DNA of 64,000 bases from NCBI GenBank assembly GCA_977020255.1, contig CDROCS010000943.1, positions 124,001 through 188,000 on the forward strand. Direction: 5' to 3'. Below, piece after piece: positions 1 to 64,000 of the stretch. The notes beneath the pieces are model-generated. The model worked only from the letters and a program-made list of their open reading frames with translations, was not told where the DNA came from and made no database searches. The DNA comes from Obrimoposthia wandeli. Lineage: Eukaryota. The first letter of the stretch is position 1, and each line of letters opens with the position of its first letter. Both the position numbers and the translations under genes were made by a program.

Positions 1-249
1 AATAACATCATGACGTTATAATCGATCAGACCAATTATCATCAAATCCCTTAATGACTTTAATATTTTTAATTTTCTTAAACTCAATACTAGTTAAACCA
101 GCTTCTCCATCTCCACCCTGATACCAATATATCTTATTGAATTTCGATTTAAAATATTTATTATTTTGAAGTAATTTACAAATAAATTGGGTTTTCCCAT
201 CTTCCACTTGGTCCTACAATTTGAAAATGGCATTGTTTTTCAACTCCAT
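1..249 (-). pseudogene. Polinton FtsK/A32-like packaging ATPase, N-terminal part, two frameshifts
   Basis: Reconstructs to MELKNNAIFQIVGPSGSGKTQFICKLL...IKGFDDNWSDRL*RHDVI. Walker A GPSG(S)GKT is split by a 1-nt insertion. It aligns with the ATPase copy at 14822-15330 (IEGFDVNWCERL-KEDVIIIDDL). Confidence 0.85.
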
Positions 250-279
250 AATAAATAAATGAATGGTAAGGAATAATGT

Positions 280-481
280 TTATAAGATAAAATAATTTAT
301 TACTAAACAAACACTGATACACATAAAACGAGTCTTCTCCCGGATTGAGCATCTGAATATCTTCATTATTTGTCCGGATGAGATTTCCGATGGCTTTGTT
401 GTGAATGAGTCTTCTCCCATGCTCTTCCAGATCTGAAACATCTTCTTCAACTTGCTTTTTAAAATAATTGGGAGTATACAT
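280..481 (-). CDS. small hypothetical Polinton ORF upstream of the ATPase
   Basis: ATG at 481, MYTPNYFKKQVEEDVSDLEEHGRRLIHNKAIGNLIR...; no family recognised. Confidence 0.35.
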
Positions 482-506
482 TTAAATAAGAATAAAATAT
501 TTCTGT

Positions 507-1114
507 TTAAGTGTTTGATAAAAAATTATAAAGACGAATTTGAGTACACATATTTTCAGAAGGAACGACAAAACTTCGCTTATTTTTTACAATATGAGAA
601 GCAGCACTAACAGACATAGAAAGATATAAGTAGGCTATAACAATTTTACAGCAGTATGTATTTCATAATGGCCACATACTAAAACATTTCCTCCTTTCTG
701 AATATTTTCTTTGATAATTTTATTTGTGCGTTTAAAATATTTCATTATTGTTTCATTCCTTTTAACGAAAACGGATCTATACTTTAACTTTTTATATTGA
801 ATTATATCAAATTGAGATGTATTGATAACATGAGTAAATCCTGTTTGAAGGAGCCCAGTTTCATCAGACCCATCACGATAATTACCAATATAAAGATGAT
901 TTATTAAAATTTCACTCATTTTCGTGCTTTCTAACTTCTCTTTAATAAAAACGCTATATCTAGAATCAATCCATATATCAAGAAGATGAGTCATTTGCAT
1001 CATTTCCATTCTAGAAGCATTAGCTATTAAAGGCTCCATAAAAGCTAATCCATTTAAAAATTCAAATCATCGTTCATCAATGTCATCCACTTCACTAATC
1101 ACTTTATCATTCAT
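507..1114 (-). pseudogene. dual-specificity phosphatase (DUSP/STYX-like) homolog lacking the catalytic motif
   Basis: HLYIGNYRDGSD...GFTHVIN N-terminal motif and GGNVLV strand. After a frameshift near 645 it continues IVIAYLYLSMSVSAASHIVKNKRSFVVPSENMCTQIRLY, the typical DUSP C-terminus. In-frame ATG at 1114 with one internal TGA. Confidence 0.8.
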
Positions 1115-1373
1115 TTTAGATCAAAATTAAATTGATTTTATGAAACCTTGATAAAAATTATTCAATTAACACTTTTTGATCTAATTAATTCATTGGTGCA
1201 GAAAAACAAATAATAATTTATGGGTAAAACAAATAATAATTTATTTATTTATCTATTTTACTAAATCACTTATTTAAAACATATTAAATCCGATAATAAA
1301 ATTGTTTTTGAAGCTAAAGTAATATTTTAGTTATTTTGTTATAACACTTGTTTTAGATCAAAATAACCTTTGT

Positions 1374-2225
1374 TTATAAATCAAGAAAAACACAAGTGAA
1401 CAGAGATATATTATACAAAATAACTTCAACTAGAAATACATAATCTAAAGTCTTTAAACCTAAAATCATAACTTTTCCACTTGCAAAAATGTTTACACAA
1501 AGTGGATTATACTTAATACAACGCAGTCCGGGAAATATTTTTGGTTCATAAACAGCATCAATTCCCATATTTTCACTCATCTTGTTAAGATTTATCCATT
1601 GTTTCAAGTCAACACTAACAGTAATCAATTGAATTCTTTCGATTTTTATATCAAATGGTAAAGTGCTTTCATCTAACACTTTTTTACAACCTATTATTCG
1701 ACACGAGCCTTAAAAATATTAATATTTTATAATAAAATAATTTACCAGATTTAAAGAGTACTATAGTATAGTCTAGAGTCTAGAATCCACATTCTCACAT
1801 TTAACAAATATCAAAGATTCGTTGAGAACACAGATGACAGATGAGCATCTGGAAGACCAATTAAAACTTAAAACCTCCATGTTAGAACCCGACATCAAAA
1901 TGTTGTCTCACAAGAAGCAATCTCAAAGAAGTCATTAAATTATTAAAAAGGTAAGTGAATAAATATAATTTTTTGTCTTAAAATACATGTTTACTTCGTG
2001 CAGTTATTAATTTAAATAATATTAATAAAAGGTAAAAAATTACAGTAAAAAATAGTTACACTTATTGACTGCGGCCTCATTGGGGGCGGCAAATTTATGT
2101 GTGGCCTCCACACATGAAAAGGTTCCCCACCCCTGGTCTAGACACTTGAGACGATATTTTTGAGGTTTCGATTTGCAAAAAGGTAAGTCCTTGGTAAGTC
2201 CCAATTTGATATTATGCAGAAACAT
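1374..2225 (-). CDS. TATA-binding-protein-like gene of Polinton 1, disrupted by a hAT insertion; 37-nt intron at 1709-1745
   Basis: C-terminal repeat YEPKIFPGL...VNIFASGKVMILGLK. Joining 2225-2136 + 1770-1746 + 1708-1374 gives a 450-nt open frame whose first-repeat end reads IVLFKSGSCRIIGCKK. Confidence 0.8.
1779..2135 (+). mobile_element. hAT (Charlie/GTF2IRD2-type) 3' fragment inserted in the TBP-like gene
   Basis: Translates ESTFSHLTNIKDSLRTQMTDEHLEDQLKLKTSMLEPDIKMLSHKKQSQRSH*. Right TIR GGTTCCCCACCCCTG ends at 2135. 8-bp TSD GTCTAGAG (1771-1778) / GTCTAGAC (2136-2143). Confidence 0.85.
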
Positions 2226-2512
2226 TTATTCACAGTTTATAATTTAAAAAATATATTACAACTTTTTGCAACTTCTTATTGGTTAATTTATTTCTTAATC
2301 ACTTATTTAAAACATATTAAATCAGATAATAAAATTGATTTTAGAAAAATTATAAGTTATTTAAATTTTACCATAAGTTAGCTATATTTTATTAAATATT
2401 GATTACTTATTTTAAAAATATTAAAAATAAAAAATTTGAGACAAAATGATATTATCAAAATATTGTGGCCCCGAAGAGGGCCGGGGTTCATTCTCATTTG
2501 CAATGTGATACA

Positions 2513-2695
2513 TTAACTCCACTGCGGTGCCGACACAAAGACAGGAATATTCCTTGAATTGAAATGTACTAATCCTGGGATTTCTTCCACCTCCAGCTTT
2601 TTCCGAAGCATCAGAGGTTCCAGGAGAATCACTTTTCTTTTAAATAAGAGCGAATCATCACTTAAAATTATTTTAATTTTTTGTTTATTATCCAT
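2513..2695 (-). CDS. small conserved Polinton accessory protein (60 aa)
   Basis: LMLRKKLEVEEIPGL matches LMLRESLEVEEIPGL encoded at 25140-25195 in Polinton 2. Confidence 0.6.
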   Translation of the reverse strand: MDNKQKIKIILSDDSLLFKRKVILLEPLMLRKKLEVEEIPGLVHFNSRNIPVFVSAPQWS

Positions 2696-2927
2696 TTATA
2701 AAATCTTGTTTAAAATAAATCAATTAACACTATTTTATGATGTAATTAAATCATTGATGCGATAAAACAAATATAAACATTTAATTAGATTCTTCTATAT
2801 ATAATTTGTTTTAAATAATTAATAATGAACAATAATGTTCTAGAAACACATCATTTAACTATCATTGGTTAATATCTACATCGATTTTATATATAAACGA
2901 TGAGAAATTTCATAAATTTTGATAAAA

Positions 2928-3317
2928 ATGCAAGCCAATACCGATTTGTATCAACGTGTTCATACTTATCATGGTTACGAGATGCATTTTCTCAAGAACC
3001 CTATCCATTATAATTTCAGATATCCAGCATCGGTGAGAAAACAGAAATTCAATTACCTAATTTCAAACATTATTAAAGCTGATGTTGAAAGAATAAATAA
3101 AATACTTACAAAAATTAATTGTGAGTACTGTCTACAAGTACCCAAATTCATTATCAAAGGAGATGAAACCATTTTCAGAAATATATATGGCTCAATATTA
3201 ATTGAATGCCCAACTGAATTATAATGGAATATCAATATGAAGATACAAGGTTACAAGATCGGACCTAGTGGATTGGTGACTCCTATTTGGAAAATAATTA
3301 ATGGAATTAGTAAATAA
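2928..3317 (+). pseudogene. Polinton accessory gene, possible OB-fold ssDNA-binding protein; one premature stop
   Basis: In-frame continuation after TAA at 3222-3224 (WNINMKIQGYKIGPSGLVTPIWKIINGISK*). Colinear homolog at 30443-30846. Confidence 0.6.
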
Positions 3318-3559
3318 ATATTGTTGGATCTTTATTTTCTACTTTGTTTTCTCATTTATTAACAATAATAATTTATTAATAGGAAACAAAAGAACCTATT
3401 TAACCTAATGACATAACCTATAGTAAAATATATTTTGATCCTAAACATGCATAAAACTCTTACATCATTTAACCCTTTACATACATTTACTTGTTTTCCC
3501 ATTTAGTATTACATCATTTAACCATTTCCCAGGCTTCCAATATCTTATACTTTATTTTG

Positions 3560-4240
3560 AAAATTATGAATTTATTCCATCAAAATTTGACTTGGCCTAA
3601 CTAATGACTGGAAACCACTGAACCTTGGGATTTGAAATAATACTTTTCAGAAAGAGAGAAAGAAACTCTATTTAGAAATCAATAAATCATTATTTAAATT
3701 TAATTTTAAATCGAACATTCTACCGTTATTATAATTTCAAAAATATATTGATTTATCGAAAATCGCCTGAAAATTATCAATTAATTCCATCATATTTTGA
3801 CTTGGCCTAACTAATGACTGGAATTGGTTAACAATTGGGTTTTAAAATTATATAGTTCGGAAAGACAGAATGAAACTCTATATAGAACCTCCGATAGTAA
3901 ATTATTCAAGTAGTATTTCGAGTATTAAATAGCCTCAGTAATCGAAGTGGCCCGAAAGACACACGGTTTATTCCGTCTAAAATAGCCCTAAAATGCCTCA
4001 AAATTCAGATTTCCCTCCCCGTAAATTTTCCTTGAGCCTATAGAGACACGTAAAATTTACCTGAAAGTCACTCAAATAGCCTCAGTAATCAAGGTGGCCC
4101 GAAAGACACACGGTTTTTTCCGTCTAAATTTGTCCGAAAAGTAGTATATTCGAAAAAAGTTGACAGAAATTTGATGAAAAAAGATTCTAGCGCTGGTTCT
4201 TCGGGGGGGGGGTGGAGAGTGGCCCGAAAGACACATATCC
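3560..4240. repeat. Polinton 1 subterminal direct repeats
   Basis: TTTGACTTGGCCTAACTAATGACTGGAA twice (~3586 and ~3797). AAATAGCCTCAGTAATC..GTGGCCCGAAAGACACACGGTTT.TTCCGTCTAAA twice (~3927, ~4075), with a third GTGGCCCGAAAGACAC at ~4219. Confidence 0.8.
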
Positions 4241-4869
4241 CCCTACTGTTTTTTTATTCTACGATATTAGCCTATTATAAATTTATTATAATTTTGTCTG
4301 CGTTACTTGATGAAATAAATGGGAGAGGCGCCAAGAATAAATCTTTTTTAAAGGGAGGCTAAGTAACATAAAGTTTGAAAAGCACTGTTATAGAGATATT
4401 TGAAATTTATGTTCCGAATCTTTACAGCCATCAACCGATTAGTACATTTTTTCATTTTTCAGAGTTTTTTTTCAAATTACTGAGCTTTAGGAAAATAAGC
4501 AAATACTTTGTACAAACACACGTACTCGTGTAAGATTTATTTAAAAAAACTTTGACTTTATGAAGAATTTATTCCAAACTGGTTAAAAGCCTAATATGAA
4601 AATTACGGGTAAAATAAGCTTGATATTCTTCAGTGGGAGGAATATTTCAATCATAAATACATGTCTTTTAGAAGTAGAAAACTGTATTAACTTCAAGTTT
4701 ATATCCTGCAAAAATACATTTTCAATTTTGGAACATTATAAAAAAGTCTTTTTAATACTGCCTATGGATTTTCAATGATTAATTTGTATGAAAATATGTG
4801 TATTTTATAAGCCATTATCATTTTCAAAAATTCTCTATATTTAGCGATATCAATTATAACAAAAGTAGT

Positions 4870-5298
4870 ACAGTGAATCCCGATTTATAAATTCATTGTG
4901 GGACCGGACTAATTCGGATTTATTAGCCGAGAGAAAGAAAGTTACCTTGTCATGAATGAGTTCGTCCAGTTTACCTTCTTCCATCTTCAAAGTCACAACG
5001 ACACCATCATCTACGGACAACCAATTAAGTGTTTTTGTTCACCCTCCGAGCCTTCTTCCCCTCTGAATATTGCGCTACAGGCGATTTGTCAGTTCCGCGT
5101 GTCGCATGGGCGAGCGCTAACTGAACTATAGGTCAACACAACATGTTTAAGCCTGAACGAAGGGGTAGTCATCTCTTTTCCTTAAATCAACGTGTTCACG
5201 GCTGAGATTTTATATGTAAAAATTCCCGTCCAAAGTCAATATGGATGCATTAAGCGAATGTATATATGATAAGTGAAGTTATAAAGCAGGATTTACTG
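4870..5298. mobile_element. Tc1/mariner (pogo-like) MITE
   Basis: TA|CAGTGAATCCCGATTTATAA ... TTATAAAGCAGGATTTACTG|TA imperfect TIRs with TA flanks. Confidence 0.65.
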
Positions 5299-5847
5299 TA
5301 TTTAAAAAGTATTAATTAATCATTAAAACATAGAGGACTATTTTTAGACAGATACCTCATTTTGCTTTGAATGTTTATGATGTAATTTCTGTTTTAGTTC
5401 GAGAAAAAGTGTCTGGATCCATCTTATTTTGATGAGATTACAAGTTTATTGGGCACAATTTTCGGTAAGAAGCATTGCGATACGTACTTAGACGCAAAGT
5501 ACAGTTTTCCTATTCTACAGTTTTCCCCAATAACGGTAATTATTTTTTAGTTTTATAAGGAACTTTATTTATCGATTTTATAATCATCGTGGAAGTTTGT
5601 CACTGACTTAAAGAAAGTGAAATCCGTTTTTTAAACATTAGCTATAATAAACTTTGTATTACATATACTTTAATTAAAAATTAAAATCATGAGCTAAAAT
5701 GGGTCTTAAGTGTGTGAAAATTACTACGGGGTTCTCCACTTGAAAAGGTAACATTACATTTGCAATTAATTTCTACCCCTTTATTTCATACTGTTACCAT
5801 TTGGTATCATAAATCTCAAAGACCTTACTTCGAAACATCGTATCTAC

Positions 5848-6970
5848 TGTTGAAGTTCACAAATGACCTAGTAAAATTTTAAAATTTAATAAAATAAGCT
5901 GTATTTATAGTTTTGGCCAAGAACATAGGGAAGAACAACAAAAGTAAAATAACATTTAAATTAATACAAAAACCCAACAAAGAAAAATGTATTATCTTAA
6001 AAAATTGAATTAATTAATCTCAGGCGACTGGGATGCTATATTAGTCAGTCACTTGAGGTACAACATGTTTTTACGAGGCAGAGAAAAGTACGGAGGTTGA
6101 CTGAAGGAGATTTCATGAAAATTCCAAAAGCACCCGATTTATATTGTACATAGAACAGAAGAATAACCTTCCAAAATAACAGAGTTGTTTCCGATGAGAA
6201 ATCTGAAAATGAAATTATTATCGACAGTACAGACGTATTTTTTTGCTTCATTCTAAAATCATGTCTTTGATCAGTTAAACTTTATTTAAAATCTCACCTT
6301 AAAGTAATTTGCAATTTACCTACTTACCAAATAAACTCACGGACATGTAACGATCCCAGCTTTCTATAAAATCTCATCACCCCTAACTGAGCATCTGGGG
6401 GTAAATATCTCTCATTGAATTTTTACATATGATAACTTAAAACTGTAACAAACCACTTTGTATTAACTTTGCTATAATATATTATGTTTTTAGAATTTGC
6501 TAATTTTTATAAGGTAGAATAGCGTACGAGCAATAATTACAGTTGTAGTTGTCCAAAAGAAATCCCAGTGAATTGCACTAACATTATCACACCGAGTAGA
6601 GGTCGCGTATACCGAGGGCCATTTTTACCTTCAGGTTTGAGACAAAATCATGTTAAGCCCTACAAATGAGTCATATACTTTTAAGAAATCATGAGCTTGA
6701 GACTTTCCTAAGAAGTGTAAAAACTGTAGCCCAATGGTACTTTCTTGGTATATGTGTTGTCACAAAAGAAGCTTGACCTACATTTCTAATGGCAGACTTG
6801 TTAGCTTTTACAAAGTTTTACATATTTATAAACCGTGCCTTGTCATGGAAGAAAGGGTTAAGTTTAGTTGTAATCGATTTTTGTATATTTATTATGTTTA
6901 CTTATACAGGGTTTTCGAGGACTTCACACTGCCTTGCAAACACCACCACTTAAAAATAAAGTTTGCATTA
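5848..6970 (+). mobile_element. solo LTR, TGTTAAG family (copy A1)
   Basis: Starts TGTTGAAG and carries the TATTTATAGTTTTGGCCAAGAACAT motif and the internal hairpin. 6330-6700 is homologous to 48070-49160. Right boundary uncertain. Confidence 0.55.
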
Positions 6971-7522
6971 TCGTTTCTATGTTAATGTCGGCAAAATGTT
7001 AAGCCATTTTTTGTTTTATCGGATTCATGGTTTCCGGTTTTTGGGGATTTGGGGACTTCTCGCGAACACCACCATTTAGTCGTGATGAGACCTAAAAGCT
7101 CTAAAATATTCTACCAATGGATAAATATGTTGAACATATTTCTTTTTCACGCAATTAACATACAATTCTTATAAATGTTTCGTAATTTGTTAATTCTCTC
7201 CCGAACAAATTTTTGCCTGCGTCACTAGTTACAGTCAAAAACATCTCCAATGTAGAACTTGTGAAATTGTGCTTTATGATGACAATGATCTCGAATGTTG
7301 GATTAATCATACATCGCCAGTTCAGCTTACTAAAATGGCTCACTAGACATTCGTATTAAATCTATTAAGAAAGAATTCAATTGAGAAAGTCTCACATCGT
7401 ACACATTTAAAGTTTGAGAAAAAAATAGAGGCATTTGATCTGCAGTACAATCAATCGTTATACATCTAAACTCCAGCTGACAGATGTTCCCACGGAAACG
7501 TTGTAGGTAACTAGTTACTAGA

Positions 7523-8235
7523 TAAGGGATGGCAAACCTTTTTTGTCGCTGAACCAATTTTCTTTGGAAGCTAGTTGAAATACAATCTTTTTTAAAACAT
7601 ATCGAAAATAATATAAAACATTATAATGTATGTAATCTTTGTTTTTGGAAGCCAGTTTTTCTATATCATGCTTGTAATTAGTAAGCTTTAATCGTACACA
7701 AGCAGCAGTCCCAAACTATTGTGATGTGGATTTTTGATAAATTTATTTGAGAAAACATCTGTTCACATGCATGTGAAAAGTGCGTTTGCTAATAGTTTCA
7801 TTTAAATGAATGTGTTTGGTAAGAATATCCATTTTCGTATTATTATCTTTTCAACTTTATCGTCGATTGATTCGCCAAAACAGTTAATATTTATTTCCAG
7901 TTATATAATTAGCTCTATTTCCCAATGTTTTTTAAGTATCATATTGGTTGTGGGTTTGCTATCCTTATACTATTTAGTTAGTTTTCCCCAAATAAATGTA
8001 TTTCTGACTATAGATTTGCACATAAGAAGCGTTTTTGTCGTCTACCAAAGTTTATTGTGGCTTCAACCTACATACAATCATTCGCACTGGTCCAGGAATA
8101 TAAACACTGAATACAATTTTATAGCCTCGTTCAGTCAATATTTGTTACTGTTCAGCTGTTACCTTGCATGTAATTTGTAGTTTAAAAACACTTAATCTTG
8201 AATATCTTATGTTTTATAGTTTGCCAATGCGATAA
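7523..8235. mobile_element. possible hAT-derived non-autonomous element
   Basis: hAT-like end AGGGATGGCAAACCTTTT at ~7525 and a partial inverted copy AGTTTGCCAATGC at ~8218. Confidence 0.3.
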
Positions 8236-9437
8236 GGTTAATAAAGTTTATTGTGAATACAATATGCAAAATTAAAAAAGTGATTCAGAGATGAACGTAT
8301 TAAACCAAAACTAAATTCATGTATATATTGCTAAGGAATTTAAGACCTCTATGTCATAATTTCTTTTGTAACCGTCTGGTATTAGTCTCGATTAATTTTT
8401 CCGAAGACGTAGTCGCCATGTTAGCAGCTGCAACTTCCATTTAAGCCAAGACGTGATTTCAAAATTTTATTTATAAATCCGAATATTTAAACAATTATTT
8501 CAAATCATAATTGTGAATAATTTCAATTTGCATTTGTTCATATTTTCTTTGGAGAAAACGGATAGCCACGGATAGCCACGTATATAATACATAATTGTAT
8601 AACTATAAATATATAAATATTAATCGATTTATTTTACTTGGATATGATTATAATCCTTTATTTGTTCTATTTTAAATTTTAATCATTCAATTTAGATTTA
8701 AAATATATTCTAACAGTCATCAACAACCTTTGGGTAGGTTAAATACAAAAGTGTTGTGGAATGAAAGGAGAAAGTTTTGGTGGATTTTATTGGTGGAATT
8801 GATACAATGAAAACATTCGGGATAAAGCTGCAGGATGTATGTAATTTGGACTCGTCTTACATTATGAAAAAGCTTTCCTCGAAAGAAAAAAGCAGATAAA
8901 GTATATAATTATTTAAAATGTGAAACTCAATTGTAGGACATTATATTGAGGAGTTGGAAAATTTTGATTTAGGATATACCAAAATTTTCTCTTATAAAAT
9001 TGAGACTATGGTCGATCCAATTTGTCAAAAATCTAGACGACAACCAAAGCATTTAGAAAATCAATTAGACCTTGTAAAAGTCTTTGGAACTCACCTTTGA
9101 TCATTGTGAAGAGGCCAGACAATATGTGTGTTGACTATAAACAATTGAATGATGTTATCAATAAGTTTACATTTCCAATACCGGTTGCACAACTTTTGTT
9201 CGATTGTCTGGTTGATTCAAAAATATTTACGATATTAGATATTACCAGGTAGATCTAGAAAATGGGTCTCATACAACAACTGTCTTTAGTACAAAACTAT
9301 AACAATTTTGTTTCAATCGGTTGCCATTTAAGTTGGCTACAGTACTGGCAACATTCCTGAGTCTGATACATTAAATATTGGATGGTTTGCTGTTCAAAGG
9401 AACAATTGTTTATCTAGATGATATCCTTTTTATAGTA

Positions 9438-10020
9438 CAGTAATTATTCACCTATAAGGGGTCCCACCTATTAGGGTGTCCGGTCACCGAAAATTTCACG
9501 CTTCACCTATAAGGGTGCCCGGTGACCGGATTTAAGTCCTTGAAAAAATCAAAACAAATGAAATCAACAAATACAGACAAAAAGTATCAAAGTTCAAAGC
9601 AACAATCAAAACAAATGAAATCAACAAATACAGACAAAAAGTATCAAAGTTCAAAGCAACAATCAAAACAAATGAAATCAACAAATACAGACAAAAAGTA
9701 TCAAAGTTCAAAGCAAGAACCTTCTAAGAACGCAGAACAACGTTTGGCTAAAACACTTGCAAACCTGATCAAGAATAAATGTTTTTTAGCCGCACAAGAA
9801 ATCGAGAAGGAAATTATCGAGTTGAACACCACATATAAATGTATCTGAACATATGTAATTAATGTAAGTAAACATCTTTTCAGGATTTTAAGTTCTTGTT
9901 TGAATATTCGACTGTACTCTTACAGGTGAGACTTTTAAATAATGCATCTATAAGTGATTCGGTGTCGGTCTCTCTCAAAAACATGTTTTAATGAATACCC
10001 TTACAGGTGAATAATTACTG
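9438..10020. mobile_element. pogo-like MITE nested in the gypsy RT
   Basis: TA|CAGTAATTATTCACCTATAAGGG ... CCCTTACAGGTGAATAATTACTG|TA; 23-bp TIRs with one mismatch. Confidence 0.85.
9549..9719. repeat. 3 x 57-bp tandem repeat inside the MITE
   Basis: Units start at 9549, 9606 and 9663 (TCAAAACAAATGAAATCAACAAATACAGACAAAAAGTATCAAAGTTCAAAGCAACAA). Confidence 0.95.
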
Positions 10021-13000
10021 TAACAACCAATAATAACATTATAAATTATTAAAGAAGTATTCAAAAGAATTGAAACTGCAAGCCTCAAAATAAACTCGAA
10101 TAAATGCTACATTGGTCAGAAACAGTTATAATTCTTCATAACAAAAAGTGGAATACATACAAATCAATCGAAATTCAAAAAAAAGTTAAAAAAGTCAACT
10201 AGAAAGTAAGGATTTATCAGAAGTATGCAAAATAAGTTGTGATTTATCAGATAAAAGTATAACTTAAACTCTCATAATATCCTTTTTTTGAACAAAACTT
10301 TTCAGATTTAATTATTATACCTCTGCTGAACACTAATGAAATCAATTAAGCAATTTATCAATATCTTTGTCACCTAAGAATGGAAAAGGTTTATAACTAT
10401 ATGAAAGATAATTTATATTTGAAGGAAATGTTTCAAGAAATAAAAGAATGTATATCAAAATGCGTATAGCATGCCAAAAGTAAAATTGAAACAAATCCAC
10501 AAGAAGGAATGAAGATCTAAAATAAAGTATATGTTGATAGTAATCGATCGATTTAGTAAACTAGTATCACTATCAGCAACCAAAAAAGAAGATGAAATAA
10601 CGATTACTAAAGCCCTCAGGACAAACTGAATATATAGATTTCGAAAACCTAAGAGCATTTTAACAAATAGAGGATAAATATTTACTGGAATTTATTTTCA
10701 AAGTTGGCTACACAAATTTGATATTGAACAGAATCTTGCAGCACCATATCAACATCAAGCTAACGGTCTAACAGAAAGAGTTATATGCACGGTACGAGAT
10801 ATGATTATTACGACAATAGCGCCTACTAATATACGATTTATTATGACAAATTGAATTTACTATAAATGTGACAGTAAATGGTTCTTCAAAACATTCACCG
10901 TTGAGATCACTTATGGATTAAAAATAAAAATTCAAGCATCAAGTGCAACAACAAACAATAAAGAAGATATTATTCAAGTCGTAAGGAAGAACCAACAAAT
11001 CGCAGCTGAAAAGTTATAAAAGTTTCATAATGAAAGAAGAGGGAAAGGATATTTGAAGTAAATGAAAAGGTGCTTGTTAAAAAGAACACAATTAAAAGAA
11101 GCAAGAATAGTGACCAATATGAAGGCTCATATAGAATAATATAATTTTGGAGTCCACGTCAGGTATCAATTCAGTTTCCAAGAATAATCCTCCCCAGGAG
11201 AATCGAATGACTGAAAAAAATACAAGTTTGAATAGTGAAGGGGAGAGTTATGTAATCAGAAACCGGAAATATCATACCGAGATAATTAGTTCAAAAACAA
11301 GTATATAAATGAATAAACCTTCTTTTTGTAGAATCTGACTCTTTTGAGTTATGCTTACGAAGGAAAACATAACCTAAACTACTTATAATTGTTAACTTAA
11401 TTATGTATGCTAACTAAAAATAATTTATAATTTGGGATTTATATTTTTTGATCGTTACTAACTATATTTTAATGGTGCAATCAGGTACTCTTCCATATGC
11501 TGGACTTCACTCTGATTGGGTTGTTGCACCTCTTCAGTAGACTGTGTAATGGTTTCATCTCAGAGCTGCCCTACACTTTCCTATTTGGAATTCAGGTGTG
11601 CATGGTGGTCACCATCTACAATTATATTCAGGTTTTCGTCAGGAAAATTCTCGGTTTTGGAATAGTCTAGCAATTTAGTATATTGGGAACTTTTGAACCT
11701 CTGTTTTATCTGTATTCTGTTATCGTGCTATGTATCTTATGTAAAGGAGAAACATTGTCATTTTCTAAAGATTTTTACATTTACATATGTAAAGGAGAAA
11801 AATTGTCATTTTCTAAAGATTTTTATATTTGGGTAGAATTAATAAATATTTCAGGTAAATTATTCCATCTCTTTGCTAAAAGTTTCTAAATAGTTTCAGA
11901 TATTAAAGGTTTTAGGAAATTGAATTATAAGATACCTGAATATTTCGATATGTATTTAAATATCAACAATTGTTTCATCAAATGTGTGCAAAACTATTAT
12001 TCTTTCATTTTTGTTTCAAAAAATTATTGATTAATTAAATATTTTCAGTTTGAATTAAAAAAATGTTGATTTTTCCAAAACTTACCCACTTTTTATATAA
12101 CATAAACATTTATTTTGAAAGAGCACCACATTTTAAAATATCTATCTTAATACAGATTTAGATTATAAGCCTTAAAATAGTTTAACGAAATATTTACTAA
12201 ACCGTTATATTTATACCGAAGAAAATTAACCAGAATTTCTCGTGAGGTAATGTGGTGAAGTGTAATTATAACTCTAATTTTATCAGTTACTCAGAGGAAT
12301 CCCTATGTTATTTGAATAAAATCGGGGGGAAATCGGTTTATAGGAGGTCTGTTCACTTGTAAGAAAAGGCAATTTGACTACAGATTAAGCTGACGAAGTT
12401 CATTGCAGCGTTATAAATTTTAACTGACTACCCTTCAAATTAAAGATTAGATAAACGTGACATTACTTTTTTTATTGAATGTACATTTTAGGATTTTTTA
12501 AAACTTATCCGGAAATATTGACAACTACATTATCTCATAGTGCAGACCTGAATATCAAGGTAATTCATGTAAGGTGTACAAACCTCATCGTTAAATTAAT
12601 TAACAAATATATTATAATGTAAAAGTTAACAACCAATGGGGTTAAGTTGATATTTAACTATATTGATTCTGCAATTCTGTTCTGTCCCAGTTTCTTAGTA
12701 AAATATATATAATGCAAGCGAATAGCGGGACGGGAAACTATAGGGAAGATGATACCGTTGCCAAAATGGCGGATTTTGAATCTGCAAGCTTTAGATAAGG
12801 TGGGGTATACCTTGCTGGGCCTTATTTTGAAAAGGAAGGTAGAGAGTTCGGAATAATATGTATTTGTGCCTATTTACCTGCTTACAAACACGGGCAGAAC
12901 ATTTGGAGATGGCGTGAGACTTGAAAACAGACGGTTTTTGCGAGCCTTAAAAGTATGGGGAAGCAATCAAGCCGCAATTAATCATTTTCGATAACTGAAC

Positions 13001-14821
13001 CAATTTTAAGGAAGCAATGAATGTCGTACAGGAACTCAGAGTGGATGACTACAGGAACTCAGAGTGGATGACTACAGGATGCGAGAAGTGTTACACCTAT
13101 TTTATATTAGTAAGTTAAAATGAGATACCTGTAGTTGAGGTTATATTCCAATTACAGATCTCGCTGATAGGATCTCGTCTCTTTTCTGGCCTAGATAGTA
13201 CGTTCGAATATAATTTAGGTTAAATTATATGGAAGAATACATTTACACAAACCTACACGGATGAGCACAAAAATTAACAAATTTAAATCCATAGAAGAGC
13301 ACAAATTTTGATGAACTTACTAAGTTAAAAATAACTTAGTAAGTTAACTTTTTATGACAAGAAAATAAAATTTTGTGCATTGGAATTTTAACTGGATTTT
13401 CCGAATGATAATTAGCAAATTTTTGATTGAATTTATTGGAAAATTATAATTTTTCGCAATTATTACTTAAGTTTAATTCAAATAAAAGCTAAATAATGAA
13501 GATTAAATATAGAAATTGCTTTTATTTCGACTTTAATTTTAAGGAAATACAATAAAATGTTTCATAAATTCATAATAACTCCTATATATTAACTTTTTTT
13601 AATTAGTAATTGTCTGAAACTAACTTACTAATTTACAATAAGTGTATAAAAAGAAGAGATTCGTTGGGTATTTACGCCTAATTTTGATGGAGTGTTTGAG
13701 AACAAGAGAGCCAAGACGGCGATAGAAATCGTACTGTTGCATGCAGATTTAAGTGACTAATAGTTAATACCGGTGTTCGTGGAAGTAGAGGAACTGTTGA
13801 ATTCACGGCAATAACGTTTAAATCGGCTGGTAGCACGGAAGACATATCATTAAAACATACGGATTTCATGATGAGTGAACGAGAGGAACATTTGAAAACG
13901 AGATTGCATTAACTGATGGAGGGAGACTTCGACATCGATGATGTAGAATTCAGGTGGTAAATTCTACGTGGGTTAGAAGAGCTGAATAGAGGAGCACTGG
14001 AAAACCGTTGCGAGAAGGACAACAGGTGTGGATATTAGACGGAGAAGGATGTTTTAGGAGGAGGCTAAATTGCGATGCAATGCGTATTATGAATGAAAAT
14101 ATATTCATATTATTATTATTAGTAGTAAAAAAATTGATGTTGTTTAAAGAAGGAATCGGCGGAAAATAGAAAAAAGATTTTAATTGTGAAAAAAGTGCAT
14201 GGACATTTTTTTCTGATTTATTTGATGATTATTGGCTGCTGTTTGTAAAGTTGTTATTTTGTAAATTAGAAAATTTGAATAGGAATAAATTGATTTCGTG
14301 ATTTTGCCTTATGTTTATTTGCTGTCCTCATTCATGGAAACCTCTAAAAACGTCAGTCCTCAGAAAGAAAAATACATATTGGTACAAAAAAATTAAGCCC
14401 AAACTAGTCTTGATCGTCAATTTAGGGACTAAGTCCGTCTCATGCGATGAAACCTGGATCACTGTTTCAAAAATCAATGGTACGTATTTATAATTCAAAA
14501 GCGATGTGCTTTTTAAGTGATAAAAGAGTATAAATGTTCAGTTAAGGTAAAATATTTGAATAGTAATAAAAAAATAATGAAGACAGAAAAATATATTAAA
14601 TGGATTGATTCATTCTAGGATGATCGTTTTAATGCTGTGCCGGATTTGGGATTCTTTTTCACGGTTTCTGACAAGGAACTTTGCCTGCTTGAATTGCTCA
14701 CTAGGGGATTTAATACCTCGGGTAGATCAAATTCTTCTCTAAGCGTTGTTTCTTTTAACCTGAATATTTTTATATGATATGGTTTGCATCTTCCATGTTG
14801 GTGTGAACTCTTTCCTGTGTC

Positions 14822-15330
14822 TCGAGGAGGGGAAAGTGGACTAACCCAAACAGAAGTTTGCAAGTTTGAAGGGAATTAAATTTATTGAAGGATTTGATGT
14901 GAATTGGTGCGAAAGATTAAAAAAGAAGATGTAATAATAATTGATGATTTGTATCAGGAAGCTAACAATGAATCAGACTTTAATAATTTAATTACAAAGA
15001 TTGCAAGACATCGCGAAGTAACAGTTATATTTATCACTGGAAATCTTTTTTCACCAAGGAGGTCATCATAGAACAAGAAATCTCAATGTACATTACATAT
15101 TATTTTTAAAAAATCTTAGTGATCAAACAGTTGTCGATTTCGTGGCCAGACAAGCATTTCCCAATAATAAAAGCTTTTAGTTGATTCATTCCATACTGCT
15201 GCTAAACAAGTAGATGGGTATATATTTATAGACTTAAAACAAGCTTTCCGCAATGAATTACATATTTTAACAGATGATTTTAATTCTAAGGGAGTAACTG
15301 TTTTAAAACAAACAGAGAACAATTTTAAAA
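14822..15330 (+). pseudogene. Polinton packaging ATPase, central/C-terminal part
   Basis: Walker B VIIIDDLYQE, then KIARHREVTVIFITGNLF, RTRNLNVHYILFLKN and GYIFIDLK; frameshifted. Confidence 0.85.
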
Positions 15331-15610
15331 AATTATTTGCAATGCGTTTTAAGAATTTGATAGTAAAACGTAAATGAAAAGTAAAATCAAAGCCTAAGAG
15401 ATCGAAAAAAATAAACAATAAGAAAAAAGAAGTGAATAAATGAATCAAGTCTGTAGTTCGAAATAAAAGAAAACTTAAATGGCTTCGAATACAAACCATA
15501 TTAAATGACCTTTTTAAAATAATGAAAGTACAAAGAATTATACCATATTTTAAAGCTTTTATAAAGTTTTGGGTCGAATAAAAATTGGAAAACGGAAATA
15601 TGTATTAAAG

Positions 15611-16537
15611 TGTTAAGATCCAGAATTGGACGAATTTAATAAAAATAATTAAATAATCGGCTATATTTATAGTCCTGGCCAAGAACATTTCGTAACTCTG
15701 AAAATTAAATTAAATTATTAAAAAAGGGAAAAATTTAGAAAATTAGGAATTTCCAAGAAATGGAAATTAATCGATCCCATGTGACTGCTGATTCAACAGC
15801 ATAAATAGAGTCACATGAGACACAACAACACTCAAGAAGTACATTAAGTCGAGCAACAGAAGCAGAAGTGGATTGTTCCAACCTAGAAGAAAAGAAGAAT
15901 TTTCTTCCAAACAAACTGGTCGCTGATTCGCCAAAGGAAACTATAAGAAGAGAAAAGTAGCAGAAGTAGATAGTAATAATCGCGACAATCGAAAAAATCG
16001 AAGATGCTGCCAGAACGAATTTTCCCACAAGAGAACACTTGAAGAGGACTACACAAGAAGCCAGGAACAAACCGACGAGGAGAGGATGAACTCGCGACAG
16101 GATCAAGGACGAGTTATAAACGGCGAGTAGATTAATTAATTTTGAAATCATCTTTCCTTAAAATTGTTTGAACTTGATTTTTTGTAATTATCCTGTCAAC
16201 GGAGAATTAGTTTAGTTATTTAAACTCTTAATTTTGAACATTGTACTGTCCTGTACACGGACAGCTTCTTGTTGATAACCAAAAACATCAGAGCAAAAAC
16301 TGTCTAGCCTGAAACAGGCCTGAGCCTTATGTAACCTTTACCCTTGTCTATAGATATAAAATTAGCCTGTAAACGGCACAAACAACACATTTCCCAGACA
16401 CGTCTGAATAAATTAGACAGCGCACGAGACTCTCTTTTATCATTGTGTAATTTTAAACCAACGTATTTGTTTTGTATTTTGATTTGGCATAGAATAAAAG
16501 TTTTTTATTTTGAATAAAATTGTTTTCAAATAAGACA
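15611..16537 (+). mobile_element. solo LTR, TGTTAAG family (copy B1)
   Basis: TGTTAAG...AATAAGACA termini, TATA-like box and AATAAA near the 3' end; colinear with 40711-41817. Confidence 0.65.
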
Positions 16538-16700
16538 TAGAACCAGGAGAGGCTGTTAATTGTTCGAGAATAGTTTGACGGTATACGACTATAGAATATA
16601 GAGAATAACCCCATGTTTAATCGAAAAATACATTTTTAGAAGCCATCAACTCATTGATCAAGCGAACATTTAAAATTAGAATTGAGGCAAACAAAAAACG

Positions 16701-17985
16701 TTCAATAAGTCCCTAGCCTACCATAGAAAACAGAAAGTAACCAAATATATTTTTTTATTTTACAACAACATGTAACTATATAAAGTCTTTTTTTTGACAT
16801 ATGATCCATTTTTGTCGACACATTTTTTCCAGCGGATGATTAGTTCCCGGAAAGCCTTTTCAAAGAAATCAGGCTCACATTTATTGAAAAAATCACGAAC
16901 ATTGTTAATCAAATCATCTCTGCTGTCAAACTTAATGCCTCTCAAATGCTTCTTAAGATACTGGAAGATGTAGAAGTCACTAGGTGCGAGGTTTGGGCTA
17001 TATGGTGGATGATTCAGCAGAGAAAAGCCCATCTCCAGAATTGTCTGTCCTGTGAGGTTTGCAGTGTGCACTGGCGCATTATCCTGAAATAGCCATAAAG
17101 GTGTGTTTCGTGCTTTGCGTCTGTTCTGTCTTGTAATTGTTGCAAGATTACTGTAGTATGCTGCATTAATAGTGCTGCTTTCTCAGTGAAATTTAGTTTT
17201 ATAACACCCTTTGTGTCCCAAAACACTGTCAGCATTGTTTCTTTTCGATGAATTGGTTCCAATCTCATTTTGTTTGACGGATTCTCATTTGGAAACTTCC
17301 ATTCCTTGGATTCACGACGAGATTCGGGCAAGTACATAGAAAGAGTTGTTTCATCAGTTGTTACAATGTTACTTAGGAAACGGTCACCCCTCTGTTCATA
17401 AAGTTGCAAATTTTCAACACAGCACTCCAATCGATGATTCATCATTTCGCCAGTCAAAAACTTGGGCACAAATCTTGAACACAGTTTTCGAATACCCATA
17501 TATCTTTCACCATTGTGTGAAGGCTTCCCACACTGATATTACGACGAATGAACATCACTTTAAAAGAGATTCTGCGTTCATTATTCACGATCTTAATTAA
17601 TTTTCCCTTAACTTGATCTGGAATCTCTTGAGGTCTTCCCGTTCTTTCATCATCAAACACAGAATGCGACCATTTTTAAAATACTTGACCCACATTTCCA
17701 CAGTAGCATAACATGGATATTCACCCTTGTACGTATCTTGAAGCATTTTATTTATTTCAGTTGCGTTTAGTCCTTGCAAAACAAAAAACTTGATAACACT
17801 CCTGTATTCCACTTGATTTATCATAAATTTGAAAATGTGCCACTAAAAATATAAACAAAAGTAACACATTAAAATAAAGTATTTAGTTTTTACTTATATA
17901 TAATTATGTAGTTAAATGAAAAAATTAAGGATTGTATCTATCTTTTTACTATGGTAGGCTAGGGATTTATTGAATGTACCACGTA
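16701..17985 (-). mobile_element. mariner DNA transposon (DD34D), frameshifted transposase 17824->16760
   Basis: HTH N-terminus, SRFVPKFLT, VTTDET, QDNAPVH, HPPYSPNLAPSDF. TIR TTCAATAAGTCCCTAGCCTACCATAG at 16701 and its inverse at ~17949-17974. Confidence 0.95.
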
Positions 17986-18009
17986 CCTTCAGATAACTTT
18001 TGAAAATAA

Positions 18010-18914
18010 AATGTTAGGTCGTCCATACAAAACCTATTATTCTAAAGAACTCCCGCACCAGAGGTTACCCTAAGAAGTACTTCAACTCTGGTCCAACAAA
18101 AGAAATACAAAAAAATCTTCTAGATATTTGTAATGAAAAATATTTAAAAAATGAAACTAAATTTTTTAAAAAACAGAATGGAGGTTTCATAATGGCTGTT
18201 ATACCAGTTGTTGCTTCAATTATTAGTAGTACTAGAGCCGTGACACGGACATAAATATTTTAAAAAAATCACCTTAAGATATGAGTGCTATCCCTTCTTT
18301 ACCTATTTTTTTAAATATTGTAATTGTTGTAATAGAAAAAATATGGCTCAATCAAAAAGACTCAGTTGGCTACATATGAGTTTCAAAATTAATAAAAAGA
18401 GCTAAAAAGAATTACAAGAAAACGCAAAGCAATCAGTTTGTTTACAGTAGGAACAAGCCGATGAGACAGTTTCTAACAAGTGTGCCTAATAATTTATGGA
18501 AAATGGATTTGAAGGAGGTGACTTCATTTTCTTTTATTAAGGTCCTGTCTCATTGTAAAGATACAGGTCGTACTCGCAGGTACAGCCAGATCTTAGGCTA
18601 CATTGTAAAATCATCGGTAAACAATATGGATCTGGCTGGCTTAGAACATTAGATAGATTTGCCTTTCCTCTTTTGAAGAGACTAAGACGATTTATATCAA
18701 AATTAGGAAAGGACTACCTTTTATCCAAGGATAATAAATGAATATTAACTTTAAGAAGCTTGAACTTAATGAACTTGACAATGTTCTACCATAGGTTGCT
18801 TATTTAATTAGAAAAGGTAAATTAAGTAAAAATCAAGAAGGTAAGGGATTTAAACGTAAAAAGAAACAAAATATCGCTATAAACAAACGTAAGAAAGTTG
18901 GAAATATTCAAAAA
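18010..18914 (+). pseudogene. Polinton basic core / protease-processed virion protein ORFs
   Basis: KQNGGFIMAVIPVVASII, KQYGSGWLRTLDRFAFPLLKRL and NQEGKGFKRKKKQ lie directly before the MCP start. Confidence 0.6.
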
Positions 18915-19430
18915 ATGAGTTGCGCAAAATCCGAATTGTGTATTTTTGATAAACCTCTTCCACAAGTTATTGTAGATAATGCTTTCAATGAAGAAATATT
19001 TCTAGTTAACTCAGTTTCACAAACAACCTTAATCAATTTAGAATTTAATATTTACTTTTCCAACATTGATTATTTAGATTTGAATGATACTTTGCTTTAT
19101 GTTCAACTATAAGTAACAAATCAAGATGGTACTAATTTAGCAGAAAATGCAGATGTAACACCTGTTAACTACTTCTTTAATTCTTTATTTAATGATGCTA
19201 TTGTTATTCTTATAATGTTAAAATTGAAAGTAGGAATTCTTCCTATGCTCATAGAGCTTTACTTTAAAGTCTATTGAATTGTAGTACTGATATTCAAAAT
19301 ACTAATTTTGCAACCATTATTTTTTTATAAAACGACTACTAATCGTCAAGAATGGATTTCAGTCTATAGCTTATTAAATATGAAATTAAACTTTTTTAAA
19401 CAACCAAAATATTTATTTTCGAGTGTGAAG
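18915..19430 (+). pseudogene. Polinton major capsid protein (double jelly-roll), N-terminal fragment
   Basis: CAKSELCIF..P.PQ, LEFNI, YLDLNDTLLYV, VTPVNYFFNSLF: typical Maverick MCP N-terminus, with stops. Confidence 0.8.
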
Positions 19431-20759
19431 CCAGAACCCAGTCTCTGAAGAAATCTTTTGTATTCGTCAGGAGACAAAATATATCCGTGGATCTAAAGAC
19501 CAAGAAACCTATCGAGAAACAGCTCCGGAAACCAAAAATCTAGCGTGGAGACTAGTGTGAAAATCTATGTCATACATTACCACCGTACCAGGGACACAGG
19601 ATGAAGTAAAACTCAATTCGGAGAAAATATATGACTTCTTGCAAGGAACATATTTGACGATCAAAGGAAGAATAAGAAGTACCCTGCATTTCTAATATCC
19701 GGGTCCTACATGGAGGCCTACTTGTTCTACTTCAACGATGGAGCAGGGATTGTCGCAAAAAACATTGTGATTGAGCAAATGAAATGTGTACAAAACGTTC
19801 TGTGTAAGTAATTGTTAGAGCTAAATTTAAAGGAATATTAGAATAACAAATATTTAAATTACTATCCTTAAAAAACTTTTAAGCATATAAATAACAATTT
19901 CTTAAAGTTATGAATACAGTTTATATCAAAATACTTATTAAAATGTTATGTTGTGACCCACAATTAAGAATAATAGTTTTAAAATATTAATTAATTTGGT
20001 GTAAAATTCACCTTTTTACGAATAACTTTTTAAAGAAAAACCTTAGATCAAAATTGGAACTACATATAAATTAGTAATGAAATATCGATTTATTTCATGT
20101 ATGCTCGAAAGTTTTTAAACTTTCATATTAAGAAATATCCACAAAAATGGGAATTTTGTTAATTAAAAAGTTAATTGATAAAACTTTGAAGAAGAATTTC
20201 TAGACATCTAAAAGTTGCAAATAAATTAACAAAACTTCATTTTAAATCATAAGTTATTTCCCATTGAAAAATGTACGGCTCATAAAAATCCCACCTTTGG
20301 GTAAAAATGTCCTATAGTATAAGAAAGTACTTTACAATACTAACAGGCAAACACACCTACTAACGGGTTATCCAATGGAACCTAAGTGGGCAAATTATCT
20401 AAAGGACCAAACCCCATTTAGATTAAATTAATCAAAATCAAAAACCCCAAAAGGAAGACCCGGGCACTACATAGAAATTAGAAGAATATAAAAACCCTTG
20501 TTTTTGGGAATAGATTCATTAAAATTTTACTGTACATCCTCCAAAATGTTATACAGGTGATTTATTTTTTGTTTGTGCTATTTTTGTTTTTACTATTGTT
20601 TTGTTGTTGTTGTTAAAACTTATTATGAACTCTCAAAATTGTTGGCCCCCTGGCCAATTTTGATTTGTTGTAAATAATAAAATTATATTGTAATATTTAT
20701 ATAGAATAATTTTTAATATTTAAATTAAGCCCAACATAATGATTTCAAAAGATAAATTC

Positions 20760-22111
20760 GAAATATGGAAGAAAGCCTACGAGTATGACCTTTTATTCTG
20801 GAATAAATAGGTCCACTACTTAGAAAAATCTGAAAACTACAGTGGAATCTATGGAGACAGTATCCCCCGAGGTTGAGGAAGCTGACACATTGTCTCAGGC
20901 CCTTGCACTACTACCAGCACCCACAACTACGAACAATACAGCAATACTAACAGCACCCACAAGTTCAAAGAATAAAGAATCTATTATCAATAACAAAAAA
21001 CGCAAAATGTCAGAGAGGAAAAGGAGTGATTCTGAGGGGTGCGCCAAGCGTACTCAGACTATCGCTGTTCCTTTAAACTAGGATGCTCAACATCGGATAG
21101 GGCTGGGATGCTGTTGTCGTTATTGACATCTCCAATGTGCTGAGTAGTAACCTCTACCCTAGTGAGAGGACCGTGGACCCCGCGTTCGTGATCAAAATCA
21201 ACTGCATCAAACGTAGATTTGTGGAAAAACAGTTTGCATTAAATCATGAGAATGCTAAAGACAAACATTACAAACCCCGGAATGCTGGTGCAGTCAAGTA
21301 CCATGATCTTGCCAAATTGGAATGTGCAAATTCCAAAAAAGCAATCAATCAGATTATGATCGAGAACATTGATATTCATAGTACGCCGGACAAGAGAAAC
21401 AAACTTGGCTTCTTCAAGACTAAGATGTCAGAACCTATATCGACGGATTGGAGTACATTACCTGACGACCTTTTTCAGAGAGAAGTAAGAACATTTAAGT
21501 GCGATATCGTTACTGCAAAGATGATAAGTTTCACTATCAGGAAAGTCTCTACAAGCTCCCCAGGACCCGATGGGATAACATACTCCAACATCAGGAAGCA
21601 TAACCCAAATTACAATGAGATAACGTTCTTTTTTAACAAGATACCGGAAGCCAATACCATGCCTACTGCATGAAGAACCTTGAGGACCAAGTTTATTCCT
21701 AAAGCCAGAAAATATTCTTTTAGCTACATTTCTGCGTGGAGACCACTTGCGGTTATGCGTTGCTTTTATAAAGTACTGGCAAGTGTAATTGCATCTGATC
21801 TACAAAACTTGTCATGGAAAGAAAAACTTATACATTCATCTCAAAAGAGGATCGGCACGTTTGAGGACTGTTTTGAGCACAATGCAGTGCTCAATCTCGT
21901 CACCAATGAGTGTCACAGAAACAAAAGATCCTATCATGTTGCATTCCTGGATATCACTGATGCCTTTGGGTCAGTGCCCATAGACTTCATCGTGGGAATG
22001 ATGTTGAAAATTAACATTTCTGAGAATATGTGTAAGCTTGTACACAGTATCTACGAGGAGAACAAAACTGACATACAATGTAGAGAAACTAAGATAATAA
22101 TAATAGTATAA
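20760..22111 (+). mobile_element. R2/NeSL-superfamily non-LTR retrotransposon fossil (Zn finger + RT N-terminal half), 3' part missing
   Basis: Degenerate C2H2 (CIKRRF...LNHE...H), SSPGPDGITY, WRPLAV...YKVL, CFEHN, VAFLDITDAFGSVP. Confidence 0.85.
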
Positions 22112-23259
22112 CTTATTCATTAGTATGACCTAGATACATTATTAAAGAAAGTAATTTTTCAAATACAATTTGTTTGACTTTAGTCTATTTTAGAGCATTT
22201 AAACAATTCATTTGATATTTTAGCCCGAAACATCAATAATCGACGGAGTAAATATCAGTAGAAAAAGGCCGAATTTTTAGCAATTATTTTATAAATAGAT
22301 GTCTTAAAAATGGGTTCGGGCATCCAAACTTCCCCTTAAAGAAATTGAATGTCTTTTAAGATATAGCAGGCCAAATTGTTATTCAAAAAATCCTCGAAAA
22401 ACGACAAATACACTATTTTTTTGCACGCTTGACATTTAAGAATGGTTAACTATTTTAAGTAAAATATGTTAATAATCATATGAATTTATTTAAAATTTAT
22501 AAATATTGAAACTTATAATTACATTTGTCTTAGATTTTTTAAAATATTTAAATGATAATGTCAAATCTTTTTCGTCTTAATATATCATTATTCGTTTTTT
22601 AATTACAATATTTTGAAATATTTTGAGTAGATAAAAATAATTTTTTATATTAAACATTTCATAAAAATATTTAATAATTATGAATTTTAACAATTCACAT
22701 GGTTGTTTATGTAATTTGAATAATATTAATTCTACAGTTTTCTGTTCAGCATTTCAGTTTATAAACGGATTTTCGAAACAGATTTTTTTGCGTTAAGATT
22801 ACTTTTATTTAAATCTGGAATCAATGTAATGTAAGCTTATTGTCACGTGAATAAAGTTAATTATCTTTTCAGATTGGTTTTCAATTTTGCGGAGTACTCT
22901 GAGTAGTTCATTTTTTCAGATATTTAGCAGTTATGTTATATTATAATTATTTATCTTTATTTAAAAAAAGATAATCAATCATAATTTTAATATTCAAATA
23001 TATCAAGTTAAAAGGTTTAAACGATTTGGTGGATAGAAAAAACTAACAGGTTCAAATTTTAATAGGATGATGAAGTTAAATGAATTTGTCATAAATCTAT
23101 CACAATGTGTATATCGTCATAATTTTCGATCTACATCGAAAAATAAGCAGAACTGTTCAATTAAGACATTGAAAGTTGAAAGAAAAATACACATGCAAGA
23201 CGTTGTAGGTTAAAGTTATCAGAATATCCCTTTAATCGGTTAATTTCGACTGAGAAGAC

Positions 23260-23546
23260 TCAATACATGAGAATGCCCTCGGCCTTGGCCTGGTACATCT
23301 TCTTTTGGCCCGGACAGCATCGGGAGAAGTCCACGTGCACGACGAGAGAAACCGCGATATTGATGAGAAAGCCAGCTAAACCGCCCAAACAGAAGTAGAA
23401 ACAGTAGCCAAAGCCGCTGACTGCTGGCTGTGTGGACACAAGCAGGCTCCAACCATTGGCGACCTCCTGACTAGTGAGCAGCAGCGGGGCCAGACGATTG
23501 ATGGTGAGGTAACTGCTGACGCCGAGGGCCACTACCACCGACACGA
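23260..23546 (-). CDS. CLRN: clarin exon 3
   Basis: Acceptor CATCGTGCAG; phase 1; ends KAEGILMY*. Confidence 0.8.
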
Positions 23547-26500
23547 CTGCACGATGCAAAGCCGACTTCATCAGACTTCTGATACTGGGACTCACACAGT
23601 GTCTCTCACCTGCGTTGACCCTTATTCTAACACTAAGAAGGAAATGATATTTTCACAAATTCTATAAATTACACGAATTAACATTTAACGAAGGTTTTGA
23701 AAACACGAAAATAATTATTATTCATAGAATTTTAGCCATATGGTACCGTACAGCATGAGATATGTTTTGATAATATTCAAATACGTAGGAATTAGTCTTT
23801 AACAACATATTTTTATAATGTCAGAATGTAATGATCAAAAATATTTGTCTTTATAATCTCTAGCACTTGAGGTTGATGACACGTAATTTATTATTATTAA
23901 TGTCATAGCAGCTCTTTGTCTTTAAAATTATTTATATTGTTATAATTTCTTCGAAATAAAGGAAGTTTCTCATATAAATGTTCATAGTAAACTTAAAATA
24001 TTATATTTCTTTTTGTTGTTGAGCTTTAACTGATTGTTCTGATTTGTTTTTGATTTTCTATATGCAATATTTTTAATAAAATCATTTCTCATATTTAACA
24101 AGGATGTCTCAGTTGAGTATTATTGTCTATATGAATGGAATAAACGTAACTTCCTGTTGAACTTTTTATTAATATTAGCACACTTTATTATTATCTTTAT
24201 TACTTCTAAAACTAGTTTTATCATTGTCTGTTGACAAAAAATTGAAATCCAACGTCACAACCCACCACAGACTTTTCATCAACAGTCATTATCATTACTT
24301 TTTACTTTATCGATTCATATTTTCCTCTTCACATTCATAACACAATAACAATTAAAACCGTAGTTTGGCTAATATATCGACATGTGTGTAGTTACAAACC
24401 AATTAACAAATTTAAATTACAACAAAAAGAAAGCTTACGGTTGCCACGTGTGTGCGTGTGTGTCCCCATGGAAACCAATTTCCCCCGAGTACGTCAAGGT
24501 TATTCGAAGATCATTCTTTTGCATAAACGCTTCAATATTTGTGCACGCCACATTCTAATTTTCGATGTCAAATTTTCCAAAAAAATCTTTTGTTTAAATT
24601 TTAAAAAATTTTTAAAAAACCTAAAATATAAAATTTAAGAAAACGTAAAATATTCAAAAACATAAAATTTCCAAAGTACGGGAAAATTTTCAAAAAACTT
24701 AAAATTTTTATATTTTGTATTACTTTTATATCACAAGTAACAAATATTTATCAAAATTTAATCTTAGTGTTTCATAATATTATCCAAAGGAAACTTTCAT
24801 CATAAAGACATTATATAAAGCATTATCATTTAGTTAGATCACATTTGTTTGAATAATATAATATGAAATTGATGTATTTAAACATAATTTTAATCAGATC
24901 AATGTATACCATGTGTATTTTATTTTAATAGGAATTTTATAATATTATCCATTGTTTTATAAAATGAGAATTTGTTTTAACACATCAATGCAATCAATTA
25001 CGCTGGGAAGAGTATATAAGATAACTTTTTAGTTTCATTTCATTAATGATAAAAAGGAATACAAGAGAGAAAAGTTATTGAATGAGGTCCTGAACAACGA
25101 GAAGCCCTTTCTAGCCGAGAAATGCTATCTCGCAGAAGATTTGATGCTCCGGGAGTCTCTTGAAGTAGAAGAGATCCCGGGCCTCATTGGTTGATCTCCA
25201 AATGGCCAACCACTCATACTGCCACATAAAGACTGGCAGTGAATCCTTCACATGCATGACAAGTCCACATTAGAGCTACATCAGAATTGGAAGGGAGGGA
25301 CTCTAACTTTTTATTAGAGTTTTTGGGTGTCTTAAAACATTATATAGAATCATATTTTTAAAAACTTTAGCTACTTACTACTAAAAGTAGTCAACTATCT
25401 ACTGGTAAGAAATTCATTTCTAATTTCATTTAAATTTTCATCAAAATAAGTAGTATATAATTTACTAAACTTTATCAAAATACATTTGATTTCACATTGT
25501 AAACAAAATTGTGTTTTAACACATCGAGGAAATCAATTAGAGAGAGAAGACTATAAAAGAGAAATTCTTTAGTCACATTTTATTATTTTAACAATGGATT
25601 TCCCATAAATGAAGAAGCTATTGGTACGGATAGTGAATTCAAAGAAAGGAGACCTGCATAATCACGTTTTAAATCCTTATTTGTTTGAGATCGTCAGAGC
25701 AGAGTAGAATGAGAAGCTGGGAGCGGTACAAAATAGACCACAAGCTTAAACAAGAAGGATCCGGAATGGAACAAGAAGGTAGAGTTAGAGAATAGAGAAT
25801 TGGCAGAAAGAAGGAAGGTGAAGATGGAAGAAAAACGCAGAAATAAAAGTCATTTGTATCGAGCATGCTATGTGACTTAGGACATATAAATATGCATTCG
25901 TTAAATACCCTAACCCCATCACTCTCGTCCTTAAATTTCCCTATAGCAGTGTTCGCCGTGGTGTAAAGAGGATGTTGTTGTGCAAACTTTGAAGTATCAA
26001 GAATACGGACTTCTAACATAGCCGGTAATAATTCATTGGGAACATCTACATTTCTACATTTTAAGAAGAAACTATCGGTATCCCCAGCAAGTATTCGGAT
26101 ATCACAATCAAACTGTCTCCTATATTTTTCTAACTCTACATATTGCAACTTATACATACGTAAGTTACTAAGATCTAAAATAGCCTGCCCCATACAGCTA
26201 GGCCTATTCAAGCATATGACTTCTTTATTTAGCAATACAGCTATTAAATCATCATCTATTTGTATCGACTTCCTAAATTGAGCTTTGCTGCTATATGTTA
26301 CGAGTTTCTGAGGAGTGTTACAAATCCTTAAATTAATTCGTTTCATCAAATTTTCAATTAATTTTCCCAAAAGCGAATTAACCTTCAGTTTGTAAAAATC
26401 CTTATCAAACTTATTTTGCGAAGAAGCTCTTTTTTGAGTATTATAATCTATATAATCCGCAAAAAAAAAATTTTTAACCTTACTGCTCGATGAATGAAAT

Positions 26501-29500
26501 CTACTTTAGCACCAAGGCTAATATACATTTCCAATAGGCAGGAATGAACAACATACTTTTTCTTCAGATAATGCGTCATTAACAATTTTTCATCTTTACT
26601 CACAGGAGGACACGGCTTTAAGAGGGCTAAAGGGAAATCGTCAAGGAAATCATGTAAATGATTGGGAATACTTAAATTTATTTCTTGCTACAAGATAAAT
26701 CATTGATTATGTTTCCTAATTCCTCTTGATCTAATACCCACTGAAAGTCTCCCACTGGTAGATATTGCGACATCGCCCATCATATAGATTATTAATATCT
26801 ATATAAAGTATATAATCCCCATCTGATGTATCTACTTTATGAGTGTTCACGAAAGTCATACCGCCCCTTATACCGTATGTGAACAGTTTGTGCATCTCAG
26901 GGCCTTGTAATAACTCCACCCTTTTAGCTGATTGACCGTTTGCATTGGTGGATATTGAAAACACCGACTTGAGCGCGCTAGTAAAACTGAGACCTGTAAT
27001 GGAATAATAAATTAAATTTCGAAAACTTAATTATTGAAGAAACACTTTAAGTAAATCAATAATACTAACTGGGTATTGAGAAGAAGTTCAGAGGCTCCAG
27101 TCCGTCTTCATCAATGGCCTTTAATCAGAATGCGGTGAATAAATATGCGAGAAGGTACACATCCAGCTTCAGATAATGGATCATGTAGTCCCATAGATAT
27201 GTGCTTTCCATCTCGACCCACACCTTCTTGGCGAGCTCATATTGATTATCCGTGATTTCTGGTTACCATTTAGGCGGCATACTGGTGATGTTTCTGAGAG
27301 AAGTCTCTGATATGGCCATATCGTAAGGAAATATCCCTTTTCCTCCTATTAGATGAAGCAGGAACACTCTTTTCGTTATTAGCACATCTCCGACATTCTT
27401 CACTAGTTGATCGAGGCTAGCATTCAGGAACTGCAGCGAATAGATGAATTTGATTGTAATCTCCTCGAAGCGCACAATCATTGCCTGGAACTTCTCGTTA
27501 GTTTGGGAATAACACCAATTGACCAATGCGAGAATTTACTCAATGCATGCTTCAGAATATGGTGCATGTCATTTCCTCTCAGGTTATGGGAAACGACTGG
27601 GAGAAAACGACTGGGAGAACACGACTTATCCGGGGAGATAAATTACACGTATAATGAGCAGCACCTAGGAATTCTCCGGTTATGTGATAATGATCCCTCA
27701 TCTTCTTAATGCACCGTTTCTTACACTATACGTGCAAGTAGTTGCAGCATTGTAGCTAGCTTGCTGCATTGGTGTTAGCGGCCGTATAACGTCTTGTACA
27801 TGCTGATTATACCACGAAAGAACTGTTTCTTTTGCTATCATTTCAATTTTCCTAAGAAAATCTACTACACAATTTTCTACAGTGAAAAATGAGTAAATAT
27901 GTGTCTAGGCTGCCTTGATTAAAGATAGTAGCATACCTGCCGCTATTGGGATATGCTGCTGATGATGGATCCCATGAGGTGTAAGCACCACCTCGAAATC
28001 AGCATATATGGCATATGGAGGTGAAATAGTTTTTGAGAAATCCATAAACTCTATATATTTCTCATCGGGCATGGTGTACAATGTTGTATTATCAATATTT
28101 TCAGTACACAGTGGGACATGCTTATGAAACGACTTGATAAGTCTAAAACCATGTAAGCACTTATAGCACCACTTACATTGGATAATAACCGAAAAACCTA
28201 TACGAACATAAGAGCCTATTTAAATCAGGAACTGCTACACAATGATACTTATCCTTATCCACCAAAATAATGAGATTTATGGGCTGGCCTCCTAAATTCG
28301 TACTCCGAAATATTACATCAATATATGGATTCTTATATATCTCCGTTTTTATGGCAAATTCCCTATATGATTATACGTAAAAACGTTAATAGAAAGCTCA
28401 GAGTTTTCTCTCTCAAAGCGCGGAATATTACCTAATTTCATAGGCATGTCACTTTCATCGTAATGCAACTCAGATATGAAAAGCTCATAGGCTTGCGGTG
28501 TATGTATATTTCTAGGTAATAAATTTCGTTTCAAAATAGCCAAAATACTAAATATGAAACATAAATGATTTCCTATATTCCTAACATTAATTACCGCATT
28601 AGCAATCCCTCCCGGTGACGAAATGTATGATTGCTCTTCCAGGTAATTAATTTCACTAGTTTTAGAGACTGTGAAATAAATCTCTAGTAACTTATCCACA
28701 GACCAGTTACTTTTGCGTTCCGAATACTGCTCCAGTTTCGAAGTCAGTAACGCGGATCCATCTTGAAGAAACGATTGTGAAAAAAGAATTGCCCTATTAG
28801 TGACAATCCATTGCTTTGTGTTAGTTACATTTGAGAACTGTATATTAACCCCAAACTGAATTTTTCAGGTTTCAAACTGATCTATCACCTCTCTTAGGGC
28901 ATCCCAAAGATCCGGAGGCACTACAATAATAACTAAATCCCTATTTCTCACATGTAATGAAAGTGAGCAATGAACTCCATTCAATCCCCACTTCTTAACC
29001 ACATTCCCGATCCTTCCCTGCTTCCCCAAGGCTCATCCAACTAACAGCATATTCCGTTTTCTAACACCGGCGGATGTAGACATCCCGGATAAACTTAGCA
29101 TAGCTGGGCCGAAACCACCGACAGTACTACTTAACGAAGTAGATACCGCCACAGAGCTATGAATACCAACAGCAGATATCGAAGCAGCAGATCTCAAAAC
29201 AGGTGATGATGAAACGATAGCAGCAAATGAAATCAATAAAATAAACGGACATTTTTAATCAATTCGTTTTATTTAAGATTGTTTATATCCCTTGTTTATG
29301 CTTTAACCATAATAGACAAAGTTACCCGCATGTCCGTGTTAAAGCATTTTGCTAATGTTTCTTACTAAAATGTACTTTCTTTCCAGAGTCAAGTACTGTA
29401 GATACAAATTTAGATACCATAGGAGTCAAAAACAAATATTTCTTTTTCTTTAACATGTATTACAATCCAATGTTCTCCATGCAAATTAGATGAATGTGTA

Positions 29501-32500
29501 TTGATTACATATCCACCTAGACTCCATTGAAACGTGATCCGAGTAGTTTTCTCCCGTTTTTTTTAAATCTCAAACGAACTATATTATATGTTAATTGATT
29601 AATTCAAACGGACTTACTTCATTAATGTATTCTTGTTGTTGTCGTTCTGTTTATAGTAGTACGGTACCAAATGCTTTAAACTATTAACTAAAACGGATTT
29701 GAATCTGTCATGACTATAATCACGTTTTAACAAAACGATTTGTCGAGTTTCCATTTGAGCATCAATATCGTCATTACTAATATGATATTCAACAATACAT
29801 TCATTCTTGATACCCATACTAGACGCTTTACACTCTTGGGTATTAAAAATTCAATTTGGCATAGTATCAATAAACTCAAGTCGGGGTACCTATTTTCTGA
29901 TAGAAACAACATCGATATGAATCATTCCAAATATAGACATGTGGGAAAATCGATAATGTAGGTATTTCAATTTCAATACAATCATTATTTCTTACAATAA
30001 CTACTTTATCCATTGGAGTGGTATCAAAATCAATTTTGTGAAACATAATGTGCAATAAATTTAGTAGGCATAACAAGATATAATGAAGAAACTTTAGGCT
30101 TATATATTATTTGAAAATCTAATTTTAGACCAATTTGCAAATTACTACCTTAAACAATATTTCGATATTGATTTTATTGAAAATTAATAATCAAGCGAGA
30201 GCAAGCACATATATAGGTTCTGGTAGTAATTTATATGCTAATATGTATTATAATAGAAATATTCGTATAGAAAATATTAATCCAACACTGAAACAATAAC
30301 AAGGCCTACGCGCGTAACTGAAGAACGTAAGCCCTCAAAGGATATGACTAATACTAAACAATTTACATAAACAACATTATTAACAATTAGAAACAAGCTT
30401 CAAAGGATAAACAATTGAATATTTGAAATTTAAATTGTAAATATGAATTTTGAGAATCCAAATTTAGAAAAGCTATATCAGCCTATGCATAAATATCACG
30501 GATATGATATGCATTTTTTGAAGAAATCTCACAACTATAATTTTATTTTTCCTGTCAACATAGAGACGCTTAGATTTGATTTTCAGGTATCAAATTTGAC
30601 TTCAGTAGATAGAGAGAGAATCAATATTATCTTCAAACAATTCGGGATCAAATATGAGATTCAGGAAAACAAATTCATAATCAAGGGACAAAATGCCACT
30701 TTCAAGTAGGAAAATAAAACAATATTCGATGGACATCCTCCTAGATTAGAATGGATTCTCGAAATCAGATTTCAAGTATACAAGATTGAACCCTCTGGAT
30801 TCATAACACTTATATGTAAAATAATCGTGGCAGTTAGAGTTGACTAATAAATTTTTATATGTCTATCTTTGTTTTCTACTTTTTTATAAACAATAGTAAT
30901 AATTTAATTATACTTTATAAGAAAATGAGTGAAAATGCTACTACTAAATCATTAAAAACTAAAAAGACGAAAAATAGTAAAAAGAAAATGATGATAGTGG
31001 GGACTGAGGGTATTCTTTTTATAGTAGGCAATCTTTTAAGTATATGGCTCGGTGGGGTTAATACGAGTGCTCTAAAATTGAAAAATAATATGAATTATAT
31101 TGAAGGTATACAAGAGGGGAATGGTATACTCGATATTTATGTAGGATTACATAAAGCATTCACCTCAATTAAAAAGAATCCTAGTGCATATCTTGGTACA
31201 AAACCTTTCACTAAACAATCCAAAGATCTAAATTTAAAAACATAAAATTAACACATGCTAAATTGTAACCTAATAATTTAGTTTTATAATTTTATGTTTA
31301 TTGAAAATTTTAAGTTTTTAAAAAGTTTGAAAATGTTGAAATTTGAAACAAAAATATTTGTTTAAAACAAAAATGAGCTTGATGCGTTTAAACAAAATAA
31401 TGATCTTTAAATGACCTTTAAATGACCTTCACATGACCTTGATCGTATTCGGGAGAATCAGTTGCGATGGGCACGCACACGTGGCAACCACATGTGTTGT
31501 CATGGCGACTTATGTACGTTTCCATGGCTACAACCTACGTACTCGGGAGAATCTTTCACTTCGGGAGGACCTATTGTCTTGAGTCGAAGTCATCACTTCT
31601 CCCTACTTCCACGATAGAAGAAATCAGGTTCTGTAAAATGATCCAGTCATAAGGTCAAGTTTTGATATCTTCATATGAAATTCAAGAAATGGAAATCGGG
31701 CGAATACGGCAGGTGAAGTAACACATCCCATCGAAACAGTTCTAATGTTTCTTAGTCACGTTTGGCAGTATATGGTATTGCACTGTCATGTTGAAAAATC
31801 CTTTTGTCTTATCTTTTGTCATATTCTGGGCGTTTTTCCTTAAGCTCAGCCGAAATTAACTAATTGTTCTTGTTAGCGATCAGCACTGATTGTTTCAGAC
31901 GGTCTCAGCAGCTCATAATAGAAAACGCTTTTCTGGACCCATTTTATACACCTTAATTGCACGTTGGTTTTATTTTGACATTGATGTTAATGGCTGGCCT
32001 GGTTTCACTCATGATTTTCTTTTATTTGGATTATAGTAATACATCCATTTATTATCACCAGTAACAATTCGTCGGAAAAATTACTTCTGTTTTTGCTTCC
32101 GAAGCAAATAAGTTAATATGTCTTTCATTTGAATCATGGACTAACCCATTTTCATATTTTTGAATCATTCTCATTTCTTTTAAACGTTTGCTTACAGTCA
32201 ATATATTTTTTTTAAAAATGCGATATTCTAAATGTTATAAAATTAAATCCTTCTAAATATCTAAGCAAAGTTATAATAATGTTGCTCAACTAAAGTATGT
32301 TTCTATTTCAAATATGTGTGCTTGCAATTTTGAGCACAATTTTCTTGTTTATTTTATAGTGTTGTCAAAGTTTTCTGTTTATTCAAAACTTTTGAAAATT
32401 TAAATAACTTTATTTCAGTATATTTCAGTTGCAATACTTTATAAGAAAAACAGAAACAGAACAAACAAGAACAAAGAGAAATGACCAGAATATAGATTCG

Positions 32501-35500
32501 GGAAAGGAGCCTTATCAAATATTGACGAAGACACCGTTGCTAGCAGCCAGTTGTGATTCTTTGTGTTGTTGCCAGGCTGCTAAACAAAGGCTTTGACTCA
32601 ATGAAGATGTCCGCATTTTAGGGAAGAACTCTAAATCAGTCATTTGTGACAACCACAGATCTAATCAGATAGTGAAATGAAAAAATAAAATGTTTTTACA
32701 TCTCTATTTTCATGATAATTTCACACGAAGAAGTTTATCGAAACATTTAATTGCAACAATTCCATTCATACGAAAGTTATTCAAAAGTTTACAGAATAAC
32801 TTATAAGTTGTTAATCAATGTAAAGTTTTGAACACGTAACAATTTTTTTATTGAATAAAAAATTTACAAAGTTTTAATGAATGAAGACACTATTCACAGT
32901 CACCGCTCAATTATTTTCTTTCTCTACTCGTCCACTGAAGAACAGAAGATGAAGTGAACCACGGTCTATGAATGGGTGAATCGAATAAAGGAATTGAGAT
33001 GCTCCCTTTATGATTTGAAACGGTCTAGTAGCCCTCTATCCTCTTTGATAAATGGAAATGTTAATGCAGTTCAGCCTAAGATAGACAGTTGTTGGCAGAC
33101 TGACAATTGAGACATACGTCGTGAATCAGGCCTTGGAGTTGCAACAGTACACAAGGTTTGATACAAAGAGCTCGACAGGTGCACGTTAAATGCACGATGG
33201 GAACTGAAATTGCTGACAGTGGAACAGAAAATAGGAAGTCTCAAAGTTACTGTTTTGCAGCGCCTGAGAACTGTGGACAAAACCTGGCGGTTTTTTACAA
33301 TCCACAGACAGATTAAGGTTAAGGTCAATAACAAAATGTGGCATATGAAGGTCATTACATTGCAAAGTGTACACTTCCATAAATTTATTTTTAAAAGTTC
33401 GTTTTTTTAATCAATATTATTCAGTCACTTTCGAACAACCCTTTTATTAACAAAAAGTAAATATTCTAGTTTTAAATAAAATATAAATAATTTAATTACA
33501 AAAGCAGTAGATTTGGAGAATAAAAAAAGTTTTATTATCTTTAACAAAAACGTTTTTCATTAATCAAATAATAGGAGTTCAATTTTTTCTTTCTGACAAC
33601 TGCAACATAATAAAATGAATACAAGTACTTTTGAAAATGCTTTAAAATGTCAATTTGTATGTAAAAATGGACAAATAAACAAAGTCAGTTATTCAGACAA
33701 ATTCAATCTCCAAATTATGGGACCTTATTACATGCAAAATCTAAAATATTAAATTAACATTTCATAATTATAAAAGTTTAGTGTTCACATTAAGCAGGTG
33801 CCCCGTTTTGAAAGTTATTTCATAAGAAAAGTTATACCTCAAATTTTAAAATGTTCACTTTAAACAGGTTTGACTGTTGAAAATTTATAAAAATTAAAAC
33901 AGTCCTTTTTCAAAAAAACGTAAATATTAAAAACATTAGTTTCATGTTGTAAATGCGAGCCCAAAATAACTAACAAATTTATCGAAAATTTGGATGTTAA
34001 TTTGTAAAAAAAATATTTTCACTTGAGAACATTTTCCTGAGAATCTTTCCACACTAGAAAAAATAAATGTACTTAAAAAACGATTTCTAAGTGTTATAAA
34101 AGAGAATTAATGCCGGTTTTGGAGAATTTGCATGCCGATTTATGTGGTAATACACCCAGTTTCCTTCACGTATATGGGTATTTTCACGCCCATTTAGGGA
34201 AATTTGTTTATTACCAATGATTCTCTCTGAATTACCGGAATTAATTTATGCAAAGAAGGATCAAAACAAATTCAAATAAAATTTTAATAGAAATTCCGAT
34301 GTTAATGTCTGCTTTTGTTATAAAATTTTTATATATCAGCCCCATCATATATATTTTGAAAGAATTGAATTAAGTAAATTGTATATATTGAAAGCATTTT
34401 TAACAATAATTTAGCCAGCATTTAACTACTTTCCAATCAACACAATAAACTGTAAAAAGTCAACATGGGCTAAGAAATTCTGAATATGCGTGGAATCGAA
34501 AAATGTTTTTCTGACAATGATAATACGTGTTTCTTTATAATTTTAATAAGTATAAGGTATTTAAAAGAATTAAAATAAGTTTACTTTAATTATATATAAA
34601 AATTATAATAATTACTTGATAATATATGCATTTTTAAAAAGATTAACAATAAAGAAATGTTTTAAAGCAATATATTTTTCGAAATTTATTTTTAACTATT
34701 AAGTAAACCTTTTAATTATTATGCTAATTCTATACTGATTTACTCTGGCTTACATGACTTGCAGACTCAAATATCATTTCATAGTTCTGACATGCACGAC
34801 AGACATCCTCCGTTTCGTTGCGGTGAAGAGATAGCAAAGGTGTATTCGTCTTGACAATTTCACTTAAAACACTTGCTGCGTTTGATTTCCTTATGACACG
34901 TATTCTGCAACGTGTAAAAGTAACTATCTTATAGAAGATTGCTTTAAAATCATATCAACAGAAATAATATACTCATTTAGTCCACATATTTCTAAGATGT
35001 TGTAAAACACATGAACTGGCCAATGTCAGGTCCAGATTTAGTGGAATGGCACTTAACATTTCCTCTGATTTATCTACGTCACATTTTGTTCGGTTATAAA
35101 CGATTTATCTCTGGAGTTTGTTTCTGCGTTTCAAGAATCGTTCCTATATTATACATACTTGAAAGTAAGTACAACATTTGTTTTTGTCGCTTTAGAAGCA
35201 ATTGTGGAAAGTGTCATTGTGGAGGAATGAAGAATTCAGAATCATGAGCTCGTCATTTCAGTTAGTATGTCCATTATATTTGCTCGAACGGTGCCAACCA
35301 ATGACTTCTTTCTTTCCAAAAGTTTATTTACAAAGTCTAAAAGTATAAAATGTTGTTGGAAGTCGGAAGTTTGTGTGCAAGTTAATCAATAAATTTTTAA
35401 ATAAATAGTTCTATTCAATATGGCTTTATTACAAATCAATTAATACTAATATATAATATTTAAATTTGTACTCGCCAATTGACTGTGTTGAAAACCATTT

Positions 35501-38500
35501 TTTAAATATATTATTTTTTCCCGTCAAATGATAGTATTATGTAATATGTAATATAGAAGCATACATTAAATTAAAATTTTGCAACACACATTAAAATTGA
35601 TTTTAAAGTATGTCTATCGGTCAATTGACCGGCTTGGGACTTCTGGTGTTATTGTACAAAGGAAATTATTCCAGTGAGTCATATTAGCAATGCCACGGCG
35701 ATAGTTTTTTATTATGGCTTATGGTTTTACTGATCGATATGCTGAGTTTCACAGTTATTAACCCTCAATACGCGGGAACCGAGATAACTCGGTCCCGACA
35801 AATACGCATACAGTGACGGGAACCGAGTTAACTCGTTTTTAGACAGGGGATTTCCCATCGATTTCCATCGAAGCCGTTGGCAGAAGGGTACGAGAATATG
35901 ATGCTGTGCCGATTGACACCGACAACGACCTTCCAAATGATTTATTACTGAATTGGTCCCGAGATTAGGATTACCGTATTAAATACATAGCACAGTGAGG
36001 GTTAAGGGACAATGTTTACATCAAATGTGTCACTTTGGAAAATTGATGTGTAATAGATTTTTAATAATGAGACACGAAATTATCAATGGGGTATTATATA
36101 ACCAGATAATTAACGCACACAAGCACATGAAAGTGCAACAAATTTCAATTAGGTCAACACAAAGCCCGATTGGCCAATCCTTCAAAACGTAATTACGAGA
36201 TTCAGTAATTTGCTGAATCAAGTTTTTAAATAATCATTAAATAACAAATAATTAATTACGTTTAAACTCGAACAATACCCAATCCCATTTGTTAAACAGT
36301 ACAACAATATGACGGAGACGTTTTAAATACTTTGCATTTGTAAAATGAAATATATAAGTTTGTGAACTTTTAATAATTATTTTAGCTTTTTGTAACCGTT
36401 TATTAACCTTTTGTGTAATCGATTATGTTTATTCTTTAAGACCTTGAGCTTAATAAACATACATTAACCCCCAAAATTCATATAACCTTCAAATTTTGAG
36501 TGTACCTAGGATATACGCAAGCATTATACTTTAAAAACTCACGAATAATAACATTGTCGCAAGATTAAGTCATCCTACATAACTTGAAATTTCACTTTAC
36601 TATACATATTCGCATGGTGCTATCCTAGATCTAATGAGATTTCATAAAATTATAAAATACGAAGATCTGGGTCACCATAAGTGAAATCTGATCCTTTTTC
36701 AGTAATCTGAGAATGCAGTTAACATATAAATTTGTAACCAAAAATGTAATTGTGAAATGCTTTTAATATTCCCTTAAAATTATAATTCTAACAACCACTA
36801 CATCTTCAGACCTGATCTTGCTAACTTTCACTACACAAAATTCACTGTGCAGACTTGAAATTAAAGTTGTAGCAAGGACTGAAGCTCTTTAAATGTGCTT
36901 CAACGAAGATTTCTGCAGGATTTTAAAGCAGAATATATAAGAACAATTGAAATGCAACAACACTACAGAATAAATTGCAGCTTTTCTGAAGAGAAATGGT
37001 TCAGAATAGAATGGTTAATAAAAACCCAATTCGGAATGAATAAATTACTACCTCGACAAACCTACGAAACATGCTTACATATTACGATTTTATAAATTTC
37101 TGATAATATTAAATGAATGTTTTGTGTTTTGCTACGGATTTCTGGTGGGTACCCGTTATATTTACAACATAATTCAGTCTATTTTAGAAGAACGCTTTCT
37201 TCTGTTAAGGCAAGTCATGGAATTATAAATAAAATTTGTCAATCATGTTATTCAAAGAATATTTCTACAAAGTAATTAATGATATAATTTTAAAAAAATT
37301 AAATGCCACATTTTGACTTAAGTATACCCCACTACAAAAACTAAAAATGTCATTGTATGCAATATAAACACACACACACATATATAGCTAAATGCAGTCG
37401 ACCATCTCTATATGACAAAAGAACTAAAAATGTTAGACGCTGTTAATAAAGTGCTACTAATAAATGGAATGTTTTATCTGTATGAATACGACCCGCTAGT
37501 CTAAACATTCCCAAATCTTTGTACATTTATCCATGTAAGATGGCAAGGTGGTACAAATTAGTAATAGTCACTTGCTGAATCTTTCAAAGTTTCATAGAAA
37601 TTAGTTCAGTTTTTAGAATCATTCAAAAAGTAAGATGAAAATTTAACAAAATTGGAATATTGAAAAAAACATGGCACTACAAAATCTATCGAGAATGTTT
37701 AACTCAATTTTATTATATAAGATGTCGATCTTTATCATAGAACTTCTTGAAACAAGTTCGTTTTCAAAATTTCGTAAGTATCAATATTCTTGCAATTTCG
37801 ATACAAAGTGTCATATGAGATCTGAATATGACATCTCGCATGATATATTCTATCAAAATGATAATCTGCAAATTCTCTATCCTGTTTAACGTTCTACAAA
37901 ATATTTGTCAAACTACAACAAAAATCCTCTTGAAAAAGACGCAATTTTGGATGAGAATAAGCACGCTATCGTCGATTGTAATTGTTTACGGACAACATTT
38001 ACGCTGATCTTACTTCCAAGGCCGTCCCAGAAGTAGGTTCCCAGCGGTCCATTCAGGACATGACGCGGAGACCTGTTCATGATTAGCACAGTGAACAGAC
38101 CACTCATCAGAGCGCACACCACAATTAAACCCAGAAATACCAACACCACGATCCATATCACAACAACGTCTCCACCGTTGCGTACTATTATCTCTTGAAC
38201 TAAAATAAGATAGATAGAATAGAGAACTGCAACAGAAATTTACCTTGAAAGCTTTCTCCCCTTCCGGCATTTCCCAGGCCGTAATCGAGGATTTTATTTC
38301 CAACAAATAAACCGACAGATACGTTTCCTTTAAATTTCCCGGTAGCAACATCACTAGCGGAAGATTCAACTGTTTCAGACACATTTTTTACAGCTCTGTA
38401 TCTGTACCAATCCCCAACAGAAAAAGAAACACTAATGCATGATATAATTAAAAGATCTACAACTATAATCACGAAAAATAAGGATTTTCGTGCAACTTTG

Positions 38501-38511
38501 TGCTCAATCAT
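23260..38511 (-). CDS. CLRN: clarin-family tetraspan protein, 3 exons (38511-38244, 38199-38014, 23546-23260; 246 aa)
   Basis: KFKGNVSVGLFVG...YGLG, VLNGPLGTYFW, a final TM preceded by GYCFYF and the C-terminus ILMY* all match clarin-1 motifs. GT-AG introns of 44 nt and ~14.5 kb are phase-compatible. Confidence 0.85.
24436..24700. repeat. left TIR remnant of Polinton 2
   Basis: The reverse complement of GGTTGCCACGTGTGTGCG...CAAGGTTATTCGAAGATCATT...AAACGC matches 31385-31490. Confidence 0.8.
25046..25194 (+). pseudogene. small conserved Polinton accessory protein (homolog of 2513-2695)
   Basis: ...EKCYLAEDLMLRESLEVEEIPGLIG*; start apparently shifted by a 1-nt loss. Confidence 0.55.
25845..28960 (-). 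pseudogene. protein-primed family B DNA polymerase (pPolB) with embedded endonuclease VII-like HNH module
   Basis: N-terminal AVINVRN...CFIFSILA, HNH DHYHITGEFLGAAHYTCN, Exo II HNLRG.DMHHI, motif A YIDINNLY, motif B KLKVNSLLGKLIEN, motif C AGDTDS; many frameshifts. Confidence 0.92.
29284..29590 (-). pseudogene. adenain-like (C5) cysteine protease of Polinton 2
   Basis: GYVINTHSSNLHGEHW (His), FVFDSYG (Asp), QNALTRTCG (Gln, Cys); with stops and frameshifts. Confidence 0.8.
29614..30076 (-). pseudogene. frameshifted hypothetical Polinton ORF
   Basis: Three overlapping ORF fragments in tandem upstream of the protease; no family recognised. Confidence 0.4.
30443..30846 (+). pseudogene. Polinton accessory gene (possible OB-fold SSB), homolog of 2928-3317; one premature stop
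   Basis: LYQPMHKYHGYDMHFLKKSHNYNFIFP vs LYQRVHTYHGYEMHFLKNPIHYNFRYP; FQVYKIEPSGFITLICKII vs IQGYKIGPSGLVTPIWKII. Confidence 0.65.
30922..31245 (+). CDS. hypothetical basic Polinton protein
   Basis: Lys-rich N-terminus and a Q-E-G-N-G motif like those in the element 3 core proteins. Confidence 0.35.
   Translation, partial: KMSENATTKSLKTKKTKNSKKKMMIVGTEGILFIVGNLLSIWLGGVNTSALKLKNNMNYIEGIQEGNGILDIYVGLHKAFTSIKKNPSAYLGTKPFTKQSKDLNLKT
31270..31607. repeat. right TIR of Polinton 2 with X-box-like palindromes and an 11-bp TGACCT array
   Basis: Inverse of 24436-24700 plus the outer segment ending CCCTACT. Confidence 0.8.
31650..32180 (-). mobile_element. mariner transposase fragment
   Basis: RRIVTGD-KWMYYYNP, YYELLRPSETISADR, IFQHDSAIP, LELFRWDVL; heavily decayed. 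Confidence 0.7.
32769..33450 (+). mobile_element. internally deleted mariner
   Basis: TTVYEWVNR...LNARWELKLLTVEQK N-terminal remnant; degenerate TIRs TACGAAAGTTATTCAAAAGT / ACTTTCGAACAACCC. Confidence 0.6.
34750..35400 (+). mobile_element. possible Tc1/mariner (maT-like) transposase fragment
   Basis: NWPMSGPDL resembles the WPxRSPDL motif; the rest is very decayed. Confidence 0.3.
38014..38199 (-). CDS. CLRN: clarin exon 2
   Basis: VQEIIVRNGGDVVVIWIVVLVFLG...LNGPLGTYFWDGLG; AG/GT boundaries; phase 1-1. Confidence 0.9.
38244..38511 (-). CDS. CLRN: clarin exon 1
   Basis: MIEHKVARKSLFFVIIVV...GLFVGNKILDYGLGNAGRGESFQ, donor GTAAAT. An upstream in-frame start at 38553 is also possible. Confidence 0.85.
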
Positions 38512-40710
38512 ATTTTCAATAGATTTGGGTTTTAGAAATCTAATAAAATACATTTATACAGTTTGATTGTTAAATAATATTTCGGAAATTAACGTTGTAC
38601 GACCTGTAGATGTCAGTAGTAGATATGATTTAATTAACTTTTCAAACTTTTCATAATGAAAATTTTATTTTCATATAAGTTTTACAAAACCAAATTAAAA
38701 ACGTTTTATTTGAAAGTGCTAGTATCCTATAATAATATAATAAACAAAATAATTTTATTATTAAACGTGTCTTTCATATCTACTCATTAAACTAAATATT
38801 CCATATGCAATTAATTTTTTTTTAATAGCATATAATGTTATTATTTTCAAAGAATATTGAAATAAAATATATAATAATGTATATCAAACAAAACTATAAA
38901 ATAATTTAAACATTTGTTTTATTTTTTTAATATTTAACTTTATTAGAATTATATAAGAATAAAATAAATCCTTTTCGATACGAAAAATCTTATAAAATCT
39001 ATGTCAAAATATAATAGTAATTTTAAGAAATCGTTAAAATGACTAAAATTGTATATTCAATTAAATGTAGGTAAAATTTTATAATAATATACTTTAAAAC
39101 AAAATTGTGGTTGTATATTTCACTTTTAATTATGAAATTTATTACATATTAACAAATAAAATTTGTTTAATTTCTTTAATTGAAGTAAAATTTCGTAATT
39201 ATCAGTAGCACTGTTGTCAGTCAATACAATTTGTGATAACATTTTGTGTGTACCTTATTCCAGAAGCATGTTTGAGTTTATATATTTTGATGATTTTTAG
39301 TAGCTGCCGTAAAATTACAATAATACTAAAATAAGTTAAAAAATACATTAACAATATCTTGACTAATACAAAATATAATAAATCAAATTATGCGTTAGAA
39401 TTTAAAGAATTTATTTTCCTTACTGATATTCAAAAAAATATTTGGCCTGAGTAATCAAATATTTTACAATGTCATTTAAATTTTGCTTACCAGAAATTTT
39501 CAATTATCTGGAAAAAAAAACGTCTTTGTTTCCTTTATTTGCTATCATTTACTATAGTGTAAGTAAACTAAAAATAAAATTTATTTGCTCAACACATTTT
39601 ATATCTTCCCTAAGGCTTTATTTCTTTATTCGTAGATCAAACAAAAATAATCATATTCCATTAAAAATATTATTAATTTTGCTTTTTAACAACTTTCTTA
39701 AAAACATAAGATGCAAAATTATTTTTAAAATAATCATATATTTTTAGCAAAATATTGATAAAATAAAATAACAATATCAAGATAAGTAATTTTAAAGAAA
39801 ATATTAAAAATAATATTAAATTAATTTTAAATACAATTATTTTTTTATGAATAACCGACATAAAATGTAAATAATAAAAATCATCGTTTTTTTAAATTCG
39901 TTCTAATTGACTCCACCCAGTATTCATTTAATAAAAAAACTATTTTAAATATTGATTTTTTATTAAATTCTAACTTACATTATTTATTTTATTTAAATTT
40001 TTTTAATAAAAATATAATATTATAAGTTTTTAAATTGTAATTATTTGTAGACTTATTTATTTGCTATAAATATTAGCATGTGCAGTTTATGAATGTTTTT
40101 TAATATCTAAATATATAAAAGTCAAATTCTAAAATTTCACAAAATTATCCTCTGTTTATTTCACTTTTTAACTTTTATTGATTATATTTGCAGCAATCAT
40201 GCAAAAATATTTTTGAAAATCATATTGTGTAGTTTTAGAAACAATTTTTAATAGGGATTTAAAAGATTTCTTTGACATATGTTTAGAAATTGAAATAAAA
40301 AAATTATCGCATATATTATAAAAGTAACATTTTACTGAAAATAAAATGATTATTATCTTTAAATTATAATATTGCAATCATTAACTGTTAAAGAACCTTC
40401 TTAAATGGAGCAGTAATTTTGGAATGATAATAAAAATGCAGAAACATCCTGGGAAACCACCAAGTAGGGATTTTCAAACAATTTCCTCTGGAGATTCATC
40501 GATCCTACATGAAGTAGAAAACACCTTACGCTTAATGTTTGATTTCTATCACTTTTTGAGGATATATTATATTTACAGGTACCATTGGAATTATTCAAAT
40601 TTTGTAACATCCGAACTTACTCAGAAAAATTAAGTAATTACTGGATCACTAGAAACAAATAAAGGTACAAATTTTTCGTGAATAACATTTTTCAACAGGT
40701 TTTAACTAAG

Positions 40711-41817
40711 TGCTGAGGTCTAGAAATAAATGAATTAAATTAGAGAATATTAAATTAAATGGCGTTATTTATAGTCCTGGCCAAAGACATTTTGTAAGCC
40801 TGAATATAAAATATAATTACATTTAAATAAAAAGGGAACAATATAAGAAAATTTAATTTCTCCACAAAAATAAAATGGATATTTAACTAATCTCAGGTGA
40901 CTGCTGACTCAACATAAATAACAGTTACCTGAGACACACAGTGGAAGTGGATTTGTCAATCTGGAAACTGCAAAAAACACAAATGAGCAGCACCAGATTG
41001 GCCCCTAGCAATTTTTGGAGAAAATTTCTGAGAATCTCAGAGGAAACAGAAATTCCATTGGCTCAGAGTTTATTGACCTACCGAAACAACATAAGAAGAA
41101 GGTTATAAATATCGACACCATTTTCGACGAAGAATTATCGAACGAAGAGATGAACCAGATTTCGACGAAGAATTTTAACTTAACGAGATGACCTTAGGAC
41201 TCGACAAGATGAGGCATTGAGACGTCGAACAAACGAGCCAAAACGGACAACGGACAAAATCAGACGAGAGATCGAACAAGCGAGAAAGGAGCTCAAGAAA
41301 CAACAAATAGACGAGACACTATTGACGAGGAAGGACCTACGACATAACGAAAGAACCGAAAGGATTTAGCAACTTCAGCCAATTAATCACTGCTATAAAT
41401 TTATTTTGCTTTTAAAATATCAAGAAAATAACGATTAAACGAAAATACGATACGGAAAAACTAAACTACATTTGTTAAATTTTAATGAGTAATTATCATT
41501 ATAAGACCAACAGCGTTTCAGGCGAGTAAATGTAAAATTTGGGTAAAATCTAGTCAGCCTGAACCAGGCCCCAGCCTTTTATAACTTTCAGCCCTATTTT
41601 GTTAGAATTAAAACCAGCCCGTAACGGTTCGAAATTCATTATACCAGACACACCTGGATTAATTGGACATTTTCTTTGTAACCCCTTTTTAGCATTTTCA
41701 TGTGTTAAGTTCTATTTTATATCCAACAAATTTTGAGTTTCATTTTTATAATTATTATAACAAAATATATTTTGCTTAAAAACTCTTTTGCAAAAGTATA
41801 TCATAGATGATAAAAAA
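40711..41817 (+). mobile_element. solo LTR, TGTTAAG family (copy B2)
   Basis: Colinear with 15611-16537; 5-bp TSD CTAAG at 40706-40710 and 41818-41822. Confidence 0.7.
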
Positions 41818-44800
41818 CTAAGCCCTAAAAACGTACTTTTTCTAAAAGTCATAAACCCTGTTAAGCGAATATTTGCAATTAAATTGAGGTAAAGAAAACA
41901 CTTATTTTAAGATAGTTTTTGAGACAAAAAAGATAGGCCATCCAAACAAGCCCGATCACTCTAAAGGACTCAAGCACCATAGGCTTCCCTAACAAGTGTT
42001 TCAACTCTGATCCCAACATAAGTATTACAACAATGTTAAAAGAAACGACTAATTTTCTGATGAATTTTTTCTGTATTTTGTAATCCATAACGAGAATATT
42101 GGGCTTTTATTGTAGAATATAGAAAACCCTCAATGTATTATCTTTCACAGTCAGGTATAATCTGAGCAACAGTATCAGCTAAGCATTGATAGGTCTTGAT
42201 TTATAAATTGAGGTTTGAAATTGAAAAATGTATTTATATTCTTTACATACAATTTGACCGATTCTGAAATACAAAGCTTTTTTCTTTTCATATCAATTAA
42301 ATAAAATTATAACCCTGTACACACAGCTGGTAAGACACTGAACTTTCTTAATAACACTTTTATGATCAATTGGACAAACATTTTGGTCACTCGTAGTTCA
42401 CACCAATCAAACTGTGTCAATGCTCTCTTGAGAATATTATTGCACACAAAAGACATGATGGAGCTCAGTTGAAAAATTCAAACAGCACAGAATTCAAATG
42501 CTTTTATGTAAATTTACTGGAGTCCATCAATCAACGTACCTTTTAACAACTACACCTATGTATTCAACATGCTATATACCAAGTTAATCCATATGACAAT
42601 TATTTTGTTTTTTATAAATTATATGATTTACAATCTCTAATTTTCTGTGCATTTTTTTAATTCACAGAAACTTAAGATACATCTTGAATATGCAATGTCC
42701 CACAATTTCTTTCCAGTTTATAAAACAAAATTTGAGAAACATTAAAACATATTATTATAAATTTGGATAATTTTCAACAGCTGCTCCTTCGGTTAAAAAT
42801 GTTTTAAGATGCTTCTCAAAAAATGTTACAGTATTTATGACAAAATTATGACAATATTGGGAGAAGACTTTATCCTTCAGATGTTCTCACAGGAAATATT
42901 GAAGTTGTGAATAATCCAACCACCTTCCAGCACAATTCAAAGGGCCATTAGTGCCCTCCTCAAACACTACAAAATAATCACGTACAATTCATCCATATTA
43001 AGCAATAACTGCAACACGAATTCCATCTTGGAGCTGGCCAGGCCTATCTTCTATGATCAGATTTGAGGTCAAATAGCGTTGATGTCATTTTATGTTGTTG
43101 TCAAGCACATCTGAAATTGCTTGAAAGTGATTATTTAATGGGTAAGGATCTGTTTGAAGATATTTAACTTCGGAAAGAAAAAATCGAAAAAATCGAAAGG
43201 ATATGTTGATATATCATTGCAAAGAGCTCTGTTTCTGTTGCTAAATCCATATAAATACTGTTTGAATAAATATTTCGGAAGTGCTTTTATTTTAGTTTCT
43301 TTCGAATTTGTTTATTTATTTTGTCTCCTATTTACCTGAACGTTTTTTTGAGATTTCTTTGTCAATTCTAATAACCCTGTGTTTTATGTAGGTAAATATA
43401 TTAGTTTATTGTATAATTAATTTCGTTTTTTATTAAATGAAAATCAAGATAAATATGCATTTTGTTGTGATATAAATAGTTAATTATTATAGTTAAATAT
43501 TTGGTCAATTAAAAAATCAATTAATTAAATGAGCAAATATCACAATATCATTCCTGAGTGATTTAAAATTCAAATCACTAATCTAATTAGCATCGCCAAA
43601 CAACAAATTCAAAAAGAGCACAAAACACACAAAAAAACAAAATCAAATCAAGGCACAACAAATCAAGCTCAATCCCAAACCAACAATCTTCATACTGACA
43701 TTACTATTACTTTTGTTCATCCGGTTTATTAAATTTGAATAAAGCAATACCGATTATTCGTTATTATTTTGTAGCTTCCCAACTTCTCACTCCCACAAAT
43801 CGACACAATACATATATATTAAAACCATATATCATCATATTATATACATTTTTCCAACGTTTTGTAAAAGATTCAAAATCTGTTAGAAAATATTCTTGAT
43901 TTCTAGATTCGAAGAAGTAGACTACTTCCGATTTTATACTTTTACAATTATCAAATTTCTTCCATCCAAAAATGACGATTAATGCTTGAAAATATGAAAA
44001 TTAGTTAGAGCCAAGTTAAATGAATATGGAGGATGTGGAAGAACTTCATGCATCAAGTACCTTAATTTATTCTGTGTTCTAATCAAAACATGTGGTCTGA
44101 TATTAGCGATATGAAAATAGGCTTTTTTCAATTACTTAAACTAGATAGTTTTAATTTTAAAAAATAATATAAATTTTAGTGCTATGTGAGTTCTTTCTAA
44201 AAAAGTGTATTGTATAATGGGTCATTGAATGATAAATTTTCGTTGTACGTTAAAGTGCTTTGTGTGTTTGGGTGTCTGTCTATAATAACCAGACATTACG
44301 TTGTTTGATTTATAAATTCAAGATGATGAAAAAGTCACCATTTTGACGAAGAATAAAGAATTCATGAATTAATATATTATCAACTATCATTTGTTTAGAT
44401 AGAATTTACGCACAAATTGTAAATCTTTTAATATTATGATTTTTTTAAAATTCATGAAGTACCGTTTCTTCTAACTTTTTCAATAAATTAAGTGCAGCAA
44501 ATATCTGGAAATGGTCGAGTAGTGTACCTGAAGCTTAATTGGAGTTCCTGACAAGTAAAAAAGGAATCAATTTGACAACTTACTTCCGATTGTCTTTATT
44601 TATGTTAATAAGAGCTCCACGACCTACTTGGTGTCTAAGTCAGAGATCCGAGACTAATTTTCAATTTATCTTTGATTGTTTCTTTCATTAGCAGAACCTT
44701 AACTAAATGCTATATTTATATTTCTGGATGCTCACGTTGCCGTGTGATATTAATTTCTATTGATACAAAAATGATCCGCTTTTGGTTTTGATACTAAATT

Positions 44801-45269
44801 CATAATCACATTTTTTAATATAAAAGTTATAAAAGTGTTCTAATTACCACATACATTTAATAAACACGTAAAAATGGAAACTAATATAAAAATGTATTGA
44901 AATTTTGATAGTATCAACCAATATTAATCATGCAACCACATAATTAAATAAATATTAAAGGTTTTCTAATTCAATTGTTTAATTTGCTACAACTTTTGAA
45001 AATTTGAATGTAATTGAGAATGTGCTGGAAAATATATTTACAATCAAATGTAATGACAAAAATATTCTAATGACTTCTATTATATGCTTTATATATTCGA
45101 TGACATGTATACGCCTAAATTGTTTTAAAGAAGTCAAAAATAAACAAATACCAACAATTTTGAAGTCTTCAAACGGTATGTGATTTTCCATTGGTCACAT
45201 ATTCACATTTTATTTGTGAGACAAAATGAATCTTAGTTAAACAATTGACTGACAGCGACCAAGAAAAGA

Positions 45270-48200
45270 ATGAGTCAGGTAAGTGACATCGTCTTTGCTG
45301 TAGCTGCTTCTACGTAGAGGAGCCACTAAATTAGGTTGTTGAACGGTTTCTATCTTGCGGAATTAAGATTGCTACATTGCTTGCATGATATTTAGACCTG
45401 CTTATCAACGCTTTGGATAAGGTGGATTGATGTTTACTCTTAATTCCAGTCTGCCAGTGATCCAACCGAGCGTGACAAAAATGAAGTGCTCAAACAAACT
45501 GTGATTTGGTAATTATCTTAGGGTAACTTTGCATAAAATACGTTAAAAAAATTTCACTTGTGAATATTATTGGAATATATTTAAGTTGACAATTAATATG
45601 CAAATTAATAATTATAATTAATATTAGTAAAAACCTAATTATTGAATTTTCATTGGAATAATGCAGATATTATCAAACTGTTTTGAAATATCATCGAATC
45701 AATGGAAATAATTAGTCAGTTTATAATTAAGATTTGAAAAATTGTTTAATTTTAATAATTTCATTTGGGGTTTATAATGATCTGTGTTGCATTTTGAAAT
45801 ATCAGCAATTTTTTAAAAAATATTTACAAGTAATTTAGTTGTTATTCTGTGATAGGCTCAAAGAAAACTATGAGCATGGAGAAGGAGTATCAATTCCAAG
45901 ACAGATTATTTACGATGGTTATACTCAATATTGCCTGGCAAATCAAAAGCAGCCTGTTTCTCCAGCTACTTTTGGAAAGGTTGATTATATTGTATGATAT
46001 AAACAATCAAATTAAGATCTTGAGGTTTTACAGTAATTTTTATTTTCAGATTTATTTCTCATTTGAATAAAATGCATATGTAGAACGTTAGGTAGGATTT
46101 TAAAGAAAATATTTAAATGCAGAAACTTTAAAAAACAATTTACTTCAATGTGAACTGAATGTAACGTGAAATGAAGCTAAATATACATTTACAAATTCTT
46201 GTTAAAATCAAATAATTTTAGTAATGGATTTTTTCTCGGTTAAAATAGGATTTTTGGGATAAAATATTGTAATAATTTTTTTGAATAATTTTTAAAAATT
46301 GCTTACCAATATCATTTTTAAAATATTTATTGCAATAAATAAAAGATATAAAATGTAAATTTTCTCTAATATCATGGTGTTGATGGAAATAATTTAAATG
46401 GAATAAAAGTGTTTCTATATGTTACATATTCACAAATAAAAGCAGCTTTAGTTTATTATAAGACAATGAGCAATTGACCTATTTATTTTATTTGTCATCA
46501 CTAAGGTAATCAGACAACAATTCCCCATTGTTGCTACACGAAGACTGGGAACAAGGGGTCACTCCAAGTACCATTATCATGGACTCGCAATGCGCCCTGG
46601 ATGTCCAAGCTTTGATGTCCTTTATTCCAAACGTCCAAACAAGTTAGAATTTCTTCAATTACTAATATTTACATTAAGTACTTATCAAAAAATAATATTT
46701 AGCCTCTTTTTGCATTATAAGTCGAGGATTATGTGAATTTAAAAGAGGCTGATTTGAAAATATCAACGAAAATTTAAATTATACTCATTCTAATAAAAAT
46801 AGACTGGTTGAAATCAACTCATCGATATTTAAAGTTCAAGTTTTCCTCTTTCATATCATTAACCCACGCCTTATAACGTAAAAAAATAGTAGCCAGTTTT
46901 ATTGTTATATTGTGATGTATTTCTTCAGAAATCTATGCTCGATAGATAATTATAACTTATTTATTAAATCAAATTAAATTAATTTGTATGTTTGTAAACG
47001 ACGATAGGAAAGGCCTGTTCAACGGTTTTAAGTATACCCAAGTATTAGTGTCTACTTTTTTCTAAACCAGTCTTTGTTCAGAACCTCCGACTTAAAACTG
47101 ACGCTGACAGGCTGTCATCCAAAAAACCGCATGAATGTCATTCCCAAGGTCAACCTAACTGTTTTGCCTGACGAGGACAGTGAAGACTGCGTCAAGGTGA
47201 GTGGAAAATAAAATTCATGTACTATTTTAAATTACCTTTCACACGGCATCACATTATTTGATCAAAGAATATAAAGAAAATTGAACACGAAGGGGGAAAT
47301 TTGTGCAAAAATACCCAGCGTTTATTAACGTGTATAGATTTTTAGAGAGGCATTTATTTATTTATTTATATGATATGTTTATTAACCTTTTTTTATTCAA
47401 TCTAGGTTACTTACCTATTGCCCATCAGAATAAATATATGAAAAAAGTGTATGAAATAAAAAAATTATCTAGCATAAATATCTAGCTGAATAGTTACCTA
47501 CATTGAATTCATCTAAATACAAACAATGTTAAATAGTGTTCACTTTGATTCATTTTAATTACACCATTCACCATCTGAGACATTCACTCTCTCCATCGTC
47601 AGCAACTTCATCTTCAGATTCATTATCCGATTCAGGTGGTGTGATAATTGCACATCCAGGTAAATAAATGTCAAAATCTTTATAAATATAAAAGATAAAT
47701 GTGTTAAGGTTCAGAATGAACATCTGAATTAAAAAGTATTTAATAAAACGATGGATATTTATAGTCCTGGTCAAGTACATATTGTGTCAAACAAATAATT
47801 AAAATAATTAAATGAAATGTTAAAAAAGTGAAAAAGGCTAAGATGCGAATTGGGAAATTAAGGCCATGATAAAGTCCAATTGATAAAGTCATAATTAATG
47901 AAGGGAGCAAGCATCGTATGAGTCACTTAGGCATCAGCACAGCAGTCACAGAGCTAGTTTTTGAGGAGCAGCAAAATAAGTGATACTACGGGGTGACAGG
48001 CATTTAAATTTTATTACATGATAAATGGGATATTAACATTGTATTTTAAATTTCATACACCCTTAAATTACGTATCCGCTATGGTCCCAGCCTACTTGAA
48101 TTTATAAAATCGCCCACCTTAGTTATTCGGCACAGTGACTAGAAGTAGTATAGGACTAAGTATTCGGTTATTGACATATTTTCTGTTGGTCGCTATTTAA

Positions 48201-51200
48201 TTAGTTATCCATATATTCTTGTAGTAATTTGTTTAGAGTCTACTAAATTTTATAAGGAACCCGACATATTTGAGGTAGAATAGCCTGTAATCAAAAATTA
48301 CAGCCGTTGTGAAGCTCTCATAAAGAACCACCTGCGAGTTGTGTTAACGTTATCCACCGTAGTATAGTTAATGCATACCGACAGATCATTTTACCTTCAG
48401 AGTTGAGATGGGAAACAGGCAGTGGTGGGATTCAAGGGTTCGCACCGGTTCGCGCGAACCGGTTCCTAAAAATATAAAAGTTCGCAGAACCGCCTGAACC
48501 GGTTCCTGGACTACCTTCTTCGACTGAAACGTAAAATTCAGCAAACATTTAACTACAATATATTAATATTTAAACATAAAAAAATCCGAGCACAGATTTT
48601 TTCATGTATATATAATATGGTGAAATGAACCTTCTACATATAACAATGGTTCAACCGTTTAAGTAAAATTGATAAATATATTTTAATGATCTTCCTGATT
48701 GTTGGAATGTGAAACAAGCCGAGATGTTTAAGCAGAAATACGATTGTTTAGTTGTTATAAACAAGAAACTAGGGTGTGATTCATGTGCCAAATTTGATGC
48801 TTTAACTGGAAAGGATAAACACATATCTAAAGAATGGAAGAAATGTAACGTTGAAGGACACGGGAAAAATAAAGCCGTTGAGCAGGCGTCTCTTAGGAAA
48901 AAAATGAACGACCATTTTACATCTAAAGCACACAATTTATGCGTTATGCATCTGAAAGAACGCGAAAATGATGGTATTACCAAAGCTATTGATAAAATAA
49001 ATGAAAATTTTAATAGCTCTACAAACAAAGTATTCAATACAGTTTATAGTATAGTAAAACCAGTGGTGGGATTCAAGGGTTCGCACCGGTTCGCGCGAAC
49101 CGGTTCCTAAACAGTTTGAATCCCACCACTGGAAACAGGGTATGCCCTACAGTAAGACATACTCTTAAAATCTCACGAATTAGAGGCTTTACTACGAAAT
49201 GTAACAACTCTAACCCCAACAAATGAATGATGAAAAGAATTTGGCCTCTCGCTGAACAGTAGATACGTGTACAAATAAAAAACATAGGTTAAAAAAAGCA
49301 TTTTTATGTATTGTGATTTTTAACTACAGAGAAAAGTGTAAAATACGATTGTGATTTGTAATTAAAACTGTCGTCTTCCAATATTGTAATCATCAATATC
49401 AATGATCAATGCTGAAGATATGAAGATATGTGGTGTAAATGCGAAACCGACCTATTGGCCGTCAAAGTGAATGTTATGAATTTGGTGCACCGCTGTGCTC
49501 AGCAGAATGTACAGCATTGAATTACAATTGAAAATGCACTTACTAATGAATTCACTCTCACTAACAAATTTACTTTATTGATTTAGTTGAAAGCATATGG
49601 TTGCTCTTTTCACTCAGAATTTAAGATGGACTTTATTTATTATATTGCTAATTAATAATTACATCTGACGACATTTGTTTCACAGAACAAACACTTGCAC
49701 TTGAACAATTTGATTGTGATGAAAAAAATGAAGTAGTATTTTAAGTATTTATATTATTTGCGCAAATTGTTTGATTTATTATGAACTAAGAGTAACATTT
49801 TAAGTAACTCATTATAATGTTTCAAAATGTGTCCTTAAAAACCAAAAGAAATTAAAATTCGCCTAAGAAAAATTCGGACATTTATTAAAGGTTTATTTTA
49901 GAACGTATACATTAATTAATAAATAAATACATGAAAATGTGTGGCACCATTTTTGTAAACCCTAATATATCCTGATTCACCCTGTCCATCACAACATTAA
50001 TACCGATTGTGGTTTGAAATCAATAAAGTATTCGAGTTTTCAGTTCTGATTGATCATTTGCATGTCGAGTTATTTTTGAGGAATTTATGTTATTATATTC
50101 CCCAGAAATTTTGAATTGGGGACCACTGGGTGATTAAAGTCATTTTCAACAAATTGTATTCCCTCAGTTTCTTAGAAGTTAAGTGAATGCTTAGCATAGT
50201 GGCTCCTCAGGTGACATGACTTATGATGTCATCTGAATTCTGAGATTCACGCTTTGGAATTGTCTGCAACAGCTTTCTTATGTATATTTGCCTCAAAAGA
50301 CTTGACTAATTTTCTTATCTTATCATCAATGTCTCTTGATGTTAAGTAACTCCCTTCTTGAGTAAATTAATGTTTCACATATCCCTTTTTGGGTTTTAAT
50401 TTTAATATTTAATCATTTCCACTTGTCCTTAATATGTTCTTGATCAGGACTATAAACAACTTTTTTTTTAAAAAATCTTTATACTAACCGTCAATTTATG
50501 AATATTGTTTTTCCATTTTTTATTTCAGATTATATTTATAATTATTTTCTCTACACTGTCAGAGAATACATTCACGTTGTTTGCAACAATTTTCTCAAGT
50601 TCTTCATCGGGAATATATTTTGATTTATTTATTGTCTACAGATTCTGCATTTCACATTTCTCTTTAGAAAAATTTCATGAAAAAATTATTGAAGACATTG
50701 AGCGTGATCTTGTCACAAAATTCTGTTGTAGCTCACGGCTAGGATATGTTTGTAAGATTTAAATATAATTAGAACTATTTCTGTTAGCGCTATGACTATT
50801 TAAGTAACCCTAAAACATTTTACCTTGCATTTCCAAGTAAACATTATCGCTATTATTGAAAGAAGTGTTGCAAAAAAAACGGGTTTTTTGCGTTTCCATA
50901 AGTTTTTTCAATATACTTAAAAATATTACATAATATCCTTAGAATCTAATTTTTATTAAATTATACTGTAAAAAATTAAAATCTAAAAAAATCATCGTTT
51001 CAATAATGAACAAATAAATAATTAAAAAATAAAAAAACTACTTAACCATGTGATTTATTAAAATACAAATATGTTAATTTTTCAACACGTTCATCAGTGA
51101 GTCTATTTCTTTCTGTGGAATGAACATTCTTCATTAATGACCAAACGTTTTCGCTTGAACCAGAGGATGTATATTAATAATCACTTGGCAGTTAAATCAA

Positions 51201-54200
51201 AATTAAAATAGAACAAAGTCCTGGCAAACACTCAAACTATAAAGCAATTTATGCTAATCCGTGTCAATTTGGAACTTGTCATTCCATTCAATTTTATTAT
51301 AATTGTCAGTTCTTGTGACAAATTGAATTAAACTTATCCATATATTTTCATTATTTCCTATGATGAAATCAAAAATTGATTTCCATTTGTTTATTCTTGC
51401 ATTTAAGATCTTAGCTACATGTGCTATTGGTTATGAAATCTTTCCTTTTTTCAAAGATCCCAGATATTACTTGTTCCTCAATTATTTATCTTAAAGACGC
51501 CATAAGTTTATCAATTCTTGGTATAACATGGTGCATTCGAGCCTCATCTCCTTCAAAATATAAAGTTTCAGTTTTTATAGGTAGTAAGATTTTTAATGAT
51601 TTTTGTACTACATCTTTAAATAGCAATCATGAATACTTTTTACCAGTAAATTTTTGTATAAGCGGTCTGGTAGTTCATGGGCAATACCCATTAGTAATTC
51701 ATGAGCCTCTGATATACGCTCAAACATTTCACTTAACGAAACCCAACTTGTTATAACATACTTACCAGGACTTTGTTCTATTTTAATTTTGATTTAACTG
51801 CCAAGTGATTATTAATATACTTGACGATTTCATCACAATGTTTCACTAATTCATTAAGCCAGTATTCACATTTTAATATATCAGATACAAATAGATTCAA
51901 TCCATGAGATATGCAACAGTAAGTTATTAAATGCTTATATTTATCTTTAAGGATTTACCAGGCTTTTTTTCATATTTGCTGCATTGTCAGTAACAATTGA
52001 TGTTACTTTATCAGAACCCAATTCGTCTATAACAGCAGAAATCCTAGTTGCTATTAAATCTCCTGTATGCATAACGTTTGATAAATTTTCAGCTTTATAA
52101 AATATTGGTTTAGGTGTCAATACAACAAAATTAATAATACAGTCATCTTTAATATTTGACCAACCATCTGAGGCAATTGAGAGAGATGGTGCTTCCCTAA
52201 TTATTTTATTGATTTTTTCCTAAAATATAAAGATAATTTATTAACTTCCTAAAGTTACTTTGGATTCAAGATATATTTCAAATTGCTAGACCATCATTCG
52301 TAGCACATATTCCATCGATAAATGATTTATCTGGACGACTTCTCGAATAAATATATCTTGAATCCAAAGTAACTTTAGGAAGTTAATAAATTATCTTTAT
52401 ATTTTAGGAAAAAATCAATAAAAAAGGTGACTGTATTATTAATTTTTGTTGTACCCTAAACTAATATTTGACCAACCATCTGAGGCAATTGAGAGAGATG
52501 GTGCTTCCCTAATTATTTTATTGATTTTTTCCTAAAATATAAAGATAATTTATTAACTTCCTAAAGTTACTTTGGATTCAAGATAAATATTTCTTCGAGA
52601 AGTCGTCCAGATAAATCATTTATCGATGGAATATGTGCTACGAATGATGGTCTAGCAATTTGAAATAAGGCCTTAAAATCCTCCGACAATGTAGTATCAA
52701 GAGAAGTAGAACTATTGGTTATGGCTCATTTTCTGAAATTCATTTGACATTTCTTTAAATGTTCAGCAAGTCGAGTTGAACTTGCTTCTGTTAGCTCCTT
52801 AGTGCAAGATTTGCACATAAAAACTAAAATAATATATAAAATTAGTAAATCATAACTTACTTTTGTACTTTCCATCAGGGCATTCCACTAAATCAAAGTT
52901 CTTCAAAATATCTAATTTTAAAACACCAGGCATATTTGCTAATATCATATTATTTAAACAAATATTATATTCTTTCGATTTAAAAAAAACAATATGTTTT
53001 CAATTAAAAAAAGTATTTTTCGTTTTTTTTGTTTCTTTGTTGTTTTTTTCATCACTAATTGAAAGTCATATTTTAGGACGTTTCATGGTCTCTCTATATG
53101 GTGGTGACAATCGTGTAATTGTTTCGTATGAAAAAAGTACATCTTTCCTGGATTCCTTATTCCAATCCTTAAAAAACATACCGAAATTAAATTTTCTTTG
53201 GTTGGGATTATTATTGAAAGGTAGTAGCGACGGGTGTGTACAAAGGGCAGGGATGTAATCAGCGCAAGCTAATGACTTGCACTTACTAGGGATTCCTCGT
53301 TCATGTGGAAAAATTGCAATCCACAATTCCTGATACGACAGTGTTTCAGCAGGTTACCCGGCCATTTCTAGCTAGGATTGAATACTCGCTGATACTGCCA
53401 TTGTAGCGCGCGTGCGGCCCCGGACATCTTTTTATGAGCTATTTCAATATATAACTACAAATTTAGTTTATTCTATTTGATTTTTTATAATCCACATTCG
53501 CCGAAAAATATGAGTTTGGCATCGATACAACGAGTGAAATGTAGATATTTAGCCCGAATGAGTTTCGTTAGCGTCCATTTAAAAAATAAGATATTTTTGC
53601 TGGCAATTATAATAGTTTTACTTTTTTATAAAATGAAGTTTATTATAATCTAAAATATAATTTAGTCGTTTATTTATGTATTCTAAATTTCTGATTATCT
53701 TAAAATTATTATACCAATTTAGAATAAAGTTTATTGACAAAATATATATTTAATTTTTTAAAAATATAATAAAGGAAAAGTATAATAAATAATAAAAATA
53801 ACTAGAAAAAAGTAATCATTCGTGTAATTTAATAAAAATATATTATTAAACCATTATGTTGATAAATTAAATTTAAATTACAATAATATTTTAAAATTAA
53901 CAGTAAAATTAAATATAAAGTATAACAAAATTTATGTTAGAATCACTTTCAAATTTTATGTACCTTATAACTTGTGAGATTTCCAAAAATTTCAAAATTT
54001 TCTTTTGATTAAAAACTTCATTTTGTAATTTGAATTAGATTTAAAATATGCAAAATATTAAATTATTTTTATTAATTTATTATTATTCATTTTTATAAAC
54101 GTATATTTCATTTAATATTAGAGTTTTAATATGAATCGCCCATTGACAATAAAGAAGAGTCTTATCTAATAAACACAATTTTCAGACTCGTCACTTCCTC

Positions 54201-57200
54201 ATCATGTACGAGACTCATTCGAATCAAATGCTAGAAAGTATCTTTCACGGTGACTTTGAAGAAGTAATTGTTATTGTCTAAATATTTTAGATTTTTACAA
54301 ATTTTTTATTAAAAAAATTCCATTTCGTCAGAATTCTGAGATAATGAAATGATCAGAAAACACATTTTGAAACAGAAAATAACGATATAACATATTTTGA
54401 AACAGTATATTTAGTTATAACAATTAATTATGAGGAACGATTTGTTTTCTAATAGATTCCCTTGTTGCCAACGTGAGCCGAGTATTTCAACTAGCCTCTT
54501 AGAAAGATTCAGACTGACAGTTTTCTAAACATCGATATTTCATCATCTGTATCACTTTCCTTAATAATCTAATCAGTATGAACCTCGGATATAGAAATCT
54601 TACAAACTACATAGATAATTTAATTAAAAAAAGGACAAAAATATTAAAAATGAATCTTTGAGCCTAAAATTCTAATTTAAAATATTTTTGGACGTGGTCG
54701 TGTATTAAAGTTATTTTTATCGCAATCAGAATGCAAAAATCTTATCTTCATTAGAGGAAAAATTATCATATTGCGCTGTGAAATCAATGCAGATGAAGTT
54801 GATTTATTTCTGGTTCACAATTTTTAGGCCACACGGTTCGTTGACTCGCTGTGGAGCCGTTCTCCACAACACTTTTCGCATCTTCTAGTGAGAGCCGCTG
54901 TCGTTCTGAGAGTGGTCAGTCTTGATGCACAGGTATACTGGACTCTGCTTCGCCAGATGTTACCAGCAATGGGGGCCAATCTTCCTCTAAAGTGAGCTGA
55001 TTAACAACAATTTTTATACTTGGTCGGTTCAGAAAGTTTCGATAACCGCATTTTATTTGTTATTTTGAAGGTTAAAATTTATGCTTTTTTTTAAATACTT
55101 TAAATCTAAAGGAAGTTTTAATTTTCATATATAAATGTGACATGAGTATATGCATTTTAGCTATAGTAGCAAATATTTTGTAGGCTGAAGTAATCACAGA
55201 GTTAACTAATCATTCTAGAAAATTAGGATTTCCAGTAATAATTACATTTTACAACTTTTAATCTTATTTCAGATATCTCAACAGTCTCGTGGGCTTCTTG
55301 TACGATCTGCCGGAGCTTCTGAAACAGAAGATTTCTCGTTCTTATGAAGAACTCAGTCGTCATAAAATCTTATGTGATCATATATATATATTTTAACACA
55401 AACCCTCACAATTTTCTCAATGTGACAACTTCGATTTTAAATAGAAACGTATCACATACAATTAGAAGTAGCATACATGTAACTAAATAATACTGAGTGA
55501 TAATAAAATATATCTACCCAAATACATATGGCACAATAAAATGAATATTCCAAGTTGAAAATTTTTAAAATCAATTGTTTAAATATATATTTCAGCAATT
55601 GTATTGTTAAACAATTTACCATTGCAATGAAAAATCTGAGGCTATTGTGCTGTAGCAAAAGTATTTGAAAAATAAAATTTTGAAAACCTTATGTTCAATT
55701 AAAAATGAGTTTAATTTATGATTCAGTTGCGCTGATGTTCAAGCATGCCTGTCTATGTTGGCTTCGAGCAAATCGGCTCTATCAGACCTCTTTCCCAGAC
55801 ATTGTTTCATCTGACACAGTGAGCCACATTCTCTGTGACCTTGAGAAGGTGGATGTGGATGCAGTCGCAATGGAAACTATCCAATTTGTCCGGTCAGATG
55901 CAGCAAGTCTACTTTATGAGCACCTCATCACAAGTAGGTCAATTCATTACATTTGGTTTCAATAAAGTACCAAAGATATCGCAGATATAGAATTTATTTT
56001 GAATATGATTATAAAATTGTACATCATATTGTATTTATATTTAATACATTATATTAAGAGTTTATCTAATTTATGCAAAAAATTTCAAAAAGTTTTTAAT
56101 GTCGAATCATTTATAAATTTTTAGACAATGATGAAATCATAATAACATGCTGCAGTCATATCAAATAGATATATATATTACGAAAATACTTTTCTACCTA
56201 TATAACTACAATGCTAACGCCGGTAATTATTACAACAAGACTAGATTTTCAAAATTATTTAATTTACAAAATTAAATGGCTTGCAAAATATTTTGTACAA
56301 AACTGTTAGAATTATATTCATATTAAAGAAAAGAGACAAATGATACTCCATTGACTACTGATCAATGCCAGAATTGAATTCGAGCTCCAAACTTTTTATA
56401 AAAAATGTATTCTCACAAAAGCCTAAATATTCCTATGATCTTCTCAAGCCTGTGTAATGAGCATGTATATTAGGGTGATAACCTTTTTACAACCTCAAAC
56501 TTACATGATCTTACTGGATGAGAAATTGTGCAAAACTAATGAGTTTTATAAGTTCACGCATTTTATAACAAAATTTCGTGAATTGACCGAATTATTATTA
56601 TTATCGAATTATATGGCACTAAAAATCTATACACGTTAAGTGTAATGCGAAAGATTATTCCAATATTTTATTTGACAAAACAATTTTCAAATTCAAAGTA
56701 AGGTTACTTTTACAGTAGCGAGCTAAGTCCTGCATAATTTTAATTCCACCTTCAGCACATATGTTGTTGCATTGACTGTTCATATGCGAATCGTCGATAA
56801 CTCAGTGTCGGTCTTGAAGAGAAGTACAATCGATTTCAGTTTTTCATACGTTGTCACATCATACAAGTGCTTAGAAAACCATACGCCTGACCTCACACCG
56901 GCTATGAATCGGCATATGTGCTTCAGTTCCATAAAAAACATGCTATAACAAAATATCTCAACAAATAACATACCTGACATTGCTGAGGTTTGTCAGTGAT
57001 TTGAAATTCACAAATGGAAATGATTCATGATTCTCGTAATACTGGTAATAATGTTCAAATTCCAAGAGAAATTTCATATCGTCTCTCCATTTCATATTTG
57101 CAATCTTGATCTTGATGCCAATCCCCTCAAACTCTGACTTTAGAGTAACAAAGTTTTCTACTAACTGATATAAAATCGTAGCTGATATTAGGCGACGTTG

Positions 57201-60200
57201 TTTTGCCTTCCAATACTTCATCCATCACATGCTTCAAAAGTAAATCCAGTACGTGGTGTTGGCACCCAATACTGTGGTTCGTCAACAACGATTGATTCAA
57301 AATGCTTCTTCAGTAAAGTTACTACTTCCGCCTTACAGCCAGTATTTACATTTGTAGTGTATGTTATAATCATTTCCACTGAACCCCGCAGATTAAAATC
57401 ATCAGTAGATCTTGATTCGGTGTCTGAATCACAAAGTATGTATGAGATGCTAGTAAGTGGATGTGTCCGGTCTAATCCACCCCAGGGGGCTACCACTGTC
57501 CTTTAAAACCGTGCATGTGTGTGAAGTGAAATTTAAAAAGAAATTAAAAAGCAACAAATGGAGGGGTTACCCCAACTTCAAAATTAATTTTCGCCCGAAT
57601 CTTCCCAACCCTAAACTACCCCTTTTGGGAGGGCTCTGTTAGCGCCCTCCGGGCGCAAAAATAACTACAAAAATCATGCACTCCGAGCGCTACAGTATTT
57701 TTCATTATCTTTATCCATCTACACATACCCCACATCGCACTATGACAACTACACATGTATATGTCGTGTCATATCACTATAAATTATGGATTTTCAAATA
57801 AATTATTTCAATAAGACGCTCTCATTGGAAGATAAAAGAGGGTTAGTCTGATGTTTGTGTATATAAAGAGACCTCAGTTCATTATTTTTCATAAATCAAA
57901 TTCAACAATGCCATTCTACAACAACGTCGATTTGGATGAAGAGACGGAGTTTCAACTGTATGGGAATCTCTCTCCTGTACAGCAGAAAATGCCACCACCG
58001 TCGCAGTACATTGACTTACTTAGTCAAGACTTGTCGGTGGTGAGCAAAGAAGAAGGAGAAGCAGCAGCGAGAGCGGAAAAAGAATCGCCATTGGCCAGCA
58101 CAACTCTGACAGAAGAACCAATGGGTGAGAGATCTCAATATATCGACCTGACAAGTCAGTATTCGATCGAGAATTGGGAAGACTGTACTCCCTGCCAGAA
58201 TACAGAAGCTGTTCGTCCGGCAACATCAGCAGTAAGGTGCAAGGAGATCCAAACTCTTTGAAAATTTCGAAATAGCAACCAAACGCTCATAAAAATTGAT
58301 CACGCTGGCTCAGCCGAAGATAGTCCTCGCACCGGCAATAGAGCTTACGTATGGATGTGGCCTATTTAGGTTTTATCTCACTTAACTTAGTCTCAAGTCT
58401 GAAGGTTTTTTGTGCTAATGTCGGTGAGGTGTGTATAGAGTTGTGTGCACAAGGTACTGAAAGGTTTTCCTTACTGTAGTGTGGTGTGTGGGGGGATTTG
58501 TATAGTTCTAATCGTATGTGGGTTGATCGATTGACTTGATGTGTAGAAAATATATTTATTTAAAATTAACTAAAAAATGCGAGACTGACAATAATTTGTC
58601 CTTTAACTAAAAATGTGCTACAAACGACAACGATTTGTTCGGCTACGCTCGTCTCCACACGGGTAAACAAGGATGACCCTAACCTAACGTATTGCTTTTA
58701 ATTTGACCCAGTAATTCTAAAGGTTCCCCTTCTTAACGTCTCTTAGCTCCTATTCTCCGAATTGACCTTACTCAGTGAAGTAAAATTTGTAAAAAAAAAG
58801 TTCTGTATTCCACTGGTGTGAACTTAACAATTTATAAAATTCAGATATAATTTCGTGTCCCTTAATTCACTTGTGTGAAACAATAAAATTCAAATATGTT
58901 TTCGGGTTCCTTAATTCACTTGTGTGAAATGAACAATACTTCCACTAATTTCCCAAATTTATGAAATGCAACATATTATTTGTATTTCGGGTTTACTTCT
59001 CACCTCTTCCTAATAAAACGATTCACCGAAAGTCCACTGCAAGGTCCACAGAAAGTCCACGGAGCGATCCTTAGAGAGCTTCACAGAATCCAATCTTGTC
59101 TTGGCTCTCCTGTCGTATTGATATCTGGTCTTTCTGGAAGCACTTTTTGAGTTATTTTTAGACCTACTAATATTCCTTCCGAATTCACTTTCCGCGTTGA
59201 TCTCGTTGACTTCTCCCAATTCCAAGTTTGTCAAAATACTTGTTTTTCGGCTCCAGTTTGTTGATGGGATTTGGTTTCTCTCTATTTTGGAAAAACGAGT
59301 AATTTTTCTTTCCTCTCTTACAAAACTTTACCTCAGGTCGAATTTTCTTATTGTTCTATTGAGCTGCGATTCCTTATGTTTTAATTCTGTTTTTGTGTGA
59401 GCTGCGTTTGCTATCACTGCTCTTTTATTCCTAAAAATTTGACGGCTGGCCTCCTTCTTGACTGTCTATTAGTGGCACGTCTGCATGGAAAATTGCACTC
59501 GAATTAAAAGCAACTAGACGCTAAAACAACCAAATCACTGACTCTCGACAATCTCTACGACTGATGTCTTCTCACGGCAATGTTGGTTCTGTATTATCTT
59601 AATGGATTTCGAGTTCAATTATCTTGACGGCTGGTATCTTCTCGCAGCAGTGTCTACTTGGCAATTCTTAATTGATTTCTTTATCTAGTTTTTCTATTTT
59701 CTTTTTGATTGTCTTTCTTAATTTCTTACTTTTTTTTTAGTGATTGTAAATTTCTGGGGCCCTTAATTTTTTCTAACTTACCTTTTTTTCTTTCTCACAT
59801 CTGTATATCTAACATCATACACGACCTCTCAAGGTCCTTAAACTTATTCAAAATTGTTTAGCCCAATTATATTTTAATTAAAAAATTTATTTATTCGTTT
59901 TATTTTATTTAGCCTTGCTTTCAAGGTTCTATTTTCCTATATAAATAATTAATTAATTCTGTAATTCCTAATCCTAACACTGTTCCTAAACGAGACAGAC
60001 ATGTTATCATGAGCTATTGCTAAAGAAAATAATCAATAAGTAAAAAGGTCTCACAAAAGGCAAGAATGTCCTCATTTTAGGGTTGTTTCGTAAGTTTAAA
60101 AATGTCTAAAATGCTGAAATGCTATTATTCGAGGTTTAATGGTATACATATACCACTCGGACACTATTCTACCACTATCATTTTATTCAGATTTTGAATC

Positions 60201-60717
60201 GCTTGAGAATCTGATCGAGGAGAACTTCGTTGCCAGTCACATCTTAGAGTGGGTGGAGAATGTCAATTGTCGCTTTAAGGTGAGCATTATTACTCTTTAA
60301 TTGATCTAGAACATTGAATAATCAACTATCTATTGATAGTTCTTCTTTTCCCTCGATATATGCTCATATTTGTCGTGCAGCATCTGGATATACTAATCAA
60401 CGGCCAGACGGCCTCACGTGAGAATATAGAGTGTTGTGTGGTGTGGACTCGATTCTTTTGTGGGCTCCAGAAGATACTCATACTGGAACAACTCTCGTCT
60501 TACTGTGAGTGACAGATTCCCAGCAACGTAGCCAACAAAGTGACACTGGTACATATGACCCAACGGGTCTAACATACATATTAAAGCAATTACATTCACA
60601 AAATTTACAATTATCGTATTCGTTATAAACTCCATCGGTGTTTGTTTGTTTCCAGGCTTTATTGGTGCAGGTACATTTATTAAAGCGGAGGCGTTTATTA
60701 AAAGTAACAAAAAGTAA
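45270..60717 (+). CDS. RFX: RFX4/RFX6/RFX8-type transcription factor. Exons 45270-45278 (tentative), 45450-45508, 45856-45979, 46506-46642, 47082-47196, 54186-54263, 54828-54991, 55273-55373, 55727-55933, 60191-60279, 60381-60504, 60656-60717 (tentative)
   Basis: RFX DNA-binding domain [16 protein letters not shown]...PATFGK|[28 protein letters not shown] and dimerisation segments align to RFX4 ([33 protein letters not shown]). All introns are GT-AG and phase-compatible (422 aa model). Confidence 0.88.
45856..45979 (+). CDS. RFX: RFX DNA-binding domain exon A
   Basis: (W)[41 protein letters not shown]. Confidence 0.92.
46506..46642 (+). CDS. RFX: RFX DNA-binding domain exon B
   Basis: [45 protein letters not shown]. 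Confidence 0.95.
47702..49300 (+). mobile_element. solo LTR, TGTTAAG family (copy A2), split by a hAT insertion
   Basis: TGTTAAG start and TATTTATAGTCCTGGTCAAG motif. AGGTAGAATAGC / TTTTACCTTCAG / GCCCTACA blocks are shared with 6500-6670 on both sides of the hAT. Right end approximate. Confidence 0.55.
48420..49131 (+). mobile_element. non-autonomous hAT element with transposase N-terminal (TTF-type Zn finger) ORF
   Basis: TIR CAGTGGTGGGATTCAA / TTGAATCCCACCACTG; perfect 8-bp TSD GAAACAGG (48412-48419, 49132-49139); ORF 48709- with GCDSC...H....H. Confidence 0.9.
50130..50510 (-). mobile_element. partial inverted copy of the TGTTAAG LTR family
   Basis: Reverse complement TTTATAGTCCTGATCAAGAACATAT at 50433-50457 and the family hairpin at 50206-50236. 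Confidence 0.45.
51040..52900 (-). mobile_element. hAT transposase fossil (BED finger, DUF659 core, dimerisation domain)
   Basis: [23 protein letters not shown]; SDGWSN...IINF...HTGDLIA...[13 protein letters not shown]...CISHGLNL; [19 protein letters not shown]. Confidence 0.9.
53214..53429 (-). pseudogene. 18S rRNA gene fragment (3' region) in an RFX intron
   Basis: Reverse complement of AGATGTCCGGGGCCGCACGCGCGCTACA ... GCCCTTTGTACACAC-CCGTCGCTACTACC. It has a 3-nt deletion in the universally conserved GTACACACCGCCCGTC motif. Confidence 0.92.
54186..55933 (+). CDS. RFX: RFX central exon cluster (54186-54263, 54828-54991, 55273-55373, 55727-55933)
   Basis: [26 protein letters not shown] aligns to RFX4 [26 protein letters not shown]; the following exons align without gaps to RFX4 domains C and D. 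Confidence 0.88.
56700..58300. other. unidentified divergent ORF pair (decayed minus ORF 57496->56780; plus ORF 57908-58261), probably a mobile or viral insert
   Basis: Higher GC than flanks, overlapping frameshifted ORF pieces and a GC hairpin cluster at 57621-57656; no family recognised. Confidence 0.35.
58542..60055 (-). mobile_element. possible solo LTR or retroelement fragment
   Basis: Minus strand starts TGTGAGACC and ends AATAAATATATTTTCTACA; internal short tandem repeats; no matching TSD. Confidence 0.3.
60191..60504 (+). CDS. RFX: RFX dimerisation-domain exons (60191-60279, 60381-60504)
   Basis: [24 protein letters not shown] aligns to RFX4 [24 protein letters not shown]; [17 protein letters not shown] aligns to FLLMWSCFGTRVIRDMTL. 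Confidence 0.8.
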
Positions 60718-62553
60718 ATCTATCGTTGAAAATATATCTGTATCATAGTCAGTATCGCTACTACTGCCATATTTTCTTCGATGTCGAAGTCGTCTGTTTT
60801 ATTGTTTCGTTCTAACTCCTGCAAATCAATTCCAATCTGCTTGAAAGCATGTATATCACCGTCTTAGATTCACTGTAATAAAGTTGTTAATCCGAATATT
60901 TTAAACGATTTTTTTTATCAGTTCAACGCTCAGAGACTTTCATGCCACCACCGCATGAGGACCTTTCCAGGAGGTTTAGCATTTACCACTTTCGTTTGAT
61001 TTTCTTCCGAAGTCTAATTGTACGAGTCTAACCATAATTCTCAAGGGAAGCACCATGACATGGTTTATTCCAAGAGATGTCCAGACTTTTATCACACTTT
61101 CCTTTGCAGTAACCTCTACACCTGATACATTAGATTGATTAATTTTTATGTCAAGGTCATGCGAGGAAATATGAACTCTAGTTCTGAAGCTACCTTTTAG
61201 AGGTATAAGGCAAAAAACAGACTAAAAGTTTTATTCTTTGATTATATGTCTTTTCTGTGCAACCAGACTATTAATACAACAAATTGATGGGATGGCAGTT
61301 TATTAGAAAAGAAGCGTTTAGAACGATTACAGTATTATTTTATATTAAATATACATACTGAAAATACATGATTTTTCTTTTAAATTTTACATTTCTTCAA
61401 TGTCATAAACTTTTATTTATTAAATTGATATTAAATAATATGTTTTAAAAATTGATTTATAAAACAATAAATAACTGATACAGCGAGTAAATTATGAGCG
61501 AATTAAAGTTTCTGATCGACGTTAGTTTTGGCATGTAAGAAATGTGGGTATAAATTATTTTAGTGTACCTTGACTGAATAATATTTCATCCAATTCAGCC
61601 CCAGTTCATAGATTCCAATATTTTTCAAATATATTAATATTATTTCATTATTCACAATATCAAATGCTGCATATATATCTGGAAGAATCTTTAGTATACC
61701 TTTTCCATTATTTACCGAGTTGAATCCAATGTTTTCACTAAGCAAGTCCGTTTCAATTCGATGATAACTTAACAATATCAAAGCAAATTTTTCAATATAA
61801 ATTTTTTATAAACAAAATAAACTTTTTTAAACTTTTAAACAATAAATTGAATATTGATTCATTGGGTACAATAAGTAATATGTAATTTACTTCAAATTCA
61901 ACTAAATCATCACTTATATATTTGTTAGTATATATTTTAAATTAATTTAAAACTATCTATGCTGTTACTTTTAAACTGTTGAAAGAGTAGTGGCCAGCAA
62001 CTAGTAAATAGATAATTTTTCTAAGAAAAAATTATGATACAGTAAAATGTTAATATAATAAACAATATTCTCTAATTTTTTGCATTCAACAACAATACCA
62101 ATAATATATTGCATATTGCACTAAAATCCAATAAAGCACTTCATACTTTTCTTTTTTCGTAAATTTTTTCCATTGTAAAGTATAGCTGCTTTTGAATTTT
62201 TCAACATTATCGTTATATAGTCGTTGAATGAAAATATCATTTGAGATATTTAGATATACTCACTGAAAACAGCAATAGATAATATCTTATGTATTTTGTT
62301 GTTGTTGATATTTCAAGTTAGTCTGAAGTAAATTAATGACATAATTTGTCCCATTCTACTGATAACATTTGGGTTGATTAAATAGTAATGTCTTTACATA
62401 GTAAATACTACAATAATAAGAGTATTGATACTTATGCCGTATTGATTGTTAATGATTTGTCTTATTTTAAAAAATCAGTTTTACGTATAAGTTCAATAAA
62501 AATGTTTGATTTTATTATACGATAAGTTGTATGGATAGGATAAGTCATAAAAA

Positions 62554-64000
62554 TTGTCTGGTCATGCCAGACGCAAGTTAAACGAAGAAAAGGAAGCTAA
62601 AGAAAATGCATTGTTAGAAAAAATTCAACCGTTGACAAGCTTTTTCAAACAAAAAACAAGTGGAAGCACTTCATCTGATCCAGCTCAAAATCAACAACAG
62701 GAAAGTCAACAATCGCAATACGAACATGAAAATCCAGAAATACTACAAGAGGATATACAACAAGATTTGCTCCCTGACGTTTTACCAAACTCCGAACTAA
62801 ACGTGGTAAGTGAAAGTGATACTATAGATTTTGTGAATTATGAAGATCCAGCTAAATGGGAAGAATTAACTGAAAAAAAATAACAGAAATAATTAATAAT
62901 ATCTCAGATGTTGATATTAGTAAATTGAACTTTTATGCCTCTAAAGTAACGTATAAAGGCCAAAATAGATGTGCAACCATTACCATATTCTACCGAATTC
63001 TGGCCAACGGTAAAAGGCAGAAACGAAATTGGCTTATATATTCTAAATCAACAGGAAAGTTTATTGCATTTCTTGCTCATTATTTGGTAATATCTGTAAT
63101 TCTTTTACTACGGGTTTTAATGACTGGAAACATAATGAGTATATAACAGTGTTTCATATTTGTCAAAAATATATGCGACGAATTTATTGAAATTTTAGGA
63201 AATCACGTGAGAAGTTCTATTATTGCCGAATTAAAAGAGGCTAAGTATTATTCATTAATAATTGATTCAACTCCTGATATTTCACATCCGATCAGCTCAC
63301 GATTGTAGTCAGATATGTAAATGTCAGTGGAATCGACGTAGAAAGGTTTTTAACTGTTGTGGTAAATGTAGGCCACGAAAGTTCAGAAATTGAAGATGCT
63401 GTTATAAATATTTTGAAAGATTTTGATATTAATCTAGATGATTGTAGAGGGCAGTCCTATGATACTGCTAGCAATATGTCAGGTGTATATACAGGTCTTC
63501 AAGCTCGTGTAAAAGAAAAACAATCTCGCTATTTACGTGCCTTGTGCGGCTCATTCACTAAATTTAATAGGAGAATCTGCTGCAGAATGTTGTATTGAAG
63601 CCACAAGGTTTTTTCTATTGATACAGGAATTATACAATTTTTTCTCAGTTTCAACATATAGATGGCAATTACCAAAAGTCATTTACCAACAAAATGTAAA
63701 GTTCCAAAGAAATTAAGTGACACTCGTTGGTCGGCAAGAGCTGACGCTGTTAATGCAATATCTATGGGATACGAGTGCTTTAAAATGCGTTAAAAAATAT
63801 TTCAGAAGATTCTACGCAAAAGTATACTGCAAAATTTGAAGCAAAAGGAATATTAAATCAATTAGCACTACTCGAATCCACCTTAATGCTTGTTTTTTGA
63901 ATGATATTTTGGAAACAACCAACAAAACTAATAAGTCACTTCAAAACGTTAATATTGATATTGAAAACTATTGTTGAATTATATAACGCACTAGAACTGT
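62554..64000 (+). mobile_element. hAT transposase fossil (Tip100/ZMYM1-like), runs off window
   Basis: RNWLIYS, YYSLIIDSTPDISH, DDCRGQSYDTASNMSG, PCAAHSLNL, LSDTRWSARADA; frameshifted. Confidence 0.92.

Follow-up and report, generated by a model that had tools for sequence, protein, structure and literature searches.

Beta- and gammaherpesviruses encode TBP-like factors (BcRF1, ORF24 and UL87) that, in the accessible text of PMC4893493 and PMC12529657, serve a nuclear DNA virus by bringing host RNA polymerase II to late genes through a one-base variant of the TATA box (TATT). In the available part of Ravarani 2020 (PMC7221094), two glutamates of the TBP C-lobe are linked to TFIIB, and a basic patch of the N-lobe is linked to TFIIA, TAF1, Brf1/2 and Mot1; most viral TBPs are reported there to lose the stirrup glutamates, with a TFIIB of their own encoded by the virus, and the word "Polinton" has 0 occurrences in that text. 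For MELD viruses with an adintovirus-like PolB, Starrett 2021 (PMC8502044) labels, in the legend to Fig. 5, a gene as "similar to TATA binding proteins", which, like the gene described below, places a TBP gene in at least one Polinton-class genome. Within the accessible portion of that paper the label stands in the legend only, which gives no anatomy, promoter or function and does not tell a compact from a full-size type, and one supplement contains no match to TBP or TATA.

Vertebrate Polintons, or Mavericks (Barreat and Katzourakis 2021, PMC8097293), share with the elements analysed here their terminal inverted repeats, AGT-type ends, a 6-bp target duplication and genes for pPolB, integrase, ATPase, protease and capsid proteins. 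In the part of that paper available they are described as intronless and neither TBP nor TATA is mentioned, whereas the present elements carry an accessory gene with a predicted intron of 37-40 nt. The literature searched, which includes the accessible text of PMC8097293, PMC10748475 and two 2026 preprints, yielded no description of a Polinton mini-TBP family or of its promoter box, although one may exist in figures, in supplements on bioRxiv or in papers behind subscription. What is already published is a bare TBP label on a Polinton-class genome; the anatomy of the family and its box were not found described.

The gene that we call mini-TBP lies in the window, the whole 64,000-nucleotide stretch of Obrimoposthia wandeli DNA that was analysed, and it is surrounded there by the remains of a Polinton:

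1 to 249, minus strand: 5' part of an A32-type packaging ATPase gene, frameshifted, running on to the left of the window
500 to 1066, minus strand: dual-specificity-phosphatase-like gene, frameshifted (PF00782, E 1.5e-6, below cut-off)
1374 to 1708, minus strand: exon 2 of the TBP-like gene, with strand 5 of lobe 1 and the entire lobe 2
1709 to 1745, minus strand: predicted phase-1 GT-AG intron of 37 nt, from comparison of siblings and lineages
1746 to 1770, minus strand: 3' part of exon 1 of the TBP-like gene, with strand 4 including the family-conserved first-lobe Phe
1771 to 1782, minus strand: short filler of palindromic sequence with an imperfect second copy of the target, where the insert is truncated
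1783 to 2135, minus strand: first 353 bp of a hAT-type element, with a single terminal repeat, at 2135
2136 to 2225, minus strand: 5' part of exon 1 of the TBP-like gene, a 30-codon piece with its ATG at 2225
about 2928 to 3310, plus strand: element gene without a name, ATG at 2928
3557 to 4247, no strand assigned: terminal inverted repeat with an AGTAG-type end at 4247; partner end at G000:C943:119414
4248 to 4253, plus strand: 6-bp target-site duplication, 5/6 bases identical to the left flank

A preliminary description of this locus had divided the gene into three minus-strand pieces, and these are confirmed: 2136-2225 with its ATG at 2225, a piece ending at 1746, and the frame 1374-1709, which is open over 111 codons. 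The relationship to TBP that it claimed stands as well, exon 2 alone matching PF00352 with an E value of 7.8e-11 (42.1 bits against a Pfam cut-off of 22.9) and matching 35 sequences in the PDB, every one of them a TBP or a TBP fusion. The window copy is a dead allele within a deleted Polinton, and it is broken in several places. Its exon 1 is 30 nt short relative to 16/16 aligned siblings, the loss lying near 2196-2201, and exon 2 carries private changes at two conserved residues: the second stirrup glutamate is charge-reversed in this copy alone (34 of 35 siblings keep it and the remaining one has a stop), and a serine retained in 30/34 siblings and in 48/48 family proteins is altered. The view that the gene stayed intact until a single hAT insertion does not survive these lesions, to which the deletions and frameshifts of the element itself are added. 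The 149-aa reading offered as the functional form has the length of a damaged allele, the two exons of the siblings summing to about 157-159 codons. As for the first repeat, which had been described as shortened, it is genuinely short in the family, but part of the shortening seen in the window is an artefact of the 30-nt loss from exon 1.

The interrupting sequence had been taken for a hAT insert with clean target copies spanning 1771-2135; it comprises only the first 353 bp of the element (1783-2135), with one end and palindromic filler. We apply the hAT label on the basis of a terminal motif and an 8-bp TCTAGA-type target, which we take to be characteristic. A complete hAT element would have a terminal repeat at each end and be flanked by a clean 8-bp duplication; one end only is present here, and the far end was not found within 1.5-kb flanks. 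The family is very young; 41 matches were obtained among 109 candidates, 40 of them were scored, nearly all are 100% identical, and the roughly 40 scored copies all continue past base 353. The family copies at L134-L144 are identical and have TCTAGA-type targets. A frame that interrupts another Polinton copy (L033:6854-8618) is presumably a hAT-type transposase. When uninterrupted copies inside Polintons were looked for, the insert had no counterpart at 29/29 sibling loci, and the packaging ATPase adjoins the TBP-like gene at all 29. Because the hAT piece is identical to its own family whereas exon 2 differs from its siblings at 11-21 positions per 324 bases, the window copy probably acquired the hAT fragment last, after its other lesions.

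The element of the window is a decayed Polinton of 8,834 bp, internally deleted, with ends at 4247 and C943:119414. A Polinton had been named as the carrier from the outset, and terminal repeats, core genes and target duplication agree with this. Both termini read AGTAGGGGG, and the segment 3557-4143 has an inverted match to L032 at 81%. The element retains the ATPase together with fragments of integrase and PolB, and it has lost the protease, most of the integrase and most of PolB. The gene order of the siblings is ATPase, rve-chromo integrase, putative minor and major capsid frames, C5 protease and pPolB; in these copies pPolB, rve integrase, A32 ATPase and C5 protease all reach the Pfam cut-off, the ATPase ORF matching Pox_A32 above it. 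A conserved 424-codon frame occupies the place expected of the major capsid gene and has 0 Pfam matches, the capsid names being given solely from size, position and conservation.

Several other features of the element and its surroundings were recorded. The phosphatase-like gene (window 500-1066, minus strand, and L175:6274-7068) has a catalytic loop without the arginine and likely encodes a pseudophosphatase; its family-B homologue scores above the Pfam cut-off, and the gene has been deleted from most of the family-A siblings read. AT-rich repeat blocks (1137-1180/2695-2738 and 1258-1309/2291-2342) precede the phosphatase-like gene, the TBP-like gene and the small genes, and are candidate early-promoter elements. 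Polintons of differing families are nested or lie side by side at L184-L186, L190-L193 and L204-L207. Elsewhere in the window are near-perfect nested inverted and direct repeats (52127-52667), common short ends with a Tc1/mariner-type transposase remnant (5893, 15644, 40746, 47738, 51169-51820 and 16760-17538), and a segment (6538-9437) with a 93% copy located 20 kb leftward.

One broad clade of Polintons/Mavericks carries the TBP-like gene as a conserved accessory gene. The virus-like element occurs in this animal genome in copies that number in the hundreds. In a genome search 150 of 30,329 candidates were scored, and 150/150 matched at 90-100% identity. Four families in the Obrimoposthia wandeli genome carry the gene, and exact donor-site patterns occur at least 489 times for family A (21 bases) and at least 1,816 times for family B. 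Thirty-five sibling copies were read, which are best-scoring or hand-picked loci rather than a random sample; 21 have both exons open with GT..AG, 13 are broken and one is cut off. In sequence databases 11 relatives were found at 46-59% identity, and of 206 pattern matches from a scan of metagenomes, 81 were confirmed and 80 kept. A Polinton core gene is present at 39 of the best 63 metagenome loci, and at 14/16 of the loci of at least 4 kb. A profile search returned 52 representatives at E values up to 1e-30. IMG/VR held no relative of the TBP-like family (0/30 pattern matches) and, by pattern, none of the ATPase (0/9); with alignment it gave 5 distant ATPases, which were not used as controls. 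From the phage collection came haloarchaeal-virus TBPs alone, none better than E 2e-4, and the ESM Atlas yielded nothing but generic TBP clusters.

The locus L175 (near 5890-5970) is a family-B copy with 1.3-kb terminal repeats in which 1.8 kb, including the TBP-like gene, has been lost between direct repeats. Polinton-type loci with full-size, two-lobe TBP-like genes (L118, L123-L126, L129, L130 and L132) fall outside the compact clade and are possibly separate acquisitions. The host itself has two TBP genes arranged head to head (G000:C238:871783-873996), as well as two intron-free divergent TBP/TRF-like genes and another split TBP-like gene (C60, C1092 and C968).

In a tree of 41 rows, whose bootstrap is not fully settled, 18 compact proteins stand on one side of a branch with support 100/99, and the AU test rejects (p 6e-5) a grouping of the three intron-bearing families of this genome with its two host TBPs. 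On these sequence comparisons the compact family is a clade separate from host TBP. Changes shared among siblings number 18 synonymous to 14 replacing, against 28 to 80 for private changes (Fisher p 0.002), and pooled pairwise dN/dS is 0.10-0.41 among siblings, the pairs being non-independent; as judged from these substitutions, the family is under purifying selection. One could read the gene as a captured, decaying host TBP copy, that is, a processed pseudogene with no role in the element, given that the window copy is broken and that 14/35 of the siblings read are broken or unscorable. This reading is ruled out by the purifying selection acting on the shared changes and by the AU test, which rejects the grouping with host TBP. 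The relatives at 46-59% identity are spread across many datasets and the donor-site matches (at least 489 and 1,816) across two families, which also speaks against it, and we give it practically no credence. Branching inside host TBP, the TBP fold and the location within Polintons had been named in advance as the three points on which the initial proposal could fail; all were examined, and none went against it. The designation as a divergent TBP paralog is correct insofar as this is a compact TBP-fold gene of a Polinton, but "paralog" claims too close a kinship for a family that branches outside eukaryotic TBP/TRF.

The 37-nt segment at 1709-1745, which had been proposed as a splice segment, has the expected GT..AG termini, and its splicing is predicted. 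The same termini are found in 32/36 copies read, and 31 of those 32 have a segment of 37 nt. Removal of the GT-AG segment restores the frame, at a position common to relatives. At the same codon and in the same phase, segments of differing sequence occur in family B (38 nt), in family C (39 nt) and in the metagenome locus L088 (40 nt); in the tree, families A, B and C come together with support 91/85, whereas L088 is placed elsewhere without support. Full-length database relatives without the intron are colinear across its position, family D of the Obrimoposthia wandeli genome has no such segment, and a split at this position is seen in 1 of the best 63 metagenome loci. For family A, an exact pattern for intron-free genomic copies gave 0 matches. 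Contigs of four runs, all derived from one sample, gave no junction spanning the 37-nt segment, an outcome that is uninformative about its splicing. The C2208 copy, with an open frame of 153 codons, was considered as an intron-free candidate and proved not to be intron-free in the part read. The host TBP gene has an intron of 47 nt by hand count, which makes a size of 37 nt plausible for this host. The segment of 37-40 nt at one codon in four lineages would thus be a spliceosomal intron, as predicted from its sequence.

The fold was modelled with AlphaFold2 on a 12-row alignment for an unbroken relative, P0005, which is 53% identical to exon 2. The model has a pLDDT of 93.4 and superimposes on yeast TBP with a Z score of 13.2 (rmsd 2.6 over 149 residues), as compared with 6.5 for the best non-TBP fold; as modelled, the unbroken relative takes the two-lobed TBP saddle fold, in agreement with what the preliminary description had anticipated. 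Strand 5 of lobe 1 is not followed by a helix, none is present between residues 51 and 64, and the helix-H2 columns are gapped in 90-98% of 48 family proteins. In the same alignment, three of the intercalating Phe whose conservation was to be checked are kept (F190 and F207 in 100%, F116 in 98%), but the column of the fourth, the first lobe-1 Phe (F99), is gapped in 48/48, with another conserved Phe 8 columns earlier. With one wedging Phe lacking an aligned equivalent, DNA bending may be weak. Both glutamates of the acidic C-terminal stirrup, E186 and E188, are retained in 96% each. The DNA face carries fixed changes, namely N159 to Ser (100%), V161 to Thr (83%), L205 to Asn (100%), V122 to Arg (98%) and T124 to Met (100%). 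The numbers given for F99, F116, F190, F207, E186, E188 and the changed positions are those that we take to apply in yeast TBP. Strand 1 was offset by four columns in the MAFFT alignment, and the structural range of the model (residue 1 on yeast 66) suggests that N69 is kept.

The positions discussed by Ravarani 2020 for TFIIB and for the basic patch would correspond to E186/E188 and to H2, respectively. A genome-wide search for the TFIIB family (PF00382) gave 12 matches among 29 candidates, and the three that were read resemble host BRF-type genes. No TFIIB-family match occurs in the element copies read, although a very divergent TFIIB among the unnamed ORFs is conceivable.

Short TATA-like boxes mark the genes of the element, and three of them lie at this locus:

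277 to 284, minus strand: TATAAACA box, 35 nt ahead of the ATPase start
1371 to 1378, minus strand: TATAAACA box, overlapping the TBP-like stop codon and facing the downstream genes
2892 to 2899, plus strand: TATAAACG box, 36 nt ahead of the ATG at 2928

TATAAAAG and TATAAATA are the boxes named for comparison with TATAAACA. Counted over distinct upstream regions, where 0.04-0.32 occurrences are expected by chance, YATAAACR is present within 70 nt of the start in 19/21 ATPase, 8/10 major capsid, 11/13 DEDD-like and 2/2 orfZ genes, mostly at 32-42 nt before the ATG. It is found within this distance in just 2/8 minor-capsid and 1/8 core-protein starts, several of which carry the box 99 nt upstream. 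TATAAACA is biased toward the sense strand, with sense/antisense counts such as 6/0, 8/0 and 8/0 where 0.3-0.8 would be expected. The upstream regions of the TBP-like genes have YATAAACR in 0/47 and a canonical TATA in 22/47, versus 6.2 expected; that of the window copy shows no clear canonical TATA by eye. The variant TATA-like box thus precedes late-type genes and not the TBP-like gene, a trait of the herpesvirus mimics.

At L036, L054, L060, L088 and L175 many genes have the box at a distance of 32-38 nt ahead of their ATG. The early-branching compact members (L103, L105, L106, L108 and L110) have a longer first helix, and most of them favour CATAAACA. A small Met-Gly ORF overlaps the integrase start in another frame (L054:4656, L060:4504, L088:3377 and L080:1483) and is preceded, at about 33-48 nt, by a box of its own; that it encodes a myristoylated virion protein is a guess.

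None of the six loci whose TBP-like genes are full-size has a sense copy of the box, and some of these loci have a canonical TATA before the capsid genes. Another Polinton lineage of the same genome (PLA2-rve integrase, DJR capsid, Adeno_PX) has no TBP-like match and shows the motif in 1/22 upstream regions, counted in four copies with the first ATG taken as the start. The negative controls consist of this one TBP-less lineage and of a few elements with full-size TBP, the chance expectation being low in any case, and gene and motif are confounded with lineage.

Considering the fold, the kept and changed residues and the placement of the boxes, we regard it as somewhat probable, reasoning from sequence, that mini-TBP is a late-gene switch of Polintons that uses host TFIIB and Pol II via TATAAACA. 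Of the two functions suggested in the preliminary description, redirection of Pol II to promoters of the element is thus the one favoured, and antagonism toward host TBP stands as a rival. In the mechanism that we propose, the TBP-like gene would be made early, from a host-type promoter, and its transcript would be spliced where the mini-intron is present. The protein would bind TATAAACA before the packaging and capsid genes and recruit host TFIIB via the kept acidic stirrup, followed by RNA polymerase II, which would turn these genes on; the missing helix H2 would allow escape from TFIIA, TAF1, Brf1 and Mot1. "Late" is taken here from the type of gene and not from timing, and we infer the splicing at 37 nt, the DNA binding, the recruitment of TFIIB, the escape through loss of H2 and the early/late timing. 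A point against the proposal is one family-B copy that lacks the TBP-like gene but keeps its long terminal repeats and its boxes, an observation as compatible with action in trans as with dispensability.

The base at position 7 of the box bears on which protein reads it. We assume that the Phe pair entering the DNA between bases 7 and 8 is the lobe-1 pair, and lobe 1 is rebuilt in mini-TBP. In the accessible text of PMC1935006, the YWTAWADN consensus does not include C at position 7, and the site where the second Phe pair enters lies between bases 7 and 8. The box could instead be read by host TBP or by a forkhead protein, mini-TBP being a decoy that sequesters TFIIB or blocks TATA boxes and thereby damps host transcription. 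ATAAACA is also a forkhead-type site, a likeness that lends this alternative some appeal, and host TBP would presumably bind a C-at-7 box through a Hoogsteen mechanism. According to the title of PDB entry 1qn3, a host-type TBP complex with a C(-25) variant has been solved, and host TBP can bind such a box. A rebuilt DNA face, one lost Phe and TFIIB-facing glutamates kept at 96% would also suit a decoy. We nevertheless consider it unlikely: apart from the single region mentioned above, the box is missing from the TBP-less lineage of the same host, it is missing from all 47 TBP-like upstream regions, and the fixation of the DNA-facing changes at 83-100% suggests a selected new specificity rather than decay.

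The small size of the protein, its loss of helix H2 and one Phe, and its usual position next to the packaging ATPase could alternatively point to a minor-groove DNA-bending or packaging factor, which would act at the termini, the replication origin or the virion core and be unconnected with transcription. The conserved acidic stirrup has no obvious use in packaging, however, and the gene is 0/47 for the box of the structural genes and so is not co-regulated with them, which makes this role improbable in our view. Were the box a core promoter, its position 32-38 nt ahead of the ATG would imply leaders of just a few bases. Such strict spacing and very short predicted leaders would also be expected if the box mimicked the late promoter of a co-infecting larger virus, in the style of virophages, with mini-TBP merely tuning or competing; helper-shared promoter motifs do appear in the accessible virophage/PLV literature. 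Spliceosome-type introns and an integrase point instead to nuclear expression by host Pol II, no helper is known for these elements, and we think such mimicry highly improbable.

The late-gene switch can also be put in a stronger form, which we advance tentatively, as a possibility that falls somewhat short of probable: this would be the smallest known viral early-to-late switch, built from a 150-residue TBP with a rebuilt DNA face and a private TATAAACA box, using host TFIIB directly, beyond the reach of TFIIA, TAF1, Brf1 and Mot1, and gated in some lineages by a host-spliced mini-intron. The window's own allele, being dead, contributes little to this. For the timing of capsid genes and the viral behaviour of Polintons, a single small factor with a matching box would provide a direct handle. 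If the proposal is true, mini-TBP would be a natural minimal TBP that shows which surfaces are dispensable for Pol II initiation, and factor and box would form a candidate orthogonal pair; thousands of genomic copies could also switch on host loci that bear the box.

With cellular TBP (PF00352; PDB 7o4i, 1tgh and 1ais) mini-TBP shares the saddle fold, and it retains the Phe pair of lobe 2, a single Phe of lobe 1 and the acidic stirrup. It differs in its length of about 150 aa, in having no H2, a short H1 in lobe 1 and one Phe without equivalent, and in its identity of about 25%, its fixed changes on the DNA face and its separate clade. The TBPs of large dsDNA viruses, in the available part of Ravarani 2020 (PMC7221094), also keep the L5.1 Phe and lose the regulatory patch of the N-lobe, but they keep the stirrup glutamates in about 40% and come with a TFIIB of their own, whereas 96% of the mini-TBP family keeps both. 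The herpesvirus mimics are large and belong to a multi-subunit viral complex, and the model of ORF24 cannot be reconciled with TFIIB being bound directly, as far as the accessible text of PMC4893493 and PMC12529657 describes them; mini-TBP, in contrast, is a single domain of 150 aa in which the TFIIB-facing residues are kept and the variant base is a C at position 7. By this comparison mini-TBP likely works in the manner of a herpesvirus TBP mimic, while belonging neither to that family nor to canonical TBP.

Follow-up and report, generated by a model that had tools for sequence, protein, structure and literature searches.

The 64-kb window analysed here, a stretch of 64,000 nucleotides from the genome of Obrimoposthia wandeli, contains a Polinton copy lying between an inverted left terminal inverted repeat (TIR) remnant at 24440–24493 (+) and a right TIR whose outer terminus occupies 31596–31607 (−). 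A broken gene for protein-primed DNA polymerase B (pPolB; 25855–29203, −) faces outward toward the left TIR, and its tblastn pieces are 43–70% identical to a family-C pPolB, with a weak match to PF03175, a domain that is present in the pPolB of the relatives of this element. Next come fragments of an adenain-type protease gene (29292–29517, −; PF00770 on the family-C counterpart), a broken conserved Polinton gene without a usable Atlas match, which we call orf147m (30443–30826, +), and a 128-aa ORF (30859–31245, +) that is seen mostly beside family-A elements and has neither a Pfam match nor a usable Atlas match, the last two facing outward toward the right TIR. The right terminus reads AGTAG inward, a Polinton-type end, and the same word opens other copies. 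The pPolB and protease remnants, the AGTAG right end and the inverted left TIR remnant together bear out the original prediction that this element is a Polinton.

The window copy is a relic that is broken and has lost internal sequence. No match to an integrase, capsid or ATPase gene was found between the protease fragments and the next gene of the element, and it is because neither an integrase, an ATPase nor another central gene was matched between the TIRs that we regard it as internally deleted. The left TIR remnant, which aligns to the right TIR in inverted orientation, begins abruptly near 24438, and its outer ~115 bp are gone together with the terminus and the first two X-box units described below. 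More complete organization is seen in six ~14-kb family-C relatives, which encode pPolB, an integrase and a protease and show a weak A32 ATPase match, the capsid not being identified by Pfam. These six were picked as paired X-boxes, so that one perfect palindrome per TIR is expected; no strict X-box match was found in their interiors. Target duplications of 6 bp were present in both of the two family-C elements checked, the corresponding left end of the window copy being lost.

Polintons are very abundant in this genome, with 29,534 and 40,269 first-look candidates returned by polymerase queries and several families that have differing TIRs and gene orders. Within the window, positions 1–4237 hold the end of another Polinton, of family E, with its terminus at 4237, remnants of ATPase, phosphatase, TBP-like and orf147m genes, and no X-box, while further Polinton remnants (ATPase, integrase and other conserved ORFs) lie at about 14800–19500, split by a mariner-type transposase. 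A TBP-like ORF (PF00352, E 7e-12) lies beside a dual-specificity phosphatase-like ORF (PF00782, E 3e-7) in the Polintons of this genome, in the window at 1383–1709 (−), and the two constitute transcription-related cargo.

Read inward from the right terminus at 31607, the TIR presents a conserved 14-nt block (P1; 31538–31551, −), X-box unit 1 at 31518–31531 (−), which is 77 nt from the terminus, X-box unit 2 at 31496–31509 (−), a half-site designated unit 3 (31480–31488, −), unit 4, which is decayed in this copy (31461–31474, −), a second copy of the 14-nt block that closes the cluster (P2; 31444–31457, −), and three AGGTCA nuclear-receptor half-sites (31412–31442, −), the outermost of which is a full TCAAGGTCA. 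The left TIR remnant retains a half-site (24440–24448), an exact unit 4 (24462–24475, +) and a P2 block (24480–24493). Units 1 and 2 and the left unit 4 are the only three exact matches in the window to GTHNYYATRRNAAC, a pattern that comes from the original prediction and not from a paper, and which we take to be of the DAF-19 type. The three exact sites lie where that prediction had placed them, and the decayed site and the half-sites at 24440 and 31480–31488 that it also named are present. The four full sites are not independent, because the left unit 4 aligns with the decayed unit 4 of the right end as its TIR counterpart, and they lie 2–3 mismatches away from the palindrome. Under the stricter RFX1 consensus printed in PMC3414849 (GTNRCC-N0-3-RGYAAC) none of the four matches, and thus the claim of an exact X-box consensus holds for GTHNYYATRRNAAC at three of the four full sites and not for the stricter definition.

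The number of X-boxes in the window is not significant by itself, as three or more GTHNYYATRRNAAC matches occur in 8 of 100 dinucleotide shuffles of the window (shuffle mean 0.58). The signal lies instead in their confinement, with all three exact sites falling within about 231 bp of TIR, and in their recurrence in other copies. The earlier argument that such sites would be unlikely to cluster by chance is therefore upheld for TIR confinement and recurrence and fails for the bare count.

To follow this recurrence we compared copies sampled in several ways. A first look through the 1.35-Gb genome gave 965 candidates for the window TIR, and the best 39 besides the window copy itself are 73–81% identical. 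A family-A set of 33 copies, 29 of them gathered by TIR similarity (with the window copy included and one duplicate removed) and four via the polymerase, carries a palindrome site within 2 mismatches in 30 copies and within 3 in all 33, compared to 0 of 660 shuffles within 2; GTHNYYATRRNAAC is matched in 25 of the 33. A motif-blind set, consisting of 40 of the first 42 listed among 438 exact matches to a terminal 22-mer (two already sampled were omitted), has a site within 2 mismatches in 19/40 and within 3 in 22/40 (shuffles, 0/1000). Among its 18 negatives, in our reading, four break off just past the terminus and 14 are sister TIRs without the X-box cluster, which have AGGTCA arrays and mostly P blocks too; the X-box module is missing from 14 of the 36 informative TIRs that share the family-A terminal word. 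Sampling through the polymerase was less productive: the fetched stretches for family-A copies mostly lacked an adjoining TIR (the terminus was reached by 4 of 20), and a first unbiased polymerase set of 70 loci sampled other families and gave just two stray X-box matches. Enrichment over background and retention within the family, both of which the original prediction had implied, are thus found in the two TIR-based sets.

X-boxes recur in further TIR types beyond family A. Genome-wide, GTYRCCATGGMAAC has 921 + 929 strand matches, compared to 14 + 6 for a reversed control. The first 100 listed matches represent 67 distinct sites, 66 of which were examined; by blastn, 49 of 60 listed sites fell into TIR types A, A2, B, C or D, and six more lie in verified family-C elements, so that at least 55 of the 66 sampled strong X-boxes belong to these types (49 if A2 and D, which are less firmly tied to Polinton genes, are set aside). 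X-boxes are thus borne by types A2, B, C and D as well as by A. Of 20 type-D copies, 9 have Polinton-type ends and 19 bear a site within 2 mismatches. The RFX1 consensus is matched in 10/33 A, 24/26 B and 1/7 D copies, and in 8/8 C copies, which were chosen by the motif. In the outer GC-rich TIR, hardly any word other than the palindrome can be aligned among A, B, C and D, apart from a downstream block that B and C share.

Other Polintons of the same genome lack the X-box altogether. Families sampled via an outgroup polymerase had none (F2, 0/11; F3, 0/13; G, 0/1), and neither did the single family-E end in the window (0/1). Given the absence of X-boxes from F2, F3, G, E and the sister TIRs, Polintons in this genome do not need them, and because X-less sister TIRs with the same terminus exist alongside X-less families, the module is optional. 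Taken as a whole, the X-box cluster is an inherited, optional TIR module. In its C-terminal part, the polymerase of A shares 64–67% identity with that of family C, and the values are 70% in B, 75% in F2, 88% in G and 57% in F3. A polymerase tree of 38 selected rows gathers A, F2 and (B,(C,G)) into a single group with weak support; as the tree does not fix the order of A, F2 and B/C/G (support 88/94), gain and loss of the X-box cannot be ordered. AGGTCA/TCAAGGTCA arrays are spread more widely across the TIR families than the X-box, and occur in X-less families as well.

We also examined how the sites vary among copies. In family A, non-modal letters account for 189 of 1379 letters in X-box units and 317 of 1417 in the linkers, a comparison qualified by the GT/CA-rich, slippage-prone composition of the linkers. 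All 8 palindrome departures common to at least six of the 33 family-A copies are compatible with the consensus, versus 52 of 142 rare ones (p 5e-4), where 14 of the 42 possible single changes are compatible. The motif-blind set gave 13/23 versus 12/39 compatible departures with the X-less copies mixed in (p 0.06) and 8/9 common versus 19/42 rare for its 22 positive copies alone (p 0.026), its common variants being largely the lineage variants of family A again and not new events. All of these p-values overstate independence because the copies are related. In family B, 24 of 30 copies depart from the palindrome solely in the central spacer, which the RFX1 consensus leaves free; this family is young and shows no extra conservation of the X-box (7/420 versus 93/4587 for the rest; p 0.72). 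Family D gave a contrary result in a first, gappy alignment (38/124 versus 396/3259) and 25/238 versus 348/1890 after a re-alignment that is biased in that each copy was centred on its own best site. The pattern is suggestive, not conclusive, of selection on the X-box.

A hairpin role for the X-box was considered and rejected, as no unit pairs with itself in the centroid fold and the bases at mirror positions often fail to match; at units 1 and 4, just 2 of 33 copies have complementary bases at positions 4 and 11. Common variants sit at positions that RFX tolerates and break the palindrome, which favours a protein site over a hairpin. The P blocks are conserved to the same degree as the X-boxes, and the TTCTCCC part of P1 pairs with the terminus in a predicted single-strand fold. 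The P block also recurs in X-less sister TIRs.

The TIRs contain further candidate regulatory words, with YCAAGGYCR in 27/33 A and 25/26 B TIRs, E-boxes in 26/26 B and CRE-like words in 6/8 C. TCAAGGTCA itself is described as an ERR element in PMC5979530. A forkhead reading of a downstream TTTGTTT tract is not claimed, as RYMAAYA (PMC3414849) is missed by one base when judged by eye. The distance from the terminus to the first X-box is 72–146 nt in A, 135–142 nt in B, 181–371 nt in C and 194–235 nt in D, and it varies inside families. Genes adjoining both TIRs face outward, and in family C the closest conserved start codon that points inward is about 1.85 kb from the X-box, so the X-boxes do not appear to be core-promoter elements of the linear element. 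PMC5838959 reports that functional human X-boxes lie mostly within 500 bp of the start site; the distance of 1.85 kb to the start codon fits just the permissive range of that study.

Host genes that could supply the corresponding factor are present. Scoring of 20 candidates gave five PF02257 matches at four host RFX loci, and none of the PF02257 matches placed an RFX-type domain on Polinton coding DNA. One of these RFX genes lies in the window, 14 kb from the right TIR, with two exons of the DNA-binding domain (45857–46595, +) that match PF02257 above cut-off and a wing segment that matches hRFX1 in PDB 1DP7 (E 2e-7) and retains its DNA-contacting wing motif. A clarin-like host gene is represented by two exons (37916–38553, −) with weak matches to PF25807 (Clarin-2) below cut-off; a Pfam scan, a homolog search, a representative search and an acceptor scan all failed to locate its last exon. 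The RFX gene is divergent from the clarin-like gene at 14 kb from an X-box TIR, an arrangement that is probably a coincidence given the Polinton density.

Combining these observations, we propose that the TIR inherits the X-boxes as an optional module, which active lineages likely kept for binding of host RFX, the window copy being a relic; we give this reading a probability of roughly 0.55. The position, inheritance, spread among families, optional occurrence and variant pattern of the sites are observed, as are the host RFX genes; selection, RFX binding, enhancer activity and cell type are inferred. We consider it likely that X-boxes have a function in Polinton TIRs. In an active element, RFX dimers at both ends would form an enhancer or chromatin-opening cassette, in which RFX may be one optional input of a modular TIR enhancer beside AGGTCA half-sites, with E-box or CRE-like words in other families. 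The likely pay-off would be expression or mobilisation in RFX-rich cells, plausibly those of the male germ line, as would be suggested by the role of RFX2 in spermatocytes (PMC2797782). The original idea that the element uses host RFX therefore survives in part: inherited non-random sites, RFX-like variation and the host RFX genes speak for it, whereas its extension to replication sits poorly with a spacing of 72–371 nt, and the sites are dispensable.

Several other explanations have to be weighed against this one. A palindrome with one or a few origins in a slippage-prone, GT/CA-rich part of the TIR could have been duplicated and amplified without any selection for binding, a possibility we regard as rather unlikely. 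It would account for the dispensability of the palindrome in several families and sister TIRs and for the absence of extra conservation in family B; since the polymerases of X-bearing A, B and C group in one clade with those of X-less F2 and G, a single origin followed by losses is conceivable, and the TG/CG/CA variants of unit 2 look like CpG decay. Such a passenger would not be expected, however, to be kept between TIR types that otherwise barely align, to have common variants that spare the invariant consensus positions, or to vary less in its units than in its linkers. Convergence is a related concern, in that a different dimeric protein, encoded by the element or by the host, might bind sites that merely resemble X-boxes. 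Several Polinton ORFs belong to no known family, and paired palindromes occur in many unrelated metagenome repeats, yet there is no RFX-type domain on Polinton coding DNA, orf147m also adjoins the X-less E end, the 128-aa ORF has no match in the six full-length family-C elements, and the tolerated positions agree with the RFX consensus; we judge this explanation improbable.

The placement of the sites bears on two further alternatives. If RFX were an origin helper for protein-primed replication, comparable to NFI and Oct-1 in adenovirus ITRs, the confinement of X-boxes to the TIRs, at both ends, of a pPolB element would be expected, as would the outward orientation of the adjacent genes, which leaves no promoter nearby to serve; adenoviruses, moreover, gain and lose host-factor motifs in their ITRs (PMC6410123). 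The adenovirus NFI site is nevertheless fixed at nucleotides 23–36 according to the same source, whereas the first X-box lies 72–371 nt from the terminus at distances that vary within families, and because of this variation we favour an enhancer over an adenovirus-style origin site and consider the replication role quite improbable. It seems very improbable that the host has co-opted the X-boxes of the window copy as an enhancer, whether for the clarin-like gene or for the RFX gene close by. The former lies 7 kb and the latter 14 kb from the right TIR, and the stretch from 37500 to 46000 yielded no strong X-box, but the window sites are as decayed as those of other copies, with unit 4 broken and no RFX1 consensus match at any of the four sites, and a clarin intron is no more than a presumed location for the element. 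Proximity to some gene is in any case expected with about 1850 X-box strand-matches genome-wide. The preservation of the sites in the window copy is nothing special compared to other copies, and with the sites 7 kb from the clarin start codon and the last exon not found, the original suggestion that the Polinton donated RFX enhancers to clarin is unsupported.

Returning to binding of host RFX as the preferred reading, one extension of it would be that rival Polinton lineages swap host-factor cassettes at their ends (RFX, ERR/NR5A-type, E-box and CRE-like) to pick a cell type, with RFX opening sperm-forming or ciliated cells, that the ends, as holders of most strong X-boxes in the genome, titrate or rewire the cilia regulon of the host, and that the same strategy recurs in unrelated animal repeats; we regard this scenario as speculative and somewhat unlikely. 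The literature consulted gave no answer as to how and in which cells Polintons switch on, and the present data offer a candidate host factor with sites at both ends, together with sister TIRs with and without the module, which permits a comparison of families within one genome. If bound, these TIRs would contribute more strong RFX sites than any other source in the genome (at least 55 of the 66 sampled) and would confound X-box searches for cilia genes. The biological stakes of the window copy itself are low, because the element is broken and nothing shows that the host makes use of it.

We searched for comparable arrangements elsewhere. No terminal X-box cluster was found at 14 IMG/VR loci with pPolB relatives, most of which stop short of the element end. 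Among the matches listed, none of 120 palindrome-bearing viral loci and none of 120 metagenome loci that have the sites in pairs showed a Polinton protein, many of the contigs being short, and a Pfam scan of 40 of 127 ORFs from viral and metagenome palindrome loci identified MULE, reverse transcriptase and host genes and no Polinton domain. Paired X-box palindromes are present in many unrelated metagenome repeat families, mostly in apparent animal host DNA. Because paired palindromes are this common in unrelated repeats, the X-box word is a recurring repeat feature and not a speciality of Polintons.

Host-factor sites in the terminal repeats of DNA-virus-like replicons are already known; the RFX-type sites in Polinton TIRs are a real feature of this kind at the level of the family. 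The searched text and supplements of PMC8097293 and PMC11414722 do not mention RFX in TIRs, the latter referring to putative, unnamed factor sites in its fig. S6C, and the openly accessible literature that was searched yielded no paper connecting Polintons with RFX. In their general organization the full-length relatives in this genome resemble the Polintons/Mavericks of these two studies, with TIRs, AGT-type ends, 6-bp target duplications, pPolB, integrase, protease and ATPase. Adenovirus ITRs with their NFI and NFIII/Oct-1 sites (PMC6410123) offer a parallel in that both are protein-primed linear replicons with host-factor motifs gained and lost between lineages; the adenovirus sites, however, are fixed beside the core origin and aid replication, whereas the Polinton sites are of RFX type, lie 72–371 nt inward and are variable. 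[quoted passage not shown] The EF-C/EP sites resemble those described here as inverted-repeat RFX sites in viral regulatory DNA, but they belong to enhancers of exogenous viruses and not to the terminal repeats of an integrating element. The AAV ITR is similar in that a DNA virus-like replicon has an RFX-type site within its terminal repeat, in that the site is present in some types only (AAV1 and 2, and not 3–5), and in that the AAV site affects expression. AAV is nonetheless a single-stranded DNA parvovirus with one degenerate site for which binding is shown, while the Polinton is a double-stranded DNA element with one to four near-palindromic predicted sites per end, in hundreds of copies.
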